Assembly (NCBI GenBank): GCA_045597645.1
Contig: JAZLKM010000027.1
Coordinates: 5,184-69,183, forward strand
Length of the DNA: 64,000 nt
Source: Lachnospiraceae bacterium
GTDB taxonomy: Bacteria; Bacillota; Clostridia; Lachnospirales; Lachnospiraceae
Direction of reading: 5' to 3'
The notes under the pieces were generated by a model. That model made no database searches, was not told the origin of the DNA, and saw only the letters and a list, made by a program, of their open reading frames with translations. Positions 1-64,000 of the stretch are shown one piece after another (positions within the stretch are counted from its first letter, which is position 1; each line of letters opens with the position of its first letter). Both the position numbers and the translations under genes were made by a program.

Positions 1-1
1 A

Positions 2-1165
2 TTATACCTTACTTAAGAACTCTACTATCCTTTTTGCCTGTACATCCCAGGTTCGTTCGTTCACTACAAATTCATAAGCTCTTTTCGCAGTGTCATCCAG
101 TTCCTTTTCTGACATTGCCGCCACCTTGTCAATCGCAATTGCCAATATGTGTGGCTCGTTGCTGTCTGCAAAATATAGCTTGTCCTCGTATTCTTCTGTA
201 AATCCATTAAGCCTGGTGGACAATGTCGGCCTTCCACTTATCATGTATTCAAAAGTCTTGGATGGGAAAGTCACCTGCGCTATCGGATCCTCTGGATTTC
301 TCGGATTCACCAGCACCCAGGCATTTCTCTGCACCTTTCGCATCTCCTCTGGCAGTATCTTTCCGCCAAATCTTATGGTGCTGCAAGCCTTTTGCTTAAT
401 GTACTCTGCCGCGTCTCCACTGCCGTATATTTCCAGCACCACCTCTTTGTTTTTCACTAACCTCATAGCCTCTATGAGCTCCTTGATGCCACTGTAATCG
501 TTGAGAGAGCCACCATAGACAATATTTTTTATTGTGTTGTTTCGTGGTGATATAGGTTCAATTGAGGACTTAGCTACAGCTCCATCCATAACCATATATT
601 CAGCATTTGGCGCATACACTTCTGCCGCATGCTTGTTCAGGGCTATCACTCTGTCAACACGGCTTATATATCTGGCTGTTTTTCTGAAGAAACTATTCAT
701 AACCAGTTTAGATATGCCACGTCTGTTATAGTTGTCGTCTATAGGCAGGTCAGCCAATAGCGGAACCACCTTGTACCCCTGCTTTCTCAGCTTATTTGCT
801 GCATATCCTGTCTGTGGATACATATTAAAGGTCACAAGTACAGCATCTGGGTTCTCTCTTAAATATGACAGGCATTCTCTATATGCATGTCTACCCTGTT
901 GGCGCTGCTTTATCACCGGAAGATTTCTGAACCCCACTCTTGTGGACTCCATAAATCCCAGGTCTATAGTCTCCTTTTTATACCTGCGCTTTGCATCTTT
1001 CGGCCACGCTGACACAGGATAGATAGTGACTGCCTTTAGCTCATCACACAATGGCTCCAGCGCCTCCAACAGGCCCAGCTGCATATTGTTGCCCGCTACT
1101 GAGACTCCAGAACACTGTCCTGCTTCTTTTTTTGATACTGCATACCCCAGAAAAATAATCTTCAT
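2..1165 (-). CDS. Glycosyltransferase, GT-B fold (GT4/GT1-like)
   Basis: 387-aa ORF with its stop at 2-4. The C-terminal half shows a GT-B donor-binding pattern (IVYGGSL..., VNPRNPEDP..FPSKTFEYMISGRP). Its start lies 1 nt from the stop of the upstream GT4. Confidence 0.65.
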   Translation of the reverse strand: MKIIFLGYAVSKKEAGQCSGVSVAGNNMQLGLLEALEPLCDELKAVTIYPVSAWPKDAKRRYKKETIDLGFMESTRVGFRNLPVIKQRQQGRHAYRECLSYLRENPDAVLVTFNMYPQTGYAANKLRKQGYKVVPLLADLPIDDNYNRRGISKLVMNSFFRKTARYISRVDRVIALNKHAAEVYAPNAEYMVMDGAVAKSSIEPISPRNNTIKNIVYGGSLNDYSGIKELIEAMRLVKNKEVVLEIYGSGDAAEYIKQKACSTIRFGGKILPEEMRKVQRNAWVLVNPRNPEDPIAQVTFPSKTFEYMISGRPTLSTRLNGFTEEYEDKLYFADSNEPHILAIAIDKVAAMSEKELDDTAKRAYEFVVNERTWDVQAKRIVEFLSKV

Positions 1166-1166
1166 G

Positions 1167-2252
1167 TCAAATCACCATAAGATGTGTATCTACCATTTTT
1201 TCGATGGTATATTCCGCCGCCCTTTGCATGGCTTTTTGTGACATAACGCTGCGCAAATCCCCATCTGCTAACGTATTCACTCTGTCAGATAATTCCTTTT
1301 CGCTGCCATTCGAGATGAGATAACCATTTTCTCCATCTATTATCATCTCTCTCGCTGCGAGACTTCCCTCGGTTCCTATAACTGGAAGGCCTGCCGCCAT
1401 AGCTTCTCCTACTACCAGTCCCCAGACATCTCGGCTCGACAGGAAAGTAAATATATCGCATGCTCTAAAGAATTCCATCACCTCAGCCCTTGGCATGAAG
1501 TCTAGAAAATGTATCCTGTCCTTAGCAGCGCTACTGTCCACAATCTCCTTCAAATCTTCTGTGGGCTCTCCCCCAATAATATATATGCCGACATTCTGTG
1601 GCATTTTCTCTGCCGCACGAAGAAGCACATCGTGCCTTTTCAACTGTATCATACGGCCGACTGACACCACCGCCAGCTCCTCTTTTATATTGTACTTAAG
1701 ACGAAGCGCCTGCTTTTGCTCTGCATCCGCTGCTCTAATCTCACTGGCTGCATAAGACGACAACGGGTATCGGATGATGTCATCTAGCTTTGCTCCGTAG
1801 GCCATAAGATAATTATCGAACTCCTTCGAGGTTGAGAAACACTTTGTGGCGTTTGCCACCACATTTCTCTTTAGCTTAGCCTTTAAGCCCTCAACTGGAC
1901 CTGTAAAGCCCCCGTCCCCCTCAAATATATAAGGTATCTTTCTTCGCTTAAGGGTATTCACCACTATCTGCGCTGTGGGAGATGCCAGCACCTGCACTAT
2001 CACCACATCATACCTACCTGGTACCAGGTATTTCGTGATTTTGGGGCATATGGCCATATCCACTCCAAAGGATATTCCATCTAATATTATGCCTTGGAAA
2101 TTCTTGAAGCTTTGATTCTTCCAAGACTCATCTCGTTCAGCACTCGAAGCCCTCTCAAATACCACTGTAAGCTCGCAGTATTTTCCAAGCTCATTAAAAA
2201 AATCTACTCTGTAAGGCGAGGGTATGTTTGCGTAAAATAGAACCTTCTTCAA
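1167..2252 (-). CDS. Glycosyltransferase family 4
   Basis: 361 aa. Has a typical GT4 C-terminal domain (SSRDVWGLVVGEAMAAGLPVIGT, then ENGYL). Tightly packed in the operon. Confidence 0.8.
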   Translation of the reverse strand: MKKVLFYANIPSPYRVDFFNELGKYCELTVVFERASSAERDESWKNQSFKNFQGIILDGISFGVDMAICPKITKYLVPGRYDVVIVQVLASPTAQIVVNTLKRRKIPYIFEGDGGFTGPVEGLKAKLKRNVVANATKCFSTSKEFDNYLMAYGAKLDDIIRYPLSSYAASEIRAADAEQKQALRLKYNIKEELAVVSVGRMIQLKRHDVLLRAAEKMPQNVGIYIIGGEPTEDLKEIVDSSAAKDRIHFLDFMPRAEVMEFFRACDIFTFLSSRDVWGLVVGEAMAAGLPVIGTEGSLAAREMIIDGENGYLISNGSEKELSDRVNTLADGDLRSVMSQKAMQRAAEYTIEKMVDTHLMVI

Positions 2253-2254
2253 TA

Positions 2255-3529
2255 TTATGCCTCACCTTTCACCGGCAACGGCGCCAATACGCTAAACAAT
2301 CCCATCACCATAACCGCCAACTGATATTTGTCATAACCATGGCCCGCATGCTCAGCGAATACAAGTAGCCACAATATTGGAACCAGCATAATCGCTGCCA
2401 ATAATATTGCTTCCAGACCTTTTCCGGTACTTTTTATGCGCTTATGCTGACATATCAGTGCCACTATCAGGTATATACAAGTCAGAACTATGAGCAGCTT
2501 ATTTATGCTATGGAAGTATCCATAAAAGTTGTACCTAAGCATCATGCCTCTATTGGTGAAAGCAGCACTCTCGCCTGTGATACGGGTGAAAAGCTGAGTC
2601 ATCACTGTACTTTCCCCTAAAAACAGCACATTGAGCAACTGCCTTAACAAGAGCTCAACCACAAGCCCCAGGCTCCAAAGAATCCCATTTCTCACAAAGC
2701 CTATAGCGTTTTCCTTAAAAGCTACGCCCTTTGCTGCGCGCATCATAATCATAAGGAGCATAGGCATGCAAAATGAATAAATCGGCATACTCCAATAGTT
2801 CAGCACATATGTGACCATTCCGATAATGAAAAATACCAGTGGCTCTCTTTTCTCAAATTTCTCATTGCCATCAAGCATCAGAACCATTATGCACAGGCCA
2901 TACATCATGATGATGTCTGTAGCATAAGCCAGACACTGAACTATAAGTGGCAACCCTGTCATGATGCACATCACTGTAAATGATATTGCCACAGGCATTC
3001 CCAGCTTCCTGTAAATCAGTACTACTGTCACTATAAGGAGTGCCAATGCCAGCCCCCAGGCTAAGAACCTAATCTGTCCAAGATTTAATCCCAACATAAT
3101 CACTCTCATAACTGAGGTAAAAAGAGAATAATATCTTGTGTATTCAAAGTATGTGGTCTGCTCACCGTCCACCACACTTCTTAGGTTATTTATATCTCCG
3201 TAATACAGTTCCTTCGCGTCCTTATCCACCGAGAATGCGTTAGTCAGTGCATTCTTGAATGGGCTTCCATACTCTCTGGTTATAGCCGCATTCACAATTA
3301 CAGTATCCGTAAAGTTGTCGAAGAAATAATTCTGCTGTTGACCTCCTAATAGGTACTCTGGATATGTACCCTCAGTTTCCAGCTGCTCCATACTTTCTCT
3401 GGCATTATCCCGCAAGCTGTCCGCAGGTATGCAAAAGCTCAGCACCGAAAATAGGTACACAAAGCAATTGATTGCTACAAATGCAATCAGCATATTCAAT
3501 ATTGTCTTTATTGCCTTCTTCTGTGTCAC
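2255..3529 (-). CDS. Polytopic membrane protein of unknown family (candidate polymerase/ligase-type glycan enzyme)
   Basis: 424 aa. It has an N-terminal TM, a ~110-aa hydrophilic loop, then about 8-9 hydrophobic spans. I recognise no MBOAT, Wzx or EpsG motifs. It sits between a PGT and GT4 genes. Confidence 0.45.
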   Translation of the reverse strand: MTQKKAIKTILNMLIAFVAINCFVYLFSVLSFCIPADSLRDNARESMEQLETEGTYPEYLLGGQQQNYFFDNFTDTVIVNAAITREYGSPFKNALTNAFSVDKDAKELYYGDINNLRSVVDGEQTTYFEYTRYYSLFTSVMRVIMLGLNLGQIRFLAWGLALALLIVTVVLIYRKLGMPVAISFTVMCIMTGLPLIVQCLAYATDIIMMYGLCIMVLMLDGNEKFEKREPLVFFIIGMVTYVLNYWSMPIYSFCMPMLLMIMMRAAKGVAFKENAIGFVRNGILWSLGLVVELLLRQLLNVLFLGESTVMTQLFTRITGESAAFTNRGMMLRYNFYGYFHSINKLLIVLTCIYLIVALICQHKRIKSTGKGLEAILLAAIMLVPILWLLVFAEHAGHGYDKYQLAVMVMGLFSVLAPLPVKGEA

Positions 3530-3580
3530 TTTTCTACCTTATTCTGCAGCCTTTGGTATGCCAATCAATATACCTACCGC

Positions 3581-4987
3581 TTAGTCGTCTTCCTTATTAA
3601 TTTCTTCTCTCATGATAGCTATCTGCTCATCTGAGAAGCCTTCCGTACTTTCCTTTTGGAAAATTACTTTTATTGTTTCAAATAGTATCTGTATATCCAG
3701 CCAAAAGCTGTAATTTACGATATACATCAGATCCATTTTCAGCTTGTCATATGCTGTTGTATTGTATCTGCCGTAGACCTGAGCATATCCGGTGAGACCA
3801 CCCTTTACTTTAAGTCTATATGAGAATTCTGGGATAAATTCAGAATATTTCTCCATATGCTCTACACGCTCTGGCCGCGGACCCACTATACTCATATCTC
3901 CCTTTAAGATATTTAACAGCTGTGGTAATTCGTCTATTCTGGTGCTCCTGATGACTCTGCCCACCTTCGTGATTCTATCGTCATCCTCACCCGCAGGTCT
4001 TGGCTTTCCATCTCTCTCTGCGTTCTCCACCATGCTACGAAACTTCAGTATAAAGAACTTCCTTCCGCCCATTGTCACGCGTTCCTGCTTGTAGAAAATA
4101 GGGCCATGATCCTCAAGCTTTATCGCTATTGCAGTCACAAGAGTGAACGGAAGTGTGACTATAAGTCCTAACACAGATAGGGCTATATCTGCAATTCTTT
4201 TTGCCAACGCCTGCCCGAAAGTTAGTCCTCCGTTTTCACACAAAATCAGTGGAGAATCGAAGAGGTTCACCTCCTGTGCTCCCCTCACCATTATGTCTGA
4301 AAGCTTTGGTGTCACGTATACTCTGATGTCATTTTTATATGCAAACTTCATCAGCTTATTCTTGCGGCTACTCTTAATGTCATTGATGATGACTGCATCA
4401 TAGCCGAACATTTCCTCCTGGATACCTACCAAATCCTCTGCTGGAAGATCGTTCCCCACATAGATGCGCTTAGTCACCTTGTACAGGTCAGCTCGCTGAT
4501 TTACCTTGAGGTCCAGATTGTTCGGATGATCTCCATACAGTTCAAGCACTCTGTAAGGTGGAACCAAAAGGCCATAGACCTTCGTCAGTATAAATGTCAG
4601 CAGCAACGTCATTACCGTGCTTATACCCCACAGCTGTGCTACCCATATGAACACTTCCTTCATTACCCAGGTATTAGCGATTACCAGCACCAGCATCGCA
4701 AATACCGCTATGTGCGCCACTGCCACCCCAAAAAACTGGCCAAGGAGGGTGTTGCTTAGCTTATGATAGCTTATGCGTAGTGCTCCGAACGCTTTCAGCG
4801 TCAGTGTGTAAATCATAAAGTACAAAAGGACTATCAAGTAGTTTCCTTTTCCAAGGAATGCCCTGTCCATAAGTCCATTAAATTTGGTAATCCAATACCA
4901 TGCAAACACCGCTGTGCTGGCCAGTCCCAGCATCAGCCCTACCATGAAAATGTATAGTTTTTGTCTCTTGTTCTTCTGCTTTGGCAT
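3581..4987 (-). CDS. Large polyprenyl-phosphate phosphoglycosyl transferase (WbaP/CpsE/EpsL-type bacterial sugar transferase)
   Basis: 468 aa. N-terminal TM bundle plus the C-terminal catalytic domain signature (GPIFYKQERV, KFRSM, RIDELPQLLNILKGDMSIVGPRPER, GLTGYAQV). Confidence 0.9.
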   Translation of the reverse strand: MPKQKNKRQKLYIFMVGLMLGLASTAVFAWYWITKFNGLMDRAFLGKGNYLIVLLYFMIYTLTLKAFGALRISYHKLSNTLLGQFFGVAVAHIAVFAMLVLVIANTWVMKEVFIWVAQLWGISTVMTLLLTFILTKVYGLLVPPYRVLELYGDHPNNLDLKVNQRADLYKVTKRIYVGNDLPAEDLVGIQEEMFGYDAVIINDIKSSRKNKLMKFAYKNDIRVYVTPKLSDIMVRGAQEVNLFDSPLILCENGGLTFGQALAKRIADIALSVLGLIVTLPFTLVTAIAIKLEDHGPIFYKQERVTMGGRKFFILKFRSMVENAERDGKPRPAGEDDDRITKVGRVIRSTRIDELPQLLNILKGDMSIVGPRPERVEHMEKYSEFIPEFSYRLKVKGGLTGYAQVYGRYNTTAYDKLKMDLMYIVNYSFWLDIQILFETIKVIFQKESTEGFSDEQIAIMREEINKEDD

Positions 4988-5955
4988 TATTTGTCGCCTG
5001 TTACTTCCCTTTTTAGTTTTCCTGCAATGAACTCCTCTGTCCTTTGCATAGAAGTATATGTAGCACCTCCAATATGAGGTGTAATAATCAGATTGTGGTC
5101 AGCCTGAAGTTCTATGAGCTCTGTGAGCTTGTTGTCGCCATGAGCCTCATCCTTAAGCACGTCTATGGCAGCTCCCTTCAACGTGTTAGTGCGAAGTGCC
5201 ATTATCAGGGCCTCCTCGCTCACCAGCTCGCCTCTTGCCGCATTGATAAAATACTTCCCATCCATGCAAGCGAACTCATAGGCACCAATCATATTTTCAT
5301 TCTCTGGCGTATAGTTCACACACAATATGACCATGTCAGCTATATCTATCAGATCTGTCAGCGTATTTCGCTTATCGTATTTAGTCTCATATTCAGGATA
5401 GCTCTCGGTGTCGTAGTAATGTACATTCGCACCAAATGCGTCAAAATATCCTGCAATTATCTTGCCGACTCTGCCCAGACCTATGATGCCTATATTTAGA
5501 CCATATATCTCGAATCCCTTGTATAAATCTCTGTCCCACACCTGGCTATTCTGATTCAAAAATGCATGACTATAATTTCTTAAAAGTCCTAGTGCCAGCC
5601 CAAATACATGCTCCGGTGTAGCTCTGATGCTCGATAAAAATTCATACTCGCCCTTGAGCGATACCACCTGCACCCCCGGCCTTGTTACATTTATGTGATT
5701 GAGTCCTGTGGTGGGACTGCATATGTATTTTAGATCCGGTGCATCCTTTATCAGCTCGTCATCTATGTAATGTGCGAGCCTTATAAATACCGCTGTCTTG
5801 TCCTTCAGAAAGTCAGCTATTTTCTGACGTAGCTCGTCCCCTTGGGCACCTGCTCCGTCAAATAGTTCCACCTGTCCCAGCTGTCCTATTTCGTTTATCG
5901 CCTTTGGTGAAAAATCCTCTGGCTCTAAAATTCCTGTTTTAAAATTTTCTGACAT
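4987..5955 (-). CDS. D-isomer-specific 2-hydroxyacid dehydrogenase family, NAD-binding
   Basis: 322 aa. Rossmann motif GIIGLGRVGK plus the catalytic-region patterns ARGELV and ITPHIGGAT. Its stop overlaps the PGT start by 1 nt. Confidence 0.85.
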   Translation of the reverse strand: MSENFKTGILEPEDFSPKAINEIGQLGQVELFDGAGAQGDELRQKIADFLKDKTAVFIRLAHYIDDELIKDAPDLKYICSPTTGLNHINVTRPGVQVVSLKGEYEFLSSIRATPEHVFGLALGLLRNYSHAFLNQNSQVWDRDLYKGFEIYGLNIGIIGLGRVGKIIAGYFDAFGANVHYYDTESYPEYETKYDKRNTLTDLIDIADMVILCVNYTPENENMIGAYEFACMDGKYFINAARGELVSEEALIMALRTNTLKGAAIDVLKDEAHGDNKLTELIELQADHNLIITPHIGGATYTSMQRTEEFIAGKLKREVTGDK

Positions 5956-5961
5956 AGATTC

Positions 5962-6663
5962 CTACTTCTGCTCTCTGGCGATTTTCCATCTAAGCAGCTC
6001 AACATCATCCATAGTATCAAGGTTCACTGAGTTCTCTCTGCTCATCACATACATAGCTGGAACATCGTCAAATACCTTCTTCTCTGCCAACATGTAGTCA
6101 GAATCAGTGATATATATTGCACCATTTCTCACGTACCAAGGTTCCAGTTCCTGCCTGCGCATACCCTTATTGTGGCCTTCATGGAGTGGAACTGCCTTGT
6201 CTCCATCCTTATGATATGCCACCAAGTCACAGATATATTCTTCCTTGTAGCAGGTGATGAGCGACTTTGCCGGGCTGTTTCTATATATCTCGAGCGCTGC
6301 TCCTATATCCTCTGGTGTGCGAAGCGGTGTCGTGGGCTGTAGTAGCACTATGGTGTCATACACGATACCCTGCTCCTTGTAGAATTCATAGGCATGTATC
6401 ATTACATCGACGCTCTTGGAGGTGTCTGCTGCCAGATATTCCGGTCTCATAAATGGCACTTCTGCCCCATATTTTCTGGATACTTCAGCTATCTCTTCAT
6501 CGTCAGTTGACACAATGACTTTATCTACATAGCCTTTCTCCATTGCTCCAAGCCCTGCTTCTATGCTCCAGGCTATAAGCGGACGTCCTGCAATGTCCAG
6601 AATATTTTTTCTCGGTATTCCTTTTGAGCCTCCACGGGCTGGTATCAATGCTAAAACTGGCAT
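5962..6663 (-). CDS. neuA: Acylneuraminate (nonulosonate) cytidylyltransferase, CMP-NulO synthetase
   Basis: 233 aa with the N-terminal signature ALIPARGGSKGIPRKNI. Adjacent to NeuC and NeuB homologs. Confidence 0.85.
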   Translation of the reverse strand: MPVLALIPARGGSKGIPRKNILDIAGRPLIAWSIEAGLGAMEKGYVDKVIVSTDDEEIAEVSRKYGAEVPFMRPEYLAADTSKSVDVMIHAYEFYKEQGIVYDTIVLLQPTTPLRTPEDIGAALEIYRNSPAKSLITCYKEEYICDLVAYHKDGDKAVPLHEGHNKGMRRQELEPWYVRNGAIYITDSDYMLAEKKVFDDVPAMYVMSRENSVNLDTMDDVELLRWKIAREQK

Positions 6664-6714
6664 ATAGTCTCTCTGTTCTAGTCAAGGCTCGCCCTGACAA
6701 TTCTTTATTCGAAA

Positions 6715-7872
6715 TTAGTACTGCAAAATCTTGTTTATCGGCACATCACCCAGCTCAGCTATGATTTTTGCAATGCGTTCTCCAGCTTTGCCATCACCGT
6801 AGAGTGTGTCACATTCAGGTCTTTGGGATGCGCATATTTTCTCATAGGCTGCTGTGATATCCTCAGCTTTATATGCACAGTCAATTACGTTCTTGCCTCG
6901 CTGACGACCTATCTGTCTGTCGCCGATGTTGATGGCTGGTACTCCCAGATATGAGCATTCTCTTATAGCTACAGATGAGTTACCTACCACGCACTGGCTT
7001 CCCATGAGGAGTACCAAAAAATCCTCAGGGTCCATATTTTTGAAGAAATATATATTGCTTTTCTTGTTATGCTCACGATGTACTCTGATTGCCTTTGCCA
7101 CTCCGTCAGAGCCTGCATCTACATTCGGCCAAAACCAATATACCTGCTTGCCGAATTTCTCCACAGTCTCCAAGAGTTCCTGGGTCTGCTCTCTGGCATG
7201 CTCTATATCCGTAGTCAGAGGATGCTGCTGTACTACTATGTAGTCTGCTCTATCCTCCAGCAGATATCCTACTCCATTATATTTTGATGGCGGGTCAAAT
7301 TTCAGCTTTTCATAATTGCTTCTTACAGACTCTGCTATATCAATAGATGGACATCCGGTTATATATACTCGGCTTGGGTCCTCACCCATCTTGATAACTC
7401 TCTCTCTTGCCTTCTCATTGGCCACGAGATGTATATCCGCAAGTTTCGTTACTGCATGGCGTACCTTTTCATCTATATTTCCAGTGACCTCTCCGCCCTG
7501 TATATGCACCAGAGGGATATTCATGTAAGAAGCTGTAATAGCTGTAGCCATAGTCTCGAATCTGTCAGCTATTGTCACCACTATATCCGGCTTAATATTG
7601 TCAAATATAGTACTAAGCTCCAATATTCCTAGCCCTGTGGTCTTGGCAGTCACATTAATATTTTCTCCGCTGACTACGTTATAGGCCTCTGCTGCCACCT
7701 CAAAGCCATCTGCTCTGATCTGGTTTACCACCTTGCCATAGTTATCAAGCACTGCCGATGCTGCTGCCACTATCTGCAGGTTTACATCCTTATACTTTTT
7801 TAATTCAAACAGCGCGCTTCTAATGCGTGAATAGCTAGGTCTTGCTGTTATGACTACGCATACATTTTTCAT
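6715..7872 (-). CDS. neuC: UDP-N-acetylglucosamine 2-epimerase (hydrolysing), NeuC/LegG family
   Basis: 385 aa. Epimerase_2 pattern (VVITARPSY, ADRFE, HIQGGEVTGNIDE, GNSS, NIGDRQ.GR). Its start overlaps the neuB stop by 1 nt. Confidence 0.85.
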   Translation of the reverse strand: MKNVCVVITARPSYSRIRSALFELKKYKDVNLQIVAAASAVLDNYGKVVNQIRADGFEVAAEAYNVVSGENINVTAKTTGLGILELSTIFDNIKPDIVVTIADRFETMATAITASYMNIPLVHIQGGEVTGNIDEKVRHAVTKLADIHLVANEKARERVIKMGEDPSRVYITGCPSIDIAESVRSNYEKLKFDPPSKYNGVGYLLEDRADYIVVQQHPLTTDIEHAREQTQELLETVEKFGKQVYWFWPNVDAGSDGVAKAIRVHREHNKKSNIYFFKNMDPEDFLVLLMGSQCVVGNSSVAIRECSYLGVPAINIGDRQIGRQRGKNVIDCAYKAEDITAAYEKICASQRPECDTLYGDGKAGERIAKIIAELGDVPINKILQY

Positions 7873-8891
7873 TACTCTAAATCCTCCAGTCTGACAGGCT
7901 CGTCTATTGACACTGCCTTGGTCAGAACCCTGCCGATTAGCTCGGGCTTTTTATTCTCAGGAATTCCTATGTTTGGCTTTTTAGCAGCCAAATCCGATGC
8001 CACCAATACATGTCCCGGCTCCAGATTTCTATTGTAATAGATGCTCTTTGAGAACATCTGCTTTAGATTCTCCCTATCCACATCTCTTTTTGAGAAGTCA
8101 GTACGGGCATTTTTCATAGCTGTTATAGCCTTAGCACCATCCACGATACGCTTCAAATCATCCAGTGATACTGACGCCTTTACATCCGGTCCAAACATAT
8201 ATGGGCTCATGGTGACATGCACCTCGGCTACCATAGCACCCAAAGTCATAGCTGCAAGGCAAGGATATATAGTGGCTGAATGATCTGAAATTCCTATCAC
8301 GCAATCCTCATACCTGCTCTTCATCTGAGTTATAAGTCCTATATCTATCTGCTCTGGCAGCGACGGATATGCTGTAACACATTGGAAAATAACCGTCTCG
8401 TTTCCGTTCTTTCTTACCTTATAGACATGCCTGTCCAGATCCTCCCATGTAGATAATCCTGATGAGAGGAGAATTGGCTTACCTGTAGCTATAGCTGCAT
8501 CCAGAAGTGCCTCGTTAAATATCTCTCCTGCGCCAAATTTCATAGCTGGCACGCCTATTTTATCCAAAAGCTCTAAGGCCTTCATGGAAAATGGAGAGCT
8601 AAGGAAATCTATGCCTCTGTCGTCTGCATGCTTTTTAAGCCCTGCCCACTGCTCATCAGTAAATTCCATTCGCTCCCAGTAGTCATACCTAGTCTGATCC
8701 TCGAAACTAAATGGCACTCTGAATGGCTCGAGCGGTGTGCTCTCCTGTGACGCTATATGTGTCTGAAACTTAACGGCTGACACTCCCTGATCTGCCACTG
8801 CATCAATAAATGCATGGGCTTGACCCAACGAACCATCATGGTTCTGGGATATCTCGGCGATTACATATGGCTTTTCCAATTCTCTAAACAT
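7872..8891 (-). CDS. neuB: N-acetylneuraminate synthase family (NeuB/LegI-type nonulosonate synthase) with C-terminal SAF domain
   Basis: Motifs YVIAEISQNHDGS, KFQTH and ISDHS, plus a C-terminal SAF-like tail. The track ORF starts at 8924, but that ATG has no Shine-Dalgarno (SD). The in-frame ATG at 8889-8891 is preceded by AGGAGAAG with 8-nt spacing. Confidence 0.85.
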   Translation of the reverse strand: MFRELEKPYVIAEISQNHDGSLGQAHAFIDAVADQGVSAVKFQTHIASQESTPLEPFRVPFSFEDQTRYDYWERMEFTDEQWAGLKKHADDRGIDFLSSPFSMKALELLDKIGVPAMKFGAGEIFNEALLDAAIATGKPILLSSGLSTWEDLDRHVYKVRKNGNETVIFQCVTAYPSLPEQIDIGLITQMKSRYEDCVIGISDHSATIYPCLAAMTLGAMVAEVHVTMSPYMFGPDVKASVSLDDLKRIVDGAKAITAMKNARTDFSKRDVDRENLKQMFSKSIYYNRNLEPGHVLVASDLAAKKPNIGIPENKKPELIGRVLTKAVSIDEPVRLEDLE

Positions 8892-8971
8892 AAGCTCTTC
8901 TCCTGTTGATGCTATGTCCGCCATTCTATGGCATTTCTGCCATCAAAACCTTGCTCATTTCACAGCCCAGC

Positions 8972-10330
8972 TTACTTTATCGGTGATAGGCAGTAAATAT
9001 TATGCTTTAGTTCCTTAATGTCTACTTGCACTGGCTCTCCTATCAAATCACATGCACGGCTGATAAGGTTCGACATTTTCTTTTTTGATATATAATCAGT
9101 ATTCTTTCCGATGTTTTTCTTCTTAAGTGCTCTAATCCTGCCATGGATGATGGTCCACTGCTCATGAAGTGTACGAGGACACTTTATCTGGACTGCACCT
9201 TCCTTGTACTCATTCTCATCAAAGGCATCAGCTATGATGCTGGCAAAAAGCTCATCGCTGTGGAGAAGATTGTATTTATATCTATCCTCCTTCTCCTTAG
9301 TTGCAAAGCCTTCCCAGCCCTTTTCTCCATTCAGATAAGCAAGTGCCATATCTGCAAGCTCCTGTGGCGACTTCGCTACGTCGCTAAGGCTCCTTATAAA
9401 ATCCGAAAACATCAGCTTATATGGCTCGAACTCATCTGGCTCATACTGTATGCTGATTCTTCCACCGCAGTATGCTTCGTAGGCTGTAGAGCATCCGCTG
9501 TGAATTAATAGGGCTGCCCCCGCAATCCAGCCGTTGGACTCTCCTTCTCTTATTACGTGTACATTCTCATATGGCGCAAGGTCTTCAATAAACCTGTTTA
9601 TAAACATCGTATCACCCGGATGAGGTCGTACGATTATCTGCCTGTCAACAGATTTTGCGAGGTACTGTATTGCCTCTATAAACGTCTCATAATATCTGAG
9701 CTTAAATTCTCTTCTATCCTTGTAGAAGTCCACAGTGTAGCTGGTGACTCCATCGCCATTTACTCTGGTATAGTCCTCACCTCGCCTTGATTTTCCGAAG
9801 CTTGAGCTTACCAGTATATAGTCGCCATACTTTTCCTTGTATCGCTTGGCATCCTCATTGTAAAAAGCCATTCCGTTTCTCAGAAGGTCCATTCTCGGAT
9901 TACCTGCCACTATGCATTTAGGTAGTAACTCAGGCATTACCTCCTCTATGACATCCCGGTGCATATCTCCCCACAGAAACATCTTCTCAAAGTTAGCTGT
10001 GGTGTCCTTGCCGAGTCTTGTCTCTAGGTAAAGCTGGGCTGTTGTAAGTATCAGTCCTTCCTCATCCAGGGCATACACCTTGCAGCCACTGTCTGCGATT
10101 CGCTTATGCTGTGGATACTTAGCGTTGGTAAAGTCCTTATCCAGAAACACTCCTGTGCTGAGGTTTCCTGAAAGCCTGCTTCTGACACAGGTATCCTCGC
10201 CCAGCACCACTGTGTAGCCGCGTCTTACCAGTTCAGTGCCCAACAGTACCTTGGCACTCAGCTCCCTGGCCATGCTTTCCACTGGTATATAGGCTACTTT
10301 ATCAAGCTTGCTATCTGTGTTTTGGGGCAT
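8972..10330 (-). CDS. Orphan surface-carbohydrate biosynthesis protein; candidate nonulosonate (sialyl) transferase
   Basis: 452 aa, soluble-looking, immediately upstream of neuB in the operon. It contains DEEG (res 88-91) and RPHPGD (res 235-240). These resemble the D/E-D/E-G and HP motifs of GT-B bacterial sialyltransferases. The motifs are short, so the functional call is tentative. Confidence 0.4.
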   Translation of the reverse strand: MPQNTDSKLDKVAYIPVESMARELSAKVLLGTELVRRGYTVVLGEDTCVRSRLSGNLSTGVFLDKDFTNAKYPQHKRIADSGCKVYALDEEGLILTTAQLYLETRLGKDTTANFEKMFLWGDMHRDVIEEVMPELLPKCIVAGNPRMDLLRNGMAFYNEDAKRYKEKYGDYILVSSSFGKSRRGEDYTRVNGDGVTSYTVDFYKDRREFKLRYYETFIEAIQYLAKSVDRQIIVRPHPGDTMFINRFIEDLAPYENVHVIREGESNGWIAGAALLIHSGCSTAYEAYCGGRISIQYEPDEFEPYKLMFSDFIRSLSDVAKSPQELADMALAYLNGEKGWEGFATKEKEDRYKYNLLHSDELFASIIADAFDENEYKEGAVQIKCPRTLHEQWTIIHGRIRALKKKNIGKNTDYISKKKMSNLISRACDLIGEPVQVDIKELKHNIYCLSPIK

Positions 10331-12082
10331 CTATCTCTCCCTCTCAATCTTGCCATTTTCCACTCTGTACACCATGTCGCAGCCCTCTATTGTGGTAAGT
10401 CTGTGAGCTATGATCACGAGTGTCTTCTTGCCATGAAGTGCGTTGATTCCCTCCATGATGGCTGCCTCTGTCTCGTTGTCAAGTGAGGCTGTAGCCTCAT
10501 CAAAGATAAGTATTTCAGGATTTGTGTAGAGTGCTCTTGCTATACCGATTCTCTGTCTCTGTCCTCCTGAAAGTCTGATACCTCTCTCTCCTATCTTGGT
10601 ATAGATACCGTCTGGCGAAGCATCTACAAAATCTAGTAGCTGAGCCTCTGCCAACGCATGTCTTATCTTCTCCTCATCGAAGTCACCCTTATCCACACCG
10701 TATGCCACGTTGGCTGCTATTGTGTCATCAATAAGATATATTGACTGTGGTATGTAGCTAAGCTTCTCGAGCCACTGTCCGTAGTGGGCTCTTATGTCAG
10801 TTCCATCGCAGAGTACTGCACCCTTCTGTGAGTGTAGCAAGCCCAAAAGTATATCTATGGCTGTGGTCTTGCCCGCTCCTGATGGTCCTACTACTCCTAT
10901 GGATGAGCCAAATGGTATTTTCATATTGGCGCCATCTAATACATATTTCTCCACATTTGGATAGTGGAAAGATATGCCGGACAGCTCGCAGCAATCATCA
11001 AAAGTCAGATCCGGCACTCCGTCATAGTCTGCCGGCATCTCATATGTAACCCCAGTGTACTCGCTCTCATCTATAAGCAGCAGATTCCTAAGGACTGCAT
11101 CAATATTGAACTCATAGTAAGGAATGCTGTTAATTACGTTGGTCATTCTGTTAATGCATGGCAAAATACGCACTGCTGCCACCATAAATGCCGATAGCGC
11201 AGGTATCATTGCAACCATACTAAGTCCATTATTTGAAAGTACTAAGAGCATGAGAAGTACTGCGCTTATTGTCACTGCCTCTATGATAAGATGAGGTGCA
11301 TACTTAAGCACAGTGAACCCTCTCTCGTATTTTGCTTTAAGCGCAGAATGTTTTACATAATGCTCTACAAAAAAATCCTCTTTTCGGTTGACCTTTGTGT
11401 CTTTAATCCCGCCTACTGCCTGTAGCAGCCACTTGTTTATCTTTTCATTCTCTACTCGTGACTCGTGACCTAAATACTGTATTTTTTTACGCACGGCTTT
11501 CACGATTATAAGCATCTCTATCAGCAGAACGACAGAAACTATACCTGCCATGAGCGGGTTAATCCAAAATACGACAATGGCAAGTGCGATACATACTATT
11601 CCATCCGATGCAAAATCCATGAAATTGCTAAGCAACGTATATGAGCGATTTACATCTGTTCCAATAAGCTGTATTACTTCGCCTGTTGAGGTGTTTAGAT
11701 AATACTCGTACGGACGATGTATAAATATTTCCATCAACTGCTGCTGAAGCTCTATCTGATTTGTTGTCAAAAATTTCTGCAGTATATGATACTCCAGCAT
11801 CTGATATGCATCCTTGACTATGAAAATCGTGATCAAGGCCACAAGCATAACATTTATAAACTGCTGGCTACTGTTTATGTGGAGTATATTGCAGGCGATT
11901 ATGGCATATTCATTAGTGCAGTAGAACTGGTCATTAGTGACTGCCGTCACAAGTGGCACTATCATTCCTACGCCGGCTATGTCCATGAGCGCAGCAATCA
12001 GCATTAAAAACATAACGCCTACTGCCTGCTTCTTCTGCTTTTCAGTTAGAAAACGTAATAGCTTTTTTACTACTCTTTTCAT
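10331..12082 (-). CDS. ABC half-transporter (fused TMD-NBD, MsbA/PglK/Wzk-type exporter)
   Basis: 583 aa. N-terminal 6-TM type-I exporter domain. The NBD carries Walker A GPSGAGKTT, signature LSGGQRQRIGIARAL, Walker B ILIFDEATASLD and H-loop IIAHR. Confidence 0.9.
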   Translation of the reverse strand: MKRVVKKLLRFLTEKQKKQAVGVMFLMLIAALMDIAGVGMIVPLVTAVTNDQFYCTNEYAIIACNILHINSSQQFINVMLVALITIFIVKDAYQMLEYHILQKFLTTNQIELQQQLMEIFIHRPYEYYLNTSTGEVIQLIGTDVNRSYTLLSNFMDFASDGIVCIALAIVVFWINPLMAGIVSVVLLIEMLIIVKAVRKKIQYLGHESRVENEKINKWLLQAVGGIKDTKVNRKEDFFVEHYVKHSALKAKYERGFTVLKYAPHLIIEAVTISAVLLMLLVLSNNGLSMVAMIPALSAFMVAAVRILPCINRMTNVINSIPYYEFNIDAVLRNLLLIDESEYTGVTYEMPADYDGVPDLTFDDCCELSGISFHYPNVEKYVLDGANMKIPFGSSIGVVGPSGAGKTTAIDILLGLLHSQKGAVLCDGTDIRAHYGQWLEKLSYIPQSIYLIDDTIAANVAYGVDKGDFDEEKIRHALAEAQLLDFVDASPDGIYTKIGERGIRLSGGQRQRIGIARALYTNPEILIFDEATASLDNETEAAIMEGINALHGKKTLVIIAHRLTTIEGCDMVYRVENGKIERER

Positions 12083-12090
12083 TCTATTAA

Positions 12091-13044
12091 TTATCCCCAG
12101 TTGGTATGATCGTTTTTACCAAGCAAAGCTTTTATATAGTAGTCTACTCTGCTTATTACTCCCTTGATGCCTTTTTCCTTTAGGTTGCGCCAAAATCCTC
12201 TCCAGTGCGTCTGAGCTTTGGTCTCTCTCTTAAGTGGCTTGTCGTTGTAAGGCGATGCTTTGTACGCCTCGTACCACTCATCTCCGCAAATGATATAGTC
12301 GTATTTCCATGGCTTGCCGCCTGTATCATAGTGGATTATCGTGGCATCCGCTGTGAGTGCTTCCTTGCTGTCATATTCTGTGCCATACAGGCCGTTTAGC
12401 ATTTCCACAGTGTAATTATTCTTCTGTATCCCCAGAAACTTATTAGGCGTACAGTTATACTTAAATGAGATATTCCCTATGCGGTCTCCCAGCACCATAT
12501 TAAATGTCTGCTGGTCCATTGAACCTCTGTCGCCCAGAGATTTCCTAACCTCCATCAATTGTGGTGCCAGCTTCTCATCTCTCATAGCCTTGGCATTGAA
12601 TAGCAGTATTCCTGCATTTATCAGCTTCCTGTCTTCAAAAAGCATATCAAGGCTAGGTACTCCTGCCAGGACATTGTCGCCAAGCTCAGTCTCGTACAGC
12701 TCAGTCAAGTCCCCTCTTACACAGATATCTCCATCCAGGTACACCAGCTTGTCATACTGCGGTATGAGATCACAGATATTAAACTTAAGACAGCATGCAA
12801 TCGGTATATGCGCCAGCTGCTTTATATCTCTGTACATGTCAAGAGACGTCTCAATTATATGTAGATTACTGTCATTGCCTTCCACTGACTTTTCCAGCTC
12901 TCTTCTGGCATTATCAGAGCATTCTGCCATTACCACGAAAATGTCATATTCTGTGGTGGTCGCCTTATTCCTCAGTAGCGTCCATATGGCCACACCTGTC
13001 TGCATGACAAAATTTTCATCTGTTATAAATACTACAGGTATCAT
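12091..13044 (-). CDS. Glycosyltransferase family 8
   Basis: IPVVFITDENF..., then YLDGDICVRGD (DxD) and other GT8/LgtC-like patterns. I prefer the ATG at 13042-13044, which forms an ATGA overlap with the upstream stop. The track start at 13059 is the alternative. Confidence 0.8.
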   Translation of the reverse strand: MIPVVFITDENFVMQTGVAIWTLLRNKATTTEYDIFVVMAECSDNARRELEKSVEGNDSNLHIIETSLDMYRDIKQLAHIPIACCLKFNICDLIPQYDKLVYLDGDICVRGDLTELYETELGDNVLAGVPSLDMLFEDRKLINAGILLFNAKAMRDEKLAPQLMEVRKSLGDRGSMDQQTFNMVLGDRIGNISFKYNCTPNKFLGIQKNNYTVEMLNGLYGTEYDSKEALTADATIIHYDTGGKPWKYDYIICGDEWYEAYKASPYNDKPLKRETKAQTHWRGFWRNLKEKGIKGVISRVDYYIKALLGKNDHTNWG

Positions 13045-14057
13045 CCCTTGAATTTCCATTCTCTCTTCTGCTTATGCTTATTTCGAGCAGTCCAAATCTT
13101 GTACCAGATGCCTGGGTGTTTATATCCCAATGTTACAAGCTGCCTCTTGCGTTTACCCACACTGCCAGCTTCAATATCTAACACCCAGCCTTTATATTGC
13201 TCAAACAACTCTGCGTAACCTTGATGCGACTTGCTCACTTCATCCGGGAGCTCAGCTCTAATTCTGGTCATTATATTGCAGGCTGCATATTTTGCCAGAA
13301 GGACATTCTTCTCGTCCTTGTCAGCGTAAAATTCTATCTGCTCCATGCGCGCTGTCAGTGAGTCGAACAGTACTCTTGCCCTCTGAGCGTCATCATGAGT
13401 GATACTATCACCGCGTTTAGACTGATAGAAATATGTCTCTGCATATACCAGTCCCACTTTTTCTGCTGCCCAGTACAGCTTGTAAGTGGTGGCCATATCT
13501 TCGCAGAGTCTTCCAGTTGGAAAACCAATTCCATCAAATACACTGCGCTTATACAGCTTTGTCTGTACCACGGTTGCTCCACTGCCATACCTATTTTCCA
13601 GCTGGCATCTGGCGAATTCCCGTCCGCTCATCACTACCACTTCCTGGTCCTCAGGTACGTACTCCAGTATGGTGGTATCATCCATGAAGGAATATACCAG
13701 GCACTCCGCTATATCCAGCTGATTTTCGCTCATGGCATTGTAAAGTATCTCTATATGCCTTTGATGCACCAGGTCGTCACTGTCCACATATGTAATGAGC
13801 CCCCCCGTAGTCTTGTTAAGCCCTACGTTTCTGGCATTTGCCAGATCGCACATCTCCTCATATACAATTCTAATGCGCTCATCTCTTGAAGCCCATTCCT
13901 CAGCCAATGCCTGGCTATTATCCTTTGAAGGCTGCACTACCAGCAGTATCTCCAGGTTGTCATAGGTCTGGTTTACGATGCTGTTTAGGCATCTGTCCAG
14001 ATATTTTTCTACGTTATAGACCGGTACAACTACCGATATCAGCGGTCTATCTGTCAT
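13041..14057 (-). CDS. Glycosyltransferase family 2
   Basis: 338 aa with N-terminal ISVVVPVYNVEKYLDRCLNSIVNQTY and a DSDD motif. It overlaps the upstream GT2 by 4 nt. Confidence 0.88.
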   Translation of the reverse strand: MTDRPLISVVVPVYNVEKYLDRCLNSIVNQTYDNLEILLVVQPSKDNSQALAEEWASRDERIRIVYEEMCDLANARNVGLNKTTGGLITYVDSDDLVHQRHIEILYNAMSENQLDIAECLVYSFMDDTTILEYVPEDQEVVVMSGREFARCQLENRYGSGATVVQTKLYKRSVFDGIGFPTGRLCEDMATTYKLYWAAEKVGLVYAETYFYQSKRGDSITHDDAQRARVLFDSLTARMEQIEFYADKDEKNVLLAKYAACNIMTRIRAELPDEVSKSHQGYAELFEQYKGWVLDIEAGSVGKRKRQLVTLGYKHPGIWYKIWTARNKHKQKREWKFKG

Positions 14058-15025
14058 TTCATTCCTCTTATCTTTTCATACATCTGCTCACTTATCGTAA
14101 ATAGATGTAGCTTTATCTTGGATTTGATTCCAAGGGGCAGCCCCTTCAATTCATTTCCAAGGACTTCTCTGTACCTATGGCGCAGCTCATTAACATCTAC
14201 CAGTGGCTCATCTTCCTTTTTGCCTAGCAATATAAGATGTGCCAGATTACTCTCGTATCTGTCCCAGGCAATAGCACAAAGCTCTTTGTCGCCACGTGAC
14301 TTGTAGAACTCTGCCTGCTCCTTAAATGCCTCCAGATGGTCATTGATTTTAGACACATATCTCTGGTCAGCCATTATGCTACCCTCTCGCTGTCTGTAGT
14401 AACACAGCTGAGCCGGTAGATATGCCACTTTCTCCAAATCATAGAGCACCAGATGTGTGGTGGCTGCATCCTCAAACACCCTGCCCTCCGGATATCTGAC
14501 CCTGGCAAACTGCTCTGCTCTATACAGCTTGTTCCAAGCTATTACGCTAAGACCTGTCATAAGGTCTCCTTGGAGCAAAAGGACCTGCCTTCCTGTATAA
14601 TAACTAGGTTCATCTCCCAGCCCTTCTACCTCTTTCATATTTTCCAGGGTAGCATTTTCATCCACAAACGTCCTGCCGCAGAACACCAAGTCTGCACTGC
14701 TCTCATCCATAGTATTCATGAGTAGCTCCAGCGCCCTTGGATGCAGAGCATCATCTCCATCGAGGAAAAACAAATACTCACCCTTCGCATTCTCAATTCC
14801 AGTATTTCTGGCTGCTGAAAGGCCTCCATTTTCCCGATGAATCACTCGAATCCTGCTATCGTATGATGCATATGCATCACTTAATCTGCCGCTGTCATCA
14901 GTGCTGCCATCGTCCACCAGAATTATCTCGTAGTCGCTATAAGTCTGTCCTAATACAGAGTCCACGCAGCACTGGAGATATTTTTCTATGTTGTATATAG
15001 GTATGATTACACTAATCATTGGCAT
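14054..15025 (-). CDS. Glycosyltransferase family 2
   Basis: 323 aa with ISVIIPIYNIEKYLQCCVDSVLGQTYSDYEIILVDDGSTDDS and LDGDD. Confidence 0.9.
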   Translation of the reverse strand: MPMISVIIPIYNIEKYLQCCVDSVLGQTYSDYEIILVDDGSTDDSGRLSDAYASYDSRIRVIHRENGGLSAARNTGIENAKGEYLFFLDGDDALHPRALELLMNTMDESSADLVFCGRTFVDENATLENMKEVEGLGDEPSYYTGRQVLLLQGDLMTGLSVIAWNKLYRAEQFARVRYPEGRVFEDAATTHLVLYDLEKVAYLPAQLCYYRQREGSIMADQRYVSKINDHLEAFKEQAEFYKSRGDKELCAIAWDRYESNLAHLILLGKKEDEPLVDVNELRHRYREVLGNELKGLPLGIKSKIKLHLFTISEQMYEKIRGMK

Positions 15026-15038
15026 TCCCGGTATCTTG

Positions 15039-16004
15039 CTATTTTGACAGCTCTATGTATCTCTCACTCTTGGGAGGGTAGTCATTGCAATCAAGTCTGG
15101 GCAATAGCATCGCGTCCTCCTGCCCTATGATTGCTACCCTCGGCTCCACAGTCACTCCCAGCTTCGCTCCTATTGACCTGCAATACTCACAAGTGCCCTC
15201 GTTATAACCGCCGTAGGGATAGTTCATTACCCACGCGTTTCTATCTATGAACTCATCTATCGCATCAAGTCCCTTGTCCACATCCCTGCGCATATCCTCA
15301 TCGTTAAGGCTGGACAGCCAGTAATGGCTGTAGCCATGGCAGCCTATGAACATGCCGTCTGCCTTCATGAGTCGAAGCTGATCTCTGTTTAGGTACAATT
15401 CATTCGCAAATATTTTCTGCGGCACACCGACGTACTGATCAAACAGCTCATTGGTTATTATGTCTCGCAGCCTCTCCGGCACACCCTTTTGCAATATTCT
15501 CTTCACAAAGATTGTGTCAGGACCATCGAATTTGCCCGCTATGGCATACTGCTCATATAGCTCTGCCGCCGTAGGAATATCAAATTCAGCCCCCCTATAG
15601 TAGTCCAGCTTTTCCTTTACTGTGGCCACAAGCTTTGATATCTCTCCTGATGCCAGCACGAAGTGTATCTTGTTGACCCCCAGCAGCTCTCTCTCCTCTA
15701 ACACATTGCCTGGTACGAAAAATGAACCCTGCATACCGTGCTCTTTTAGCACTGGAAAAGCCGCTGAATAATGATCTATATATCCGTCATCGAAGGTAAG
15801 CAATAATGCTTTTTCAGGTAGCAGCTCTCGCTCTGGGTGCTCCTGAGCCTCAATCACCTGCTCCATTGTTACCACATTGAAGTTGGCGTCAAAGAACTCT
15901 ATCTGTTTTTTGAAGAGCTCATAGTCGAGCCCCTTTATTTCAGGGTATCTGCTGCCCTTCAAATCTCTTACAAAGTGATATACAGCTATCTGTAACTTCT
16001 GCAA
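15039..16004 (-). CDS. Polysaccharide deacetylase (NodB homology domain), predicted cytoplasmic
   Basis: 321 aa with LLTFDDGYIDHY (NodB motif 1) and a later CHGYSH. I see no signal peptide or TM segment. Confidence 0.8.
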   Translation of the reverse strand: MQKLQIAVYHFVRDLKGSRYPEIKGLDYELFKKQIEFFDANFNVVTMEQVIEAQEHPERELLPEKALLLTFDDGYIDHYSAAFPVLKEHGMQGSFFVPGNVLEERELLGVNKIHFVLASGEISKLVATVKEKLDYYRGAEFDIPTAAELYEQYAIAGKFDGPDTIFVKRILQKGVPERLRDIITNELFDQYVGVPQKIFANELYLNRDQLRLMKADGMFIGCHGYSHYWLSSLNDEDMRRDVDKGLDAIDEFIDRNAWVMNYPYGGYNEGTCEYCRSIGAKLGVTVEPRVAIIGQEDAMLLPRLDCNDYPPKSERYIELSK

Positions 16005-16031
16005 TTTATATACCTCTCTAGCTAGGTCCCA

Positions 16032-17138
16032 TTATGTATTCGGCCTATCCTGATCGCCATCTGCCTTAAATATTCTAGTGCCCTCAGTGCAGTAAAAGCT
16101 CCACATGTCTACATTGCGCTGCTCAAACGGATCAAAATACTGAGGTATGATATTTTCACTCTCATATCTATCAGCGAATCCCGCTTCAAGTATGTAGTCT
16201 CTTGTAAGCCCGTACTCGTAAAAGTCTACATATTCAAGGTTCTCTGCCACAAGTCTGTCAGTGAAAAACTTTCTGGTGCCAGCTAACAGCATCTCATCTC
16301 CTATGTAATCAACGATACGCAGCACCTTGGCTCCGTTAGCCTCCACGACTCTGGTCATGAGCAGCGCCCCCACTGCTCCGTCGTCGTATGGCAAGCCCCA
16401 CACCTCATAGGTGAATCTGGGATGTTCAAAATATCTATGGCTCAGATACTCGTTATCCTTGTACGGGATTACATCAAGGCTCTCAACATCGAACGCCACT
16501 TTAAGCTCATCCATAGTATTAAATCTTATTGGATTCACCTGTCGGCTTATTGGATTTACCCGTGGATCGGTTGCGCTCTCAGCGTCTTTGCTGCATTTCT
16601 GCGCCCCTGCATCAGTATCATTTATGCCTTCAGCATTTCGGCTTTTATTTATAACTGCTATTTTGAACTCAGCCTTCTGAGGATTTAGCATGTAGAAATG
16701 CTCCATCCTGACAACCTTGCGCTTAAAGACTCTCTCCTCTATGCGTCCGGTGGTATCAAGAGTCATTCCGTTGCCAAGCTCATCTCTGCATCCGCTTAAT
16801 GCTCCAACTCTTTTGGCTAGCTCCAGGCCCAGTAGTGGCAGATTACCTCTGTCGCTATTTGCCTTCCAGAGGCTCCCCCAGGTGTCGTAGACCTTCGCAT
16901 TAGGTCCTAGCGCTGTTGGCAGGTATCCAAAGACTGCCTCTATCTGATTTGTGTCCTTGTCTATCGCTATTACAAAATAGACCTTACCGTCACGCTGATA
17001 GCAGTACTCGAAGAACTCTCTGTCTCTTGAGAGAAGATGATTTTTCCTCCAGTATGTACCTATGAAGTACATTATCTGTGGGATATCTTCCGGTGTCGCC
17101 AGTCGGATATCATATTTTTCATCAAAATGATTTGCCAT
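16032..17138 (-). CDS. Orphan two-lobed protein, GNAT/Fem-like by eye; candidate carrier-protein-dependent acyl/aminoacyl transferase
   Basis: 368 aa. The N-terminal part looks like an acetyltransferase (IRLATPEDIPQI...). A low-complexity linker contains a 7-codon tandem duplication (VNPI). The stop overlaps... more precisely, its start codon overlaps the carrier-protein stop by 1 nt. Confidence 0.35.
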   Translation of the reverse strand: MANHFDEKYDIRLATPEDIPQIMYFIGTYWRKNHLLSRDREFFEYCYQRDGKVYFVIAIDKDTNQIEAVFGYLPTALGPNAKVYDTWGSLWKANSDRGNLPLLGLELAKRVGALSGCRDELGNGMTLDTTGRIEERVFKRKVVRMEHFYMLNPQKAEFKIAVINKSRNAEGINDTDAGAQKCSKDAESATDPRVNPISRQVNPIRFNTMDELKVAFDVESLDVIPYKDNEYLSHRYFEHPRFTYEVWGLPYDDGAVGALLMTRVVEANGAKVLRIVDYIGDEMLLAGTRKFFTDRLVAENLEYVDFYEYGLTRDYILEAGFADRYESENIIPQYFDPFEQRNVDMWSFYCTEGTRIFKADGDQDRPNT

Positions 17139-17368
17139 TATTCCTCTATAAGTGACTCCATAAGTGCGATTATTTTGTCCTTATTTCCAAAATTATCTGC
17201 TATTACCAGGGATGCATCGATCTCGATTCCGAATTCCTCCTCCAGGCTGTATACAATGTCAATCAGTCCGAAGCTGTCGATTATGCCGTCCTCAATCATG
17301 TTGTCGCCGTCATAGTCGATAATCTCATCGTTAGCATCCTCAAGTATTGCCAGTATTCTCTCTTCCAT
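17138..17368 (-). CDS. Acyl/peptidyl carrier protein, DltC-like (D-alanyl carrier protein type)
   Basis: 76 aa, acidic. The phosphopantetheine Ser sits in IIDSFGLIDIV, the DSFG context typical of DltC. A good SD (GAGGAGA) lies 5 nt upstream. Confidence 0.8.
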   Translation of the reverse strand: MEERILAILEDANDEIIDYDGDNMIEDGIIDSFGLIDIVYSLEEEFGIEIDASLVIADNFGNKDKIIALMESLIEE

Positions 17369-17444
17369 AGCGTCTCCTCATTTATGCGGTTATAGTCCTA
17401 GCACCGCCCAATTTCTATTTTGCTTATAGCTATCAACTTATCAG

Positions 17445-18305
17445 CTAGTCAGCACTTGGTCTTGCTACAAGTGTCAATTTATAGTCTGCTGTCTTTTTGT
17501 ATCCAAACTCATCATGGAGCCTTAGTGAGGATATATTTTTCTCCTCCACCCAGGCATTTAGTCGCCGCACATCAGGGCGGGCTGAAACTATCTCTATGAG
17601 CCTTCGTTCAACCTGCTTCGAGTATCCTCTGCACCTCATATCGACGGGTGTATATACATATTCCTCTGTAGCTATTCCACTTTTTATCCTGTATATCGCA
17701 GCAGCACACAGCTCATCCGAAAGGCTTGCTATGACAATATCTGTCTCATCCATATAGGCCTGCAGTCTGCTTCTTGGTGGAAGCTGAGCCCCTATCGGGT
17801 CAAAGCAGTCATATATCTGCTCATAGGCTTCTATTGTCTTGTCTTCGGAAAATGTCACCTCGCTCTTGGCGCTTAATGCATCGGCACCCTCATTTTTCGG
17901 CTGCGCACTCACCTGCTGTAATTCACTCGCATGCAGTTTTATTTCATAGCGGTTGTATTTTTTTGCTGCCTCAAATCCATTTTGCAAAAGAGCTGCTGTA
18001 ACTTCGCTGCAGCGCTCCTTGCCAGTCTTCTCGTATATCTCAGTGATGACAGGCAGCTGTGTCTCGTACTCTGGCATCACATACTCAGTGGGCTTATTTG
18101 TGATAAAGTACAATCTGCACAGGTCATCCTGCTTCACCAACACGCTCACCGAATTATCACCCGCGGTCCACAGGACCTGCGTCATTTTGAGGCTGTCCTC
18201 TATCTCAGTGCCTATCATTGGATAATTGGTTACCACCCGACCGTCTGACTTTAGCCTTTTATATTCTTCTGCTATTAGATTTGCATCTGTGAGTACCTGC
18301 CACAT
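17445..18305 (-). CDS. GNAT-family acyltransferase with N-terminal extension
   Basis: 286 aa. The C-terminal region has GNAT motif-A-like RCRGYSKQVERRLIE and a downstream NISSLRLHDEFGY. Confidence 0.55.
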   Translation of the reverse strand: MWQVLTDANLIAEEYKRLKSDGRVVTNYPMIGTEIEDSLKMTQVLWTAGDNSVSVLVKQDDLCRLYFITNKPTEYVMPEYETQLPVITEIYEKTGKERCSEVTAALLQNGFEAAKKYNRYEIKLHASELQQVSAQPKNEGADALSAKSEVTFSEDKTIEAYEQIYDCFDPIGAQLPPRSRLQAYMDETDIVIASLSDELCAAAIYRIKSGIATEEYVYTPVDMRCRGYSKQVERRLIEIVSARPDVRRLNAWVEEKNISSLRLHDEFGYKKTADYKLTLVARPSAD

Positions 18306-18313
18306 ACTATTCC

Positions 18314-19831
18314 CTACAGATTTTCCTTCAGCTTTACTCTGTCTATCTTGCCGTTTGCGTTAAGTGGCATCACTGGTACATTTACCACCTTGCCAGGTAT
18401 CATGTATTCAGGCACCATCGTCTTTAGCTTTTCTGACACCCATGCCTTTTCTATAGCGGTCTCGCTCTCCACTATGAGTACAATACGGCTGTGCTTCTCG
18501 TCATATATACAGCAGCATCTAGGTATCTCATCCAGTGATGATGCCGCTGTCTCTATCTCGCCCAGCTCTATTCTGTGTCCCAGGTGCTTTATCTGAAAAT
18601 CCTTGCGGCAGGAGTAAAGTATCTCGCCTCTCTCATTGTAGGACACCAAATCTCCTGTCCTGTATATTTTTTCCTCATATACCGTGTTGAGTGGATTCTG
18701 CACAAAGGCTGCATCTGTCTTCTCAGGGTTGCCGTAATATCCTACAGCCAGCGATGTACCCTGCACACAGAGCTCTCCCACGATTCCAGGCTCTGTGATC
18801 AGCTTATCCTCGTCATCCAATAGAAGTATGCGAGTGTTCGGCATCGGACCACCTATGGGGAGTGTCTCATCATCGTCAAACTCTCTGTCCACTATGTAGA
18901 AGGTACATGCGTCCGTAATCTCTGTCGGTCCATAGAGATTGGCATATACTGCATTAGGTATAAAGCTCCTCCAATAGTTGAGCTGCTTATTGGGCATCAC
19001 CTCTCCGCAGAACAGTATGCGCTTTAATACGCTAGACATATCCACATTCTTTAGAGCTCGAAGCTTCGCCACGGCTATAAGTGCTGACGGTACCCAGAAA
19101 ATAGTATTGATATCATTTTCTTTTATGTACTCCAAAAGAGGTACCGGCTGTGAGAAGAGAGCTGACGGTATGATATATAACGTAGCTCCTGTCTTCATGC
19201 ATGAATAAATGTCGAGTATTGAGTTGTCAAAGTAAAATGGTGCCTGATTGCCAAAGGCATCTTCACTGGTAACTTCAAACTGCGATGTCACCCAGTCTGT
19301 GTAATCAATCACAGATCTGTGACGTATGCCTACTCCCTTTGGCACCCCAGTGGAGCCTGAGGTAAAGAGCACATATAGCAAATCCGTATCTAGTATCTGG
19401 GCTGTAGCCTTTGCTACATTGGCCTCGTCATCCGGAGCCGGTGTAACATCATCATAGATTATCACCTCTCCATCATATCCAAACTCTGCCAGACCGGCCT
19501 GTAGCTCTCTGGTAGTTATGATAATCTCCGGCTCTAATATCTCCAGGATTTTCTGCACTCTGCTGCTTGGCATGGTTACATCTATAGGTGAATAAAAATC
19601 CCCTGCATATGCGATACCTGCAAAGCATACTAGTACGCCCGTGCTTTTCTCCATATAGACAGCCACCGGCTTGCCACTCTCTGGTTGAATCTGTAGGACT
19701 TTTGCTGCAATTGCCTGCGCCATTTTGCGCCATTGTCCAAATGTCACCTGTCCATTCTCGTCTACCAGCGCCGCCTTATTTTCATATACTCTGGCAGTCT
19801 CGTCGAGCCATTGCGTTACATTAATCTGCAT
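18314..19831 (-). CDS. Adenylate-forming enzyme, DltA-like amino acid/hydroxy acid--carrier protein ligase
   Basis: 505 aa with ANL core motifs LFTSGSTGVPKGV, YGPTE, YRTGD and GKIDR. It is a stand-alone A domain of DltA size and the first gene after the promoter. Confidence 0.9.
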   Translation of the reverse strand: MQINVTQWLDETARVYENKAALVDENGQVTFGQWRKMAQAIAAKVLQIQPESGKPVAVYMEKSTGVLVCFAGIAYAGDFYSPIDVTMPSSRVQKILEILEPEIIITTRELQAGLAEFGYDGEVIIYDDVTPAPDDEANVAKATAQILDTDLLYVLFTSGSTGVPKGVGIRHRSVIDYTDWVTSQFEVTSEDAFGNQAPFYFDNSILDIYSCMKTGATLYIIPSALFSQPVPLLEYIKENDINTIFWVPSALIAVAKLRALKNVDMSSVLKRILFCGEVMPNKQLNYWRSFIPNAVYANLYGPTEITDACTFYIVDREFDDDETLPIGGPMPNTRILLLDDEDKLITEPGIVGELCVQGTSLAVGYYGNPEKTDAAFVQNPLNTVYEEKIYRTGDLVSYNERGEILYSCRKDFQIKHLGHRIELGEIETAASSLDEIPRCCCIYDEKHSRIVLIVESETAIEKAWVSEKLKTMVPEYMIPGKVVNVPVMPLNANGKIDRVKLKENL

Positions 19832-19918
19832 TCTATCTCCCTATGCCTTTTGCAATAAAAAACGCTAGTCTTTCTGCAAATTGGCAATAATTATCCATAT
19901 TGCATAGTTAACTAACGT

Positions 19919-19947
19919 ATTTTATCAAATTTAGAGGTGATATGCAA
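19919..19947 (-). promoter_or_regulatory. Sigma-70-type promoter candidate for the 19831->2 operon
   Basis: On the minus strand: TTGCAT (19947-19942), a 17-nt spacer, then TAAAAT (19924-19919). This gives a ~80-nt leader with GGGAG 7 nt before the ATG at 19831. Confidence 0.5.
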
Positions 19948-19960
19948 ATCTGTTGACCAT

Positions 19961-20006
19961 CACAAAAAAGCCAAAAGACCTGCTCTGAGCTGGCCCTTTT
20001 GGCTTT
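19961..20006 (-). terminator. Rho-independent terminator ending the 55.5->20.0 kb transcription unit
   Basis: Perfect 11-bp stem (19967-19977 pairs with 19996-20006) around an 18-nt partly self-pairing loop. On the minus strand it is followed by TTTTTTGTG. It overlaps the stop codon of the GT4 at 20005. Confidence 0.75.
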
Positions 20007-21051
20007 ATTTTCTCACCTCTATATATGCCCTTATTATCTCATTTACATATTTGTCAGCATTGCTGTACGCGCACGCTCTGTTCTGAGCCTTACTCTGCTT
20101 CGCAGCATATATCTGTGGGTCGCTATTCTCTCTAAAATAGCATTCTACAAACTCACTCTCAGTACTACACAGCTTACCGCACTCATCTGTCACTATCTCC
20201 GCAAGTCCTCCCACCGGGCATGCCATCACCGGAGTCCCCATAGCCATAGCTTCCAAAGCCACCAGACCAAAGCCCTCCCATCTGGAAGGCATCACCAGAT
20301 ATTTGCTCTGTCTCATGTAGACGTAAGGGTCATCCACGAATCCCTTGAACTCCACATTTTTGCTAAGACCAAGCGAATCTGCCAGTTCCTTACATTCATC
20401 CCAAAGCTCGCCTCGCCCTAGCATGACTGCCCTAATATCCGACTCTGTCTCACTTATTTTCTTCACTATTCTGATGAAAGCCTGTGGATTTTTCTGCTCC
20501 GTGAATCTACCCACAAACAGTAAATCCGACTCATACTCGTCTCTTCTTGGTACCTCGTAGGACTCGTTCAATATACGCGACATATCGAAGGGATTACCTA
20601 CCACGCGAAGCTTATCGCCCATGGCTTTCTTAAATACAAAGCCATCGCCCACCGACTTCGATACCGTCAGTATTCTTGCATATCCCTTGCAAGACAGGGC
20701 ATACGCTATTGTCTTTGGATTTATGTGTGACATCCACGGATGGTTGTCATGCAAATGGCTAATAACGGGTATCTTTGTCTTTTTTGCTGCTGCCTGTGCC
20801 AGAATACTGGCAGTGAAATCATGAGCATGTATAATTGCAGGACTAAATTTTGCAATTGCCTCTTTTATAGTCTTAAGGCTCAGCTCATTCACTCCATAGT
20901 ACTCTATACCTCTGGCCGTCACCTGCTGCTTCACACTGCCCTTTCTGGACATATATATGCTTCTGTCCTCAGGCATCCCAGCAATAATCGAGCAGGCCAC
21001 ATTCTCTGCGCCGGAAAATTCATTTGATTTTAATATATGCAGTATCGTCAT
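20005..21051 (-). CDS. Glycosyltransferase family 4
   Basis: 348 aa with FSGAENV at the N-terminus and PSRWEGFGLVALEAMAMGTPVMACPVGGLAEIV. Confidence 0.85.
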   Translation of the reverse strand: MTILHILKSNEFSGAENVACSIIAGMPEDRSIYMSRKGSVKQQVTARGIEYYGVNELSLKTIKEAIAKFSPAIIHAHDFTASILAQAAAKKTKIPVISHLHDNHPWMSHINPKTIAYALSCKGYARILTVSKSVGDGFVFKKAMGDKLRVVGNPFDMSRILNESYEVPRRDEYESDLLFVGRFTEQKNPQAFIRIVKKISETESDIRAVMLGRGELWDECKELADSLGLSKNVEFKGFVDDPYVYMRQSKYLVMPSRWEGFGLVALEAMAMGTPVMACPVGGLAEIVTDECGKLCSTESEFVECYFRENSDPQIYAAKQSKAQNRACAYSNADKYVNEIIRAYIEVRK

Positions 21052-22508
21052 TATCCTATTACACAGCCCACTACATTAACTTCATTTTCCTTGGCGTAGC
21101 GAAGAATATTCTCTATCTCTCTGTACAGTGAGTTTCCTACCTTCTCCACAATAATTACGTTGCCAATCTCCACCATCTGGCGCATAGAATCTGCATTGTA
21201 GCTTACATTGGTGCCATATTTTACATCAATGTCTGCCTTGCGCAGCTCGAAGGTCAGCTGATTTACGTAATCGATGCACTCGTCATCCATCTCGGTTCCT
21301 GTTATGTAGACTGACTCGATGCCCTCCTTCTTGCACGCTATCTCAATGTTGGAGGTTGTAAGCACCATATTTTCCTCTGCACTCAAGCGCTTTTTGTTCT
21401 TATTCTTCCACTTGAGGATTAGAGTATCTATTCCCCATCTTTCTTCCTTGTCGAAATTTGCTCTTCCCAGCAGTCTTACTGAGAATGCTCCATTCATCTC
21501 TGATGCTGACTTAAGTCTGCTTGAGAATATAGTCCTTAGCATTGTCCAGAGCCAAGCTATCAGCATTCCTATCACAAATCCAACTACGCAGTATCTCATG
21601 TCGAGTCTCGGTGCCGGTACAGGTGCGATTACCTTCTCCACCACAATTGGATCTGCATCTTCTGCAAGCTCTGCTTCTGCCTGAGCAGCTCTGTCAGTCA
21701 TCATGCTCTGGTATTCCACTATCTGCTCATCACTCATGGACTGCACCAGCGAATCCAGCGTCTCTCTGTAGGTTGATAGTCTATCCAGATGAGCCTTTTG
21801 CTTCTCTGCCAGTTCAGCATCTGAAATTATTGAGCCCGTGCGGAGTGTCTGTACCAGAGTGTGCGGTATTATCATTGAAGCTACATTTGACTCATATGCG
21901 AGAATATACTGCTCTGTAATATCAGCCATGCGCTCTAATACTTCCTGATTTGAGTGGGTGAGCTTTATCTCAAATGTCCACTCTGAACCTTCGCCCTCCA
22001 CCAGCTCTATGGCGTATGTAGAGTCAATACCCAGCTCCTCGTCCTTGGCAATTTCACCAGAAAGTGCTCCTGATGTAACCTGATCGAGATACATCTCAAT
22101 AATAGGCGCAACGTATTCGACGTCCACCTGTCCTGTCGCCTCATCCACATATTTGCAGTTTACATAATATGCTACAACTATCTGTCGTTTGTGGTATGGG
22201 TCGAGCTGCATCAATATAGAATTATTGCAATAGTCGTTAGAGTCCCTAACCATCTCATAGTACTTGCATGCCTGCTGTACTGTGGACATCTCATCCGTTG
22301 TAAGCTCTATATTCTGACTATTCTTCTGTGCATCCTCCTGCTTTGCTATCGCTCCGAGATAGGTGTTATACACCGCTGTGTCATGTCTGTATTTCACAAA
22401 GCCACACAGCAGGGCTCCTATTATTCCCATGAGTATCCATCTTCTCCAGTCCAGGAGAATGTTCCAGAATATTCCTTTTGTCTTATAATTTCTCTTTGGA
22501 TTTGGCAT
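21051..22508 (-). CDS. Polysaccharide co-polymerase (Wzz/CpsC-like topology) fused to a degenerate BY-kinase-like C-terminal domain
   Basis: 485 aa. Two TM segments (about res 24-40 and 306-328) bracket a ~265-aa hydrophilic, coiled-coil-like loop. The C-terminal ~130 aa align by eye to CpsD-type kinases (VIIVEKVG...NVVGCVIG). However, Walker A is absent (ITGTEMDDE) and there is no Tyr cluster. Confidence 0.5.
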   Translation of the reverse strand: MPNPKRNYKTKGIFWNILLDWRRWILMGIIGALLCGFVKYRHDTAVYNTYLGAIAKQEDAQKNSQNIELTTDEMSTVQQACKYYEMVRDSNDYCNNSILMQLDPYHKRQIVVAYYVNCKYVDEATGQVDVEYVAPIIEMYLDQVTSGALSGEIAKDEELGIDSTYAIELVEGEGSEWTFEIKLTHSNQEVLERMADITEQYILAYESNVASMIIPHTLVQTLRTGSIISDAELAEKQKAHLDRLSTYRETLDSLVQSMSDEQIVEYQSMMTDRAAQAEAELAEDADPIVVEKVIAPVPAPRLDMRYCVVGFVIGMLIAWLWTMLRTIFSSRLKSASEMNGAFSVRLLGRANFDKEERWGIDTLILKWKNKNKKRLSAEENMVLTTSNIEIACKKEGIESVYITGTEMDDECIDYVNQLTFELRKADIDVKYGTNVSYNADSMRQMVEIGNVIIVEKVGNSLYREIENILRYAKENEVNVVGCVIG

Positions 22509-22539
22509 CGTATCTGTCCTTCTTTGCTATAGTATTGTC

Positions 22540-23715
22540 TTATCCAATAGACTTGTATATCTTCTCAATCTGACTTTCCACTATCTCTGTGGTAAATCCC
22601 TTTATCTTTTCCAGATTATATGCGCTCATGTCACTACGCTTCGCAATATCATCCGCCAGCTTTGCTATTGCCTTTGCATATCCCTCAACGTCGCATTTAT
22701 CTACAAGTATTCCACCTTTATCATCATCTATTAGGTCAACATTGCCTCGTATTTTGCTGACCACACAAGGCATACCTGCTGCCATGGCTTCCATCAATCC
22801 CACAGGAAGCCCCTCCTGCAGTGATGGAAAAACAAATATGTCAATGGCCCCGCACACCTGTGGTATGTCCGATCTAAACGACAATAGCTGCACCGTCTTT
22901 TGCAAAAGCTCACTGCCTGCTACTCGCTGAGCTATCTCCTGCTCCAGTTGGCCCATTCCGCATATGACGTACTTGATGTCACTTCTGCCCAATCGCTCCA
23001 AGGCATCCAATACGACCTTGTGATTTTTCCTAACGCTAAGCTCTCCTATGGACAAAAGACATATATCTTTCTCCTCCAGTCCCAACTCACTACGGATCTC
23101 ACTTCTCTGAGATTCTATATCACAGAATCTGTCAAGTTTCATTCCTACGCCAGGTACATACTCCGTATGTCTAGCGCGCAGCTTAGCGGTAGCCCTGTTG
23201 TAATCTTCTTGATTGATTGTGATCTGGACGTCTGTATAGCGACTGAGGTACTTTTCAACCGGGTAATATATAAGCCAATTCTTTTTTGATGCTCCCTCAA
23301 AAAAATGAAAGCCATGGGCTGTATATATAACCTTCATATCAGCGTGCTTTGCTGCCATCCTTGCCACAGCTGCACCTATTGGCGTGTGGCAGTGCATAAG
23401 GTCATACTGCTCTGCTTCAAACAGTCTCTTGCATTCCTTGTAAGAGCGAATGTGCTGGCTTAAGTTGACTGCTGATTTAGTGAATGATATCTGATGAGGC
23501 TTTATATTTTCCCCTTCTAACCAGCTTCTAAATTCCTCCAGCTTCGCCTTGGGCATTGGATTTTCTCCGCCAAAATCTGCTGCTATATGTACCTCATACC
23601 CCAGCTTTTTCAGTGTAAGCATATTTTCCTTACAAAAGCGTTCCAGGTGATATGCGGTATGTGCTAATACCAGTGCTTTTTTACTCATTCTTATTCTGGC
23701 TTCGTACATCGGCAT
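22540..23715 (-). CDS. Glycosyltransferase family 4
   Basis: Motif PSLQEGLPVGLMEAMAAGMPCVVSKIRGN. The ATG at 23715 has an AGGAAGG SD. The alternative ATG at 23688 (MSKKALVLAH) forms an ATGAGTAA overlap with the upstream stop. Confidence 0.85.
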   Translation of the reverse strand: MPMYEARIRMSKKALVLAHTAYHLERFCKENMLTLKKLGYEVHIAADFGGENPMPKAKLEEFRSWLEGENIKPHQISFTKSAVNLSQHIRSYKECKRLFEAEQYDLMHCHTPIGAAVARMAAKHADMKVIYTAHGFHFFEGASKKNWLIYYPVEKYLSRYTDVQITINQEDYNRATAKLRARHTEYVPGVGMKLDRFCDIESQRSEIRSELGLEEKDICLLSIGELSVRKNHKVVLDALERLGRSDIKYVICGMGQLEQEIAQRVAGSELLQKTVQLLSFRSDIPQVCGAIDIFVFPSLQEGLPVGLMEAMAAGMPCVVSKIRGNVDLIDDDKGGILVDKCDVEGYAKAIAKLADDIAKRSDMSAYNLEKIKGFTTEIVESQIEKIYKSIG

Positions 23716-25060
23716 CCATCTCGCCTTCCTGGAGTCCTTCTGTACTTTCCTTGGTAAATATTACTCTTATGGTTAGCAATATAAGCTGTAAATCTAATAG
23801 TATAGACTGCTTCTCAACATATATCATGTCCAGCTTGAGCTTATCGTACGATGTGGTGTTGTATTTACCATACACCTGTGCATAGCCTGTAAGGCCTGCC
23901 TTAACTCGCAATCTATATGCAAATTCCGGCACTTCTTCGCAGTATTTTGCTATAAGCTCCGGGCGCTCCGGACGAGGTCCAACTATACTCATATCACCTG
24001 CAAGTATGTTGAAAAACTGTGGCAACTCGTCTATCCTTGTAGCCCTAATGAATCTGCCTATAGGCGTGATGCGGCTGTCATGCTCCTGTGCCAGACGTAC
24101 CTCTCCCTTGGCCTCAGCATTCACTATCATGCTTCTGAATTTGATGAGCTTAAATTCCTTGCCGCCTAAGGTGCTTCTGGTCTGCTTGTAGAATACCGGG
24201 CCATCGTCGTACTTTTTCACAGCGATTGCCGTTATAAGCATTATTGGCGAAGTCAGAATTATACCGATAGATGCGATAACAATGTCTCCGATTCGCTTAA
24301 TCATTCTAAACCAGAATGAGGTCTGTCGGTTTCTTCTGTAGTAGATAGGTGTGTCGAATAGATCCAGCTCATTGGCACCTCTCACCATTATGTCTGAAAT
24401 CTTAGGTGTAAAGTACACCCTCTTCTTTCGTTCGAAGCAGTATTTCAGGACCGCATTCCTAATTTCTGCCGGCGTATCATTGATTAGAGTTGCATCATAC
24501 TCATCAATCTTGGCCTTAATTACATCTAGTGGTTCATCGCAGCTAATTTCCTCTGCAATCACATATTTATCGCGCCTTGAGTTCATCTTCTGCGGCAACA
24601 TATTAAAATGCTGGCCCGTAATCTGGAGCAGCTGATATGGTGGGAAAAGACTTCTCTGTAGTGATATCGCCACCATGGCTATGATAAATAGTGACACTGT
24701 CTGTACCAAAAACAGAATCACATATCCCACCAAAAGTCTCACTGCATGCTCCGCTGAGCCTGCAATAAGCATAGCGACCATCCAGTCTGCAAAGTCTGCT
24801 AACAGTGCCCCTATTGTAAGCGACAGTGCTATTCTATTGCGCCTATAGGAGCCTACCTTGTAGCCTCCCATCGCATAGAAAAATACAATAGTCAAAAAAG
24901 CATACACCGCGACTATCAGGAAATTTCCTCTGTGATCATATGCAGGCACCAGCTTTCCATTTACAAAATTACGCCAATAGAAATAGAACTCTGCCACAGA
25001 GGCCGCTGTAAGTATTAAGTTAACTATGTCATGATAGACCGCTCTGCCTGTTTCCTTCAT
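23681..25060 (-). CDS. Large polyprenyl-phosphate phosphoglycosyl transferase (second WbaP/CpsE-type copy)
   Basis: 459 aa with GPVFYKQTRS, KFRSM, RIDELPQFFNILAGDMSIVGPRPER and GLTGYAQV. It is a clear paralog of the 3581-4987 product. Confidence 0.9.
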   Translation of the reverse strand: MKETGRAVYHDIVNLILTAASVAEFYFYWRNFVNGKLVPAYDHRGNFLIVAVYAFLTIVFFYAMGGYKVGSYRRNRIALSLTIGALLADFADWMVAMLIAGSAEHAVRLLVGYVILFLVQTVSLFIIAMVAISLQRSLFPPYQLLQITGQHFNMLPQKMNSRRDKYVIAEEISCDEPLDVIKAKIDEYDATLINDTPAEIRNAVLKYCFERKKRVYFTPKISDIMVRGANELDLFDTPIYYRRNRQTSFWFRMIKRIGDIVIASIGIILTSPIMLITAIAVKKYDDGPVFYKQTRSTLGGKEFKLIKFRSMIVNAEAKGEVRLAQEHDSRITPIGRFIRATRIDELPQFFNILAGDMSIVGPRPERPELIAKYCEEVPEFAYRLRVKAGLTGYAQVYGKYNTTSYDKLKLDMIYVEKQSILLDLQLILLTIRVIFTKESTEGLQEGEMDADVRSQNKNE

Positions 25061-27362
25061 TTTTCCTTTTCAAAATGCCTAATACAATAAGTGTCAGCAA
25101 CGTCAATACCGACAATGCTTCTGATATTCTCCATAGTACCGGCTCTACAAACTTCACCTCAAAAGTGCCATTGTAATTGCCAGGTATCTTTACTGCCATA
25201 TATTTATTCGAGCCAGCATAAATTTCAAATGTCTGACCTGTAGCTATGTCCCTGGCTCTATATCCCTCATACATAAATATGGGGAGCTCTACCACATCCT
25301 CCACCTCAGAAGTGTTGGCGACTGTGTAGCTCTTGATGCCTCTATTCTCATCCACACCCAGTATCTGGGATGTACCATAGCATGATATGAGTCTCTGGTA
25401 ATACACCTGCGTATTCAAAGCTGTATCCGGCAGATACAGCAAGTCTGATGTATAGCTTATCGTATGGTCTGAAATAGTATTTTCCGCCTCAACATCATGA
25501 AGCAGATCTGATACATAACCGCCCTCCGATATCAGTGTCATAAGGACCATCACACCAGCTAAAGCCACAGCATAGTTTCTTCTCTCCGTGTGTGCTGCTA
25601 TCAAATACAGCGCCATAAGCCCTGCAAATACAGCCATTACTGTTGCGATAGTCAGATATCTCCATGGGAACTGCACCTTGCTGAGAGCACTGCCAAGTAC
25701 AGGTATGCGCTCCACTAAATCCCAAGGGAAAATATTAGATGACATCACAAGCGCTATCACACCGAACCAGAAGGTGGTATTAAGCACGGTATATTCTCTC
25801 TCGCATCCTGCCTTCCAGTCATTTTTCTTAATAAGACACGGGATGACCAAAAGCATTGCTATCACCAGTGCAAATCCTATAGCCATTGGCATCTCATCAT
25901 ACGCACTATCTAAGGCAGTCGCTCCTTGGCTCGGATGGAACACACCTAGAATCTGTGGCCACGTAGCTGCCTCTCCTGATATCTGATAATTGTAATGTTC
26001 GATGCGAAGGTCCATTTTCCTCATTGCGTCCACAAACGGAACTAGGAACCATGCGTTTATAAGCACTGTCGCTCCTGCCCCCTTCAAAAGGGTGAGCAAG
26101 CGCCCCTTCCTAAAGGTTTTCTTCCAGAAAATGAGAGCAAGAAGTACGCTGTACTCCGCTGCCATCATTGTAGTCAGTGTATGACATTCTATAATGCCAG
26201 AAAAAGCTACTACTATTGGAAGTACATCTTTAAAAGTGAATTTCTCATCGTCAGCTTTGGTATATATTTTGTAAAATCCGTATATCAGAAGTGGCAGGAA
26301 TATCTGCGCGGTATACTCTCCCAGTGAAGTTCGGTTATAAATATTCGTCATATGGTACGCACTGCATGTGTACAAGAATGCACCCAAAAGCCCGTACTTT
26401 CTACTGCCAAACATCTTCTTTATACAATAATATGCCACCAGGCACATTGCTATATTGGTTGCAACTAAATATGAATTATAAGCTACATACAGTGGACATC
26501 CCAATATGTAAAGCACCGCCGGAAATGTCAAAAACAGTTCGCCGTAAAACAGTGGTGATATGTATCCATAGCCATTGTTCCACGAATATTGTATACGATG
26601 TGGTATCTGTCTATCTCTGATTGCTTCTGCCAGAAGTGCTATTCTATTCACATGAAACTGCATATCATGACCATAGAACAGCTTACCGGCCCATACCAGT
26701 GCGCTGGAAAATACAACTACTGCAACAAGCCCTACACAGATAGCTTTCTGCTCAGCACTCGCTTCAAACAACTCTCCAGTCATATAGCAGATAAACGCAT
26801 TTACTGCCGTAATGAGCAGCAGCACTGCCATTACTCTCATCAGTCTGTAGATGTAATTCTCTGATATAGTAATGGAGTTAACCGACAGTAATCCATCTCC
26901 ATGATAGATTACATCTACATCCACATCATTGTATACAAAACCAGACTTTAACCATATGTGATCCTGTGAGACTGTACCGTCGTCCCTGAGTTTAATCTCA
27001 TTGGACAGCACGCCACTATTGCTATTATGCTTGGTAAATAGTACCTCTCCTGCAAAATCCCCATGGCTATGCTCAGTGCCATACTCAGATGAATAATTTA
27101 TTATGACATGATATCTGCCTGGCTCCATATGACTGATGCGATGTCCAAATATCGACTCCTTGGGACTTCCTGCTCTGGTAACTCCCAGTCCTCCATCGTC
27201 ATACAACTCCAGATCCTCCACATACCTTCTCTCAAAGTCCTGTGGGTACAGTGTGATATCCGGCTGCTTTGGAATTAATAGCATCACATAATAGAGTAAT
27301 ACTATTATTTCGATTATTATCGCCACAAAAAGCGGCTTATTTTTCCAAATTCTGCTAATCAA
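25029..27362 (-). CDS. Large polytopic membrane protein, GT-C/YfhO-like architecture (paralog of 37578-39794)
   Basis: 777 aa. Architecture is TM1, a ~170-aa extracytoplasmic domain, a block of more than 10 TMs, a ~140-aa beta-rich domain, then a terminal TM. It shares these blocks with its paralog: IPHR..NNGYGY.SPLFY.ELFL, GSRK.G, SLGEYTA, VQFPWRYLTIATV. Confidence 0.5.
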   Translation of the reverse strand: MISRIWKNKPLFVAIIIEIIVLLYYVMLLIPKQPDITLYPQDFERRYVEDLELYDDGGLGVTRAGSPKESIFGHRISHMEPGRYHVIINYSSEYGTEHSHGDFAGEVLFTKHNSNSGVLSNEIKLRDDGTVSQDHIWLKSGFVYNDVDVDVIYHGDGLLSVNSITISENYIYRLMRVMAVLLLITAVNAFICYMTGELFEASAEQKAICVGLVAVVVFSSALVWAGKLFYGHDMQFHVNRIALLAEAIRDRQIPHRIQYSWNNGYGYISPLFYGELFLTFPAVLYILGCPLYVAYNSYLVATNIAMCLVAYYCIKKMFGSRKYGLLGAFLYTCSAYHMTNIYNRTSLGEYTAQIFLPLLIYGFYKIYTKADDEKFTFKDVLPIVVAFSGIIECHTLTTMMAAEYSVLLALIFWKKTFRKGRLLTLLKGAGATVLINAWFLVPFVDAMRKMDLRIEHYNYQISGEAATWPQILGVFHPSQGATALDSAYDEMPMAIGFALVIAMLLVIPCLIKKNDWKAGCEREYTVLNTTFWFGVIALVMSSNIFPWDLVERIPVLGSALSKVQFPWRYLTIATVMAVFAGLMALYLIAAHTERRNYAVALAGVMVLMTLISEGGYVSDLLHDVEAENTISDHTISYTSDLLYLPDTALNTQVYYQRLISCYGTSQILGVDENRGIKSYTVANTSEVEDVVELPIFMYEGYRARDIATGQTFEIYAGSNKYMAVKIPGNYNGTFEVKFVEPVLWRISEALSVLTLLTLIVLGILKRKNEGNRQSGLS

Positions 27363-27363
27363 T

Positions 27364-28542
27364 CTAGTATTTTCTCCAAACCATCTTGTCTACTACGCCT
27401 GTGTAGCTCTGAATTATCTTAACCACCTTGGTGGATACATTTTCCTCCACGTAATCTGGCACAGGAATTCCTGTCTGTCCATCCTCGTTGAGGGTAACTG
27501 CTGTGTCTACAGCCTGCAGAAGTGACTTCTCATCAATGCCTGCCAGAATAAAGCATGCCTTGTCCAGTGCTTCCGGTCTCTCTGTTGAAGTGCGGATGCA
27601 TACTGCAGGGAACGGATGTCCCACGCTGGTGAAAAAGCTGCTCTCCTCCGGGAGAGTGCCGCTGTCTGAGACTACTGCAAATGCATTCATCTGCAGGCAG
27701 TTGTAATCATGAAAGCCAAGTGGCTCATGCTGAATTACTCTCTCATCGAGCTTAAATCCGCTGTCTGCTATGCGCTTTTTACTTCTTGGATGGCATGAGT
27801 AGAGTATTGGCATATCATACTTTTGCGCCATCTTATTTATAGCTGTAAAAAGAGATGTGAAATTCTTTTCAGTGTCAATATTCTCTTCTCTATGTGCTGA
27901 GAGAAGTATATATTTTCCAGCCTCCAAATTGAGCCTTGAAAGAATATCTGAGGCCTCTATCTCCTCTAAATTCTTGTGAAGTACCTCCGCCATAGGTGAA
28001 CCCGTCACGTAGGTGCGCTCCTTTGGAAGTCCACAGTCCGCCAGATACCTTCTGGCATGCTCTGAATATGCCATATTTACATCAGATATTATGTCAACTA
28101 TTCTCCTGTTAGTCTCTTCCGGCAGGCACTCATCCTTACATCTGTTGCCCGCCTCCATGTGGAAAATCGGTATATGTAACCTCTTTGCCGGAATAGCTGA
28201 AAGGCATGAGTTGGTGTCTCCCAATATGAGCAGGGCATCCGGCTTTATCGCTGCCATCAGCTTATATGAGGCATCAATTATGTTCCCTATATTCTCTCCC
28301 AGGTCTGCGCCAACTACATCCATATAGACCTCAGGATCCTCAAGCTTAAGATCCTTGAAAAACACTCCATTTAGGTTGTAGTCATAGTTCTGACCAGTAT
28401 GCGCCAGTATCACATCAAAATACTTACGGCACTTGGTAATAACCGCTGACAACCTGATTATCTCAGGTCTTGTACCCACAATAATTAGAAGCTTAAGTCT
28501 TCCATCATTTTTGAATTGAATATCTGAGTAGTCTGTTTTCAT
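27364..28542 (-). CDS. fnlC: UDP-N-acetylglucosamine 2-epimerase (non-hydrolysing) family, FnlC/CapG-type (UDP-L-PneNAc -> UDP-L-FucNAc)
   Basis: 392 aa. LKLLIIVGTRPEIIRLS is the CapG/FnlC-type N-terminus. FnlA and FnlB homologs lie upstream in the same unit. Confidence 0.8.
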   Translation of the reverse strand: MKTDYSDIQFKNDGRLKLLIIVGTRPEIIRLSAVITKCRKYFDVILAHTGQNYDYNLNGVFFKDLKLEDPEVYMDVVGADLGENIGNIIDASYKLMAAIKPDALLILGDTNSCLSAIPAKRLHIPIFHMEAGNRCKDECLPEETNRRIVDIISDVNMAYSEHARRYLADCGLPKERTYVTGSPMAEVLHKNLEEIEASDILSRLNLEAGKYILLSAHREENIDTEKNFTSLFTAINKMAQKYDMPILYSCHPRSKKRIADSGFKLDERVIQHEPLGFHDYNCLQMNAFAVVSDSGTLPEESSFFTSVGHPFPAVCIRTSTERPEALDKACFILAGIDEKSLLQAVDTAVTLNEDGQTGIPVPDYVEENVSTKVVKIIQSYTGVVDKMVWRKY

Positions 28543-28895
28543 TACTTCGCCTTCTGTTCCATGTACTCATAGATGTCCTTCATAGTGATGACATCAACCA
28601 ATGCAAAATCTTTGTCCACCACGGGCATCATGGTAATCTGCTTTACTTTAAACTTGTCGTATGCCTTCTCAAGATTTTTCTCTGTCATATACATAAATGA
28701 CGGATTGATGATACCTGATACCTTGTTGAAAAGACTGGTTCCAGCGCTCAAAGCTCTAATGATATCACCCTGACTTACTACTCCTATTACCTTATCACTA
28801 CTTGATAATACAATAGCTACGCGCTCGTGATTTTTCTCAAAATTCTCTATCGTCTCTTTGATGGTATAGTCCTCATAGACGCAATGTAGATCCAT
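28542..28895 (-). CDS. CBS-domain pair protein (stand-alone)
   Basis: The track ORF extends to 29003 and overlaps the radical SAM gene. The in-frame ATG at 28893-28895 is preceded by TAAGGAGGGACTT. The resulting 117-aa product has two CBS-like repeats (VIGVVSQGDIIRAL; MMPVVDKDFALVDVITMKDI). Confidence 0.7.
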   Translation of the reverse strand: MDLHCVYEDYTIKETIENFEKNHERVAIVLSSSDKVIGVVSQGDIIRALSAGTSLFNKVSGIINPSFMYMTEKNLEKAYDKFKVKQITMMPVVDKDFALVDVITMKDIYEYMEQKAK

Positions 28896-28905
28896 AAGTC
28901 CCTCC

Positions 28906-29886
28906 TTATTTCTGCAGCTGAATTCTGTCAAAGCAATTTGCACAGCACTCAATGCGACCCAGCTGGCCCTTAGTGATAATATCTCTATACTGATTAGCTG
29001 CATAGCTATTAAACAGCTGCTTCATGTCCATATCCATAATATTTCCAATTATCATGAAGTTGTCGTAGTCAGCGCAGCACAATGTGGCATCTCCGTTCCA
29101 GTTGAAGGACAGCTTATCATACACCTCTGCGCACACCTGACGGCGTACCTTTTCTAGGCTCTCTTGCTCCTTGAGCTCGCGGATTTTCTGCTTCTCCTCC
29201 TCAGGAATATTCATAGCATCGACATTGATGTGCGACAGCTGTGTGTAGCCCACATTATAATAATCGCAATAGTCAGCTACATCTGCCTTAAACAGCTCTA
29301 CGTCCTCAGCAGTCTCTCCTGTTATAGAAGTACTTATCTGAATGTACGGAAGAGCTCTGTCGCCACGCAGCTCATGGAACTTATGTATGCGACGGAGAAG
29401 ATTAGCATAATCTCCACCATGGCGCATCTCATTGTAGGTACCCTCAGTAGCGCCCTGGAACGAGAACTTGATGCTGTCAAGACCTGCGTCAATCAGCTCT
29501 GCCATCTGCTCGTCAGTAAGTATTGAACCGTTATTATTAAAATGCACCAGCGTGCCTGTTGCCTTGAATTTTTTAACAATCTCTACAAACTTAGGATGGA
29601 ATGTGGGCTCTCCCCAGCGGCTAAAACGTACTCCCTCAATTTTGTACTTAGCGACATTTTCCACAAGTCTGTCTACCACCTCATCACTCATGTAGCCCTT
29701 GGTACGCTTTAAGCTATGTGTACCGGTTGGGCAGAATCTGCATGAGAAATTACAGCAGTTTGTGGGCTCAACATCAATATATCTGGGTACAGTTACGATA
29801 CCCTTTTTGATGAGGTCATATTTTTCTTCGTTAGTACCATTATTACAAGCCTTGTATATTGGTACAAATGGGTTCTCTCTGGTCAT
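28906..29886 (-). CDS. Radical SAM enzyme with C-terminal SPASM/twitch-like auxiliary cluster domain
   Basis: 326 aa. CNFSCRFC gives the CX3CX2C motif. A C-x12-G-x4-C motif (CAEVYDKLSFNWNGDATLC) and a terminal CCANC are also present. Confidence 0.85.
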   Translation of the reverse strand: MTRENPFVPIYKACNNGTNEEKYDLIKKGIVTVPRYIDVEPTNCCNFSCRFCPTGTHSLKRTKGYMSDEVVDRLVENVAKYKIEGVRFSRWGEPTFHPKFVEIVKKFKATGTLVHFNNNGSILTDEQMAELIDAGLDSIKFSFQGATEGTYNEMRHGGDYANLLRRIHKFHELRGDRALPYIQISTSITGETAEDVELFKADVADYCDYYNVGYTQLSHINVDAMNIPEEEKQKIRELKEQESLEKVRRQVCAEVYDKLSFNWNGDATLCCADYDNFMIIGNIMDMDMKQLFNSYAANQYRDIITKGQLGRIECCANCFDRIQLQK

Positions 29887-29895
29887 TTCTTCTCC

Positions 29896-31062
29896 TTAGT
29901 ACATAAGCTTTTTGATAAGCCACTTGTCGTCCACCTTTGTCTCCAAAAGGAGCTTAAGTATGCGCTCTGATGAGTGTCCGTCTCCATACGGATTCTCACA
30001 TTCCCTGTTCAGGTAATCTGTAAACTCAGGAGAGATAGCCTTATTGATTGCCTCTACTATCTTCTCCTCAGAAAATTCTACATCAATGACGTTGATTCCT
30101 CTGTATCTCATGTTCTGTCTACGTCCTATATTGACTGCTGCCTTCTTGAATGTAGGCGCCTCCAATAGTCCTGAGCTTGAATTACCAACAATGCATCTGG
30201 AATTTTTCAAAAATCCCAGATAGTCCTCTCTCTTCATGTTGGAAAACAGGTGGTACTCCCCGCTGCGTCCCTCAAGAATAGCATTCTTTACAAGGTTTGA
30301 ACCCGCATCGTTGTTCGGAAGTATTACTATCTTGGGCATGTCAAACCTATTTAGCGAGCGCACAAATATCTCTGCCTGCTCTCCTGCCTTGTCTGCCTCC
30401 TCCGTAACAGGATGCATTACCGCCAGCATATATCCATTCTGAAGCTCCAGTGAGTACTTATCCTCAAGCTCCTTCAACGGAGTGAACTGTGCACCTACCA
30501 TCTCATCAAGCTGCGGTGCTCCCACGTTAAAGATTCTAAACTCTTCCTCGCCAAGCTTACGGAGTCTTTCTGCTGCATCTTCATTTGCCGCAAAATGCAT
30601 ATGGACTAACTTTCCAATAGCATGTCTGGTCATACCATCTATATTGCCTGACAGCTCACCTGCCTGTATATGCGCTACTGGAGTGTATGTATAAGCTGCA
30701 GCCACTGCGCCCATCAATTGCTCGCCTCTGTCTCCTGCCAGAAGTACCCAGTCCGGTCTCTCCTTGTCCAGAATATCCGGCAAGCTATTGAGGCAGATGC
30801 CCAGTGACTTCGCCTGAGTATAGTGATTGTAGCCGTCCAATGACATATGTATCTTGTAGTCAATGGTGAAGCCATCACGCTCTATCTCCTTGTAGGAGCT
30901 GCCGTAGCTCTCCAACAGATGCATATTTGTTACCACCAGAATCGGCTTTACCTCATCCGGGTGCTGCTGCATGAGTCGCATTATGGGACGTATATACCCC
31001 CACTCGCCTCGTGAGCCTGTTAGGATCATTATCTTCTTCAAAATACTATGCCTCCAAATCAT
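29896..31062 (-). CDS. neuC: UDP-sugar 2-epimerase (hydrolysing), NeuC/LegG family, second copy
   Basis: 388 aa with ILTGSRGEWGY, GDRGE, HIQAGELSGNIDG, GNSS and NIGRRQ. An alternative start lies at 31029. Confidence 0.8.
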   Translation of the reverse strand: MIWRHSILKKIMILTGSRGEWGYIRPIMRLMQQHPDEVKPILVVTNMHLLESYGSSYKEIERDGFTIDYKIHMSLDGYNHYTQAKSLGICLNSLPDILDKERPDWVLLAGDRGEQLMGAVAAAYTYTPVAHIQAGELSGNIDGMTRHAIGKLVHMHFAANEDAAERLRKLGEEEFRIFNVGAPQLDEMVGAQFTPLKELEDKYSLELQNGYMLAVMHPVTEEADKAGEQAEIFVRSLNRFDMPKIVILPNNDAGSNLVKNAILEGRSGEYHLFSNMKREDYLGFLKNSRCIVGNSSSGLLEAPTFKKAAVNIGRRQNMRYRGINVIDVEFSEEKIVEAINKAISPEFTDYLNRECENPYGDGHSSERILKLLLETKVDDKWLIKKLMY

Positions 31063-32077
31063 CCATAGACAGAAGTACGTTCTCGTCTACATCCTTTGCA
31101 AGTGTCCTGCCGATGATTTCATTCATCTTGTGTGACGGGATACCTGTTCCCGGTCTTTTTGACCAAATCATATCCTGAGTGATTACCTCGCCCTTCTTAA
31201 GTGGGCGTCTGGTTACAATTGATCTAAATGCCCACTCTCTTATGCTCTTCTCATTGTCATGAACAGCCTTCTCGCATCCCATGGCTGCCTCAATTTTCCT
31301 GGTGCCATCACAGAGCATGTACAGGTCATGAAAATCAATGGATACAGTCTGGTCTGGTCCCGGAGTCTGCTTGCTGAGAATGACATGCTTCTCTATGATT
31401 GCTGCCCCCATAGCTACTGCTGCGTAGCAGGTATAAAGGTCAGGCGTATGATCGGAATGTCCTATTACAGCCTTCGGGAAGGCCTTCTTCATCTCACCGA
31501 TGACGCCAAGATTTACATCCTCGTACTTCGGTGGGTACTCAGACAGGCAATTGGTAAATGCCAGCGGTACACCTGTAGGAACCAAAGCATCATAGGTGCG
31601 CTTGATCTCATCCATGGTGCACATACCTGTGGATACAATCATAGGCTTGCCAAACTCTGCAATTCTTACAAGCGATGGTATATCGGTCATCTCACCTGAG
31701 CCAATCTTAAAGCAGTCTACTCCTATCTCATTGAGTTCACATGCTGCCTTGTAGCTAAAAGGTGTGCACATATACTGGATGCCTATCTCCTTGCAGTAGG
31801 CCATAAGCTCTACATGCTGATCCAGTGTAAGTGCATGAAGCTTCAAAAACTCGTACAGTGGAATGTCAAAGTTGGATGACATCGGTACATCCTTCAGCAT
31901 CTCCTCATCCGGCAGATGATGCTGAAACTTAATGCAGTCTGCACCGGCCAGCTTAGCCTGACGGCACATTTCCTTGGCTGCATCCATATTTCCCATATGA
32001 TTGTCACAGCCCTCAGCTATCACGTAAGCCGGAGCCCCATCACCTATTTTTCTACCTGCAATCTCAATCTGTGGCAT
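31046..32077 (-). CDS. neuB: Nonulosonate synthase, NeuB/LegI family, second copy (divergent; KFQHH variant) with SAF domain
   Basis: Motifs YVIAEGCDNHMG, KFQHH and GHSDH, plus a C-terminal SAF-like tail. The track start at 32098 is TTG. The ATG at 32075-32077 has an AGAGGGG SD and lies 1 nt from the upstream stop. Confidence 0.85.
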   Translation of the reverse strand: MPQIEIAGRKIGDGAPAYVIAEGCDNHMGNMDAAKEMCRQAKLAGADCIKFQHHLPDEEMLKDVPMSSNFDIPLYEFLKLHALTLDQHVELMAYCKEIGIQYMCTPFSYKAACELNEIGVDCFKIGSGEMTDIPSLVRIAEFGKPMIVSTGMCTMDEIKRTYDALVPTGVPLAFTNCLSEYPPKYEDVNLGVIGEMKKAFPKAVIGHSDHTPDLYTCYAAVAMGAAIIEKHVILSKQTPGPDQTVSIDFHDLYMLCDGTRKIEAAMGCEKAVHDNEKSIREWAFRSIVTRRPLKKGEVITQDMIWSKRPGTGIPSHKMNEIIGRTLAKDVDENVLLSMDDLEA

Positions 32078-32078
32078 A

Positions 32079-32762
32079 TCAACCCCTCTTTTCCTCAATG
32101 AATGCGCCGGCTATAACCAAATCAACCGGCTCGTTTATATCTACGCCTTCCTTCTCTGAAATGACGAATCCGTTCACATTATTACCGAGCACGCTATGCT
32201 TTTCTCTAAGCGCCTTGGCATCTGTTATATAAATGCAGCTGTCCTCCAAATATATGGGTTCTCTGTCCTGACGACGCCTTGGAGCATTTGGGAAAAGCCT
32301 TCCAAACTTATCCTCACGGCACACCCAGTAGTCTCCTCTGCACTCTGTCAGTGTGAGCTGCGCATCATACTTATCTGCATTTTTTTCATAATTTTCTATG
32401 AATGCTTTGACTGTTTCAGGTGTGCGCATTGGAGATGTCGGCTGAAGCGTTATTACAGTATCATACTCCTTGCCGTATTTTTCCTTCATGTAGTCCAGAG
32501 CATGTATTAGTGCATCCTCTGTGCTCGCTGTATCCACTGCCAGCTCATCCGGCCTTTTTATCACGATAACTCCCTCGTGACCTGCCGCCACCTCTGCGAT
32601 GTCATCCGCATCAGTGCTGACTGTTATATCACCATCTATGCCTGCTGCCAAAGCTGTCTCCAGCGTGTATGAAAGCAATGGCTTGCCACACAGTGGATAG
32701 ATATTTTTCTTCGGTATTCCCTTTGAACCGCCTCGGGCCGGTACTACTACCAGATGCTTCAT
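32079..32762 (-). CDS. Nonulosonate cytidylyltransferase (CMP-NulO synthetase), second copy
   Basis: 227 aa with VVVPARGGSKGIPKKNI. Confidence 0.85.
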   Translation of the reverse strand: MKHLVVVPARGGSKGIPKKNIYPLCGKPLLSYTLETALAAGIDGDITVSTDADDIAEVAAGHEGVIVIKRPDELAVDTASTEDALIHALDYMKEKYGKEYDTVITLQPTSPMRTPETVKAFIENYEKNADKYDAQLTLTECRGDYWVCREDKFGRLFPNAPRRRQDREPIYLEDSCIYITDAKALREKHSVLGNNVNGFVISEKEGVDINEPVDLVIAGAFIEEKRG

Positions 32763-33856
32763 AGTTGCTCCTTTATTGCTTTTATAATATTTTCCGGGCC
32801 CGCCTCAACAGCAATGCCGCCATACTTCTGCGCCACCTCTTCGCAGGCCGTTCCCTTATACACTATTACCTTCGCCCCACAGCTAGCTGCCTCCGCAGTA
32901 GTAAGTCCAAAGGTCTCTTCCACACTTGGATTGACAAATACATCCGCTGCACTATAGATTTCTGCCAGCTCTATCGGGGAACTGGTCCTAGGTAGCGCTA
33001 TTACATTTGCATGTGAGCTTACCTGTTCTATTTGAGATGGATTTAAGCCTACCAATACTACTTTATACCCATCATCCAGTAGGTCCGCCAGCTTCAAAAA
33101 CACATCGAGGCCTTTTCGCTTTTCCCACACACTGGCGACGCCAAGCACTATTCTTACTGCTTCAAGCCCATACTGTTTCCTAAAGTCGCTCTCTCTTTTG
33201 CAAAAAATCTCTGTATCTATCTGGTTTTCTCTGACACTAACCTTATAGCACCCCAAAAAGCTCTGCTTTACAAGGTCTGCCATCCACTGGGACGGTGTAT
33301 ATATCTCTAGGTCAGCCACTTCGGAAAATGCTGCCTTCTTCTCTTCAAAATTGTATCTTGCACGGCTCGTAAACGCCTTCGGATAAGTCTCCTTTTGTGG
33401 ACAGTTGTCACACAAACTCTTCCATGCACTACATCCTATCGCGCTAAAGTACGCACAATGGCCTGTAAATGCCCAGCAATCGTGAAGTGTCCACTTTACC
33501 TGCACATCATGAGTCTTAATCCAATCAAACAGAAGTTTGTAGTTTACATAATATCCATGGAGGTTATGCAGCCATATTACATCAGGAGCATACTCATCCA
33601 TGTACCCAAGCAACCTCTTTGTGGCCGCTATCGCATTTTTACCTTCATTGTCCAGCAGCCGAGCCTTTAATACATTCAGGTACACGCTTTTTTTGCTGCC
33701 TATATAGTAGGATTGTATATCGTCGCAGCCCTCTATATGTCTGCCATATGCCACGCGGCACTCATGGCCTTCCGCCGTAAGCTTACGGCACTCATCAGCT
33801 ACGATTTTGCCTGTGCTGCCATATCCTAATACTTCATTGATAAATAAATATTTCAG
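32759..33856 (-). CDS. Glycosyltransferase family 4 (paralog of 36379-37581) with no canonical start codon for its N-terminal lobe
   Basis: The track ORF (32759-33754, GTG) omits a conserved N-terminus, KYLFINEVLGYGSTGKI..., that is encoded in frame upstream. The only start-like codon behind the AGAAAGGAA SD is CTG at 33854-33856. Shared motifs with the paralog: WTLHDCWAFTGHCAYF, AEIYSAADVFVNPS. Confidence 0.55.
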   Translation of the reverse strand: MKYLFINEVLGYGSTGKIVADECRKLTAEGHECRVAYGRHIEGCDDIQSYYIGSKKSVYLNVLKARLLDNEGKNAIAATKRLLGYMDEYAPDVIWLHNLHGYYVNYKLLFDWIKTHDVQVKWTLHDCWAFTGHCAYFSAIGCSAWKSLCDNCPQKETYPKAFTSRARYNFEEKKAAFSEVADLEIYTPSQWMADLVKQSFLGCYKVSVRENQIDTEIFCKRESDFRKQYGLEAVRIVLGVASVWEKRKGLDVFLKLADLLDDGYKVVLVGLNPSQIEQVSSHANVIALPRTSSPIELAEIYSAADVFVNPSVEETFGLTTAEAASCGAKVIVYKGTACEEVAQKYGGIAVEAGPENIIKAIKEQL

Positions 33857-33885
33857 GACAGATTCCTTTCTTGGCCTTTTGGGCT

Positions 33886-35091
33886 TTAGAGAGATTTTAG
33901 TTCTCTATCTATCTCATCCAGCAGCTTTTCCCTGTCAAAATGCTTCTCATTGTATACCAATGCATTTTGTCCCTGCTCGCGCAGCCTACTTTTATCTGAC
34001 AGCATCGCCATAAGTGCATCTGCTGCCTTATCTGCATCTCGACTGTCGCATACAACTCCGCAGTCCGCTTCCTCGATGACTCTTTTCGTCTCGCCGCCTG
34101 CGATTGCAAATACCGGCATCCCGCAAGCCATATATGACTGAAGCTTGGCAGGAATAGTCATCCTCCACAGCTCATCATCTGCAAATGACAAAAATGCCGC
34201 ATCAGCGCCTGCCAATAGTGCCGGTATATCCTGCGGCGGCTTACGACCTGTCAGCATAAAATACTCCTGCACCTGTGTCTTTTCTATTTCTTCCACAAAT
34301 GCCTTCTCGTACCTGCCGCTTCCCACTATTACAAACTTGACCTTTTGGCCGCATTCTTTTAAAGACTTCGCTATCTTTGGCAGTACATCCAGCCCCTGTG
34401 CATATCCTATATTTCCTGTAAATATAACCTTCGGCTCATCAGTACCAAAGTCTATCGGACTATCTGACGGCTTATAGAAATCCTCCGCATACTGCGGCCA
34501 GTATCTGACCTTGCTCTCACCATTTATATGAGTTGAGCCTCTTTCATTTAGCCTGCCTACAAAGCTTGGAGATGTAGCATATATCCTGTCACAGGTGTTG
34601 TATATGCCATCCACCATCTTGTCTATCGCCTTTATTGCGGTGGCATTGCTTACTCCTGCAACGCTAATTACGTTCTCCGGCCACAAATCCTGCACGTAAA
34701 TACTGCACGGTATTTTCCTGCGCTTCGCGTACCATTTCCCCACTAGGCACTGTGTAAATGGCGAGGTCTCAAACATAAATACCTGGTCTGCCTTTATCCT
34801 AGTAAAATGTGCGAAGAAAAATCCTGCTACCACAAACGATGCATAGTTTAACACTAATCGTATCTTGTTATGGCCTCTTGAGATGACTGGCATATGGATT
34901 ATATCCACTCCCTCCCAGCTCTCTCTACGCTTTTTAAACAAACCATATCCCGGATAGAACCTACCTGCGGGGTAATTTGGGATGCCTGTCACCGCTGTGA
35001 CCATGTAGCCCCGCTTCACCCACTGCCTGCAGATGTCATTGATTCGAAAATCCTCCGGATATAGGCATTGTGAAAATACAATTATATGCAT
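33886..35091 (-). CDS. wbuB: Glycosyltransferase family 4, WbuB-like (L-FucNAc transferase type)
   Basis: 401 aa. MHIIVFSQCLYPEDFRINDI...GIPNYPAGRFYPGYG is the WbuB/CapL-type N-terminus. It is adjacent to the fnlB homolog. Confidence 0.75.
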   Translation of the reverse strand: MHIIVFSQCLYPEDFRINDICRQWVKRGYMVTAVTGIPNYPAGRFYPGYGLFKKRRESWEGVDIIHMPVISRGHNKIRLVLNYASFVVAGFFFAHFTRIKADQVFMFETSPFTQCLVGKWYAKRRKIPCSIYVQDLWPENVISVAGVSNATAIKAIDKMVDGIYNTCDRIYATSPSFVGRLNERGSTHINGESKVRYWPQYAEDFYKPSDSPIDFGTDEPKVIFTGNIGYAQGLDVLPKIAKSLKECGQKVKFVIVGSGRYEKAFVEEIEKTQVQEYFMLTGRKPPQDIPALLAGADAAFLSFADDELWRMTIPAKLQSYMACGMPVFAIAGGETKRVIEEADCGVVCDSRDADKAADALMAMLSDKSRLREQGQNALVYNEKHFDREKLLDEIDRELKSL

Positions 35092-35094
35092 AGC

Positions 35095-36345
35095 TTATAC
35101 CGTTTCAAAAAATGTATCCGGTCTGCCTGGGTCAAACTGCTCGTTGGCCCACATAAGTGTCACCATTTCCTCAGTATCGCTCAGATTTTCTATATTGTGC
35201 GTGTATCCTGGCAGCATCTGGACTGCTTGAAGTTTCTTACCTGATACTCTAATTTCTGTCACAGGATACGGCTCGCCATTCTCATCCAGCCCTATCTTCC
35301 TTTCGCGGATGATTCCCTCACCCGCCACAACTATGAATATCTCCCACTTGCTGTGGTGCCAGTGATTGCCCTTGGTTATTCCCGGTTTTGAGATGTTTAC
35401 GCTAAACTGGCCATTGCCCAGGGTCTTTAGCACCTCAGTAAAGCTACCTCTGTCATCGCATTTCATCTCGAACGGATATATCATTTTCTCTGCCGGCAGA
35501 TACGAAAGATATGTCGAATAAAGCCGCTTCTCAAAGGAATCATCCGGTATAGCCGGCATAATCAATGTAGCTGGCTGCGACGTAAAGCTCTCTATCGCCT
35601 CAACTATCTGACCCAGATTTCTCTTGAATGTGATTGGCACATAACAGTATTTTCCTGTTGGATCTCCTACCGCTTCTGCACCCTCAAATCTACATCTGTG
35701 CTCCTTGCCGCCAATAGCGCCAAGTAGCTCCTCCACCAAGTCATCCACATACAGAAGCTCCAGCTCCACACTTGGATCATTTACCTGTATCGGCAGGTCG
35801 TTAGCTATGTTATTACAAAAGGTCGCCACTGCTGAATTATAGTTGGGTCTGCACCATTTTCCAAACAGATTAGGAAACCTATATATCAAAGCTCTGGCGC
35901 CAGTATCATTCGCATACTTGAAAAACAGTTCCTCTCCCGCCAGCTTGCTCTTGCCATACTCAGAGCCGGCAAAGCGCCCCTCGAGAGTTGCCTGTGTAGA
36001 CGACGACAGCATCACCGGACAGGTGTTATTATATTTTTTTAATGTGTCAAGTAACTCTGACGAAAATCCAAAATTACCTTCCATATACTCTGACTGGTCT
36101 TTTGGCCTGTTTACCCCAGCTAAATGAAATACAAAGTCTGCCTTATGACAGTACTCCTCCAGCTCTTCCTTGGTATTATCTATGTCATAAGAAAATATCT
36201 CAAGACCGCCCTCCGGCAGCCAGGAGCGTTCCCTTCTGTCCTTACCATCCCGTATATTTTCCAGAGAGCAGATTAGATTTTTTCCAAGAAAGCCCTTCGC
36301 TCCTGTCACAAGTATTTTATATGTATTATTCTTATCTTTATTCAT
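35095..36345 (-). CDS. fnlB: CapF/FnlB-type bifunctional reductase/epimerase (SDR domain plus C-terminal cupin), UDP-L-FucNAc pathway
   Basis: 416 aa with VTGAKGFLGKNL, FGKWCRPNYNSAVATFC, LYSTYLSYLP, DDRGSFTE, VNISKPGITKGNHWHH and GYTHNIENL. It matches remembered S. aureus CapF blocks closely. Confidence 0.9.
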   Translation of the reverse strand: MNKDKNNTYKILVTGAKGFLGKNLICSLENIRDGKDRRERSWLPEGGLEIFSYDIDNTKEELEEYCHKADFVFHLAGVNRPKDQSEYMEGNFGFSSELLDTLKKYNNTCPVMLSSSTQATLEGRFAGSEYGKSKLAGEELFFKYANDTGARALIYRFPNLFGKWCRPNYNSAVATFCNNIANDLPIQVNDPSVELELLYVDDLVEELLGAIGGKEHRCRFEGAEAVGDPTGKYCYVPITFKRNLGQIVEAIESFTSQPATLIMPAIPDDSFEKRLYSTYLSYLPAEKMIYPFEMKCDDRGSFTEVLKTLGNGQFSVNISKPGITKGNHWHHSKWEIFIVVAGEGIIRERKIGLDENGEPYPVTEIRVSGKKLQAVQMLPGYTHNIENLSDTEEMVTLMWANEQFDPGRPDTFFETV

Positions 36346-36378
36346 AGGTTTAAAAGCTAATTCTATCTTATTTCTGCC

Positions 36379-37581
36379 TTAATTTGCCACCTTATCGATT
36401 AGCTCCACATATTTGCCGAGCTGATCTGACATGTTATAGCACGTCACCGCACGCTTCCTGCAGGTAGCTGATGAATACATTCCGTTGGCATATGACCTCA
36501 TGCTTATATGTCTTATTGCGTCCATCATTGAGTCCATATCGCCTCTATGTACTGCAAGTCCTGTTATCTCATCTATCACTTCAGGGCTGCCTCCTGTAGC
36601 AAATGTTACCACAGGTGTACCGCACGCTAATGCCTCTATATTTACAGTCGGGAAAGTGTCCTCCAACGTAGTATTGACGAACACATCCGCCGCGGTATAT
36701 ATCTCCGCCAGTTCTATAGCATCCTCCGTCCTTGAGATTACTGTCACTCTGTCAGACAGCGCCTCCCGGTCCTCCTGGGACATATTTCCCACGATAACCA
36801 TGTGTTCATTACTCTCAAGCCTATTTGTTATTTCCTTTAGAAAATCTATTCCCTTTCGTCTGGTCCAGTTAGACGCCACTGCCAAATATATCTTCTTGTC
36901 ACCCAGCCCATACATAGTACGAAAATCTGATTCTCTGGGTTTAAAGGTCTCCAGGTCTATCCCATTGTTTATCACCTCTACAGGATATTTCCCTAGAAAT
37001 GATGACCTTACCTGCTGCTCCATCCACCTTGATGGTGCTACCACCGTCAGCTTTTGTCCATCGAGCACCAGCTTCTTACGTCTAAAGTTTGCTGCACCTG
37101 TGGACTTAAACATACTATAGCTATGACTTATTGGGCAGCTATTGCAGCCTGTCCTGTAGCCGTCACACTCGATCCCATCATAGTGCGCACAGCCACCTGT
37201 AAAAGCCCAGCAGTCATGGAATGTCCACATTACTTTTATCTGCTTACCCCTTAAGTAGCCCAGCAAAGTCTCCATGTTACAGTCATGAGTATGAATATTA
37301 TGCAGATGCACTATATCGGGCTGTATCTTATCCAGTTGCTTTATTATTTTTCTAGTCGATGCCTTTGAGTTGAATCCATATTTTCCGTTAATTCTGGATA
37401 TTATGGCCTGCCTTTTTATGTATCCTGGGTTGGAATAGCAATATTCATTTTCCCCTTCTGGTTCACCGCTTCCAAACAGGAAATAGTTCTCTATTCCAGC
37501 GCTGGTCAGCAACCTACATATATTAGTGCAGATGCCTCCTGTGCTTCCGCCTTTTACAGAATTGATTAATACTACCTTCAT
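36379..37581 (-). CDS. Glycosyltransferase family 4
   Basis: I prefer the ATG at 37579-37581. It forms an ATGA overlap with the upstream stop and has a GGAAGGTGG SD 7 nt upstream. The track start is 37632. Motifs: WTFHDCWAFTGGCAHY, AEIYTAADVFVNTT. Confidence 0.8.
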   Translation of the reverse strand: MKVVLINSVKGGSTGGICTNICRLLTSAGIENYFLFGSGEPEGENEYCYSNPGYIKRQAIISRINGKYGFNSKASTRKIIKQLDKIQPDIVHLHNIHTHDCNMETLLGYLRGKQIKVMWTFHDCWAFTGGCAHYDGIECDGYRTGCNSCPISHSYSMFKSTGAANFRRKKLVLDGQKLTVVAPSRWMEQQVRSSFLGKYPVEVINNGIDLETFKPRESDFRTMYGLGDKKIYLAVASNWTRRKGIDFLKEITNRLESNEHMVIVGNMSQEDREALSDRVTVISRTEDAIELAEIYTAADVFVNTTLEDTFPTVNIEALACGTPVVTFATGGSPEVIDEITGLAVHRGDMDSMMDAIRHISMRSYANGMYSSATCRKRAVTCYNMSDQLGKYVELIDKVAN

Positions 37582-39794
37582 CTGCGGGCCACCTTCCATC
37601 TTTTCCACACTAGGAAGAATAGCAAAAGACATACTGATGCCAAAGACAGCTTGCTACATACTCTCCAAAGCACAGGCTCCTTGTATGTAATAACTATATC
37701 ATCAGCGCTTATATCTGCTGACACATGTATCTTGCCATTATCACTTTTAGATAAGCTTAACTCCGCTCCACTATTTACATCATATGCATGATAGTTGGGA
37801 TAATAGTACTTCGGCATATCATATCCATCACCTACAGGTATTGCCATACTATAATCACTGTCATCTACACTAGCCCCATATGGCAAGTAAAGCATATCCA
37901 TCTGGTAGTCAATGTCTTGACTTGTGAGCACCACCAAAGTATCTGCACTATCAGCAAATTCTTTTACTGTGTAGCCTTCTGTCACAAGATTCATGACTAC
38001 TATCGCCACGGCTATGGCAATACCCGCCTTCTTATAGCCCTTCTTTTCCAGAATCTGCAAAATATACATGACTGCAAACACTGCACATACAGTGGCTATG
38101 GTCAAGTATCTCCACGGGAACTGTACTATTCCAAAAAGCTTAATAAGCCTCCAGTTAAGGCTCTCTATCACATCCCAAGGGAACACATATGATGCCAGAA
38201 GCATTGAAAGGCATGCATATCCAAAGAACATATTTGCTCTCTTATACTCAGCCTCACCTTCTAGCTGCCATTTCTGCCTTGAGATGTAGCAAATGGGTAT
38301 CATCATTAGTCCCATCACGAGAGATATCCCTATTGTCAGCGGCATTTCCCCTGTTGTTCCGTTATCTACGTTTACCCCACCCCAAGTGTGGAACACTCCC
38401 AACAGTTGCGACGGGTACGCTCCTGATTTTCCAATCAAATTGTAAAAATAACCATAATAGCCATCAATGCTCCTCATTGAGTCTATCATAGGAACTAAAT
38501 ACCACAGATTGATGCATATAATGCAGGCTGCTGATACTAAAAGCCATTTTAGTCTGCACCATGCGAAAGTCTTTTTTGCATTAATCAGCATAAACAACAA
38601 TCCAAATACTGCTATAAGGTAGCATGACAAAATGTGACTTTCTACCACCAATGAGCAGCCTACAATAAGCGGAAGTGCATCCTGGAATGTATATCTGCGT
38701 TGACGCTCACCCGCATATAGCCTGTAGAATCCATACACTACAAGAGGCAGAAACGCAAATGCTGTATACTCCCCTAGTGACTGTCTTTGATATATATCTG
38801 TAAGCCTGAATGCTGATAGTTCATACAGCACTGCTGCAAAGCAGCCCCACTTTCTACTTCCAGACATCTTCCAAAAGCAATAATATCCCAGCGCGACTGT
38901 TGCTATATTTATCAACACTACATATGTCAAATATGCTGTCTGAAGCGGTAGCCCTATTGCATACATAGCACCAGGTATCACCAGAAACAGCTCTGGATAG
39001 AAAAGCGGAGATGCATATCCATATCCATTGTTTAGATTTTCCGCCATTCTGTGGGGTATCTGGCCTGCCCTGAGCCCATCTGCCACAGATACTATTCTCT
39101 GAAGATGTATCTGCAGATCATGCCCTGGGTTAACATAAATCACATTATTCAAACACAGTAAGCTTACAAAGACTACAGCTGCTATTAATGACATTGCTAC
39201 ATACTTTTGCTGCCTGTCTGACTTAAATACCACATCAGCAAAAAAAGCGATTATCACATCCAATGCAAATGACATCAGAATCCACATCAGAATGCGAACA
39301 AATCTATATGAGTACACCTCGTCTATGCTAACTGATGTAATTGTGGCTCCAAATGCTTCCTCTGGCACATCAATCCAGCCCTCTGCATCTGGTTCGCTAA
39401 CTGGATTTCCTGATACGCACTCAGCATAGAAGGTAGAGTACTTACCGTAACCTGGTCTAATCCATATAGCCCCTGTCTCCTCGTTGCTGTCTGCTCTAAG
39501 ATAAATCGGAGTTGACAGCAATCCTATGCCCTCGCCCTCCAATTTTCCTATTTTTAGAGAGCCAATAACATTTGCGTGACTGGGGTCTGCGGTAGCTGGC
39601 ACATTATAGTCAACTGTTACTATATATTTTCCAGAGGTAAGACCACCTATCTCATGTCTTCCATCAATACTGATCCCTCCAAGACCATATCCTGTTCGGG
39701 GCGCAAAAAGCAGACCGATAAGCATTATCAGTACAATCAGCTCCACTATGATAGCTACACTAAATAGCTTGTGCTCTCCAAACAGTCTCTTCAT
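37578..39794 (-). CDS. Large polytopic membrane protein, GT-C/YfhO-like architecture (paralog of 25029-27362)
   Basis: 738 aa with the same domain order and conserved blocks as the 777-aa paralog. Its start overlaps the fnlA stop by 1 nt. Confidence 0.5.
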   Translation of the reverse strand: MKRLFGEHKLFSVAIIVELIVLIMLIGLLFAPRTGYGLGGISIDGRHEIGGLTSGKYIVTVDYNVPATADPSHANVIGSLKIGKLEGEGIGLLSTPIYLRADSNEETGAIWIRPGYGKYSTFYAECVSGNPVSEPDAEGWIDVPEEAFGATITSVSIDEVYSYRFVRILMWILMSFALDVIIAFFADVVFKSDRQQKYVAMSLIAAVVFVSLLCLNNVIYVNPGHDLQIHLQRIVSVADGLRAGQIPHRMAENLNNGYGYASPLFYPELFLVIPGAMYAIGLPLQTAYLTYVVLINIATVALGYYCFWKMSGSRKWGCFAAVLYELSAFRLTDIYQRQSLGEYTAFAFLPLVVYGFYRLYAGERQRRYTFQDALPLIVGCSLVVESHILSCYLIAVFGLLFMLINAKKTFAWCRLKWLLVSAACIICINLWYLVPMIDSMRSIDGYYGYFYNLIGKSGAYPSQLLGVFHTWGGVNVDNGTTGEMPLTIGISLVMGLMMIPICYISRQKWQLEGEAEYKRANMFFGYACLSMLLASYVFPWDVIESLNWRLIKLFGIVQFPWRYLTIATVCAVFAVMYILQILEKKGYKKAGIAIAVAIVVMNLVTEGYTVKEFADSADTLVVLTSQDIDYQMDMLYLPYGASVDDSDYSMAIPVGDGYDMPKYYYPNYHAYDVNSGAELSLSKSDNGKIHVSADISADDIVITYKEPVLWRVCSKLSLASVCLLLFFLVWKRWKVARR

Positions 39795-40822
39795 TATGCC
39801 TTGAGGGCCTCCTTAACATAGTCAGTGGTGAGTATCTTCTCCACTGTCTCCTCTACATTAAGTCTTCTCGTATTATGTGAGGTATATGCCTCATTAGCCT
39901 GAGTCTGCACCTGACCATCTATAAAGAACTTGTCATAGTTGAGATCTCGTCCATCTGCTACTACCCTGTAGTAATTACCCATGTCTTCGCTTCTGACACA
40001 CTCCTCATTTGTCATCAAAGTCTCATACAGCTTCTCGCCGTGACGGGTACCTATCACTCTTGTGCCTGTGTCTCCAAAGAGCTTTTGTACTGCTTTTGCC
40101 AGATCTCCAATTGTAGATGCATCTGACTTTTGAACAAACAAATCTCCTGGGTTGCCATGCTCAAATGCAAACATTACCAGGTCCACTGCCTCATCGAGAT
40201 TCATAAGGAATCTGGTCATGTCAGGATTGGTGATTGTAATAGGATTTCCAGCCTTTATCTGGTCTATGAACAACGGTATAACTGAGCCTCTGCTGCACAT
40301 TACATTTCCGTAGCGGGTACAGCAGATTGTAGTCTTACCTGCGGCAACACGAGCGTTTGCTCCTATAACCTTCTCCATCATAGCCTTTGAAATACCCATC
40401 GCGTTGATAGGATATGCTGCCTTGTCTGTAGACAGGCACACTACTCTGTCTACACCTGCATCTATCGCTGCGTGAAGCACATTGTCAGTTCCCTCTATGT
40501 TAGTGCGCACTGCTTCCATTGGGAAAAACTCACAGCTTGGCACCTGCTTTAGTGCTGCTGCATGGAATACGTAGTCCACCCCCTGCATGGCGTCACTTAT
40601 TGATCTGCTATTTCTCACATCTCCGATATAGAATCTCACCTTGCCTGCAAGCTCTGGGTGCTTGGCCTGCAAGTCATGTCTCATATCGTCCTGCTTTTTC
40701 TCATCCCTTGAAAAAATGCGGATCTCAGCCAGGTCTGAATCCAGAAAGTGCTTTAGCACTGTGGATCCAAAGGAACCTGTTCCTCCTGTTATCATAAGCG
40801 TCTTATCTGTAAATAAGCCCAT
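39794..40822 (-). CDS. fnlA: UDP-GlcNAc 4,6-dehydratase/5-epimerase, CapE/FnlA type
   Basis: 342 aa. LMITGGTGSFGSTVLKHFLDSDLAEIRIFSRDEKKQDDM is near-identical in pattern to the CapE/FnlA N-terminus. Confidence 0.88.
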   Translation of the reverse strand: MGLFTDKTLMITGGTGSFGSTVLKHFLDSDLAEIRIFSRDEKKQDDMRHDLQAKHPELAGKVRFYIGDVRNSRSISDAMQGVDYVFHAAALKQVPSCEFFPMEAVRTNIEGTDNVLHAAIDAGVDRVVCLSTDKAAYPINAMGISKAMMEKVIGANARVAAGKTTICCTRYGNVMCSRGSVIPLFIDQIKAGNPITITNPDMTRFLMNLDEAVDLVMFAFEHGNPGDLFVQKSDASTIGDLAKAVQKLFGDTGTRVIGTRHGEKLYETLMTNEECVRSEDMGNYYRVVADGRDLNYDKFFIDGQVQTQANEAYTSHNTRRLNVEETVEKILTTDYVKEALKA

Positions 40823-40869
40823 ATCTATCTCCTTATCTTTTATATCCTCAATCCCTTCGATTCCTTTTC

Positions 40870-41892
40870 CTAGGTCTCGACATCTTTTCCTTTTAGTCTG
40901 CCTGGCAGCCTCTTTATAAGCGACTTTCCCTCTCCGTAGATAATTCTCTTTATTATGCTCACTATTCGTCTATACCATATGACTACCGGCATCTCCCATG
41001 CCAGAAGTCTCTTGTGATATTTCTCATAGGTCTCATCCGGAAGCATGTAATTTGTGTACTTCATTGGAAAGCTCATCTCAAACGTGGGCACCTCAAATAT
41101 TTTCCTTGCACCCTTTGGCATCTTCTTTAGTGTATTAGATGTGTGGGCGCTTCCCTCCGTTATTCCGATATTTCTAATCATATTGCGCTTAGGCACTATA
41201 TACATCTGATTGTGTATATATGTACTAGCCATAAAAAAGTACTCCGTACCTGCTGGGTGCCCATTGTACAATCTGCCATTTAGGTAGGCATCCATGGAAT
41301 TGCAAAATAGGCTATCCCTCTTAGCTATTCGCTTTGCCTCATCGCATATATATTTTTCCTGACCATATGCGAAGTCCCAATACTGCTCATAGGTACGCTT
41401 CCATATTGCATATCCCCAGATTGAACCAAACTTCGAAAAGAAATAGTCCGCATCCGGTGCATCATATTCACCCATCACATTGTGACCTGAGATTACATTT
41501 ACTCTAAGGTCATCCTTGTATCTCTCAAGTAACTCTGCACAGTATCTGAAAAAGCTGACTTCTGGCACCACATCATCCTCCAAAAGGATGAGCCTGTCCT
41601 CCTTTTTGAAGATTTCGTCCTTCACCTTTTTCATAATGGTGTACATGCCTTGATTCTCTTCAAAATAGAATCTGGTGACCTGACAGTCCCAATCTATGTC
41701 GGCTACCACTTCCTTGCAGGCAGCTATCCTGGCCACATCGTCCGGATGATCCTCCCTAGGTCCGTCACAGCATATATATAGCTTGCTCGGCCTAGCCGTC
41801 TTTATAGCCTCGAATGTAACTTTTAGACACTGGGGCCTAACGAACATATATAACAGCACGGGCACATCCACGAGCCACGGTTTATTTTCCAT
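40870..41892 (-). CDS. GT-A fold glycosyltransferase-like protein (GNT-I/HlpA-like)
   Basis: 340 aa. N-terminal VPVLLYMFVRPQCLKVTFEAIKTARPSKLYICCDGPRE and an LLEDDVVP (EDD) motif. Confidence 0.45.
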   Translation of the reverse strand: MENKPWLVDVPVLLYMFVRPQCLKVTFEAIKTARPSKLYICCDGPREDHPDDVARIAACKEVVADIDWDCQVTRFYFEENQGMYTIMKKVKDEIFKKEDRLILLEDDVVPEVSFFRYCAELLERYKDDLRVNVISGHNVMGEYDAPDADYFFSKFGSIWGYAIWKRTYEQYWDFAYGQEKYICDEAKRIAKRDSLFCNSMDAYLNGRLYNGHPAGTEYFFMASTYIHNQMYIVPKRNMIRNIGITEGSAHTSNTLKKMPKGARKIFEVPTFEMSFPMKYTNYMLPDETYEKYHKRLLAWEMPVVIWYRRIVSIIKRIIYGEGKSLIKRLPGRLKGKDVET

Positions 41893-41895
41893 TCT

Positions 41896-43404
41896 CTATC
41901 CCCTTCGCAATCGACCCAGTATCATGCCTTTCTCATCGGCATTCAGTCCCATAAGCCACATTAGTATTACGTATATCACACCCATAATCAGGCATTTTGC
42001 AATGAATAATATCCAGCCAGAGGTTACCCAGAAATGATGTAAGGCAAACCCTATGCATGTGGTTATCACTATTGGCAGGCTCATCTTAAGATGACACTGC
42101 ACGAAGAAGTTGCCGATATTCAGCCCTAGGACCTTCTTGTAGATAATATTTGATACTACTACCGTTCCAGCTATCGAGCCGGCCAATATTCCTATTCCTG
42201 TACCAAGTGCTCCATACTTGATAGAGAAAATAAAGCTCAGCGCACATGACACTACGGCTGTCACTCCATATGAGAGCGCTGCATACTGTAGCTTCCCTGT
42301 AGCTGTTATGGCAGTGCTAGCTATTGTCTGGGTAGCTGTGATGAGGCTTGGTGCTATCATCATTATGGTGATAGGGTAAGCCATTGCAAATTTCTCTCCC
42401 TGCCAGAGCATCATGAACTCCCCGCCTAGGCTAAAGAATATGGCAGACACCGCACCAACGATAAAAAGCTGTATACGTCCTACTCGAATCATCAGCTTAT
42501 CCATGGCTTTTGCGTCCTGATTTTCGCCATAATATATCTTGGCTACTCTGGTCAAAAATAGTGCTCCCAGAGCGCCTGTAAGGTTATATACGTAACCCTC
42601 TAATACCGATGATACGTTAAATATTGCTATCTGCCTCGTGCCTGATGTTACGCCTAGTATGGTCGGTTCAATATTGAAGATAAATCTCTGCAATATAAGC
42701 ATTACTGTAGTCCATACAGAGAAGGAAAATAGCTCCTTCACCATTGGCTTATCCCAGCTTTTTAAACCAGCTTTAAACAGTCCCTTGCTCTTGAGATATA
42801 TGTACTTTGCAACAGATATCAAAAGACCTATTCCTGCGTTAACCACAACAAGTGTGTACAATCCTCCGCCATTGAATAGGGCTGCCACCATAAGCGCTAC
42901 AATGATGACCTTCTGTGCCAGGTCCATGAGCTTTTGGAATACAAACTTCTCATATGCCTGTATGACACCATTGAATATCTGCATAGGGAACGTGCACAAA
43001 GTGAACGCGCCTATTATCACAAAAACCAGTCGCAGTCTTGCCAGCTCATCAGGCGTAAAGCTTACATAGATAAACTTAAGCAGGAAAAATAGTACAAATA
43101 AAACCACTCCTATTACTGCATCTATCACTAGGTACAGCTTTAACGTTATCCCTAAAAAGCTATCTATGGCCTTCTGATCGTTCTGAGCAATATATTTTGC
43201 AATAAACCTAGATATAGCCTGGCCAAGACCGAAGTCCATAGTAACCATGGATATGACTGAAATCGCCAACCCATAGATGCCATAGTCGGAGTCACCAATT
43301 ACTTTTATCATCCATGGCGTATAGATTATGCCTGCCAGAATGTTAAAGGCTATTGCTATATAGGATATGAATGCTCCATATTTTATCTGCTTTGAAGAGT
43401 CCAT
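41896..43404 (-). CDS. wzx: Oligosaccharide flippase, Wzx/MOP superfamily
   Basis: 502 aa with about 12-14 hydrophobic spans. The sequence texture is typical of polysaccharide biosynthesis proteins. It is adjacent to an EpsG-type polymerase. Confidence 0.78.
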   Translation of the reverse strand: MDSSKQIKYGAFISYIAIAFNILAGIIYTPWMIKVIGDSDYGIYGLAISVISMVTMDFGLGQAISRFIAKYIAQNDQKAIDSFLGITLKLYLVIDAVIGVVLFVLFFLLKFIYVSFTPDELARLRLVFVIIGAFTLCTFPMQIFNGVIQAYEKFVFQKLMDLAQKVIIVALMVAALFNGGGLYTLVVVNAGIGLLISVAKYIYLKSKGLFKAGLKSWDKPMVKELFSFSVWTTVMLILQRFIFNIEPTILGVTSGTRQIAIFNVSSVLEGYVYNLTGALGALFLTRVAKIYYGENQDAKAMDKLMIRVGRIQLFIVGAVSAIFFSLGGEFMMLWQGEKFAMAYPITIMMIAPSLITATQTIASTAITATGKLQYAALSYGVTAVVSCALSFIFSIKYGALGTGIGILAGSIAGTVVVSNIIYKKVLGLNIGNFFVQCHLKMSLPIVITTCIGFALHHFWVTSGWILFIAKCLIMGVIYVILMWLMGLNADEKGMILGRLRRG

Positions 43405-44492
43405 TACAGTGGTTCTCCCTGCCAGAAGAATATATAGTCAGATCCACCCACGATAGTGATGCCCAGAAGTGCAAGCACAATCAGGTATCTAAATATCATT
43501 CTATTTCTGAATTTCATTCCTGACACTGCTGCCGGTATCGCCAGCACAATGGGGAATTCAAATATGTATATCAATCTGATAGCTGCATTTTGAACATACA
43601 CTGACGGGAGTGCAACAAGTCCCAACAGTATACAGTTTACCCATATGCGCTCCTGATTATTCGCCTGTGACAGAGCTCCAAAGCGCAGGAATAAAAATGC
43701 CACAATCGCCAGATACATCGCAGTGAACTTCAGCGGCTTGCCCAGCGAGAACGGGGTGTACCACTCATATCCCACCAGCCTTACCATTATTGGATATACC
43801 ATATCCTTTACCAGCATGAGAAATGTGAATGCTCCTGCTGCTATGGCGAAGTTTCTACGCTTAAGAGGTATGAGTCTCAATAAGTACACTGGCAAAAACA
43901 TCAACGCCGATGTATGAATAAACGCTCCCAAAACGCACACAAGAACAAATGGTATCGGCTTCTTTTTTTCAAGGAACGGATAAGACCCCACCCATACTAC
44001 AGCTAATGCTATTGCCTGCTTTTGTCCTGTAAGCCAAAAAGTACTGAAAAACAGGGTAAACATCAATGTAAAGCTGAGCATTGGATCCTCTGAATGCTTA
44101 TAAATCCAGATGCAAAACGGCACAGTAATCAATACTGCTGCGTATACTAAATACCCCTGGGTATTTGCTGAAAACAGCTGAAAAAACTTAACTATCAGCA
44201 CAAAAAGTGGTCCTGTTCTCTCGTGCCTCGTCAGGTATTTTCCCAGGAGCTCTACAATCTCATACGGCTGATACCAATAGATTTCCTTAAAGTAACCTTC
44301 CAGATATACTACTGTATCTGCTCCAACAGAATAGTGTCGAAGTCCTGACACTAGTATGAATATCAGGCCGCATAATGCGCAGTATATCCCCTTGCGCAGT
44401 TTTTCCCCACGGCTTGTGGCATTCTTGTACGGCCACAAGAGCACGGTTCCCGATATTATCATTGTCACAAGGCTCATCGCCATTACTATCAT
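43404..44492 (-). CDS. EpsG-family membrane protein (Wzy-type repeat-unit polymerase candidate)
   Basis: 362 aa, polytopic. Has the EpsG-like motif GLRHYSVGADTVVY. Confidence 0.7.
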   Translation of the reverse strand: MIVMAMSLVTMIISGTVLLWPYKNATSRGEKLRKGIYCALCGLIFILVSGLRHYSVGADTVVYLEGYFKEIYWYQPYEIVELLGKYLTRHERTGPLFVLIVKFFQLFSANTQGYLVYAAVLITVPFCIWIYKHSEDPMLSFTLMFTLFFSTFWLTGQKQAIALAVVWVGSYPFLEKKKPIPFVLVCVLGAFIHTSALMFLPVYLLRLIPLKRRNFAIAAGAFTFLMLVKDMVYPIMVRLVGYEWYTPFSLGKPLKFTAMYLAIVAFLFLRFGALSQANNQERIWVNCILLGLVALPSVYVQNAAIRLIYIFEFPIVLAIPAAVSGMKFRNRMIFRYLIVLALLGITIVGGSDYIFFWQGEPL

Positions 44493-45847
44493 AAGCTACC
44501 TACTATTATTTCATCGATCTTGCCCCTGAAGATAGCATTTATCTTCTCTGGGCTATGATTTGCTATAGCTGCTGATGCTGCCCTTGCGGCATACTCCTTT
44601 GTCAGCGCTTTATCATTCACTAGTTTTAATAATGCTTCTTTAATGCCATCATAGCTATCCGCTACAACAGCAATATCCTCCCCTATGAGGTACTCCATGG
44701 CTGCGATATTTCTATCTCCTATCGCAAAGATGCACTTTCCTGAGGACAAATAGTCCGTAATTTTAGTTGAAAAGCTAAGTCTTGCTGCTCTAGCTCCGCT
44801 CCCACCTATCGACTCAAGGTACAACATTACATCCGCCTGTTGCTGAAGCTTTAGTACCTCTGGCTGCGGCACTGGTTCTTTTATGTAAACCGTGCCCGAC
44901 CTTAGCCCCTCAAGTTTTTTAGGTTCCAGTACCTTTGTGCAGTAAATATCTACAGCTATTTTCCCTTTTAGCTCTGGAGATTCCGCCAGTACCTGGTCTA
45001 ACAGAAGCAATGAGTCGTCTCTTTGTACCAGCAGATTTCCGGTATATATGAGCCTTATTGGGTGCTCATCCCCCAGACCTCCTTCCTCACCTGCCTCTGA
45101 TGCCTCAGGTAGTCTGCTAAGCGGCTTCGTCAGTATACTGCAGTCAATTCCAAAGGTTGCATCCGCTTCTTCTTTTGTCTTTTTGGATATTGCAAAAAAA
45201 CCCTGCATTTTACCGGTTAGTCTCTTAAGACTTCTTCTCTGGAAAAATCTGTATACCTTATAGCCAGGATTAGATGACTGCTTATATGTAAAATTGTCGT
45301 CCCAAAAATACCCTATTGCCTTGGCACCGGTTCTGTCTATCACATACTCAGTTATATCTGCCAAGTGTATCTTTGCTTCCATTGAGTAGAGTACTAACTC
45401 CGGTTTGAAGCTATCTATAAACTCATCAAGCTCAGCACTCTTCCATTTCCCCAGCTTCCATGCCACCTCTCTGGCCATCAGCATCAACTGCGAGCGGTGC
45501 TTTTGCATTCTTGCATAACGATTATTATGAGTATTAAGATCTGCCACGCTCTGTGCATCTATGCTATCAGCAGAGGCATCCTTCACACTTTGAACCGCTA
45601 TCTCTCTGCCAGTCCTAATCCCTGGTTTAAATACGCTCTTTAGCACACGATTTTCAGAAATCGAAAAATACCTTGAAGCGACAAGGCTATCTGGCAAATC
45701 ATCTCTGATATATAGATGGGCTACCTTTTCCCTAGCATAGTCGCTTAGTAGACTCTGCCAGGTGTTTTGACCTATTTTGCTGTTCCAGGCAGCCACAGAT
45801 ATCACAAGTATCCTAGGCTCTGCCTTTGGCATATAGGTATCCATCAT
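44489..45847 (-). CDS. Unassigned soluble protein; C-terminal half resembles a GT-B glycosyltransferase lobe
   Basis: 452 aa. The pattern IRLIYTGNL...VMLYLES...FSTKITDYLSSGKCIFAIG resembles a GT-B donor lobe. The N-terminal half is not recognisable. Confidence 0.35.
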   Translation of the reverse strand: MMDTYMPKAEPRILVISVAAWNSKIGQNTWQSLLSDYAREKVAHLYIRDDLPDSLVASRYFSISENRVLKSVFKPGIRTGREIAVQSVKDASADSIDAQSVADLNTHNNRYARMQKHRSQLMLMAREVAWKLGKWKSAELDEFIDSFKPELVLYSMEAKIHLADITEYVIDRTGAKAIGYFWDDNFTYKQSSNPGYKVYRFFQRRSLKRLTGKMQGFFAISKKTKEEADATFGIDCSILTKPLSRLPEASEAGEEGGLGDEHPIRLIYTGNLLVQRDDSLLLLDQVLAESPELKGKIAVDIYCTKVLEPKKLEGLRSGTVYIKEPVPQPEVLKLQQQADVMLYLESIGGSGARAARLSFSTKITDYLSSGKCIFAIGDRNIAAMEYLIGEDIAVVADSYDGIKEALLKLVNDKALTKEYAARAASAAIANHSPEKINAIFRGKIDEIIVGSL

Positions 45848-46818
45848 AGATTCTCCCTATACCAGTCAATAGCCAGCTTGATTCCATCCTCGAAGCTGTA
45901 CGAAGGATCATATCCTAAAAGTCGTTTTGCTTTACTGATATCAGCATTACTGTGCTTTATATCACCAGCCCTGTCCGGCCCAAAATTGGGCTCGACTTCT
46001 AATCCAAGTGCCTTGGTTAGGTCATAATAAATGTCTATCAGGTACTCTCTGCCACCGTAAGCTATATTGAATGCCTCTCCGGCCGCCTCTGATGACGCTA
46101 GGCATGCTCGGAGATTAGCCTCAATTACGTTATCAATATATGTGAAATCCCTACTCTGCTTGCCATCACCGTTAATGGTAGGCACTTCTCCATTCATAAG
46201 CTGACGCAGAAACTTTGGAATGACTGCTGCATAGGCCCCATTTGGATCCTGCCTGCGGCCAAACACGTTAAAATATCTCATTCCATATGTATCTAAACCA
46301 TACAGTCTCTTATACAGCTTTCCATATTCCTCACAGGTGCGCTTAGTCAAAGCGTAAGGTGAGAGCAAGTTGCCTTCCTGGCCTTCCACCTTTGGCAGTA
46401 CCGGATGATCTCCATATACAGAAGAGCTTGAGGCATACACAAATTTCTTGATGCCATTTTGTCTTGCGGCTTCCATCATATTAAGTGTGCCTCTGATATT
46501 CACCTCTTCATAAAATAGCGGCATTTCTATCGAGCGTGGCACACTACCCCATGCAGCCTGATTGAGTACATAATCTACTTCTTCACAGGCTTTCAAGCAT
46601 GTGTCTAAATCAGTAATATCACCTTTGATAAATGTATAGTTCGGATTGTCTATAAACAAATCTACATTTTCCTGCTTACCTGTAGACAAGTTATCAAGGC
46701 ATCTCACCTTATATCCCTTGTTCAGTATGGCTTCGCATAGATTTGATCCTATAAAGCCAGCGCCTCCAGTTACCAGAAATATACTGTTTTCAGGAAAAAC
46801 TATGTTTTCAAATCCCAT
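45844..46818 (-). CDS. NAD-dependent UDP-HexNAc(A) 4-epimerase, WbpP/TviC-like
   Basis: Motifs LVTGGAGFIGSNL, YASSSSVYG, SPYALTK and NVFGRRQDPNGAYAAVIPKF. I prefer the ATG at 46816-46818, 1 nt from the upstream stop. The track start at 46851 is TTG. Confidence 0.82.
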   Translation of the reverse strand: MGFENIVFPENSIFLVTGGAGFIGSNLCEAILNKGYKVRCLDNLSTGKQENVDLFIDNPNYTFIKGDITDLDTCLKACEEVDYVLNQAAWGSVPRSIEMPLFYEEVNIRGTLNMMEAARQNGIKKFVYASSSSVYGDHPVLPKVEGQEGNLLSPYALTKRTCEEYGKLYKRLYGLDTYGMRYFNVFGRRQDPNGAYAAVIPKFLRQLMNGEVPTINGDGKQSRDFTYIDNVIEANLRACLASSEAAGEAFNIAYGGREYLIDIYYDLTKALGLEVEPNFGPDRAGDIKHSNADISKAKRLLGYDPSYSFEDGIKLAIDWYRENL

Positions 46819-46819
46819 T

Positions 46820-48136
46820 TTACAGTCTCCAATACATGCTCTTGGTCTCAAGCTCGTTCTTGTCCAAGATGCCCTTCACATCCACAAGCACACGTCTGGC
46901 AGGCTCTTTTACTGCCAGCTTATCCAGCATGTCATCCACATTTATATCCAAAAACTCCTTGTGACCAACAGCCAGTACAAGTGCATCTAGATTGTCTGCT
47001 TTTTCAAAGGTTACCAGATCTATTCCGTAGAACTTTTTCACCTCTGCCACATCCGCCTGTGGATCTGCTACCATCGGCTCAATGCCATAGCTTCTAAGCT
47101 CATCTATGATGTCCAGTACCTTTGTATTTCTGATGTCAGGACAGTTCTCCTTGAAGGTAAGGCCCATAATGAGCACCTTCGCCCCTTTTACAGGTATGTC
47201 TGCCTTAATCAGATTTTTAACTATATTTTCTGCCACGTATTTTCCCATGTCGTCATTGATACGACGTCCAGAGAGAATAATCTGGCTGTGATAACCTAAT
47301 TCCTCAGCCTTATAGGTCAGATAGTACGGGTCCACTCCTATGCAGTGTCCTCCTACAAGCCCTGGGAAAAACTTCAGGAAATTCCACTTGGTTCCTGCTG
47401 CCTCAAGCACTTCCTTGGTATCTATGCCCAGCTTATGGAATATGATAGACAGCTCATTCATAAATGCTATGTTGATATCTCGCTGTGAATTCTCTATTAC
47501 CTTAGCTGCCTCAGCTACTTTGATGCATGATGCACGATATACTCCAGCATCCACTACCAGCTCGTAAGTCTTAGCTACTGCGTCTAGAGTCTGCTCATCC
47601 ATACCTGAAACTATCTTTGTAATAGTTTCAAGCCTATGCACCTTGTCTCCTGGGTTGATGCGCTCTGGCGAGTAGCCCACCTTAAAATCAATACCGCACT
47701 TTAAGCCCGACTCCTTCTCAAGTATCGGTACGCATACATCCTCCGTCACCCCGGGATACACTGTCGATTCATATACGACTATTGCACCCTTTTTCAGGTT
47801 GCGTCCAACAATAGTTGACGCTCCCTCCACAGGAGTCAAATCCGGTGTGTGATCATCATTTACAGGCGTTGGCACTGCCACTATGACAAAATCGCACTCC
47901 GAAAGCTTTTTCTCATCTGCTGTAAAATCAACGGCGCACTCAGCGATTGCCGCATCTCCCACTTCTTTGGTAGGATCTATACCATTTTTGTATAGATTTA
48001 TCTTAGCCTCATTTGTATCAAAGCCTACGACATCAATCTTTTTGGAAAATGCTACTGCTATAGGCATGCCTACATATCCAAGGCCCACCAGCGCCAGCTT
48101 ACCCTCTTTATTTACCAGCTTATCGTACACAGACAT
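46820..48136 (-). CDS. tviB: UDP-N-acetyl-hexosamine 6-dehydrogenase, TviB/WbpO-like nucleotide-sugar dehydrogenase
   Basis: 438 aa with LALVGLGYVGMP, YSPERINPGD, GLVGGHCIGVDPYYL, GRRINDDMG and GLTFKENCPDIRN. Confidence 0.85.
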   Translation of the reverse strand: MSVYDKLVNKEGKLALVGLGYVGMPIAVAFSKKIDVVGFDTNEAKINLYKNGIDPTKEVGDAAIAECAVDFTADEKKLSECDFVIVAVPTPVNDDHTPDLTPVEGASTIVGRNLKKGAIVVYESTVYPGVTEDVCVPILEKESGLKCGIDFKVGYSPERINPGDKVHRLETITKIVSGMDEQTLDAVAKTYELVVDAGVYRASCIKVAEAAKVIENSQRDINIAFMNELSIIFHKLGIDTKEVLEAAGTKWNFLKFFPGLVGGHCIGVDPYYLTYKAEELGYHSQIILSGRRINDDMGKYVAENIVKNLIKADIPVKGAKVLIMGLTFKENCPDIRNTKVLDIIDELRSYGIEPMVADPQADVAEVKKFYGIDLVTFEKADNLDALVLAVGHKEFLDINVDDMLDKLAVKEPARRVLVDVKGILDKNELETKSMYWRL

Positions 48137-49214
48137 TTGCTATTTCCTCCTTGTACGCATCTATAACTACTTGTCTTGAAAACTCAGCCTTCATCTTCTG
48201 CCTGCCCTTCTCACCCATCTGTTTTCGGGCTTCGTATGGCATAGCTATAAATTTCTCTATGGCTTTGTATAGCTCCTCCTCACTACGCGAGGCATATCCG
48301 ATACCAGTCACTCCATCGTCGAATATCTCCTTACAGCCTGGGATATCAGATGCCAGCACCGGTCTGCCACATGATGCCGCCTCCTGCAATACATTGCTCA
48401 TACCCTCATGATAGGTTGGCAGGACTATGGCTGAAGCTGCTCTATAGTATGGCAGCGTGTCGCTTTGTTGTCCGTGATATGTGAGTAATCCTTCCTGCTC
48501 CAGACTCTCTATAATTTCTGAATAGTTCTCGTCATATGCGCCCAACACATCCAGCGATATCTCAGGATGATTTCTCTTTATTCGTCTCATTGCGCCAAAG
48601 AGCTCATTTACTCCCTTATCGCGCATTATTCTTCCAATGAAAAGCAATTTCATACCATCGCTTTCATCTGGATACTCCTGATACTCATAGAAAGAAGTAT
48701 TTACTCCAGAGCCTGGGATGAGATGGCTTTTTGTACAAAGCACTCCTTTTTCCTCAAAAAAGCTCTTATTTGTACTGTTCTGGAAAAATACACAGGCCGC
48801 CTTCTTTAGTCCCTTCTTATAAAGTGCGAGCAATACCTTCTGCATCAGTCCACCTGACTGAAGCTCTGTGCCAAGCCCTGTCACATTTGGAAAATATGGT
48901 ATCTTCTCCCTCTGACAGGCGATTCCTCCGTAAATGTTGGGCTTTATTGTGTATGTAAGGACAATGTCAGGTTTTTCCTGTCTTATTACGTTGCGATATC
49001 TGCCCACCATTTTAAGCTCATCAAGCGGATTTTTGCCTCGCCTTTCAAACTCCATCTGGATATATTTGCATCCCAGCTCTTTAAGCATGGGCACAAATTC
49101 TCCATTTGGCAGGCAAATGCTGACCTCGTTTTCCCTCAAAAGCTCTTCTATTAGCTCTCTTCTGAACTTATATAGGCCTGCATCATTATTAATTAGTATC
49201 AGTATTTTACTCAT
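48120..49214 (-). CDS. Glycosyltransferase family 4, CapM/PglA-like
   Basis: 364 aa. N-terminus KILILINNDAGLYKFRRELIEEL, and C-terminus PTYHEGMSNVLQEAASCGRPVLASDIPGCKE. Confidence 0.8.
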   Translation of the reverse strand: MSKILILINNDAGLYKFRRELIEELLRENEVSICLPNGEFVPMLKELGCKYIQMEFERRGKNPLDELKMVGRYRNVIRQEKPDIVLTYTIKPNIYGGIACQREKIPYFPNVTGLGTELQSGGLMQKVLLALYKKGLKKAACVFFQNSTNKSFFEEKGVLCTKSHLIPGSGVNTSFYEYQEYPDESDGMKLLFIGRIMRDKGVNELFGAMRRIKRNHPEISLDVLGAYDENYSEIIESLEQEGLLTYHGQQSDTLPYYRAASAIVLPTYHEGMSNVLQEAASCGRPVLASDIPGCKEIFDDGVTGIGYASRSEEELYKAIEKFIAMPYEARKQMGEKGRQKMKAEFSRQVVIDAYKEEIANVCVR

Positions 49215-49863
49215 GTGTCTTTATAACCTTACAGGGGTTGCCTACCGCAGTACTCTTTTCAGGTATATTTCTGATAACAACTGAGCCTGCGCCTATTATG
49301 GTGTCGCTTCCCACTGTCCTATCCTGTATTATCTGTGCCCCTGTTCCCATCTCTACGCACTCCCCTAGAGTGCAGATACCAGATACATTTACGCTAGGAT
49401 AGAGCGTTACATATGATTCAAACACACAATCATGACCTACTGTGCAGTCCAAATTGATTATGTTGAAGTCTTTTATTTCAATATTTACAGTCAGTATATT
49501 GCCGGCGCACACAATATTACCCTTGCCCCAGCTTATCATGTCTGACATTATTACCGACGGGTCTATAAGATTGGGAAAACTCAGGTTGCTGTTGGCGCCT
49601 ATCTTTTGTGCGACAATCTTTCTAATCCTAGATGAGCCAATAGCTATCGCCACACTCAGTTCCTCTTTGCAATCTAATAGGTAATCTGCGCCCCCTAGAA
49701 CCGGATGGCCATTTATATCCGTTCCTACTTCCACGCCATCATCTATATACCCCAAAATATTCCACTGGTCCTCGGTATCTGGCGCAGCCTCTGTGATTCT
49801 CTCTATAAGCCACTGAACTTCTCTTCCAAAGCCTCCAGCTCCATAAATCACAATATTATTCAC
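49207..49863 (-). CDS. NeuD/PglD-family sugar N-acetyltransferase (left-handed beta-helix)
   Basis: 218 aa. N-terminal IYGAGGFGREV nucleotide-binding-like lobe followed by hexapeptide repeats. Confidence 0.85.
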   Translation of the reverse strand: MNNIVIYGAGGFGREVQWLIERITEAAPDTEDQWNILGYIDDGVEVGTDINGHPVLGGADYLLDCKEELSVAIAIGSSRIRKIVAQKIGANSNLSFPNLIDPSVIMSDMISWGKGNIVCAGNILTVNIEIKDFNIINLDCTVGHDCVFESYVTLYPSVNVSGICTLGECVEMGTGAQIIQDRTVGSDTIIGAGSVVIRNIPEKSTAVGNPCKVIKTHE

Positions 49864-50503
49864 TCTTTTCCTCCCCCTTGCATTCAGGTGTTCCCCTAAA
49901 CGCCTCCATTGTGGCTGATGTCTCTGAGCTTATTCCGTCCCGCTTTATAACCGTCCCCACAGTCTGGAATATAATCTTCACGTCCATCAAAAATGACATA
50001 TGATCCACGTAATACACATCTTTGTCAAACTTATCTTCCCAAGTGATGCTATTGCGTCCATGCACCTGTGCATATCCTGTAAAGCCAGGTCTCACCTCAT
50101 GACGCCTAGCCTGATGTGAATTATATAGTGGCAAGTACTGCACCAGCAGTGGTCTTGGCCCTACTATAGCCATATCTCCTTTTACAATATTGATTAGCTC
50201 AGGTAACTCATCCAGACTAGTGCTTCTTAGCATTTTGCCAAACTTAGTTAGTCTTACATCGTCTGGCAGTAGCTGGCCATTTTCATCCCTGGCATCTGTC
50301 ATAGTACGGAATTTTCTAAGTGTGAAAATCTTTCCGTCCTTTCCTGGTCTTTCCTGCTTAAATATCACAGGACTTCCTAGCTTTGTACGTACAAGAATCG
50401 CTGTCACTCCCAGCACCGGCGACAGTAATACCAACGCCACTGAGCTTAGTACCGCGTCAATACCTCTTTTTATTACCTTGTCATATACTCCGCCTGCTGC
50501 CAT
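49856..50503 (-). CDS. Small monotopic phosphoglycosyl transferase, PglC-like
   Basis: 215 aa. A single N-terminal re-entrant helix, then PVIFKQERPG, RKFRTM, SLDELPELINIVKGDMAIVGPRP and GFTGYAQV. Confidence 0.9.
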   Translation of the reverse strand: MAAGGVYDKVIKRGIDAVLSSVALVLLSPVLGVTAILVRTKLGSPVIFKQERPGKDGKIFTLRKFRTMTDARDENGQLLPDDVRLTKFGKMLRSTSLDELPELINIVKGDMAIVGPRPLLVQYLPLYNSHQARRHEVRPGFTGYAQVHGRNSITWEDKFDKDVYYVDHMSFLMDVKIIFQTVGTVIKRDGISSETSATMEAFRGTPECKGEEKSE

Positions 50504-50505
50504 CT

Positions 50506-52416
50506 CTACCTCTTGCGAGTAATCAATGTGTATCTGTGTATCATTGCTCCCAATATGGGATACAGTCCAAATTTTCCTTTATGAAGAAATGCCAGTGGCA
50601 ACTTTGCAAAATACCTTGCCGATGTCTCCGCATGAAATACAAGGTCTCTCTTGCCCACTGATACGCTCTTGGCATTAAACTTCAGCTTTGATTCCTGCTG
50701 ACCAAAATTCTGAGAGAATCCCTCACACAAGGTATCTAAGAATTCTACTCTCGCTTTCGTCGGATACATCGCACTGTGCCATGTCATCTTCGCCAATATC
50801 TCTGTAACCTTTGGAGTATCACAGTCACCTATGCCACTAGTACAGAGATTTCTGAACTTCTTAAGCATACGCTCCTGAATCAGTGCTATATGGGTTTCAT
50901 AGAGATTTTTCTCATTTTCATCCCACTCTTCAACGACCTCGGCCTTATCTCCGTTCATCTTATAATGCTGTGCAGAACCATGTGGTGCTGCCAATAGCAT
51001 CTCGTAGAGCATAGTATTGACTCTAAGGAAATGATACCAGCTGGAGTACTTACCCTCGCTGTCCGTGTGGTGGAAAATCAATCCCTTTCTGTCACTTTGT
51101 ACCTCATCATCTGTATCTGACATTATTCCTATGTAATAGCCCTTTACATCTTTTCTGAGGTAGTTAGCTATGCCGTGCTGCATTCTGCCTGACCAGCCCA
51201 CATCAACTAAGTATGACCTGTCCGCCGCCTTGAAAGTATCCTCCACATATTTTCCAAATGCTGCCACGTTTTCCTGGAATCTTGCCTCAAGCAGCTCCTT
51301 ATTTGGGTTTTCCCTTAATATGTCTGCTTCCTTTGAATTAGGAAAATCATCTATTACTATGTCTATATCTAAGTCTTCCAGCATTGCAAAGAGTGCCCTT
51401 GCCTCATCTCCACTAAAGCCAGCTGCTTTTAGGTAATTGCGTATGGAAATCGATTCGAAATTCTCAATCGCTTTCTTCTCTTTTTGAACGCTATATATAG
51501 CTCGCCTACTACACTTAAAATACGAAGAGCTTATTCTCTCCTTGGCAGGTATCTTCATCTCCTGATAGATGTCGAATAGCTCCTTTAAAAAATATCCCTC
51601 TCTTGCCAGGAAAACTACAGACCTCGCTCCATCTGCCCTAAGCTCTCTGTATAATCTGTCTATAAACACATAGAATAAGACAATATATTCCTCATAGTAC
51701 GGACTGGCTTTGCGAGTCTGCCTGATGCATTTATCCAATATCTTACTGTCAGGCTGCTTTTTATGCCTGCGCCTTTCAACAGCGTTAAGTACATGCTGAC
51801 ACTTATTAGGTATGTAGTAAGTAGCTATACCTCGCTTCGCCGCATTGTCCCTATCAGATACTGGATTGTCACCAATCATGAGTACCTCTTCTGACTTTAT
51901 CCCCAGCTTGCTTAGTACCACATCATACAGTCTTCCATCCCCTGCCTTTGTAGCATTCATCTCTGATGACACATAAATGTCGTCAAATAAATCCGGCTCT
52001 CCCAGATTATCTAGAAAAGTCCTAAGATCGTCTGCCGGCAGATGATAGTCCGATACGCAATAGACCGTAAGGCCTGCTTCCTTATATTCTTTTATTTTTT
52101 GAACCATTCTCTGATTCAAAAATTGGACTGCGCACTCGCGCCATATCTCGACTGAATGTGCCGCTACCTTGAAGCTTTCCTTATCGTCAACAGGAAGCTC
52201 TGCTGACATTTTCTCCAAAATGCTAGCTTCGCTTGCACACTCCCTGTGGAGTCTCATTCTAAGCTCATAGAGCCTGCTTTCCTCCAGCTGGGGATACAGC
52301 TCATGCATCTGTCTAGCCCAGTCCTTGAAGACAGAGAAAGGATGCTCTCTGCGGAAAATCACTGTGTCAAAACAGTCTACAAATACAGTTGTAATATTTT
52401 TAGATATTGCTCGCAC
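50506..52416 (-). CDS. HAD-superfamily-like N-terminal domain fused to a large uncharacterised C-terminal domain
   Basis: 636 aa with a GTG start and a GAGGA SD 6 nt upstream. HAD-like motifs FVDCFDTVIF, VYCVSDY and MIGDNPVSDRDNA. The C-terminal ~400 aa (LAREGYFL, VDVGWSGRMQ) is not assignable by eye. Confidence 0.5.
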   Translation of the reverse strand: MRAISKNITTVFVDCFDTVIFRREHPFSVFKDWARQMHELYPQLEESRLYELRMRLHRECASEASILEKMSAELPVDDKESFKVAAHSVEIWRECAVQFLNQRMVQKIKEYKEAGLTVYCVSDYHLPADDLRTFLDNLGEPDLFDDIYVSSEMNATKAGDGRLYDVVLSKLGIKSEEVLMIGDNPVSDRDNAAKRGIATYYIPNKCQHVLNAVERRRHKKQPDSKILDKCIRQTRKASPYYEEYIVLFYVFIDRLYRELRADGARSVVFLAREGYFLKELFDIYQEMKIPAKERISSSYFKCSRRAIYSVQKEKKAIENFESISIRNYLKAAGFSGDEARALFAMLEDLDIDIVIDDFPNSKEADILRENPNKELLEARFQENVAAFGKYVEDTFKAADRSYLVDVGWSGRMQHGIANYLRKDVKGYYIGIMSDTDDEVQSDRKGLIFHHTDSEGKYSSWYHFLRVNTMLYEMLLAAPHGSAQHYKMNGDKAEVVEEWDENEKNLYETHIALIQERMLKKFRNLCTSGIGDCDTPKVTEILAKMTWHSAMYPTKARVEFLDTLCEGFSQNFGQQESKLKFNAKSVSVGKRDLVFHAETSARYFAKLPLAFLHKGKFGLYPILGAMIHRYTLITRKR

Positions 52417-52470
52417 AGTTAATCCTCAACTCACTTTTCCCACATGGACTGATTCCAGGTTTATTTCGTA

Positions 52471-53655
52471 CTACTCAAAGCAGCCTCTGACAATTTCTAT
52501 TATGATATCCTGCTGCTCTTTGGTCATTTTTATATCGCTAGGTAGGCACAGCCCTCTGTCAAATATGTCGCTTCCTACGTCATTGCCATCCACACTTATG
52601 AATGGATGATCCTTATACATAGGCTGCATATGCATGGGCTTCCATATCGGACGACCCTCCGCATTATACTTTTCCAATGTTTCCAGTATCTCTGTAGGAC
52701 AGGTCTTGCCGGCCTCCTTGATATAGCTTGCCTTACTGTCTCCTCGCTCTTGATGGCACATTGCCTCCGGCTTAATTATCATGCATGACAGCCAGTAGTT
52801 GGGCTCGCTATTTTCTGCGTCATACGGATTCATGCTTACAGGCAGATCCTTGAAGCCCTCTTTGTACCTTTCGTATATGGCCTTCTTTAGATCAATATGC
52901 TCCTGCAAATGAATCAGCTGACCTCTTACAACTCCTGCTATTATATTGCTCATTCGATAGTTGTATCCCAGCTCCTCATGCTGATACCATGGCGCTGGTT
53001 CTCTAGACTGTGTCGACCATTTTCTGGCCTTATCAGCAAGCTCCTTATCATCCGTCAGTAGCATTCCGCCTGACGATCCGGTGATTATCTTGTTTCCATT
53101 GAAGCTTATAGCGTTGATATGTCCAAATGACCCTGTCTGCTGTCCTTTATAAGTCGCACCAAGCGACTCTGCTGCGTCTTCAATCATGATGGCACCGTGC
53201 TTGTCACACACTGACTTTAACTCATCAATCTTAGCAGGCACTCCATACAAGTGGGCAAACACCACTACCTTGACCTCTGGATATACATCAAAGGCTCTAT
53301 CAAGGGCCACTGGGTCCATATTCCATGTATCATACTCGGTGTCTATGAACACTGCCTTAGCACCCTCGTACTTTACCGGATTTACTGTGGCGTCAAATGT
53401 CATATCTGAGCAAAACACCATATCACCAGGCTTTACACCTGCCAGCTTAACTGCAAGATGTAGCGCTGCTGTTCCAGCAGAAAGTGCTACTGCATATTTG
53501 CAACCCACCTTTTCTACTATCTGCTCCTCTATGGCATTGATGTTGGCGCCTGCTGTTGTAATCCAGTTAGCCTCAAAGGCCTCATTTATGTATTTCTGCT
53601 CCTCACCATGCATGGTGGGTGATGCCAGCCATATTTTCTGCTCAAAAGGCTTCAT
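52471..53655 (-). CDS. DegT/DnrJ/EryC1-family PLP-dependent sugar aminotransferase (PglE-like)
   Basis: 394 aa with LASPTMHGEE, AESLGATY, SFNGNKIIT (Lys) and RLPLC-like CLPS patterns. Confidence 0.9.
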   Translation of the reverse strand: MKPFEQKIWLASPTMHGEEQKYINEAFEANWITTAGANINAIEEQIVEKVGCKYAVALSAGTAALHLAVKLAGVKPGDMVFCSDMTFDATVNPVKYEGAKAVFIDTEYDTWNMDPVALDRAFDVYPEVKVVVFAHLYGVPAKIDELKSVCDKHGAIMIEDAAESLGATYKGQQTGSFGHINAISFNGNKIITGSSGGMLLTDDKELADKARKWSTQSREPAPWYQHEELGYNYRMSNIIAGVVRGQLIHLQEHIDLKKAIYERYKEGFKDLPVSMNPYDAENSEPNYWLSCMIIKPEAMCHQERGDSKASYIKEAGKTCPTEILETLEKYNAEGRPIWKPMHMQPMYKDHPFISVDGNDVGSDIFDRGLCLPSDIKMTKEQQDIIIEIVRGCFE

Positions 53656-53658
53656 CGC

Positions 53659-55521
53659 TTATACTTCTTTCTTGTAATTGTAGGTACCTGTTATTTCAGC
53701 CACCTTTTCTCTGATGTCAGTTGGCTCTGCTACAACGTAATCTGCCAGCTCCTGCAGCTGCGTGAGGAACTTCTCCTCATCAAACTCTATTGGCTTGCCT
53801 ATATGTATCTGATGGTTTGGTGTCTCCTTGAGTCCCTCCTCATCCATCAGCATCTCTTCATATAGTTTCTCACCCGGTCTTAGGCCAGTGTATACTATCT
53901 TGATGTCTTCATCAGGTTTATGACCTGTAAGCAATATCAGGTTTCTCGCCAGATCTGCTATTCTCACCGGCTCTCCCATATCGAGAACAAATATCTCTCC
54001 GCCCTTGGCGTAGGCTCCCGCCTGCAGGACTAAGGTTACTGCCTCAGGTATTGTCATAAAGTATCTGATAATATCCGGATGTGTTACTGTCACAGGTCCA
54101 CCCTGCAATATCTGTCTTTTGAAAAGCGGGATTACAGAGCCATTGCTTCCAAGTACGTTTCCAAATCTAACTGCCACAAATTCTGTCTTTGATCTATTGT
54201 TATAGGTCTGCACTATCATCTCGCAGATACGCTTCGTAGCACCCATTATATTAGTCGGGTTCACCGCTTTGTCTGTAGAAATGAGGACGAATCTCTTTAC
54301 TTTGTACTTATCTGCCATCTGCACCAGCTTCCAGGTGCCAAGCACATTATTTTTCACCGCTTCATTTGGCGAGTCCTCCATTAGAGGCACATGCTTGTGG
54401 GCAGCTGCATGATATACGATATCCGGACGGTAGGTATTGAATATCTCCTCAATTCGTCTTGTATTTCTGACTGAACCTATTAGTACCACAAGGTCAAGCT
54501 CTGGATACTTATTTCTTATTTCATTTTGTATGTCATATGTGCTGTTTTCGTATATATCAAAGATAATAAGTCTCGACGGCTTATGTGCAGCCAGCTGTCT
54601 GCACAGCTCGCTTCCTATGGAGCCTCCACCACCAGTCACCATTACAGTGTGCCCCTCTACGTAACCCATGATTGATGATATATCCACCTTCACGGGGTCT
54701 CTGCCCAAAAGGTCCTCAATATCCACATCGCGCAGGGCTGCTACACTTACTTCGCCATTTACAAGCTGATATATTCCAGGTATTCTCTTAACCTTCGCTC
54801 CTGTCTCCTTACATATATCAAGGATAGCTCTTGTCTCTCCTGCAGGTGCCGCAGGAATGGCGTAGATAATCTCCTTTACGTCCTTTTCCTTTACTATCCT
54901 TGCAATATCATTTCTATCGCCAATTACCTTTATGCCATGGACATAATTGCCTCTTTTGGACTTGTCATCATCGATTACACCTACGATGTTGAGCACTACA
55001 TGGCTGCTTGCCCTAATTTCCTTTATCAGCGCATTTCCTGCCTCTCCGGCACCTATGATTAGCACATTTGTCTGAGCATTCCTGCCAAGCCTTCTCGCAT
55101 TTATCTCATATACAGCTCTATGCGCATATCTGCAGATTAACACCAGAACCCACAGCGCCACTCCGTACGTTGGATAAAAGCTCCTCGGCAATGCATGAAA
55201 ATCAAAGCCATGCCTTACAAATGCAATGAATACCGTTGCAAGTGTCGATGCAAGGCTGGCCATCAGTATCTCTACAAGTTCTGTCGCTCCAGCATACTTC
55301 CAAAGACTCGTGTACAGCTTAAATCCATAGAAAATAGCTATTGTCACTATTACAAAAAATGGCAGGCACGCATACAGATTGTCCACAAACCCCATGGTAA
55401 TAGAGCTCCATGAGAAGTCAAATCGCACCAAAAGACCCATGGCTGATGCCACTACAACAGCTATCACGTCATATATTATTAAGGCTATTCTTTTCAGCCA
55501 AACCTTTGTTTTTTCAGTCAT
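53659..55521 (-). CDS. Membrane-anchored UDP-GlcNAc 4,6-dehydratase, CapD/PglF family
   Basis: Four N-terminal TMs, then LIIGAGEAG and VTGGGGSIGSEL Rossmann motifs and HAAAHKHVP. I prefer the ATG at 55519-55521 (SD AAAGGA). The track start is the GTG at 55542. Confidence 0.9.
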   Translation of the reverse strand: MTEKTKVWLKRIALIIYDVIAVVVASAMGLLVRFDFSWSSITMGFVDNLYACLPFFVIVTIAIFYGFKLYTSLWKYAGATELVEILMASLASTLATVFIAFVRHGFDFHALPRSFYPTYGVALWVLVLICRYAHRAVYEINARRLGRNAQTNVLIIGAGEAGNALIKEIRASSHVVLNIVGVIDDDKSKRGNYVHGIKVIGDRNDIARIVKEKDVKEIIYAIPAAPAGETRAILDICKETGAKVKRIPGIYQLVNGEVSVAALRDVDIEDLLGRDPVKVDISSIMGYVEGHTVMVTGGGGSIGSELCRQLAAHKPSRLIIFDIYENSTYDIQNEIRNKYPELDLVVLIGSVRNTRRIEEIFNTYRPDIVYHAAAHKHVPLMEDSPNEAVKNNVLGTWKLVQMADKYKVKRFVLISTDKAVNPTNIMGATKRICEMIVQTYNNRSKTEFVAVRFGNVLGSNGSVIPLFKRQILQGGPVTVTHPDIIRYFMTIPEAVTLVLQAGAYAKGGEIFVLDMGEPVRIADLARNLILLTGHKPDEDIKIVYTGLRPGEKLYEEMLMDEEGLKETPNHQIHIGKPIEFDEEKFLTQLQELADYVVAEPTDIREKVAEITGTYNYKKEV

Positions 55522-55570
55522 TTTTATTCCTTTTTTGCCCACTTAGGCACAGTAAGACATAATCTGTAGT

Positions 55571-55599
55571 ATTATACAAAAATCACAAAAAATAAACAA
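55571..55599 (-). promoter_or_regulatory. Sigma-70-type promoter candidate for the long 55.5->20.0 kb unit
   Basis: On the minus strand: TTGTTT (55599-55594), a 17-nt spacer, then TATAAT (55576-55571) with TG just upstream. The -35 element lies inside the preceding terminator stem. Confidence 0.4.
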
Positions 55600-55625
55600 G
55601 TCCGGCGACCTTAGCCGGACTTGTT
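55585..55625 (-). terminator. Rho-independent terminator after the ABC-2 permease gene
   Basis: 12-bp perfect stem (55595-55606 pairs with 55614-55625) with a 7-nt loop. On the minus strand it is followed by TATTTTTTGT. Confidence 0.75.
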
Positions 55626-55668
55626 GTGATTTATCGCAGACAGCTATATCCTTTTGTCTTATTTATTC

Positions 55669-56580
55669 TTATTTTCTCTTGTAAATCCTGCCATAGACTA
55701 CTGCCATCACTGCAACGCATATCGCAGCAGCGCAGGCAATATAGATTATTGACGTTCCGCCCTCTACTGCCTTTTCGAACATATAGGTCTTGAATACAAA
55801 TATTTCCTTCATGCTGTCCACAAACAAGCCATTATCCAGACCACCGATGTCATTGTTTATATTGTCCAGAAGTCCGGTCAGAAGGTTGCTTCTAATCAGC
55901 ACTGTGATATGGGTTGCCGGAAACAGATTACATATAGTCTGCACTGTGCTTGAGAATCCTGATGTCGGTATATATGCACCAATCACAAAGCCAGATGCAG
56001 CTGAGAGCATTCCGAAAAATGCGCCACTGGATGACACTGTCTTAAATGCGCACACTATTATTATGAAAAATGCTGTCGATGAGATCGCACCTATCACTAC
56101 CAGGCCATAAAGTCTTGCTATAGCTGCAGCTGTCAGCCCTGTATCTCCCATGGCATTCATCACCAAAAGCCCTGCTGTTAATATGACAGAAGCCATTACT
56201 ATCGCAGATATTGCACTTGATGTGAAATATGAAAGTATGATCTGTCCCCTTTTCATTGGAGTTGCCAATATGTCGCAGTCCACCTTATGCTCACGATCCC
56301 TAACTATTGTTGACAGGCAATTGTATGGCACTGTAATGAGCGCTGATCCCATAATACCTGTTAGAAGTATTCCATTCACCAGCATCTCTACATCGTTGCT
56401 GTTCACCAGGTCCTCTAGTCCCTCCATAGCTGACTGTATGGACTCAACATAGTTGCCCTTCAGGAAAAGAAGATACAGTGCAAATACTATTATTGATGTA
56501 AGCATTGAAAATATGACATTCTGAACGTCCTTAAAATATATCATCAAATTTCTTTTGGTAAATCCTATAAATCCACGCAT
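55669..56580 (-). CDS. ABC-2 type transporter permease
   Basis: 303 aa with six hydrophobic spans and a long first loop. Its start overlaps the ATPase gene stop by 1 nt. Confidence 0.75.
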   Translation of the reverse strand: MRGFIGFTKRNLMIYFKDVQNVIFSMLTSIIVFALYLLFLKGNYVESIQSAMEGLEDLVNSNDVEMLVNGILLTGIMGSALITVPYNCLSTIVRDREHKVDCDILATPMKRGQIILSYFTSSAISAIVMASVILTAGLLVMNAMGDTGLTAAAIARLYGLVVIGAISSTAFFIIIVCAFKTVSSSGAFFGMLSAASGFVIGAYIPTSGFSSTVQTICNLFPATHITVLIRSNLLTGLLDNINNDIGGLDNGLFVDSMKEIFVFKTYMFEKAVEGGTSIIYIACAAAICVAVMAVVYGRIYKRK

Positions 56581-57515
56581 TATGCTAGTTCCTTTCCTGT
56601 AACCTTCAAAAAGACATCATCCATGCTTCCCTTGACGATCTCGTAATCCTCTATCTGCATTTTTTTGTTATATATAAATTCTGTTATATTGCCGCAGATA
56701 GGAACGGTATAATGATCTACATCGTATATAGGCCGGCTTGTCCAAGAATATTTTTCTTTCATATAAGCGTCAAGCTCTGTCAGCAGGCTCTCTGCCTCGG
56801 CAGACTCCTCTGTATACCAGACAAACCTGCCCGGTGCATACTGACTTTTTAGCTCTGCCGGAGTGCCCTGGCACATTATCCTGCCATGATCAAGGATGAC
56901 CACATGGTCGGCATCTCTCGTCTCTTCCATATAGTGAGTGGTAAGAAAGATTGTCATCCCCTGCTCTTTTCTTAGGTACTCTATATAATCCCATACCAGC
57001 TTTCTGGACTTAGGATCTAAGCCTGTAGTCGGCTCATCTAAAAACAGCACCTTTGGTTCATGCAGCAATGCTCTGCAGATATCCACTCTCCTACGCTGTC
57101 CTCCGGACAGCTTTTCATACTTCCTGTTAAGTATCTCATCCATCTCGAAGTGTGAGGAGAATACCTTTATCTTCTCATCGATCTGTTTTTTGCTTAATCC
57201 GTAATAGGCTCCTCTGGTATACAGATTCTCTTTGACTGTCAGTTTTCCATCGAGCACTGAGTTTTGGAATACGATACCTACATTTTTTCGTATCATGTCA
57301 TCTTCCCTGCCCAGCTCATAGCCGCAGATTCTGACATCTCCCTCTGTCTTTTCCAATATTGTGCACAGCATATTTATCGTTGTAGACTTTCCTGCTCCAT
57401 TTTCTCCCAGAAAAGCAAATAGCTCGCCCGACTCCACCGAGAAGGATATTCCATCCACCGCTTTATGTTCCTTATAAAATTTAGTGAGATTTTTTATTTC
57501 TATTGCGTTTGTCAT
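56580..57515 (-). CDS. ABC transporter ATP-binding protein (ABC-2/DrrA-like)
   Basis: 311 aa with Walker A GENGAGKST, signature LSGGQRRR and Walker B VLFLDEPTTGLD. A strong SD (AAGGAGGGAG) is present. Confidence 0.9.
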   Translation of the reverse strand: MTNAIEIKNLTKFYKEHKAVDGISFSVESGELFAFLGENGAGKSTTINMLCTILEKTEGDVRICGYELGREDDMIRKNVGIVFQNSVLDGKLTVKENLYTRGAYYGLSKKQIDEKIKVFSSHFEMDEILNRKYEKLSGGQRRRVDICRALLHEPKVLFLDEPTTGLDPKSRKLVWDYIEYLRKEQGMTIFLTTHYMEETRDADHVVILDHGRIMCQGTPAELKSQYAPGRFVWYTEESAEAESLLTELDAYMKEKYSWTSRPIYDVDHYTVPICGNITEFIYNKKMQIEDYEIVKGSMDDVFLKVTGKELA

Positions 57516-57543
57516 TTCAATCTCCCTCCTTGTTTTTCTGTAC

Positions 57544-57615
57544 CTTATACCATCCTTTGGAATAAAAAAAGTGCAACTCTACTGAGTTGCACTTTGAGTT
57601 AACCAAGTTGCACTT
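57544..57615 (-). promoter_or_regulatory. Candidate LytTR operator (10-bp direct repeats, 21-bp period) plus weak promoter upstream of the ABC-2 operon
   Basis: AGTTGCACTT occurs at 57585-57594 and 57606-57615 (plus strand). An inverted copy lies at 57569-57578. A TATAAG -10 candidate sits at 57549-57544 (minus strand), with no good -35. Confidence 0.4.
57561..57595 (-). terminator. Intrinsic terminator/attenuator hairpin between the LytTR-partner pair and the ABC-2 genes
   Basis: Perfect 12-bp stem (57568-57579 pairs with 57584-57595) with a 4-nt loop and a T-run on the minus strand (TTTTTTTATT). It starts 18 nt after the stop at 57614. Confidence 0.65.
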
Positions 57616-58045
57616 ATTCCTCATCACGGATAGAATCCAATGCCGAATTGATCTGGTCAGCTTCATGTTTTCCCATCCACGAAATGCCAAACCACACGAA
57701 TGCATAGACCAAAATGTATGCTACTGTAATAAAAATAAATCCATATGCATCGTCATACCAATGGAATAGATAACCTAACCCCATGTTTATGCCATACACT
57801 AAAATGCAGTGAATCGCTATCTGCAGTCTTATCCCAGCCTTACTACCTTTGTCCACATTAAGTAGTAGCAGACCTGGTATGGAGCTCAGGAAAGCCACCG
57901 TTATGATTGACACCAGAGATAACCAAGTAAACGTTATATCTCTGCCCCTAAAATGGTACGCTATTCCTTCCAATGTCATTGCTGTCAGTATTCCAAAGGA
58001 GATTAGCATTGCCTGCGCAAAGATGGATTTAAACTTGTTTATCAT
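57614..58045 (-). CDS. Small 4-TM membrane protein (DUF3021-like), probable partner/inhibitor of the LytTR regulator
   Basis: 143 aa with four hydrophobic helices. It overlaps the LytTR gene by 4 nt (ATGA-type coupling). Confidence 0.6.
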   Translation of the reverse strand: MINKFKSIFAQAMLISFGILTAMTLEGIAYHFRGRDITFTWLSLVSIITVAFLSSIPGLLLLNVDKGSKAGIRLQIAIHCILVYGINMGLGYLFHWYDDAYGFIFITVAYILVYAFVWFGISWMGKHEADQINSALDSIRDEE

Positions 58046-58476
58046 ATATCCAACCTCCTCTTTATATCCTTTACATAGCTTCTTGCAACAACCAGGCTTT
58101 CGCCATTTAATAGCTGCGCATTCATTCTAGCTCCAAGCTCTGAGCTAACCTGTCGCACCTTTTTCAGATTAACTATCATCGCCTTTGAGCATCTTGCAAA
58201 ATAAGGATACGACATCTCTTCTATCTCGTAGAGACGATACTTTGTCTCATAACACTCATCCTTGGTATAAACAAAGGTCTTCTTGTCCACCGACTCGAAA
58301 TAATATACCGCACTTAGCTTGCATAGTACTGTGGTTCCATCCTTTATCACTGGGATTCCTGCCATCCCACCTTCCAATAGCTCTACGGCGTTTTTTATTT
58401 CTGCAGTCTCCTCCACCACTTTTATGATCGCCATTTCCTGGCTCTTGTCTGTCACCTTTTCAAGCTGTACCTGCAA
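58042..58476 (-). CDS. Stand-alone LytTR-domain DNA-binding protein (no receiver domain)
   Basis: 144 aa. The pattern KLSAVYYFESVDKKTFVYTKDECYETKYRLYEIEE...FARCSKAMIVNLKKV is a typical LytTR fold signature. Confidence 0.8.
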   Translation of the reverse strand: MQVQLEKVTDKSQEMAIIKVVEETAEIKNAVELLEGGMAGIPVIKDGTTVLCKLSAVYYFESVDKKTFVYTKDECYETKYRLYEIEEMSYPYFARCSKAMIVNLKKVRQVSSELGARMNAQLLNGESLVVARSYVKDIKRRLDI

Positions 58477-58494
58477 GGGACTGTACCTCTTTTC

Positions 58495-60447
58495 TTATAT
58501 AAATCTTATTAGTATGTCTATTGCACTGCATATAGCCGCAACAAGCCAGATTGACAAAACACGTCTTCTTGCTGTGTTTCGAGTTCCTGCACACGGCCTG
58601 TTAAATACATAGTATGTCGGAAGTATAAGCGACATGAAATATCTACCCTGCACTCCCTCTATACTGTAAGCATATACCTGGCTCCACTGTACATAAATTC
58701 CCGTCGGGACGAGTATGAGTACCGCTATAAGCACTATCGCAAATACTATATGTGTCATCTTATATTCCTTATCTCTAGCCGATGCCGCTGGTTTTGAGAT
58801 ACAAACTAATGCAACTAGGCAAATCAACATCATCAACGCACTAGTATCTACATTCAGTGATCCCAGGCTGCTACCCAGCATCTGCTGCAGCCAAGTACCT
58901 CCAATGGCATACCAAGAACGCCACAGCACCATAAGATAGTTCACTGGATGCCGCAATATGTATGCTACCTGTAAGCTGGTATTTGCTCCCGCTCTAGAAG
59001 GGATGCCACTACAGATTGCAAGCCACAAAACATTAAAACCTACTGTCAGCGCAGCAACAATTGCGGTATGAATTGCCTTATTTCTTTTTCCTCCGAATTT
59101 ATGATATGGAATCAACAGGAAAATCAAGCAGAACGGTAAATATACCACCTTATTCAGTGCTATTAGCAGTGCGCTAACATATATAATCACATAATGCGCA
59201 GGCTTCATTGGCACATTTCCTACCAGCTTTTGCCTTAATACAAACGCTGTTATAAACAAAGACAATGCCAACACCATGCCGTCCGGTGACAGCGATACAG
59301 CTTGCTGTAGACTCATTGGCAATAGCGGTATCAGCATCATTATCTCTTTGTCACATGGTATTAGCTTTACTGCAAAATACAACAGCGCAGTGACACACAG
59401 CCATGATAGTGTTCGCGCAAAATAAATAATGAACGCCAGCTTATGGCTTACGTGCCTTGCAATAAATATTCCTATTGACTGTGGGATATAACTCAATGGT
59501 GTCTGGATTGCTGTGTTGGAAAATCCTACTCTCACCAAATTGTCGGACAAGGTCATGTCCTTATTCTCTGAATAGGACTCCCAGGAATCGCTAAGTGCTG
59601 TAAAGTCCACATCAAAAGGCAGATATCTGCCAGCAGAGCCATCTGTCAATTCATTGTAGTCTGACATAAAATGCCTCTCTGAAATCTCATATGCACGGGA
59701 AAAATGGTTGTACTCATCTGGTACATTGAGTGCAGGGAGGGCGAACATATACATTATGCTAAGTCCTGTCCATAGTATCAGAAATGCATTTTCTAATGGC
59801 AGCTTCTCGTAGAGAGCAAAGCCTGCAATCAGCAACACGGTCAATACAATCACCATGGCAACATGGAATCCGTTTGCCCCGTCTAGCTTCGATGCCAAAG
59901 TCTGCTTATATCTAAGCTTATAAACAAGCGACGCATTTAGCGCCTCGCCATTGTGAGTAAGTCCTCCTATATCATCTGCCTCACACGTATGTATTACTAT
60001 TCCATCTCCTTCAATAGCATTCGACGTTACCTGGAGCTGATATGTTTTTTCAGGGCTGTACAGCAGAGGCTTACTTAACATAAGCGTATAATATGCATTG
60101 TCACCCATAGATAAACAATCCACTTCCCAGCATTCTAAACATTCGCCACTCTGCGATTCCGTTAGGTTTACATAAAGTGTAGACGCGTTCTTTCTCGCTA
60201 TTGTACCAGCAAACAATGATATCGCCTGTAGCTTACTCTGAGCTATTGCTGCTCCCAACAATTCATCTGATTCGATGCAAATATCCTGCACCCACTCATC
60301 TCCAGCCAATATCTCTCCGGTATTCGAAGTGGGTACGTACGGCTCATACTCTTTAATCCTGTCCAAGTCAAGACTAGTCACTAGATGAAGGCACACTATA
60401 GCCAGAACCACTATTATGTTTACTATAATCTTCCTGCTATTTTTCAT
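58495..60447 (-). CDS. Large polytopic membrane protein, GT-C-like (DUF2142-like by eye)
   Basis: The ATG at 60445-60447 (MKNSRKIIV) is preferred over the track GTG at 60489. Architecture is TM1, a ~170-aa external domain, then more than 10 TMs. It contains an SYIPQSIGIFIAR motif. Confidence 0.5.
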   Translation of the reverse strand: MKNSRKIIVNIIVVLAIVCLHLVTSLDLDRIKEYEPYVPTSNTGEILAGDEWVQDICIESDELLGAAIAQSKLQAISLFAGTIARKNASTLYVNLTESQSGECLECWEVDCLSMGDNAYYTLMLSKPLLYSPEKTYQLQVTSNAIEGDGIVIHTCEADDIGGLTHNGEALNASLVYKLRYKQTLASKLDGANGFHVAMVIVLTVLLIAGFALYEKLPLENAFLILWTGLSIMYMFALPALNVPDEYNHFSRAYEISERHFMSDYNELTDGSAGRYLPFDVDFTALSDSWESYSENKDMTLSDNLVRVGFSNTAIQTPLSYIPQSIGIFIARHVSHKLAFIIYFARTLSWLCVTALLYFAVKLIPCDKEIMMLIPLLPMSLQQAVSLSPDGMVLALSLFITAFVLRQKLVGNVPMKPAHYVIIYVSALLIALNKVVYLPFCLIFLLIPYHKFGGKRNKAIHTAIVAALTVGFNVLWLAICSGIPSRAGANTSLQVAYILRHPVNYLMVLWRSWYAIGGTWLQQMLGSSLGSLNVDTSALMMLICLVALVCISKPAASARDKEYKMTHIVFAIVLIAVLILVPTGIYVQWSQVYAYSIEGVQGRYFMSLILPTYYVFNRPCAGTRNTARRRVLSIWLVAAICSAIDILIRFI

Positions 60448-60501
60448 TCTCTCGTATAATAATCCTTTACATCGTCCTCTTGCGTCCACAAACGACTCGT
60501 C

Positions 60502-62220
60502 TCAGCCTCGGTCTCCTTTGCTTTTGCGAGTTTTCATGCTTATCCCTAATTCCCAAAGGCTCCATATACCTAAAAATTCCAATATCTGCATTATTATCAT
60601 GCCACAGCACATGTAGTCATAGAATTTCTTACCTGCGCCAAGGAATCTTGTGAACCACTGAACGCCGACAAATAGTGCCGCAAAACTTATCAAAAGACCT
60701 AGACTAACGAGGCATACTTCCAAGTAGTGATTATCGCCACGTACTAGATTTACTATTGTCATAACGGTCAGGGCCACAAGGCCCAAAATAGAAACAATAA
60801 GGATTGGCAGTCCAAGCACACTGTATGCGCTTACTATTATCTCAATTAGCCTTACAAACTTAAGATTTATGGCACGCTCTGCATTCATTGAGGTCCCCTG
60901 CATTATAGCTGGAGACATCGTGAGCTCACTCATTATCTGTACAGCATTAGAATCACCTGTCGCATATTCAATGCTTGTTTTGTTTTCCGAATACTTCACA
61001 AGAGACATTAAGCATTCCTTGAAAGTATCCCCAAAATAATACCTATTCTCAGCATTTATCCCTTGCGCAACCTTTGACAAATATAGCCCTCTCTTTTTCG
61101 GCAGCGTCCCACTTTTGAATGCATTCGTCAGTTCATAATGTATTTCTCTGTAGATGTCTTCAGATATCTGTGCACTATGTTCGGTTAACATCATGTTTGC
61201 AGATTCTGGCTGGCTTTCCTGCGCCAGCGCATCAGCCTTCACTATGTCTCTTAAGCACCAGATATAGTAGTCCCCATGTATCTCTCCGTCCCACCATATA
61301 TACCAGGCTCCTGAATCATAAACTTCATTTATATCATCTCTGAAAATTGAGAATGTAGGGCTCGCATCAAGTGCCATGTTTATAGCTTCTCTTGTGACCC
61401 ACACTTCCTCATTATCTGCGCCTGCATCTATTCTGACCAAGTCTCCCATAAAGTCAGAAAAAGCCGCATCTGCCCTATCAGTAGTCGCAAACACGCCATA
61501 GTGCACATAATTTATGGTTTTGTACCCAAGTGTTACCAGGCCAAGCATTAGAATCGGCGCCAGCACTAACACCGTCTTTTTTATCAAGTCTTTCTTATTT
61601 TTCTCTACTAGCAGCCACACTACAGTAGCCACCACAGCACCAATGCAGAACGGCACAATCCAGATTCCATCTTCTTTTAGATAATAGAAAAACGGAAGCA
61701 TTATGATGCCTATTATGCTCCAAGGAACCATTTTACGGCTGTCTTCCCTTTGCGCAAACATCCCAACAAATGCGGCGATTACCGTCATTGAGGCTGCCAC
61801 AAGACATCCTCCTCTGTACACCTTCTGTATATTCTCCTGATGGAACATTACTGGTGAATATAAAAGAAAAATATATAGTACAGATATTGCGTACTTATTT
61901 CTTATTAGCTTTCCTACTGCTACTGATAACGCGATTGTGCCAAACACATAAAAAAGTGTCAGCGCAATCGGATAGGGTATCCCTAGAACAAAATTAGCAG
62001 CAAGATAAATCGGATATGAAATAGTCTTCGCCAACGTTAACCCTTCGTAGGCTCCAAGCCATCCTGTTTCCAGTATATTATTGGCATATCTAACCATCAA
62101 AAGGTCATCAAAAGCCGCATCTGCTTGAATAAATAGCGGAATCTTAGTGCCTATGTACACTCTCATAAGTGTAAATACCAGCATTATAATATTTAGGATT
62201 TTCGTCGATTTTTCCTTCAT
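60502..62220 (-). CDS. Large polytopic membrane protein, GT-C-like, with a ~230-aa extracytoplasmic domain
   Basis: The ATG at 62218-62220 is preferred; the track start at 62268 is TTG and sits inside the upstream gene. An early-loop acidic motif (ADAAFDDLL) follows TM1. About 8 N-terminal TMs, a soluble domain, then 3-4 C-terminal TMs. Confidence 0.5.
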   Translation of the reverse strand: MKEKSTKILNIIMLVFTLMRVYIGTKIPLFIQADAAFDDLLMVRYANNILETGWLGAYEGLTLAKTISYPIYLAANFVLGIPYPIALTLFYVFGTIALSVAVGKLIRNKYAISVLYIFLLYSPVMFHQENIQKVYRGGCLVAASMTVIAAFVGMFAQREDSRKMVPWSIIGIIMLPFFYYLKEDGIWIVPFCIGAVVATVVWLLVEKNKKDLIKKTVLVLAPILMLGLVTLGYKTINYVHYGVFATTDRADAAFSDFMGDLVRIDAGADNEEVWVTREAINMALDASPTFSIFRDDINEVYDSGAWYIWWDGEIHGDYYIWCLRDIVKADALAQESQPESANMMLTEHSAQISEDIYREIHYELTNAFKSGTLPKKRGLYLSKVAQGINAENRYYFGDTFKECLMSLVKYSENKTSIEYATGDSNAVQIMSELTMSPAIMQGTSMNAERAINLKFVRLIEIIVSAYSVLGLPILIVSILGLVALTVMTIVNLVRGDNHYLEVCLVSLGLLISFAALFVGVQWFTRFLGAGKKFYDYMCCGMIIMQILEFLGIWSLWELGISMKTRKSKGDRG

Positions 62221-62233
62221 CGTCACTGTCTCT

Positions 62234-63319
62234 TTATACGTTATAGAACTCCTTATACCACTGAGCAAATCTCCTAAGGCCGTCCCTCAGACTGGTATTT
62301 GGCTTAAATCCATAGTCACGCTCTAACGGGGTAGTATCAGCATATGTCACAGGCACATCTCCCGGTTGCATGGGCACTAGCTTTTTATGAGCTTCAAAGT
62401 CATAGTCTTCAGGTAGCACCTTAGCTGCTATAAGCTCCTGCTGCAAAATGTCTACAAAATCAAGTAGGTTCTCAGGACTATTATTTCCAATGTTATATAC
62501 AGCGTAAGGCGGTATAGGCAGACCATCCTCACCTGTAGCCTTGTCTGGGGCACCCTGCATGATTCTGGTCACACCCTCAACTATATCATCCACATATGTG
62601 AAGTCACGCTTGCAGTTACCATAGTTGAATATCTGGATTTCTTTTCCGGCGCGCAGCTTGTCAGTAAATCCAAAGTACGCCATATCTGGTCTTCCTGCAG
62701 GTCCATACACTGTAAAGAATCTAAGTCCAGTAGACGGGATGTTATATAGCTTACTGTACGCATGGGCCATTAGCTCATTTGATTTCTTGGTGGCTGCATA
62801 GAGTGACACAGGATTATCTACCTGATCTTCAGTGGAATATGGCACCTTCTTGTTTGTGCCATATACAGAGGATGATGATGCATACACTAGATGCTCCACG
62901 CCCTTCTTATCGCCATCGTACGAGTGCCTGCATGCCTCCAGGATATTGTAAAAGCCAATTAGGTTGGCTTCCACGTAAGCGTCTGGGTTAGTTATTGAAT
63001 AACGTACTCCCGCTTGTGCCGCAAGATTAACCACTACATCAGGCTCATACTCTGCAAAAATTCGCTCAATCAATATTTTATCTGCTATGGATCCCTTAAC
63101 GAAAATCCACCTTATACCTTCATCCGGCCCTACAGCTTTGACTATCTGCTCAAGTCTCCACTCCTTGATGCTCACATCATAATAGTCGTTCATGTTGTCG
63201 ATTCCTATTATTTTAGCTGTAGGAAAATCCTTGAGGAGCCTAAGCACAAGATTTGCGCCTATGAAGCCCGCAGCTCCTGTTACGAATATAGTTTTTCCAT
63301 CAAGTGATATTTTTTGCAT
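62234..63319 (-). CDS. NAD-dependent nucleotide-sugar epimerase, UDP-glucuronate 4-epimerase type (Cap1J/WbnF-like)
   Basis: 361 aa with VTGAAGFIGANL, YASSSSVYG, YAATKKSNELMAHAYSKLY and RFFTVYGPAGRPDMA. Confidence 0.8.
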   Translation of the reverse strand: MQKISLDGKTIFVTGAAGFIGANLVLRLLKDFPTAKIIGIDNMNDYYDVSIKEWRLEQIVKAVGPDEGIRWIFVKGSIADKILIERIFAEYEPDVVVNLAAQAGVRYSITNPDAYVEANLIGFYNILEACRHSYDGDKKGVEHLVYASSSSVYGTNKKVPYSTEDQVDNPVSLYAATKKSNELMAHAYSKLYNIPSTGLRFFTVYGPAGRPDMAYFGFTDKLRAGKEIQIFNYGNCKRDFTYVDDIVEGVTRIMQGAPDKATGEDGLPIPPYAVYNIGNNSPENLLDFVDILQQELIAAKVLPEDYDFEAHKKLVPMQPGDVPVTYADTTPLERDYGFKPNTSLRDGLRRFAQWYKEFYNV

Positions 63320-63321
63320 AA

Positions 63322-64000
63322 CTACTCCTCACCATTCTTTCTAGTAATACATGCCATACCCATGAATAACGGCAATCCAACTAAAAGCACGTATACGTAT
63401 CTTAACGAAAATGCAACCGGTGTCGCTATCATAATGGTCACCCAATTTAATAATGCTGGCAAGAACACCAGGCTCTGCTTACTATCTTTGACAAAAATCA
63501 ACGTCAAGCACAGCATCATTATCCAAAATAGCGTACCGCTCTCCACAAAGTATTTTTGAGGAGTGACCGAAATGGCCTTACCGGTAATCCGCTGATACAG
63601 ATCTGTATTCTCTATTCCAAAGCCTCCATCAAAGGTTATTGTATCTGCGTATCCGTATGAATCCTGAACAAACGGAACCCAATATCCAAATGTTTCCATA
63701 ATGTATGCTTCAATATATTTTCCAGGATATCTGACCAGACCATGAACCCAAGCTGTAAGAAATCCTTTTTTATTAGAATCAAACAAATCTGAATTAAATC
63801 CGTCTGCCCATTTGATATTGTCTGCGAGGCACGGCGCGTATTCGCTCTTCCAAGTATCTTGAGGAAGAATTTGATAGAGCAACTGCTCATCCGGTTCAGG
63901 CAGCTCGCTTCCATCAGAGATTACTGCAGCCAGCTGCTGAAGCGGTATCCCCATATTTTCCTTGTAGTCTCCACGAATATCCCAGATATGCGTCACACTT
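63322..64000 (-). CDS. C-terminal part of a large membrane protein (5' end outside the window)
   Basis: The reading frame is open to the window edge; the M in the track is only a GTG at 63996. A hydrophilic region is followed by about three C-terminal TMs (…SLRYVYVLLVGLPLFMG). Confidence 0.5.
   Translation of the reverse strand, partial: SVTHIWDIRGDYKENMGIPLQQLAAVISDGSELPEPDEQLLYQILPQDTWKSEYAPCLADNIKWADGFNSDLFDSNKKGFLTAWVHGLVRYPGKYIEAYIMETFGYWVPFVQDSYGYADTITFDGGFGIENTDLYQRITGKAISVTPQKYFVESGTLFWIMMLCLTLIFVKDSKQSLVFLPALLNWVTIMIATPVAFSLRYVYVLLVGLPLFMGMACITRKNGEE

What the first reader, a model, noticed from the sequence alone, without database searches (positions are those of the whole stretch)
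8972..10330. Orphan 452-aa protein beside neuB carries the two short motifs of GT-B bacterial sialyltransferases
The operon makes a CMP-nonulosonate (NeuB, NeuC, NeuA at 5962-8891), but no recognisable sialyltransferase family member is present. This soluble-looking protein lies immediately upstream of neuB. It contains DEEG (residues 88-91, in YALDEEGL) and HP (residues 237-238, in IVRPHPGD), in the same order and at broadly similar spacing as the D/E-D/E-G and HP motifs described for GT38/GT52/GT80 bacterial sialyltransferases. It may therefore be a divergent or new nonulosonate transferase family. Both motifs are short and could occur by chance.
Basis: partly seen in the sequence, partly recalled or inferred. 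Interest (0 to 1): 0.6.

Follow-up and report, generated by a model that had tools for sequence, protein, structure and literature searches.

The report
Candidate nonulosonic-acid transferase, TIGR04396 family
This gene encodes a two-lobed (GT-B) sugar-transferase-type enzyme from a large, catalogued but biochemically untested family that nearly always sits beside genes for CMP-activated sialic-acid-like sugars, so it most likely attaches that sugar to a surface glycan and is a new member of a known family, not an orphan.

Summary
The 452-aa ORF at 8972-10330 (-) is real. The protein is not an orphan. It scores 241.8 bits on NCBIfam TIGR04396, 'surface carbohydrate biosynthesis protein' (cut-off 125), and is a distant homolog (E 2e-17) of the Tannerella forsythia BFO_1060 family, whose knock-outs lose pseudaminic or legionaminic acid.

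- The AlphaFold model (pLDDT 88, pTM 0.89) is a GT-B fold.
- E90-E91-G92 and R-x-H-P are near-invariant in 155 family representatives. RxHP matches the published CMP-binding (K/R)XHP motif.
- Family members lie within about 6-10 kb of NeuB and/or CMP-ulosonate synthetase genes in 9 of 11 metagenomic loci. The same holds in 10 of 11 genomes of a Desulfobacterota sample.

The genome has two nonulosonate pathways and two TIGR04396 paralogs. No GT38, GT42, GT52, GT80, Maf or KpsS-type hit was found.

Best reading (about 0.75): a cytoplasmic CMP-nonulosonate glycosyltransferase that acts on a lipid-linked glycan before export by the abutting PglK-type ABC transporter. No activity has been shown.

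This scan has noted the same family in nonulosonate loci of other genomes. Verdict: new member of a known kind, moderate interest.

The parts
8972..10330 (-). 452-aa TIGR04396-family GT-B protein (P0001), candidate CMP-nonulosonate glycosyltransferase
   Evidence: ORF found. TIGR04396 scores 241.8 bits against a cut-off of 125. AlphaFold2 gives pLDDT 88.3 and pTM 0.89, with two Rossmann-like lobes. All top Foldseek hits are GT-B enzymes.
10055..10066 (-). D89-E90-E91-G92, the acidic motif directly after beta-strand 84-88 of the N-terminal lobe; candidate catalytic or acceptor-contacting Glu
   Evidence: These bases translate to DEEG. Of 155 representatives, E90 is kept in 152, E91 in 155 and G92 in 141.
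9617..9628 (-). R235-P236-H237-P238, an RxHP motif directly after the first beta-strand (231-235) of the C-terminal lobe; candidate CMP (cytosine and phosphate) binding site
   Evidence: These bases translate to RPHP. Each residue is kept in >=152 of 155 representatives. R, H and P are kept (RPHP or RFHP) even in distant BFO_1060-like relatives. The motif definition is in PMC12887879.
10331..12082 (-). PglK/MsbA-type ABC half-transporter; its TAG stop abuts the ATG of P0001
   Evidence: Family hits. The junction reads TAGATG. The ABC protein of the syntenic locus L015, which lies next to two family copies, is 57% identical.
7872..8924 (-). NeuB-family nonulosonate synthase (set A), 47 nt downstream of P0001
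   Evidence: PF03102 plus SAF domain. The best solved relative is N. meningitidis NeuB at 165 bits, above PseI at 125 bits.
6715..7872 (-). NeuC-type hydrolysing 2-epimerase (set A)
   Evidence: TIGR03568 scores 358.5 bits against a cut-off of 235.9. The best solved relative is the human GNE epimerase domain at 233.7 bits, above LegG at 163 bits.
5962..6663 (-). CMP-nonulosonate synthetase (CTP_transf_3), which would make the presumed donor
   Evidence: PF02348. PseF-like at 158.5 bits, below that family's cut-off.
3581..4987 (-). Polyprenyl-phosphate sugar-phosphate transferase (Bac_transf) in the same gene string; would supply the lipid-linked acceptor
   Evidence: PF02397 at E 2e-66.

Best explanation
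P0001 is a soluble or peripheral cytoplasmic GT-B glycosyltransferase of the TIGR04396 family. It takes a CMP-activated nonulosonic acid as donor. The most likely donor is the product of the adjacent NeuC/NeuB/CMP-synthetase set, which looks Neu5Ac-type and may be further N-acylated. The enzyme transfers the sugar to an undecaprenyl-linked oligosaccharide built by the neighbouring GT2, GT8 and GT4 enzymes, before the abutting PglK-type ABC transporter flips the glycan.

In this reading the C-terminal lobe binds CMP through R235 (cytosine), P238 (stacking) and H237 (phosphate or leaving group). The invariant E91 (with E90), on the cleft edge of the N-terminal lobe, acts as base or nucleophile, or positions the acceptor.

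Shown here: family membership, the GT-B fold prediction, motif conservation and genomic linkage. Inferred: the donor class, the acceptor, the residue roles and the stereochemical outcome (inverting or retaining is unknown).
For: 1. Family. TIGR04396 scores 241.8 bits against a cut-off of 125. The protein also shows significant but sub-threshold homology to the BFO_1060 family (63 bits, E 2.3e-17). Intermediate sequences score on both models, for example L010 at 142.7 and 102.3 bits. Knock-outs of BFO_1060-family genes in T. forsythia lose the terminal Pse or Leg derivative (PMC5420450).

2. Fold. The AlphaFold2 model has pLDDT 88.3 and pTM 0.89. Foldseek against the PDB returns only GT-B enzymes in the top 50, at probability 1.0. 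They include TagF, the highest TMq among the top 50 at 0.53, which is a CMP-releasing enzyme.

3. Motifs. RxHP and EEG are near-invariant in 155 representatives. RxHP persists in distant relatives. (K/R)XHP is the published cytosine/CMP-binding motif of sialyltransferases and of the retaining Kdo transferases GT99 and GT107. The D/E-D/E-G and HP motifs are needed for activity and CMP-Neu5Ac binding in NmB-polyST and PmST1. The Glu-to-His spacing here is 146 aa, against 125 in NmB-polyST and 170 in PmST1.

4. Linkage. Of 11 metagenomic or genomic loci of homologs, 8 have NeuB and 8 have CTP_transf_3 within 10 kb. Nine have one or both. In four loci the CMP-synthetase gene is immediately upstream. 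In the window's own phylum, family-like hits in G349, G128, G300 and G115 lie 4-6 kb from a strong NeuB hit. In a 301-genome sample of the Desulfofustis phylum, 10 genomes pass the cut-off. All 11 tested carriers have NeuB, and 10 of the 11 have a family copy <=6.2 kb from it.

5. Own genome. It holds two nonulosonate sets and two TIGR04396 paralogs. No GT38, GT42, GT52, GT80, Maf or Capsule_synth hit was found.

6. Operon context. The start codon abuts the stop of the PglK-like ABC gene, and the locus is syntenic with L015.
Against: - No TIGR04396 member has been assayed, and no solved structure is detectable by sequence.
- The top Foldseek hits are UDP-GlcNAc 2-epimerases and GT4 enzymes at TM about 0.45-0.53. 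No sialyltransferase is in the top 50.
- There is no Pfam match to sialyltransferase families.
- The D/E-D/E-G triplet is not kept in the BFO_1060-like relatives; only one Glu is.
- Precedent for caution: B. subtilis SpsB is TagB-like, carries DEG and HP motifs and lies next to CMP-Leg genes, yet was not required for Leg transfer (PMC7439481).
- One homolog (P0008) and the genome's second paralog (contig C49) have no nonulosonate genes within 10 kb.
- Model coordinates could not be inspected, so cleft geometry is inferred from secondary-structure positions only.
Confidence: 0.75

Rival explanations
1. It is a TagB/TagF-like phosphotransferase. It would transfer glycerol- or ribitol-phosphate, or another CDP-activated group, onto the glycan. 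The RxHP motif would bind the CMP part of a CDP-alcohol rather than a CMP-sugar.
For: TagF gives the highest TMq of the Foldseek hits, 0.52-0.53. Nine of 55 family members give weak Glyphos_transf hits, the best at 1.5e-5. The Tannerella relatives were first recognised through a TagB-type domain.
Against: P0001 itself has no Glyphos_transf hit even at E<=1. None of the window ORFs scanned matched a CDP-glycerol or CDP-ribitol synthesis family. The conserved neighbours are CTP_transf_3 and NeuB, not TagD or TarI.
Confidence: 0.07
2. It is a GT-B-fold enzyme that is not a transferase. For example, it could be a nucleotide-sugar epimerase or hydrolase acting within the nonulosonate pathway.
For: The best Foldseek hits are UDP-GlcNAc 2-epimerases, at E about 1e-8. 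Seven of 55 members give weak Epimerase_2 hits. The G-N-P-R-x-D linker motif resembles those of Epimerase_2, MurG and LpxB-type proteins; this last point is from my own knowledge.
Against: Each nonulosonate set already has its own NeuC-type epimerase. RxHP is a CMP-binding signature, whereas pathway epimerases act on UDP- or GDP-sugars. The family occurs next to chemically different pathways: Kdn-like, Pse-like, NeuC-type and Kdo-like. That fits a shared CMP-donor step better than a pathway-specific epimerisation. Tandem copies (L015, L022, G565) are typical of transferases.
Confidence: 0.08
3. It is a glycosyltransferase, but not for the neighbouring nonulosonate. It might use CMP-Kdo or another donor, while a different enzyme of the locus adds the nonulosonate, as turned out to be the case for B. 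subtilis SpsB.
For: The SpsB precedent. One family member sits beside KdsA-like, DHDPS and two CTP_transf_3 genes without NeuB. The second paralog lies in a UDP-galactopyranose-mutase locus without nonulosonate genes. Several other unassigned GT-like ORFs are in the operon.
Against: Linkage to NeuB within a few kb is very frequent and often direct. The genome has no other recognisable CMP-ulosonate transferase family. The count of two paralogs matches the two nonulosonate sets.
Confidence: 0.1

Closest known systems
NCBIfam TIGR04396 'surface carbohydrate biosynthesis protein'
   Same: P0001 is a full-length member: 241.8 bits against a cut-off of 125, covering residues 14-417. NCBI and JGI give homologs the same name.
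   Different: The family name states no activity. No paper in the searched library mentions the accession, and no solved structure is detectable by sequence.
BFO_1060 family glycosyltransferases (NF046086): Tannerella forsythia Tanf_01245 (Pse-derivative transferase) and TFUB4_00887 (Leg-derivative transferase), Tomek et al. 2017, PMC5420450
   Same: Homologous at E 2.3e-17 over residues 75-350. Bridging sequences score on both models. Similar size of about 445 aa, no transmembrane segment, position next to the CMP-nonulosonate genes, and an HP motif. R-x-H-P, W-G, R146, D148, W268 and E285 are kept across both groups.
   Different: P0001 is below the family cut-off (63 against 200 bits), with about 17-19% identity to BFO_1060-like sequences. 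The EEG triplet of TIGR04396 is not kept in those relatives. The D/E-D/E-G that Tomek et al. marked lies in the C-terminal half of their proteins, not at the N-lobe position seen here. The Tannerella acceptor is a protein-O-glycan ManNAcA; the acceptor here is unknown.
GT-B bacterial sialyltransferases GT38 (NmB-polyST), GT52 (Lst) and GT80 (PmST1)
   Same: GT-B fold. An acidic-acidic-Gly motif in the N-lobe and a (K/R)xHP motif in the C-lobe. The Glu-to-His spacing of 146 aa lies between the 125 and 170 aa of NmB-polyST and PmST1. The donor is presumed to be CMP-linked.
   Different: No sequence-model match to PF07388, PF07922 or PF11477. No sialyltransferase is among the top 50 structural hits. 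P0001 is therefore not a member of these families; at most it is analogous or very distantly related.
Retaining CMP-ulosonate transferases: GT99 (WbbB), GT107 (KpsC/KpsS), GT118 (KpsS1 pseudaminyltransferase) and GT140 (KrkA)
   Same: They use CMP-activated ulosonic acids and share the (K/R)XHP CMP-binding motif on a GT-B-derived scaffold. Five of 55 family members give weak Capsule_synth hits.
   Different: P0001 itself has no Capsule_synth match. These enzymes have heavily modified GT-B folds and an Asp nucleophile plus Glu base. None is in the top 50 structural hits. Whether P0001 retains or inverts is unknown.
TagB/TagF CDP-glycerol glycerophosphotransferases (PF04464), and B. subtilis SpsB
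   Same: Best TM-score among the structural hits. CMP is the leaving group. Family members give weak profile hits.
   Different: A different donor class is expected from the gene neighbours. SpsB, despite similar motifs and context, was not needed for Leg transfer.

Membership tests
NCBIfam TIGR04396 (surface carbohydrate biosynthesis protein) | Whole-protein score at or above the curated cut-off of 125 bits, over most of the profile | tested here: met
   241.8 bits, E 1.5e-71, residues 14-417 against profile positions 2-410 of 427. Confirmed on genomic DNA.
NCBIfam TIGR04396 (surface carbohydrate biosynthesis protein) | Family-invariant residues present: R22, E90/E91, W120-G121, G143-N-P-R146-x-D148, R235-P-H-P238, W268, H277, C280, E285 | tested here: met
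   All are present in P0001. Each is conserved in 141-155 of 155 representatives.
BFO_1060 family glycosyltransferase (NF046086; T. forsythia Pse/Leg transferases) | Score at or above the curated cut-off of 200 bits | tested here: not met
   63.2 bits, E 2.3e-17. P0001 is a homolog, not a member.
BFO_1060 family glycosyltransferase (NF046086; T. forsythia Pse/Leg transferases) | Loss of the terminal nonulosonate from the glycan when the gene is deleted | not testable with these tools
   Shown only for Tanf_01245 and TFUB4_00887 (PMC5420450).
GT-B bacterial sialyltransferases (GT38, GT52, GT80) | Match to the family sequence models PF07388, PF07922 or PF11477 | tested here: not met
   No Pfam hit for P0001 at E<=0.01 or E<=1. 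No genomic hit. For PF07922 and PF11477 the control genomes also gave no hit, so those two negatives are unvalidated.
GT-B bacterial sialyltransferases (GT38, GT52, GT80) | GT-B fold of two Rossmann-like lobes | tested here: met
   The AlphaFold2 model has pLDDT 88.3 and pTM 0.89. Foldseek gives 201 PDB matches at E<=1e-3, and the top 50 are all GT-B enzymes.
GT-B bacterial sialyltransferases (GT38, GT52, GT80) | Conserved D/E-D/E-G motif, then HP motif 125-170 residues later (Freiberger 2007) | tested here: met
   E90-E91-G92 and H237-P238 are 146 aa apart and conserved in the family.
GT-B bacterial sialyltransferases (GT38, GT52, GT80) | CMP-sialic-acid-dependent transfer activity | not testable with these tools
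   Needs an enzyme assay.
CMP-ulosonate transferases in general (GT29/38/42/52/80, GT99/107) | (K/R)-X-H-P cytosine/CMP-binding motif | tested here: met
   R235-P236-H237-P238 is kept in >=152 of 155 representatives and in distant relatives. The motif is defined in PMC12887879. Contact with CMP could not be tested.
TagB/TagF glycerophosphotransferases (PF04464) | Match to PF04464, and a CDP-glycerol or CDP-ribitol supply gene in the locus | tested here: not met
   P0001 has no hit. Only 9 of 55 relatives hit weakly. None of the window ORFs scanned matched a CDP-alditol synthesis family.
UDP-GlcNAc 2-epimerase (PF02350) | Match to PF02350 or TIGR00236/TIGR03568 | tested here: not met
   No hit for P0001. 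The similarity is at fold level only, at 12-14% identity.

The most novel reading that the evidence does not exclude
TIGR04396 would be a very large family (more than 6,000 clusters at 50% identity) that forms, on its own or together with BFO_1060, a distinct and not yet biochemically defined glycosyltransferase family. Its common property would be use of CMP-activated ulosonic acids (Neu-, Leg-, Pse-, Kdn- and 8-carbon types). It would supply a missing nonulosonate transferase for many bacteria that lack the classical sialyltransferase families. Within it, P0001 would be a true Neu5Ac-type sialyltransferase of this new family.
Probability: 0.5. Interest if true: 0.6.

Novelty: new member of a known kind. 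Interest (0 to 1): 0.42.

Why it matters
Enzymes that make CMP-nonulosonates are easy to recognise. [quoted passage not shown]

This work shows that a catalogued family carries a near-invariant CMP-binding RxHP motif, has a GT-B fold and is tightly linked to NeuB and CMP-synthetase genes across phyla. That gives a concrete, soluble and easily expressed candidate for biochemical definition. Such enzymes would be useful for annotating surface-glycan loci and for chemoenzymatic synthesis of sialic-acid-like glycosides.

For this particular window the result is ordinary in kind. It is one more member of that family.

Tried and rejected
- Sequence search of the PDB with the family profile found nothing. 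The best hit was E 0.49 to an NADH kinase.
Contexts were taken instead from the look-up of encoding contigs and the genome search.
- tblastn against plasmids gave no match.
- The promoter and terminator scan of 3000-21000 was at chance level: 35 promoter-like sites against 35.1 expected, and 11 terminator-like sites against 10.4. It says nothing about operon limits.
- I looked for GT38 homologs in the window's phylum to build a comparison profile. None was found in 151 genomes, so no profile-profile comparison with true sialyltransferases was made.
- A 19-sequence tree, labelled by the type of neighbouring ulosonate pathway, did not resolve donor-specific clades. It showed only that P0001, the C49 paralog and the two L015 copies form one supported clade (97/97).
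- The short gene after the family pair in L015 is not NeuB. That truncated contig is uninformative on linkage.
- The 'orphan' label was rejected.
Full report
**Observation.** The window has an ATG-initiated ORF of 452 codons at 8972-10330 on the minus strand. It lies in a long run of same-strand glycan genes. Its ATG directly follows the TAG stop of a PglK/MsbA-type ABC half-transporter gene at 10331-12082; the junction reads TAGATG. Forty-seven bases downstream begins a NeuB-family synthase (7872-8924). After it come a NeuC-type hydrolysing 2-epimerase (6715-7872), a CMP-sugar synthetase of the CTP_transf_3 family (5962-6663), a 2-hydroxyacid dehydrogenase (4987-5955) and a polyprenyl-phosphate sugar-phosphate transferase (3581-4987). 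The protein has no hydrophobic segment; the highest 19-residue Kyte-Doolittle mean is 0.85. The two motifs are present. RPHP is at 235-238 (window 9617-9628).

**Are the motifs more than chance?** In this single sequence, hardly. In 20,000 shuffles of the protein, [DE][DE]G occurs in 50%, HP in 27% and both in 13%. Both occur in the right order with 100-250 residues between them in 3.8%. Conservation is what makes them meaningful. A profile search of 1.84 billion cluster representatives found 6,625 relatives at E<=1e-3 and 2,938 at E<=1e-30. I aligned 155 full-length representatives, which are at most 50% identical to one another. E90 is kept in 152, E91 in all 155, G92 in 141, R235 in 155, P236 in 154, H237 in 153 and P238 in 152. 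Alignments A1, A2 and A3 show the same. The other near-invariant positions are R22, W120-G121, G143-N-P-R146-x-D148, W268, H277, C280-T-T282 and E285. According to the structure model, all of them lie just after beta-strands, on the edges where active-site residues of Rossmann-type lobes sit.

**Not an orphan.** Pfam has no model for the protein. NCBIfam does. TIGR04396, 'surface carbohydrate biosynthesis protein', scores 241.8 bits against a curated cut-off of 125 and covers residues 14-417. NCBI and JGI give homologs that name. There is a second, sub-threshold but significant hit to NF046086, 'BFO_1060 family glycosyltransferase' (63.2 bits, E 2.3e-17, cut-off 200). BFO_1060 is the strain 92A2 ortholog of Tannerella forsythia Tanf_01245 and TFUB4_00887. 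Knock-outs of those genes lose the terminal pseudaminic- or legionaminic-acid derivative of the protein O-glycan, and complementation restores it. The authors had already pointed to D/E-D/E-G and HP motifs and to a TagB/GT-B domain (PMC5420450). The two NCBIfam families are connected by intermediates. For example, a protein in genome G128 scores 142.7 bits on BFO_1060 and 102.3 bits on TIGR04396. In an alignment that includes such relatives, R-x-H-P, W-G, R146, D148, W268 and E285 stay invariant. Only one Glu of the EEG triplet persists.

**Fold.** AlphaFold2 with a 46-sequence alignment gave a confident model: mean pLDDT 88.3 and pTM 0.89. It has two alpha/beta lobes and a helical, beta-hairpin C-terminal extension. 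Foldseek against the PDB returned 201 matches at E<=1e-3. The top 50 are all GT-B proteins: UDP-GlcNAc 2-epimerases, GT4 enzymes (BshA, HepE), the teichoic-acid polymerase TagF (highest TMq, 0.53) and a capsule polymerase. No sialyltransferase is in the top 50, and a profile search of PDB sequences found nothing. Individual family members give only weak Pfam hits, to DUF354, Glyphos_transf, Epimerase_2, LpxB and Capsule_synth. The fold criterion is met, but the protein is not a member of GT38, GT52 or GT80.

**What the motifs mean.** A 2026 structural paper states that a (K/R)XHP motif is conserved in sialyltransferases (GT29, 38, 42, 52, 80) and in the retaining Kdo transferases GT99 and GT107. 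The Lys or Arg hydrogen-bonds the cytosine and the Pro packs on the ring (PMC12887879). Freiberger et al. showed that the His-Pro pair affects the Km for CMP-Neu5Ac in the meningococcal polysialyltransferase, and that the Glu and Gly of its D/E-D/E-G motif are essential. In PmST1, H311 contacts the CMP phosphate and D141 contacts the acceptor (PMC2169525). The family's invariant R-P-H-P follows the first strand of the C-lobe. Its E-E-G follows a strand of the N-lobe. The spacing of 146 residues lies between the 125 and 170 of those two enzymes. I infer that the donor carries CMP.

**Genomic association.** I looked up 11 diverse homologs on their contigs. Eight loci have a NeuB-family gene within 10 kb, and eight have a CTP_transf_3 gene. 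Nine have one or both. In L016, L017, L018 and L024 the CMP-synthetase gene ends immediately before the family gene. The accompanying pathways differ:
- NeuB-cupin fusions with a HAD phosphatase, which I read as Kdn-like from my own knowledge of the Bacteroides Kdn pathway.
- NeuC-type sets like the one in this window (L019, L022).
- Sets with DegT, WbqC and formyltransferase genes (L021, L023).
- One set with KdsA-like, DHDPS-like and two CTP_transf_3 genes but no NeuB (L020).

One homolog (P0008) has no glycan genes nearby, and the L015 contig is truncated.

In a 401-genome sample of the window's own phylum the family is rare: 2 genomes over the cut-off and 7 at E<=1e-10. NeuB, by contrast, is common, in 199 of 401. 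Yet the hits in G349, G128, G300 and G115 lie 5.8, 4.1, 5.6 and 5.7 kb from a strong NeuB hit on the same contig.

In a 301-genome sample of the phylum of Desulfofustis limnaeus, 10 genomes pass the cut-off. All 11 carriers I tested have NeuB. In 10 of the 11, a family copy lies 0.15-6.2 kb from NeuB. The copies without a nearby NeuB are mostly on short contigs. These genomes have a few NeuB genes in 2-6 Mb, so such proximity is expected for roughly 1% of random genes. That figure is my estimate.

**The window's genome.** The assembly is 2.46 Mb and 84% complete. It has two NeuB/NeuC/CMP-synthetase sets, both in this window: 5962-8924 and 29896-32762. It also has two TIGR04396 paralogs. The second is on contig C49, is 31% identical, carries DEEG and RPHP, and lies in a UDP-galactopyranose-mutase locus. 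No match to GT52, GT42, GT80, GT38, Maf or Capsule_synth models was found. For three of these models the control genomes also gave no hit, so those negatives are weak.

The set next to P0001 looks Neu5Ac-like. Its NeuC is closer to the human GNE epimerase domain (233.7 bits) than to the diNAcBac 2-epimerase LegG (163 bits). Its NeuB is closer to meningococcal NeuB (165 bits) than to PseI (125 bits). The second set's NeuC is closer to LegG (209 against 181 bits), and PglD/PglC-type genes lie further along. This assignment of donors is suggestive only.

**Mechanism proposed.** P0001 binds the CMP-nonulosonate made by the three downstream genes in its C-lobe, through RxHP. It transfers the sugar to a lipid-linked oligosaccharide assembled on the cytoplasmic face by the operon's initiating transferase and its GT2, GT8 and GT4 enzymes. 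The adjacent ABC transporter then exports the finished glycan. The closest homolog's locus (L015) keeps the same ABC gene (57% identity) and the AMP-binding gene (40% identity) next to two tandem family copies. Family, fold, conservation and linkage are shown here. Donor, acceptor, residue roles and stereochemistry are inferred. I put this reading at about 0.75.

**Rivals.** Three alternatives remain. One is a TagF-like CDP-alcohol phosphotransferase (0.07). The second is a non-transferase GT-B enzyme such as an epimerase or hydrolase (0.08). The third is a transferase for a donor other than the neighbouring nonulosonate (0.10). The last has a real precedent: B. subtilis SpsB is TagB-like, carries DEG and HP motifs and lies next to CMP-Leg genes, yet was not required for Leg transfer (PMC7439481).

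**Novelty.** The family is catalogued, and its sister family has genetic evidence for exactly the proposed role, with the motifs already noted in 2017. In the searched literature I found no assay or structure for TIGR04396. Earlier notes of this scan describe the same family beside nonulosonate genes in several other genomes. I treat those notes as leads that agree with my own tests, not as evidence. The gene is therefore a new member of a known, still untested kind.

Noticed in passing
window 5962-8924 and 29896-32762: The two nonulosonate core sets are not duplicates; NeuB1 and NeuB2 are 31% identical. Set A's NeuC resembles the human GNE epimerase domain most closely, which suggests a Neu5Ac type. 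Set B's NeuC resembles the diNAcBac 2-epimerase LegG most closely, which suggests a legionaminic type. PglD- and PglC-like genes lie at 49207-50503.
   Followed up: partly
G000 contig C49:121249-122457 (L003 10130-11470, minus strand): A second TIGR04396 paralog of 446 aa, 31% identical to P0001, with DEEG and RPHP. It lies in a locus with two UDP-galactopyranose-mutase-like genes and several unassigned ORFs, and no nonulosonate genes within 10 kb. It may serve the second nonulosonate set in the window.
   Followed up: partly
window 4987-5955; L019 16551-17510: A D-2-hydroxyacid dehydrogenase sits directly beside the NeuC/NeuB pair, both here and in an unrelated metagenomic locus. In that locus a TPP enzyme and a GFO_IDH_MocA oxidoreductase are also present. 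This hints at a conserved, undescribed modification of the nonulosonate or its acyl group.
   Followed up: no
L016, L017, L018, L024 (Desulfobacterota-type loci): A recurring module: GFO_IDH_MocA oxidoreductase, NeuB fused to a cupin domain, HAD phosphatase, CTP_transf_3 and a TIGR04396 protein, flanked by several sulfotransferases. It looks like a Kdn-type pathway feeding a possibly sulfated glycan.
   Followed up: no
L020 2676-11413: A family member lies next to a KdsA-like DAHP_synth_1 gene, a DHDPS-family gene, a B12-binding radical SAM gene and two CTP_transf_3 genes, with no NeuB. This may be an unusual 8-carbon or modified ulosonic acid pathway.
   Followed up: no
L015 8091-10741; L022 8571-11374; G565:C132:2645-5616: Tandem pairs of TIGR04396 genes occur in several loci. 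This suggests successive additions of ulosonic acids, or different linkages.
   Followed up: partly
Sample of the window's phylum (401 genomes): NeuB-family genes are found in about half of the sampled genomes (199 of 401 at E<=1e-10). TIGR04396 passes its cut-off in only 2. Most nonulosonate producers of this phylum must therefore use other transferases, and this genome's copies may have been acquired horizontally.
   Followed up: no
window 8972-9175 (residues about 385-452 of P0001): The C-terminal extension beyond the GT-B core is modelled as a basic helix (388-403, sequence HEQWTIIHGRIRALKKK), a second helix and a beta-hairpin. E418 is a family-conserved position, although P0001 has K there. 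It may be a membrane-association or oligomerisation element.
   Followed up: no

What the first reader, a model, noticed from the sequence alone, without database searches (positions are those of the whole stretch)
15039..19831. DltA/DltC-type carrier-protein acylation cassette without DltB/DltD, wired into a glycan operon with two GNAT-fold proteins and a cytoplasmic NodB deacetylase
The first five genes after the promoter at about 19.9 kb are:
- a 505-aa adenylate-forming enzyme of DltA size with the ANL core motifs (LFTSGSTGVPKGV, YRTGD, GKIDR)
- a 286-aa protein with a C-terminal GNAT motif A (RCRGYSKQ)
- a 76-aa carrier protein whose Ser sits in DSFG, the DltC-type context rather than the fatty-acid ACP context
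- a 368-aa two-lobed orphan
- a 321-aa NodB-family deacetylase (LLTFDDGYIDHY) with no signal peptide or TM

The classical Dlt pathway needs DltB (an MBOAT) and DltD to deliver D-Ala outside the cell. I can recognise neither anywhere in the 64 kb. All five products look cytoplasmic, and they are translationally packed with GT2/GT8/PGT/nonulosonate genes.

Inference: this is a cytoplasmic route. An amino sugar would be de-N-acetylated, then N-acylated with an amino acid or hydroxy acid delivered from the carrier protein. The second GNAT might then cap it. N-aminoacyl and N-hydroxyacyl amino sugars are known chemically in O-antigens and capsules. An ACP plus AMP-ligase set has been proposed for tetronate N-acylation of perosamine in Vibrio cholerae O1. 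To my knowledge this particular gene combination is not a described system.
Basis: partly seen in the sequence, partly recalled or inferred. Interest (0 to 1): 0.8.

Follow-up and report, generated by a model that had tools for sequence, protein, structure and literature searches.

The report
Carrier-protein aminoacylation module for nonulosonate sugars
Five tightly packed genes at the head of a surface-sugar operon probably strip the acetyl group from a sialic-acid-like sugar and replace it with a capped amino acid delivered on a small carrier protein; the enzymes for such sugar decorations have not been identified, so this gives testable candidates.

Summary
All five ORFs exist at the stated coordinates with the stated domains. 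No DltB (MBOAT) or DltD homologue occurs anywhere in the 64 kb.

The 368-aa "orphan" is a tandem-GNAT protein (tGNAT). It defines a large unannotated family found in 432 species-level loci. In loci with full flanks, a NodB deacetylase lies within 10 kb in 45 of 53, an AMP-ligase in 47 of 53, and NeuB/NeuC/CMP-transferase genes in 32 of 53. Some members sit inside flagellin-glycosylation islands.

The activating partner varies. It is either an acyl-type ligase with a carrier and an oxidoreductase, or, as in the window, an NRPS-type amino-acid adenylation enzyme with a carrier.

The closest orthologues of the window's A–GNAT–carrier trio (A 64–72% identical) sit in Dlt-like operons beside an MBOAT gene. 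In those operons the middle slot holds either a homologue of the 286-aa GNAT or a formyltransferase.

The cassette is therefore best read as a portable "amino acid + N-cap" donor module rewired from an MBOAT export route to a cytoplasmic NodB/tGNAT route. That route most likely remodels the N-acyl group of a nonulosonic acid.

No biochemical evidence exists. The amino acid, the acceptor sugar and the reaction order are all inferred.

The parts
19919..20003 (-). Probable start of the transcription unit. It has a terminator-like hairpin after the upstream GT4 gene, then sigma-70-like hexamers (TTTGCA-18-TAAAAT). A GGGAGA ribosome-binding site precedes the A gene.
   Evidence: Hairpin dG -19.3 kcal/mol, z -2.6. 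The promoter match is a consensus hit only and is not enriched over shuffles.
18314..19831 (-). Free-standing NRPS-type amino-acid adenylation enzyme (505 aa). It is predicted to load an amino acid onto the carrier protein.
   Evidence: Passes TIGR01733 (335.5 bits, cutoff 317.4) and fails the DltA equivalogs. The Asp for the alpha-amino group (D202) and the catalytic Lys (K495) are present. The pocket code DNLFLCLDAK is found in 117 of 119 close homologues.
17445..18305 (-). 286-aa tandem-GNAT protein. It is predicted to be the N-acetyltransferase that caps the alpha-amine of the activated or transferred amino acid.
   Evidence: Acetyltransf_1 hit on the C-terminal lobe. AF2 model pLDDT 90; Foldseek matches MshD, MAB_4324, PamZ and VipF. 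Homologues (24-27% identity) occupy the same A-to-CP slot in L093 and abut the A gene in L089. A formyltransferase fills that slot in L058, L059, L091 and L092.
17138..17368 (-). 76-aa carrier protein with its phosphopantetheine attachment site at Ser32.
   Evidence: PP-binding 19.0 bits and DltC models 32 and 25 bits, all below cutoff. The Ser is conserved in 51 of 51 cassette carriers. 62-66% identical to the carriers of the MBOAT-type operons L091 and L092.
16032..17138 (-). 368-aa tandem-GNAT protein (tGNAT) of an unannotated family. It is predicted to be the carrier-protein-dependent N-acyltransferase that acts on the de-N-acetylated sugar.
   Evidence: No Pfam, NCBIfam or PDB sequence hit. 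AF2 pLDDT 86; Foldseek top hits are N-myristoyltransferases, Eis2 and the tandem GNAT MAB_4324. 432 species-level loci. Co-occurrence statistics. Its start codon overlaps the carrier's stop codon (TAATG).
15039..16004 (-). Cytoplasmic CE4/NodB-family de-N-acetylase (321 aa).
   Evidence: Polysacc_deac_1 82.8 bits, and a PgaB N-terminal-like match. D72, D73, H223 and H227 are conserved in 61 homologues. No N-terminal hydrophobic segment.
3581..15025 (-). Rest of the operon: GT2, GT2, GT8, ABC exporter, TIGR04396/BFO_1060-like putative nonulosonate transferase, NeuB-like synthase, NeuC-type hydrolysing 2-epimerase, CMP-nonulosonate synthetase, D-2-hydroxyacid dehydrogenase and phosphoglycosyl transferase.
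   Evidence: NeuC scores 358.5 bits (cutoff 235.9). NeuB scores 243 bits (cutoff 400), so it is divergent. The 452-aa protein scores 241.8 bits on TIGR04396 (cutoff 125).

Best explanation
The five genes form a cytoplasmic N-acyl remodelling module for a nonulosonic acid, a nine-carbon sialic-acid-like sugar made by the NeuC/NeuB/CMP-transferase genes of the same operon.

**Proposed sequence of steps (all inferred).**
1. The adenylation enzyme activates one specific, probably small, amino acid. It loads it as a thioester on the phosphopantetheine arm of the 76-aa carrier.
2. The 286-aa tandem GNAT acetylates the free alpha-amine. This most likely happens while the amino acid is still on the carrier. 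Sister cassettes formylate at this step instead.
3. The NodB enzyme removes the N-acetyl group that the sugar inherited from GlcNAc. This is the future N5 acetyl of the nonulosonate. It may act at the nucleotide-sugar stage or the CMP-sugar stage.
4. The 368-aa tandem GNAT transfers the N-acetyl-aminoacyl group from the carrier to the freed amine.
5. The modified sugar is CMP-activated and then built into a surface glycan. The BFO_1060-like transferase and the GT2/GT8 enzymes do the building, and the ABC transporter exports the product.

**Shown here:** the gene content, the predicted folds (AlphaFold2 models with Foldseek matches), conserved catalytic residues, synteny and co-occurrence.

**Inferred:** every chemical step, the identity of the amino acid, the acceptor and the order of steps.
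For: **The tGNAT and its partners.**
- The tGNAT has a tandem-GNAT fold. The family has no annotation and is widespread: 412 or more proteins and 432 species-level loci.
- In 53 loci with at least 8 kb on both sides, NodB is within 10 kb in 45, an AMP-ligase in 47, and NeuB/NeuC/NeuA in 32.
- In Lysinibacillus (L003, L010) the module lies inside a complete legionaminic-type pathway in a flagellin-glycosylation island.

**The donor side is modular.**
- The partner is either an acyl-type ligase with carrier and GFO oxidoreductase, or an NRPS-type A-domain with carrier.
- The cassette A-domains carry at least six pocket codes.
- Similarities are discordant. Loci with the best A match (66%) have a tGNAT only 40-41% identical. 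Loci with the best tGNAT match (50-51%) have an A-domain only 40-41% identical.

**The cap slot.**
- It holds a GNAT in the window and L093, and a formyltransferase in L058, L059, L091 and L092.
- The closest structural analogues of the 286-aa GNAT include MshD.

**Intact machinery.** The NodB catalytic residues are conserved. The carrier Ser is conserved in 51 of 51. The carrier and tGNAT genes are translationally coupled.

**Independent precedent for the logic.**
- AlmEFG is an A + carrier + cytoplasmic transferase system without DltB or DltD (PMC4278540).
- Yersinia ruckeri O1, which makes legionaminic acid, has a serotype-specific set of carrier, AMP-ligase, reductase and deacetylase genes (PMC5552943).
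- N-acetyl-alanyl legionaminic acid exists in Vibrio (PMC7371886).
Against: - No biochemical or genetic data exist for any member of either GNAT family.
- The nearest orthologues of the A-cap-carrier trio are next to an MBOAT gene, not a tGNAT. In the wider A-family the split is MBOAT 11 of 26 against tGNAT 1 of 26. The trio's usual job is therefore a Dlt-like export route. A DltB-like partner could exist outside the 64 kb.
- NeuB/NeuC/NeuA genes are absent from the 10-kb flanks of 21 of 53 tGNAT loci, so the acceptor need not always be a nonulosonate.
- The operon's NeuB scores below every equivalog cutoff, so the sugar type (Neu, Leg or Pse) is unresolved.
- The Foldseek TM-scores for the tGNAT are only 0.45-0.50.
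- The 286-aa GNAT could have a different acceptor altogether.
Confidence: 0.55

Rival explanations
1. Split Dlt-like system. The A-GNAT-carrier trio supplies an N-capped amino acid to an MBOAT (DltB-like) and DltD-like pair encoded elsewhere in the genome. That pair would esterify an extracellular polymer. Under this reading, the adjacent tGNAT and NodB genes do something unrelated to the carrier.
For: The three closest A-domain orthologues sampled, and L089, belong to this kind of trio. In L091-L093 the operon reads MBOAT-A-(Fmt or GNAT)-CP, and L091 and L092 add a membrane-anchored 356-aa protein. The window's carrier is 62-66% identical to the carriers of L091 and L092. In the wider A-family, MBOAT is the commonest neighbour.
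Against: - No MBOAT or DltD-like gene is in the 64 kb. In the three MBOAT-type operons where the A gene's upstream neighbour was seen (L091-L093), the MBOAT gene is the one immediately upstream.
- The carrier's stop codon overlaps the tGNAT start codon.
- NodB-tGNAT-A-Fmt-CP recurs independently in Roseburia (L059) and Methanomicrobium (L058).
- The tGNAT family is linked to an AMP-ligase in 47 of 53 loci, and a carrier was detected within 6 kb in 29 of 53, whatever the ligase type.
Confidence: 0.15
2. Same module, different acceptor. NodB and the tGNAT remodel the N-acetyl group of an ordinary hexosamine unit (GlcNAc, GalNAc, ManNAc or a diNAcBac-type sugar) of the repeat unit, possibly when it is already lipid-linked. 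The nonulosonate is not the target.
For: - 21 of 53 tGNAT loci show no NeuB/NeuC/NeuA gene within 10 kb.
- The operon also encodes GT2, GT2, GT8 and a PGT, and the window has a PglF/E/D-like cluster.
- N-aminoacyl hexosamines are known in O-antigens (general knowledge).
Against: - The module is embedded between the pathway genes of legionaminic-type clusters. In L003, L010, L026 and L028 the order is aminotransferase-tGNAT-...-NodB-NeuC-NeuB.
- The A-type loci most similar to the window in NeuB and NeuC (L029, L032, L034, L038) put NodB directly before NeuB-NeuC-NeuA.
Confidence: 0.2
3. The roles of the two GNATs are swapped or otherwise different. For example, the 286-aa GNAT transfers the aminoacyl group, and the 368-aa protein uses acyl-CoA, or aminoacyl-tRNA as Fem-type tandem GNATs do.
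For: Both proteins are tandem GNATs. Foldseek also lists aminoacyl-tRNA-dependent transferases (MprF, A-PGS, Sba18/Sbb17) among the matches of the 286-aa protein. Six tGNAT loci with full flanks show no ligase within 10 kb.
Against: - The 286-aa family is absent from 80 of 80 tGNAT loci of the genome scan. It is interchangeable with a formyltransferase, which cannot transfer an amino acid.
- It also occurs in MBOAT operons, where MBOAT is the transferase.
- The tGNAT co-occurs with ligase and carrier sets of two unrelated ligase types.
Confidence: 0.1

Closest known systems
Dlt pathway (DltA/DltC/DltB/DltD) of Gram-positive bacteria
   Same: Both have a free-standing adenylation enzyme and a carrier of about 76-80 aa with a D-S-F/L Ser context. 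The Cys equivalent to BcDltA Cys-269 is kept (C275), as is the amino-binding Asp (D202) (PMC4176424). The closest orthologues of the trio sit beside an MBOAT gene.
   Different: - The DltA and DltC equivalog scores are far below cutoff.
- No MBOAT or DltD is in the window.
- An extra N-capping enzyme sits between A and the carrier.
- The acceptor-side enzymes are a cytoplasmic NodB and a tandem GNAT, which predicts an amide on a sugar amine rather than an ester on teichoic acid.
- The pocket code is DNLFLCLDAK. B. subtilis DltA, recalled from memory and not verified, reads DLMTMCTVAK.
AlmEFG glycine modification of Vibrio cholerae lipid A
   Same: It is a DltA-like ligase and a DltC-like carrier feeding a transferase on the cytoplasmic side, without DltB or DltD (PMC4278540).
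   Different: AlmG is a lipid A acyltransferase that makes an ester on a hydroxyacyl chain. Here the putative transferase is a soluble tandem GNAT paired with a deacetylase. No lipid A-type acyltransferase domain was found in the operon.
Mycothiol biosynthesis (MshB deacetylase, MshC Cys ligase, MshD tandem-GNAT acetyltransferase)
   Same: The chemical logic is the same: de-N-acetylate an N-acetyl amino sugar, amide-link an amino acid, then acetylate its amine. MshD is among the best structural matches of the 286-aa GNAT (TM 0.59-0.60).
   Different: MshB belongs to the LmbE family, not CE4/NodB. MshC is a CysRS-like ligase that needs no carrier protein. The product is a soluble thiol, not a glycan building block. 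The likeness is in logic and fold only, with no sequence homology for the first two steps (pathway knowledge from memory).
Nonulosonate tailoring modules (PtmG/H acetamidino formation; the deacetylase + formyltransferase pair in the Kuenenia legionaminic cluster; carrier + AMP-ligase sets in Y. ruckeri O1 and the Aeromonas flagellin islands)
   Same: These are also tailoring genes embedded among legB/C, neuB, neuC and legF-type genes. They change the N-acyl group at the nucleotide-sugar stage (bioRxiv 10.64898/2026.04.20.719630; PMC5552943; PMC7874193).
   Different: The papers I could search describe none of these with an NRPS-type A-domain, a capping enzyme and a tandem-GNAT transferase. The carrier-dependent sets are only listed as annotations, with no function assigned.
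Vibrio cholerae O1 RfbK-N (tetronate N-acylation of perosamine)
   Different: The donor is a hydroxy acid, not an amino acid. The 4-amino group of perosamine is free, so no deacetylase is needed. The transferase family is different. This system resembles the acyl-ligase flavour of the tGNAT cassette more than the window's flavour.

Membership tests
Dlt D-alanylation system | The ligase meets the DltA equivalog models. | tested here: not met
   TIGR01734 scores 325.9 bits (cutoff 559.85) and NF003417 scores 333.4 bits (cutoff 476). NCBI names the close homologues 'amino acid adenylation domain-containing protein'.
Dlt D-alanylation system | The carrier meets the DltC equivalog models. | tested here: not met
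   NF003464 scores 32.1 bits (cutoff 68) and TIGR01688 scores 25.2 bits (cutoff 52.35).
Dlt D-alanylation system | DltB (MBOAT) and DltD are encoded with the ligase and carrier. | tested here: not met
   No MBOAT or DltD Pfam hit in any window ORF of 150 aa or more. tblastn with MBOAT and DltD-like queries finds nothing at E<=1. The rest of the genome could not be searched.
Dlt D-alanylation system | The pocket selects D-alanine. | tested here: inconclusive
   The Asp197 and Cys269 equivalents are present (D202, C275). Six of the ten code positions differ from a B. subtilis DltA sequence recalled from memory (PMC4176424).
Carrier proteins (PP-binding) | A conserved Ser for phosphopantetheinylation on a small helical protein. 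| tested here: met
   Ser32 aligns with a Ser in 51 of 51 cassette carriers. The Pfam score of 19.0 bits is just under the 20.8 cutoff. Modification itself was not tested.
NRPS-type amino-acid adenylation domains | Passes TIGR01733, and has the Asp235 and Lys517 equivalents. | tested here: met
   335.5 bits against a 317.4 cutoff. D202 and K495 are present.
GNAT superfamily (tandem GNAT) | Two GNAT-fold lobes. | tested here: met
   - 368-aa protein: Foldseek E about 1e-10 to N-myristoyltransferases, Eis2 and MAB_4324. No sequence-profile hit.
- 286-aa protein: matches MAB_4324, MshD and the clavulanate-pathway tandem GNAT, plus Acetyltransf_1 above cutoff.
CE4 / NodB deacetylases | Polysacc_deac_1 domain with the Asp-Asp and His-x3-His metal and catalytic motifs. 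| tested here: met
   82.8 bits against a 23.1 cutoff. TFDD at residues 70-73 and HGYSH at 223-227, at least 95% conserved in 61 homologues.
AlmEFG-type lipid A aminoacylation | An AlmG-like lipid A (lysophospholipid-type) acyltransferase partner. | tested here: not met
   No such domain appears in any Pfam scan of the operon or the window.
Nonulosonic acid biosynthesis locus | A NeuB-type synthase, a hydrolysing 2-epimerase and a CMP-transferase in the same operon. | tested here: met
   NeuB family 181 bits. NeuC TIGR03568 358.5 bits against a 235.9 cutoff. CTP_transf_3 86 bits. NeuB is below the Neu5Ac and Pse synthase equivalog cutoffs, so the sugar type is unresolved.

The most novel reading that the evidence does not exclude
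A portable 'amino acid + N-cap' donor trio (adenylation enzyme, capping acetyl- or formyl-transferase, carrier) has been rewired. It normally feeds a Dlt-like MBOAT export route. Here it has been moved onto a previously unrecognised tandem-GNAT/NodB pair.

Under this reading, gut Lachnospiraceae make a sialic-acid-like sugar that carries an N-(N-acetyl-aminoacyl) group at N5. This may be a true neuraminic-acid-type sugar, because the operon and its closest relatives lack a 4,6-dehydratase/aminotransferase pair. The 368-aa family would then be the missing general N-acyltransferase behind the non-acetyl N-acyl diversity of bacterial nonulosonates and flagellin glycans.
Probability: 0.35. Interest if true: 0.8.

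Novelty: new variant of a known kind. Interest (0 to 1): 0.66.

Why it matters
Bacterial nonulosonic acids (legionaminic, pseudaminic and neuraminic types) carry many N-acyl groups: alanyl, N-acetyl-alanyl, N-methyl-glutamyl, hydroxybutyryl, glyceroyl and formyl. These groups shape serotype, phage and antibody recognition, and flagellar function. The enzymes that install the non-acetyl groups are largely unknown.

This analysis points to a concrete, widespread candidate machinery. It consists of an unannotated tandem-GNAT family (432 species-level loci), a cytoplasmic NodB deacetylase and exchangeable carrier-protein donor modules. The question therefore becomes directly testable in vitro.

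The analysis also shows that a Dlt-like donor module can be plugged into at least three acceptor systems: MBOAT, tGNAT/NodB and PglD-like transferases. This matters for how cell-surface chemistry diversifies in gut and rumen Firmicutes. It also matters for genome annotation, where these proteins are currently "hypothetical" or generic "adenylation domain" proteins.

Tried and rejected
**What led nowhere**
1. Looking up the window's own proteins by exact sequence found no gene on record. The source genome stayed unidentified, so the rest of it could not be searched for MBOAT or DltD.
2. A profile search of the tGNAT family against PDB sequences found nothing. Only the fold comparison was informative.
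3. The word-indexed homologue search for the 286-aa GNAT returned only the protein itself. The exhaustive search was needed to find its sparse family.
4. I tried to get a true DltA sequence for a pocket comparison. The PDB alignments shown were all LgrA. The best plasmid hit turned out to be another A-GNAT-CP cluster, not a dlt operon. The DltA code I used is from memory and is flagged as such.
5. The metagenome scan recovered only more distant A-domain relatives (41-62% identity). It therefore measures the wiring of the wider family, not of the DNLFLCLDAK orthogroup.
6. Literature searches found no functional study of this module, of Cj1307/Cj1308, or of an MBOAT + formyltransferase Dlt variant.

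**Readings considered and rejected**
- A classical dlt operon: the equivalog scores fail and there is no DltB or DltD.
- An AlmEFG-type system: there is no AlmG-like acyltransferase.
- A secreted or periplasmic polysaccharide deacetylase: the NodB protein has no signal peptide or transmembrane segment.
- Horizontally acquired foreign DNA: the GC content is uniform at 0.45-0.46.

Full report
**1. Observation**

- The 505-aa protein is an ANL-superfamily enzyme. It passes the NCBIfam amino-acid-adenylation domain model (335.5 bits, cutoff 317.4). It fails both DltA models (326-333 bits, cutoffs 476 and 560).
- The 76-aa protein is carrier-like (PP-binding 19.0 bits, cutoff 20.8). It fails the DltC models. 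Its Ser32 aligns with a Ser in all 51 carrier homologues collected from related cassettes.
- The 286-aa protein has a C-terminal GNAT domain above the Pfam cutoff.
- The 321-aa protein is a CE4/NodB deacetylase (82.8 bits) with no N-terminal hydrophobic segment. Its Asp-Asp and His-x3-His motifs are at least 95% conserved in 61 homologues.
- The 368-aa protein matches no Pfam or NCBIfam model, and no PDB sequence.

Pfam scans of every ORF of 150 aa or more in the 64 kb found no MBOAT and no DltD family member. tblastn with MBOAT and DltD-like proteins from orthologous operons found nothing at E<=1.

The genes are tightly packed. The carrier's stop codon and the 368-aa protein's start codon overlap as TAATG. 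Tight spacing continues through two GT2 genes, a GT8, an ABC exporter, a TIGR04396/BFO_1060-like protein, NeuB, NeuC, a CMP-transferase, a 2-hydroxyacid dehydrogenase and a phosphoglycosyl transferase.

A terminator-like hairpin (dG -19.3 kcal/mol, z -2.6) follows the upstream GT4 gene. After it come promoter-like hexamers and a ribosome-binding site before the A gene. An operon start near 19.9 kb is therefore plausible, although the promoter match alone is not above chance.

**2. The two GNAT-fold proteins**

An AlphaFold2 model of the 368-aa protein (pLDDT 86, pTM 0.85) matches only tandem-GNAT enzymes in the PDB. These are N-myristoyltransferases, Eis2 and MAB_4324 (E about 1e-10, TM 0.45-0.50).

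The 286-aa protein (pLDDT 90) is also a tandem GNAT. Its best matches include MAB_4324, the clavulanate-pathway tandem GNAT, mycothiol synthase MshD (TM 0.59-0.60), a glucosamine N-acetyltransferase and PamZ.

**3. The 368-aa family (tGNAT) is large, unannotated and syntenic**

The family has at least 412 homologues, and every source name given is "hypothetical" or "uncharacterized". It occurs in 432 loci among species-representative genomes. Most are Lachnospiraceae, Paenibacillaceae and Lysinibacillus. Others are in Helicobacter cinaedi, Flavobacterium, Succinivibrio and the archaeon Methanomicrobium mobile.

I annotated 80 of these loci with a panel of query proteins. Counts below are for the 53 loci with at least 8 kb on both sides:

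| Neighbour | Loci |
|---|---|
| NodB homologue within 10 kb | 45 of 53 |
| NodB homologue within 3 kb | 33 of 53 |
| AMP-ligase-family gene within 10 kb | 47 of 53 |
| NeuB, NeuC or CMP-transferase gene within 10 kb | 32 of 53 |

In Lysinibacillus capsici the module sits inside a flagellin-glycosylation island. The gene order there is flagellin, Maf, 4,6-dehydratase, aminotransferase, tGNAT, GFO oxidoreductase, AMP-ligase, carrier, NodB, NeuC, NeuB, PglD-like acetyltransferase, nucleotidyltransferase and CMP-transferase.

The natural home of the tGNAT/NodB pair is therefore nonulosonate biosynthesis.

**4. The donor side is modular**

The ligases in the first three loci I examined are acyl-CoA-synthetase-like. 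They are only about 20% identical to the window's enzyme, and they lack the FDxS Asp that binds an alpha-amino group.

Across the 80 loci there are two main flavours:
- an acyl-type ligase with a carrier and a GFO oxidoreductase, sometimes with an FkbM-type methyltransferase;
- an NRPS-type A-domain with a carrier.

The A-type cassettes carry at least six different ten-residue pocket codes. The window's code, DNLFLCLDAK, is found in 117 of 119 close homologues (64-70% identical). Some A-type cassettes add a PLP-dependent decarboxylase, an ornithine cyclodeaminase or a methyltransferase.

Similarities between the parts are discordant. Loci with the most similar A-domain (66%) have a tGNAT only 40-41% identical to the window's. 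Loci with the most similar tGNAT (50-51%) have an A-domain only 40-41% identical, with a different code. Donor and acceptor parts have therefore been recombined repeatedly.

**5. The A-cap-carrier trio comes from a Dlt-like system**

I looked up the genomic context of four close A-domain orthologues: P0123, P0125, P0165 and the one in L089. They are 64-69% identical to the window's enzyme.

In L091, L092 and L093 the context is an operon reading MBOAT - A - X - carrier. L091 and L092 also have a membrane-anchored 356-aa protein with a weak DUF1574 (SGNH-like) hit, which I call DltD-like. In L089 the A gene abuts a 279-aa GNAT and the contig then ends, so no carrier or MBOAT was seen there.

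X is a formyltransferase in L091 and L092. It is a 276-279-aa GNAT in L093 and L089. These GNATs are homologous to the window's 286-aa protein (24-27% identity, E about 1e-28 in a small database).

The window's carrier is 62-66% identical to the carriers of L091 and L092.

The same trio, with a formyltransferase in the X slot, is joined to NodB and a tGNAT in Roseburia (L059) and Methanomicrobium mobile (L058). In a metagenome contig (L096) the trio follows a PglD-like hexapeptide transferase.

In the wider A-family, sampled from metagenomes at 41-62% identity, 26 loci had adequate flanks. MBOAT is the neighbour in 11 of them and a tGNAT in 1.

The window's arrangement is therefore a minority wiring of a donor module whose usual partner is an MBOAT.

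**6. Mechanism proposed**

None of the following steps has been shown.

1. The A-domain loads one amino acid on the carrier.
   - The amino acid is probably small. The pocket is lined by Phe, Leu, Leu and Cys, and it keeps the Cys that helps DltA select D-Ala (PMC4176424).
   - Its identity is unknown.
2. The enzyme in the X slot caps the alpha-amine.
   - The cap is acetyl in the window and formyl in sister cassettes.
- The trio also works in MBOAT operons, which have no sugar-side enzymes. Capping on the carrier is therefore more likely than capping after transfer.
3. NodB removes the acetyl group inherited from GlcNAc, which is the future N5 acetyl of the nonulosonate.
   - The tight NodB-tGNAT linkage argues for this position: an amine newly introduced at C4 would need no deacetylase.
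4. The tGNAT transfers the capped aminoacyl group from the carrier's pantetheine arm to the freed amine.
   - GNATs bind the same pantetheine arm in acyl-CoA.
   - Use of acyl-carrier-protein donors by GNAT-fold enzymes is established elsewhere (general knowledge).

Three points bear on which sugar is modified.
- The operon's NeuC passes its equivalog model.
- Its NeuB is divergent (243 bits, cutoff 400).
- The operon has no 4,6-dehydratase/aminotransferase pair, and neither do the loci with the most similar NeuB and NeuC (L029, L032, L034, L038).

A neuraminic-type sugar with a single, remodelled N5 is therefore possible. However, a PglF/E/D-like cluster at 49-55 kb could supply a legionaminic-type precursor. 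The sugar type is unresolved.

**7. Comparison with what is known**

- **Dlt pathway.** The ligase and carrier resemble DltA and DltC in architecture and ancestry. They fail the DltA and DltC equivalog tests, and the DltB/DltD requirement is not met in the window.
- **AlmEFG.** This system shows that a DltA/DltC-like pair can feed a cytoplasmic-side transferase without DltB or DltD (PMC4278540). Its transferase and acceptor are different.
- **Mycothiol synthesis.** It has the same chemical order: deacetylate, add an amino acid, then acetylate. It ends with a tandem GNAT (MshD), but uses unrelated enzymes for the first two steps.
- **Nonulosonate biology.** Several published observations bear on it.
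  - Deacetylation and formylation have been shown at the nucleotide-sugar (CMP-sugar) level in Kuenenia, whose legionaminic cluster encodes a deacetylase and a formyltransferase (bioRxiv 10.64898/2026.04.20.719630).
  - Carrier + AMP-ligase (+ deacetylase) sets are listed, without assigned function, in Yersinia ruckeri O1 and in Aeromonas flagellin islands (PMC5552943, PMC7874193).
  - N-acetyl-alanyl legionaminic acid is a known product in Vibrio (PMC7371886).

I found no paper that assigns a function to the tGNAT family, to the 286-aa GNAT family or to the MBOAT + formyltransferase variant. The library covers only open-access papers and preprints, so this is an absence in that library only.

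**8. Verdict**

- the target is probably a nonulosonate;
- the 368-aa protein is the probable transferase, and the 286-aa protein the probable cap;
- the donor trio is a Dlt-like module that has been rewired.

The main uncertainty is that no biochemistry exists and that only 64 kb of the genome is visible, so a DltB-like partner elsewhere cannot be excluded.

I rate this a new variant of a known kind, with moderately high interest. It supplies concrete, testable candidates for a long-standing gap: how non-acetyl N-acyl groups are installed on bacterial sialic-acid-like sugars.

Noticed in passing
window 27364-33754 (-): A second nonulosonate cluster. It has a WecB-type non-hydrolysing epimerase, a CBS-domain protein, a radical SAM/SPASM enzyme (28906-29886), NeuC, NeuB, a CMP-transferase and a GT4. 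A radical SAM enzyme inside such a cluster is unusual and may make another modified sugar.
   Followed up: partly
window 49207-55542 (-): A PglF-like dehydratase, a DegT aminotransferase, a PglD_N acetyltransferase and a small phosphoglycosyl transferase. Together they look like a diNAcBac-type cluster. It could also supply a legionaminic-type precursor to the NeuC and NeuB of the cassette operon.
   Followed up: partly
L091 8486-13712; L092 8465-16290; L093 8357-12638; L089 4474-6840: A Dlt-like operon in Lachnospiraceae and Butyrivibrio. In L091-L093 the order is MBOAT - adenylation enzyme - (formyltransferase or tandem GNAT) - carrier, and L091 and L092 add a membrane-anchored 356-aa protein with a weak DUF1574 hit. 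L089 shows only the A gene abutting a 279-aa GNAT before the contig ends. This implies esterification of an extracellular polymer with an N-formyl or N-acetyl amino acid. I found no description of it in the searchable literature.
   Followed up: partly
L096 5421-9600: A third wiring of the same A-GNAT-carrier trio, directly after a 520-aa PglD_N + hexapeptide-repeat transferase. PglD-like hits also lie near related A-domains in L117, L131, L137, L139, L149, L150 and L171.
   Followed up: partly
L058 8938-13686 (Methanomicrobium mobile): An archaeal methanogen carries NodB-tGNAT-A-formyltransferase-carrier. Its A-domain is 66% identical to the window's and has the same pocket code. This suggests transfer between domains of life in the rumen or gut.
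   Followed up: no
L086 4310-9667 (Paenibacillus cellulosilyticus 2.7-Mb replicon): The A-tandem GNAT-carrier trio is here combined with an SDR, an AAC(3)-like acetyltransferase and a FabH-like KAS III. This looks like a small-molecule cluster rather than a glycan cluster.
   Followed up: partly
L091 1356-4111: A CBASS defence system (SAVED, SMODS/DncV-like and E2-CBASS genes) lies a few kb upstream of the Dlt-like operon.
   Followed up: no
window 1-64000: Every ORF of 200 aa or more except one (a 211-aa plus-strand ORF lying inside a minus-strand gene) is on the minus strand, and GC skew is uniformly negative. The whole window is a run of at least four glycan loci, with three phosphoglycosyl transferases at 3581, 23681 and 49856. 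Several large proteins have no family hit: 25029-27362 (777 aa), 37578-39794 (738 aa), 60502-62268 (588 aa) and 21051-22508 (485 aa).
   Followed up: no
L041 12808-13980; L061 279-1337 and 3979-5151; L064 9219-9950: Other amino-acid-type tGNAT cassettes carry a PLP-dependent decarboxylase of the Orn/DAP/Arg fold, an ornithine cyclodeaminase or a methyltransferase next to the A-domain. This suggests dedicated supply or tailoring of non-proteinogenic amino acids.
   Followed up: partly

Follow-up and report, generated by a model that had tools for sequence, protein, structure and literature searches.

A twitch-type radical SAM enzyme as a recurrent accessory of nonulosonic acid loci

A family of radical SAM enzymes is a recurrent accessory of loci for nonulosonic acids (NulOs) of the Leg/Neu type. 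In the stretch of Lachnospiraceae DNA analyzed here (64,000 nucleotides, hereafter the window), the gene of one member is a single-gene cassette inserted between neuC and a CBS gene of an otherwise conserved module. Judged from its sequence, we lean towards the view that the enzyme of these loci modifies the nonulosonate, with epimerisation as our first choice; the substrate, position and outcome given below are putative. Sialic, legionaminic and pseudaminic acids are nonulosonic acids displayed on bacterial capsules, LPS and flagella, and they shape immune recognition. Neu5Ac is made through NeuC, NeuB and NeuA, and legionaminic acid through the PtmE-LegB-LegC-LegH-LegG-LegI-LegF pathway. In the window module and in most related loci, the genes surrounding that of the radical SAM enzyme encode just these enzymes of the two canonical pathways. 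To our knowledge, the described NulO pathways are without a radical SAM step and all use conventional two-electron enzymes. A full-text literature search for a radical SAM step in NulO synthesis found no paper describing one. A radical SAM family conserved in NulO loci implies undescribed NulO structures or routes in anaerobes.

The genes of the window are transcribed in the order neuA-neuB-neuC, then radical SAM, then CBS, and are tightly packed (Table 1). NeuC, NeuB and NeuA are thereby encoded together as a NulO module; the NeuB-family synthase scores 302 bits against TIGR03569, which is below the equivalog cut-off of 399.65. The initial annotation had placed the radical SAM and CBS genes in a NulO module next to a second NeuC-like gene. 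The module setting holds, as neuA-neuB-neuC precede the radical SAM gene, but the gene beside CBS encodes a WecB-type epimerase and not a second NeuC, matching the NeuC model with just 55.9 bits as compared with 213.7 for TIGR00236. The ATG of this gene and the stop codon of CBS have 1 nt in common, and the gene shares the locus with FnlA-like and FnlB/WbcJ-like genes. The locus is a Wzx/Wzy polysaccharide locus of the capsule type, and no flagellin genes were found in it. A second, separate NulO module lies 20 kb downstream of the first on the same strand.

Table 1. Genes of the two NulO modules and of their surroundings in the window
Feature	Position	Strand	Support
CMP-nonulosonate synthetase, NeuA-like, CTP_transf_3	32079..32762	-	Pfam PF02348, 73.7 bits
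NeuB-family nonulosonate synthase	31046..32098	-	Pfam NeuB (227 bits) and SAF
NeuC-type hydrolysing UDP-HexNAc 2-epimerase	29896..31062	-	TIGR03568, 381 bits, cut-off 235.9
Radical SAM enzyme, 326 aa, twitch-type, uncharacterised NulO-linked family	28906..29886	-	Pfam, BtrN match
CBS-pair protein, 117 aa, fourth gene of the neuA-neuB-neuC-CBS module	28542..28895	-	Pfam CBS, two repeats
WecB/FnlC-type non-hydrolysing 2-epimerase, outside the NulO module	27364..28542	-	TIGR00236, 213.7 bits, cut-off 210.15
FnlB/WbcJ-like	35095..36345		
FnlA-like	39794..40822		
Second NulO module, NeuB	7872..8924	-	
Second NulO module, NeuC-type	6715..7872	-	
Second NulO module, CTP_transf_3	5962..6663	-	

The 326-aa protein belongs to the radical SAM superfamily by both its motif and its Pfam domain. 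The CX3CX2C motif is C45-x3-C49-x2-C52, inside CCNFSCRFC, and the C-terminal part carries C252-x12-G265-x4-C270 followed by C314-C315-A-N-C318 near the terminus, so the reading frame and the three cysteine motifs named in the initial annotation are all borne out. The match to PF04055 (Radical_SAM) has an E value of 7.9e-24 and 85.1 bits (cut-off 29.5), that to Pfam SPASM an E value of 6e-9 and 36.5 bits (cut-off 21.5); both are far above chance as sequence matches. Cysteine conservation was scored on 37 family members of 29-65% identity. Cys 45, 49 and 52 are conserved in 97-100% of them, and the conserved C-terminal cysteines are 252, 270, 315 and 318, plus C271 (95%). C207 is invariant in close relatives and 57% conserved across the 37 members. 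R61, K140, R155, R174 and R301 vary little or not at all, a conservation that fits an anionic substrate. Despite the Pfam SPASM match, the CX2CX5CX3C motif of the SPASM subclass with two auxiliary clusters is absent. The C252-x12-G265-x4-C270 and C315-x2-C318 pattern is instead that of the twitch subclass, and these cysteines align with the twitch domain of BtrN. Because there are just four conserved C-terminal cysteines, C271 being an extra, a single auxiliary cluster is expected. The class and the cysteine pattern show a twitch-like radical SAM protein, and its predicted auxiliary center is one fully Cys-ligated [4Fe-4S] cluster.

Which known enzyme is closest? No NCBIfam model is at or above its cut-off for the 326-aa protein, and the candidate assignments as MoaA, PqqE, mycofactocin, W-cofactor maturase, viperin and BlsE were rejected since all fall below the cut-offs. 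The scores for MoaA are 56.2 against 231 (NF001199), 54.4 against 284 (TIGR02666) and 52.3 against 325 (TIGR02668). Among the peptide and cofactor maturases (PqqE, mycofactocin, WgkB, W-cofactor maturase, anSME-like), the top model, TIGR04317, gives 96.4 bits against 380 and covers the N-terminal half only; the rest are lower. The profile search proposed in the initial annotation thus leaves the enzyme unclaimed by any curated peptide-maturase or cofactor family, and the twitch/BtrN likeness suggested there is confirmed by sequence profile and by fold alike. By sequence profile, BtrN is the best PDB match (E=6e-14; the next is 1e-8). A Foldseek search with the AF2 model (pLDDT 88.9) places BtrN first, BlsE second and DesII third, all of them sugar-acting.

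BtrN (PDB 4M7T/4M7S), the 2-deoxy-scyllo-inosamine dehydrogenase of the butirosin pathway, acts on a small, carbohydrate-like substrate and shares with the 326-aa protein a radical SAM core and a short C-terminal twitch domain, which in BtrN holds one auxiliary [4Fe-4S] cluster ligated by cysteines throughout. Its C187, C232 and C235 (chain 4m7s_A) align with C270, C315 and C318, and its D190 with D273. The differences are substantial. BtrN is 16% identical and about 60 residues shorter (deposited chains of 269-270 aa as compared with 326), it has nothing equivalent to the conserved N-terminal NPFxxIYxxCN segment, and it has a Phe where the family has C271. Its context is aminoglycoside genes, whereas that of the window enzyme is nonulosonate genes. 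With this identity and with NulO/polysaccharide neighbours both here and in the related loci, the enzyme is not a BtrN orthologue. BlsE (cytosylglucuronate decarboxylase, 7VOB; sequence-profile match 3.4e-7) and DesII (8HZV) act on nucleoside or TDP-sugars, and neither is encoded in a NulO locus. The solved relatives are 14-19% identical to the window protein, BlsE and DesII included, so a reaction outcome is not transferable from them. BlsE, DesII, NeoN and AprD4 all begin by abstracting hydrogen from a carbon of the sugar ring, and NeoN is a precedent for Cys-mediated sugar epimerisation. The substrates of NeoN and AprD4 are aminoglycosides, and we know of neither being encoded in a NulO locus.

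The CBS gene provides the evidence for the insertion. Its reading frame, with the bounds of Table 1 taken from an internal ATG, is a CBS-pair protein: PF00571 matches in two stretches (E=1.8e-15, 57.4 bits versus 24). The junction with the radical SAM gene reads AAA TAA GGAGGG ACTT ATG. A Shine-Dalgarno sequence that includes the radical SAM stop codon, and a free-standing CBS protein, had both been noted before and are both correct, as the 117 aa consist of CBS only with no catalytic domain. We found 34 homologues that also stand alone; they are about 118 aa long, all within 112-132 aa. In 7 of the 7 loci examined (L084-L087, L110-L112), the CBS orthologue directly follows neuC, and the radical SAM gene is absent. 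These modules and that of the window are orthologous: the NeuC of the window shares 71-75% identity with its counterparts in the CBS-containing modules, and the NeuB and NeuA of the window are 67-79% and 52-60% identical, respectively, to those of L084-L087. Because these modules have CBS straight after neuC and no radical SAM gene, that gene is an insertion in the window. Conversely, none of the 79 loci with radical SAM homologues has a stand-alone CBS gene. A functional radical SAM-CBS pair, as implied by the initial annotation, is therefore rejected on both counts, and the CBS protein is not a partner of the radical SAM enzyme. Nor is it a PtmE-like CBS-nucleotidyltransferase, since it has no NTP_transferase domain. 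PtmE-like proteins of Leg loci have an N-terminal CBS pair about 30% identical to it, and its best NCBIfam match is the CBS part of GutQ/KpsF; as compared with both, the window protein belongs to its own family of about 118 aa. It is probably a nucleotide-binding regulatory subunit, and this stand-alone protein is a second, separate lead, towards the regulation of NulO synthesis.

The inserted gene is well fitted to the operon, with spacers of 9-10 nt, its own Shine-Dalgarno sequence and an in-frame position. Its GC and GC3 are those of the neighbours, its GC is that of the window, and no sign of recent transfer was found by this comparison. The closest homologues are often solitary, and some adjoin an ISL3 transposase or serine recombinase. 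In a neighbour-joining tree, the window protein groups with NulO-linked members, and the solitary copies are nested inside a NulO-linked clade. The clean insertion of a single gene, together with the solitary close homologues, favours a redox-neutral reaction that needs no partner.

To quantify the association with NulO genes, we examined 10 kb of flank around homologues of at least 29% identity, in 40 loci of species-representative genomes. NeuA, NeuB or NeuC is encoded within 10 kb in 20 of the 40, and at least one labelled gene (NulO/amino-sugar genes, methyltransferases, B12-radical SAM) in 30 of the 40. The other 10 are without any labelled sugar-pathway gene in this range and include most of the closest relatives (59-63%), in Paraclostridium sordellii, gut Lachnospiraceae, Muribaculum and Selenomonadaceae. 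In 6 of the 40 loci, the gene next to that of the enzyme encodes NeuA. A metagenome scan with the single radical SAM protein as query gave no loci, and one with an alignment-based query gave 15. In one metagenome locus (L105, 64% identity) NeuA adjoins the radical SAM gene, and in another (L103, 66%) one small reverse-strand ORF lies between the two. Clostridium tetanomorphum (L015) has the gene inside a complete Leg operon, PtmE-NeuA-NeuB-NeuC-PglD-LegB-rSAM-DegT. A profile search at E<=1e-30 returned 886 cluster representatives, cousin families included; members of the family proper occur in Bacillota, Spirochaetota, Planctomycetota, Pseudomonadota and an archaeon. The initial annotation had asked whether the gene order rSAM-CBS-neuC/neuB/neuA is conserved. 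The neighbourhood of radical SAM and NeuA/B/C recurs as described, the link to CBS does not.

Gene fusion points in the same direction. One protein of a NulO cluster (P0213) joins NeuB, SAF, radical SAM and SPASM domains in a single chain; its radical SAM part is 30% identical to the window enzyme over 294 aa and keeps FSFQG, H97, H115, R155, C270-C271 and D273. A sister radical SAM enzyme is fused to a NeuA-like domain. Other fusion partners of NeuB include the NulO-pathway enzymes NeuA, NeuC, PglD-type and DegT. For the family proper we count P0213 alone among the NeuB fusions: P0387 is a sister SPASM enzyme of 26% identity that is without the CC motif, and P0375 is unrelated. The long radical SAM 'fusions' of L021, L034 and L050 are ORF-calling artefacts in high-GC DNA. 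With neighbourhood in many phyla and the NeuB fusion, the link of the enzyme to the nonulosonate pathway stands, as an accessory across lineages. The family is found in flagellin/Maf islands (L016, L090) as well as in the polysaccharide locus of the window, so the common denominator is the sugar and not the acceptor. The small protein DUF8042, encoded before the radical SAM gene in flagellin loci, has no homologue in the other loci or in the window and was dismissed as a conserved partner. The NeuA, NeuB and NeuC of the window share just 31-39% identity with their counterparts in other radical SAM-linked loci, so the enzyme would need either to accept a different NulO here or to act on a shared feature.

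How might the enzyme act? Reductive cleavage of SAM would give a 5'-deoxyadenosyl radical, which would attack a sugar C-H bond of the nonulosonate built by the adjacent NeuC, NeuB and NeuA and remove its hydrogen. Since the two fusion partners both handle free NulO or CMP-NulO, one of these may be the substrate. The hydrogen probably comes from a carbinol carbon that Neu and Leg skeletons share, with C4 or C8 as a guess. In our first choice, a hydrogen would be returned to the opposite face from the conserved non-ligand Cys271, a role that is itself guessed, and epimerisation would follow by the logic of NeoN and EpeE. Alternatively, an electron might be lost through the auxiliary cluster to give a keto sugar, by the logic of BtrN. 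By either route, the resulting NulO variant would be installed by the transferases of the locus. The NulO loci with the enzyme serve capsule-type polysaccharides as well as flagellin glycosylation. The broader proposal is that a mobile single-gene twitch enzyme edits Neu- or Leg-type sugars after NeuB, by epimerising, oxidising or deoxygenating them, in a radical SAM step that has gone unrecognised; to us the odds of this are about even.

A BtrN-type anaerobic dehydrogenase would turn a secondary alcohol of the NulO or hexosamine into a ketone, with the auxiliary cluster as electron outlet and the ketone as the final modification or as a handle for an aminotransferase or reductase. BtrN is the best relative by sequence and fold and has the same four-Cys auxiliary pattern. 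In L014, L015 and L022 a DegT-family aminotransferase is encoded next to the radical SAM enzyme, and in L013 one gene away, an adjacency that recalls the BtrN/BtrS pair of butirosin biosynthesis. However, the adjacent DegT of L015 is the only LegC candidate of its pathway, no extra aminotransferase or reductase travels with the gene in the window or in the solitary copies, and Cys271 is without a BtrN counterpart; we consider a dehydrogenase unlikely. Distinctly less probable in our judgement is action on an earlier substrate, either a UDP/GDP-GlcNAc derivative or the free 2-acetamido-mannose released by NeuC, with the change in stereochemistry or oxidation state carried into the NulO by NeuB. 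The position directly after neuC in the window is consistent with it, as is DesII, a top fold match that acts on a TDP-sugar. Five loci (L022, L035, L041, L042, L050) have LegB, DegT or PtmE-like neighbours and no NeuA/B/C within 10 kb, and L093 has a PtmE-like gene directly upstream. Yet the NeuB fusion and the frequent NeuA adjacency point to the product of NeuB or substrate of NeuA, and there is no need for LegB/LegC-type precursor genes beside the window module.

A mobile cassette that hitch-hikes in the locus with no NulO role, or a mis-annotated MoaA-like cofactor or maturase enzyme, has very little probability to our mind. The solitary closest homologues with their transposase or recombinase neighbours would suit the former, and the latter recalls database entries that name some relatives 'molybdenum cofactor biosynthesis protein A'. 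Against them stand the operon fit of the inserted gene and its GC, the placement of the window protein with NulO-linked members and of the solitary copies within a NulO-linked clade, and MoaA scores of 52-56 bits against cut-offs of 231-325. We give hardly any credence to a peptide or protein modifier, be it a SPASM maturase of the RiPP type or a flagellin-modifying enzyme, for which the sugar genes would be incidental. Such a function would agree with the Pfam SPASM domain, with the RiPP maturases SkfB, SuiB, PqqE and EpeE among the fold matches and with the position between flagellin genes in L090-L092. The conserved cysteines, however, suffice for one auxiliary cluster only, every NCBIfam peptide-maturase model is far below its cut-off, and the top three fold matches are sugar enzymes. 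No recurrent small ORF lies beside the gene in the clustered loci (ORFs of at least 70 aa were called), and the window is capsule-type and without flagellin.

If modification of the nonulosonate is correct, anaerobes of many phyla would bear uncatalogued NulO structures on their capsules and flagella, and serotype conversion would be the effect of the radical SAM cassette. The 326-aa enzyme is a concrete, clonable candidate for finding such structures, and a ready-made comparison is at hand, since natural neuABC modules exist both with this gene and lacking it. The O-antigen of Legionella pneumophila Sg1 is a legionaminic-acid polymer. The LPS locus of this serogroup has a strain-variable radical SAM gene, ORF 13-c, known by annotation only (PMC3766260), and Campylobacter fetus has phase-variable radical SAM genes among its sugar-modification genes, likewise by annotation only (PMC6321876). 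By annotation, the genes of both organisms are strain-variable, and they resemble that of the window in their sugar-gene setting. Some related loci, L109 for example, carry between two and four distinct radical SAM genes; under the same proposal, they would point to an entire layer of radical chemistry on NulOs.

The 326-aa radical SAM (rSAM) enzyme lies in a region where every gene runs on the minus strand, in the order cytidylyltransferase, NeuB, NeuC, rSAM, CBS and WecB-type epimerase. Its Radical_SAM and SPASM matches both exceed the Pfam gathering scores. The CBS reading frame begins 10 nt downstream of the rSAM frame, and the junction, AAA-TAA-GGAGGG-ACTT-ATG, places the rSAM stop codon inside the CBS Shine-Dalgarno sequence. 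The initial annotation had the two genes right in their coordinates, cysteine motifs and this overlap. The surroundings need one correction: the gene after CBS, which overlaps the CBS stop codon by 1 base, is by its model scores a WecB-type epimerase and not a NeuC, and is probably the FnlC of an L-FucNAc pathway. FnlA-like and FnlB/WbcJ-like genes of the same pathway are also present, and the three are scattered across the locus, not clustered.

Features of the window discussed in the text (window positions)
Feature	Position	Strand	Remarks
D-2-hydroxyacid dehydrogenase	4987-5955	-	second module
CTP_transf_3 (NeuA-like)	5962-6663	-	second module
NeuC-type	6715-7872	-	second module; TIGR03568 358 bits
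NeuB	7872-8924	-	second module
TIGR04396/BFO_1060-like 'surface carbohydrate biosynthesis' protein	8972-10330	-	second module; candidate NulO transferase
Initiating polyprenyl-phosphate sugar transferases (Bac_transf), three	3581-4987, 23681-25060, 49856-50503	-	
DltA-like amino-acid adenylation enzyme (505 aa) and GNAT-domain protein	17445-19831	-	TIGR01733 335 bits (DltA-like)
Paralogous multi-pass membrane proteins, 777 and 738 aa	25029-27362 and 37578-39794	-	one per locus half
WecB-type non-hydrolysing epimerase	27364-28542	-	TIGR00236 213.7 bits; NeuC model 55.9
CBS protein, 117 aa	28542-28895	-	two CBS repeats, Pfam E=1.8e-15
Radical SAM protein, 326 aa	28906-29886	-	Pfam Radical_SAM E=7.9e-24, SPASM E=6e-9
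Hydrolysing NeuC	29896-31062	-	directly upstream of rSAM; TIGR03568 381 bits (cut-off 235.9)
NeuB-family synthase	31046-32098	-	upstream of rSAM; Pfam/NCBIfam
CTP_transf_3 cytidylyltransferase	32079-32762	-	upstream of rSAM; Pfam/NCBIfam
FnlB/WbcJ-like	35095-36345	-	
FnlA-like	39794-40822	-	TIGR04130 486 bits, under the 730 cut-off
Wzx	41896-43404	-	
EpsG-type polymerase	43404-44492	-	
TviB/TviC-like UDP-GlcNAc dehydrogenase and epimerase	45844-48136	-	
636-aa protein	50506-52416	-	N-terminal HAD domain; 430-aa remainder without assignment
LegC-family aminotransferase	52471-53655	-	
PglF-like dehydratase	53659-55542	-	

The enzyme carries the motifs C45-x3-C49-x2-C52, C252-x12-G265-x4-C270 and a terminal C314-C315-A-N-C318. 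Over 37 family members of 29-65% identity, cysteine conservation covers the SAM-cluster triad, exactly four residues in the C-terminal part (252, 270, 315 and 318) and C271, kept in 95% of the members; C207 is invariant in close relatives, yet is found in 57% across the family. Since the four C-terminal cysteines would ligate one auxiliary cluster and the complete seven-Cys motif of SPASM proteins is missing, the enzyme is twitch-like, as had been proposed from the sequence at the outset. BtrN came out on top (E=6e-14; runner-up 1e-8) when a profile built from 14 family members was run against the full set of PDB sequences, in an alignment that spans the core and the C-terminal domain and pairs C270, C315, C318 and D273 with BtrN C187, C232, C235 and D190. 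An AlphaFold2 model (pLDDT 88.9, pTM 0.88) ranked BtrN, BlsE and DesII as the best three folds in the PDB, with peptide maturases and MoaA lower. BtrN, BlsE and DesII all act on sugars or sugar-like molecules. The window enzyme is only 14-19% identical to the solved relatives, lies in a different genomic context, has one conserved N-terminal segment and one conserved cysteine more than they do, and is covered by no curated model. No NCBIfam model came near its cut-off; the best score was for a tungsten-cofactor maturase (96 bits vs 380, N-terminal half only), and the MoaA models, at 52-56 bits vs cut-offs of 231-325, do not identify it as MoaA. The architecture is thus a known one, that of twitch radical SAM carbohydrate enzymes, and the protein lies outside every characterised family. 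Residues specific to the family include R61, W91, H97, H115, the strand S138-I-K-F-S-F-Q-G145, R155, R174, T215, W263 and R301; the basic cluster among them would suit an anionic substrate.

A word-indexed search returned 490 homologues at E<=1e-10, and a profile search of 1.84 billion cluster representatives returned 886 at E<=1e-30. Phyla in which the family occurs include Bacillota, Spirochaetota, Planctomycetota, Pseudomonadota (magnetotactic and sulfate-reducing lineages), Verrucomicrobiota-related bacteria and one Thermoplasmatales archaeon. We called ORFs in 79 loci from species-representative genomes, clustered and labelled the neighbours, and restricted the counts to the 40 loci with a homologue at least 29% identical. 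NeuA, NeuB or NeuC lies within 10 kb in 20 of these, and NeuA is the immediate neighbour in six. At least one gene of the labelled set is nearby in 30/40, where the set covers NulO and amino-sugar genes, for instance PtmE-like CBS-nucleotidyltransferase, LegB/PseB-type dehydratase, DegT aminotransferase, PglD-type acetyltransferase, PseA-like amidotransferase and Maf, and also counts methyltransferases and B12-radical SAM. By a rough estimate, not a computed one, a random gene would be as near a nonulosonic acid (NulO) cluster about 1% of the time. Examples of gene orders are PtmE-NeuA-NeuB-NeuC-PglD-LegB-rSAM-DegT in Clostridium tetanomorphum (L015), PtmE-LegB-PglD-PglD-NeuB-NeuC-NeuA-rSAM-PseA-like in locus L017 and, in a flagellin island of Lachnospiraceae KH1P17 (L004/L016), NeuB-PseA-like-NeuC-NeuA-methyltransferase-Maf-rSAM-carbamoyltransferase. 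Among metagenome loci, the closest relative found (L103, 66%) follows NeuB...NeuC-NeuA after one small reverse-strand ORF, another (L105, 64%) stands in the order NeuB-NeuC-DegT-rSAM paralogue-NeuA-rSAM, and L102 is a complete Leg operon. Close relatives also lie between flagellin genes adjoining a Maf glycosyltransferase (L090-L092) or have a PtmE-like gene immediately before them (L093).

Several of these loci have further features. The gut metagenome contigs L090-L092 repeat a flagellin-DUF8042 (126 aa)-rSAM unit beside a 617-aa Maf (MptE-like) gene, and L090 carries two rSAM copies that show 100% identity. In L010, L022, L033, L044 and L105, a paralogous SPASM/twitch gene (334-369 aa, about 23-27% identical) immediately precedes the family member. 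A 586-aa paralogue in L013 has a long N-terminal extension that on visual inspection resembles a cytidylyltransferase, and the NeuA-like cytidylyltransferase adjoining rSAM in L043 (391 aa, 10846-12021) has a C-terminal part that on visual inspection resembles a HAD phosphatase (KdsC-like).

The link to NulO synthesis extends to gene fusions. P0213 (702 aa), found among the profile matches, is a NeuB+SAF+Radical_SAM+SPASM protein whose radical SAM half shares 30% identity with the window enzyme across 294 residues and retains the FSFQG strand, H97, H115, R155, C270-C271 and D273. It is encoded in a NulO cluster (L109; ENA ERZ26661914 NODE_73, 1-18109) whose three other radical SAM genes comprise two of SPASM type and one of B12 type. 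The same cluster holds an NTP-transferase+CBS+GHMP-kinase fusion, a TPP enzyme and a PEP mutase, which point to phosphonate decoration. A sister enzyme, 27% identical to the window enzyme, is joined to a NeuA-like cytidylyltransferase domain. When P0213 was the query, the fusion partners of NeuB included the NulO-pathway enzymes NeuA, NeuC, PglD-type and DegT, besides formyltransferase, methyltransferase and B12-radical SAM domains; because recognisable pathway enzymes are among them, we regard fusion to NeuB as a reasonable sign that a protein belongs to the pathway. Two further NeuB-radical SAM fusions do not count as evidence for this family: P0387 contains a sister SPASM enzyme (26% identity), and P0375 is unrelated. 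Depending on lineage, NeuB is also fused to B12-binding radical SAM, GFO/IDH oxidoreductase, SGNH hydrolase or AP_endonuc_2 (P0397, P0404 and others). The catalogue of NeuB fusions is a set of candidate NulO-tailoring activities that can be mined systematically.

How did the gene come to lie between neuC and CBS? Stand-alone CBS homologues number 34 (112-132 aa), and four of them, when looked up, led to seven loci (L084-L087 and L110-L112). In all seven, CBS comes immediately after neuC, the gene order being neuA-neuB-neuC-CBS or neuB-neuC-CBS-neuA, and a radical SAM gene is absent. The window proteins are orthologous to those of these modules (NeuB 67-79%, NeuC 71-75%, NeuA 52-60% and CBS 54-58% identical). 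Conversely, a stand-alone CBS gene was found in 0/79 rSAM loci from the species-representative genomes, where the CBS matches come from the N-terminal domain of PtmE-like proteins or a DegT fusion. The rSAM gene is therefore an insertion into an otherwise conserved four-gene neuA-neuB-neuC-CBS module. It fits seamlessly between its neighbours: the spacers measure 9-10 nt, it has a Shine-Dalgarno sequence of its own, and its GC content is 0.443 vs 0.441 for the window. As the module occurs in nature both with and without the rSAM gene, the gene's role is directly testable. Adenosyl or cytidyl ligands are what CBS pairs bind, and in NCBIfam the CBS protein best matches the CBS portion of GutQ/KpsF sugar-phosphate isomerases; our guess is that it may regulate NeuC or the module as a subunit that senses nucleotides.

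The solitary copies, judged on 10-kb neighbourhoods, are the weakest point of the argument. In 10/40 loci, which include most of the closest relatives (59-63% identity), no labelled sugar-pathway gene lies within 10 kb. Among these ten are copies in Paraclostridium sordellii, two gut Lachnospiraceae (adjoining a serine recombinase), a Spirochaetaceae MAG, Muribaculum, Gastranaerophilales and Selenomonadaceae (flanked by a PaaK-like ligase and an ACT protein). An ISL3 transposase adjoins the gene for P0002, which at 65% was the nearest protein in the database search. In an unlikely rival explanation, the gene is hitch-hiking or has a cofactor role. In a neighbour-joining tree, the solitary copies nest among the NulO-linked L017 and L014, and the window protein groups with L010, L016 and L013, all NulO-linked. 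Judged on these 10-kb neighbourhoods, the solitary copies have probably arisen by later movement of a cassette that consists of one gene and is self-sufficient. From sequence, the enzyme combines a radical SAM core with a BtrN-like four-Cys twitch domain and single-gene mobility, and its association and fusion with NulO enzymes are robust. We consider it likely that it is a tailoring enzyme of the NulO pathway.

Which nonulosonate would it act on? In L086/L087 the neuABC-CBS module stands beside a separate Leg-type set (PtmE-like, SDR, PglD, NeuB, NeuC and NeuA), and in L085 it stands alone, which suggests that the module converts UDP-GlcNAc directly into a Neu5Ac-like sugar. The rSAM relatives lie mostly in Leg-type clusters, and the window module looks Neu-type. 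Both skeletons are D-glycero-D-galacto, with hydroxyls at C4 and C8. An enzyme serving both should act on a feature that they share, so C4 or C8 is our guess for the target carbon. Leg synthesis in the window could draw on diNAc-trideoxyhexose from the PglF-like, LegC-family and NeuD/PglD-type enzymes encoded about 17 kb upstream.

In the chemistry that we propose, the 5'-deoxyadenosyl radical would take hydrogen from free NulO or CMP-NulO, the product of NeuB and the substrate or product of NeuA, as the fusions and NeuA adjacency suggest. Rival explanations place the action on a nucleotide-hexosamine precursor, or on a peptide or flagellin. The family is found in capsule-type and flagellin contexts alike, and peptide maturases stand below the sugar enzymes in the fold ranking. 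With a nonulosonate as the substrate, the radical could be resolved by return of hydrogen from C271, a conserved non-ligand cysteine, giving epimerisation, or by loss of an electron via the auxiliary cluster, giving a BtrN-type ketone. NeoN and EpeE are precedents for hydrogen return by cysteine in epimerisation. We slightly favour epimerisation over dehydrogenation because the gene moves and inserts alone, without a dedicated reductase or aminotransferase, and because C271, conserved in this family, has no counterpart in BtrN. Epimerisation specifically is still a tentative assignment, and dehydrogenation is rather unlikely.

To our knowledge, no described Neu, Leg or Pse pathway contains a radical SAM step, and a full-text literature search found no paper reporting one. 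The O-antigen of Legionella pneumophila is a legionaminic-acid polymer. The nearest mentions in the literature, both bare annotations, are a strain-variable radical SAM gene, ORF 13-c, in the L. pneumophila LPS locus (PMC3766260) and phase-variable radical SAM genes among the sugar-modification genes of Campylobacter fetus (PMC6321876). A familiar enzyme architecture has probably been recruited to a pathway in which radical chemistry is undescribed, and the breadth and consistency of the association would surprise a NulO specialist.

The window holds other genes of note. A second, divergent NulO module (4987-10330) lies on the same strand, its proteins 31-36% identical to those of the rSAM-bearing module. 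The genes at 45844-55542 (minus strand), which also include a PglC-like transferase and a NeuD/PglD acetyltransferase, would provide bacillosamine-type and GalNAcA-type sugars and could feed Leg synthesis too. Three Bac_transf genes, Wzx, the EpsG-type polymerase and many GT2/GT4/GT8 genes suggest three tandem polysaccharide loci, with all identified genes on the minus strand. The DltA-like and GNAT pair within a polysaccharide locus hints at aminoacyl decoration of the glycan. The 777- and 738-aa membrane proteins, 33% identical over their full length with 8 and 11 hydrophobic segments and no match in Pfam or NCBIfam, could represent an undescribed polymerase, ligase or GT-C-like family.
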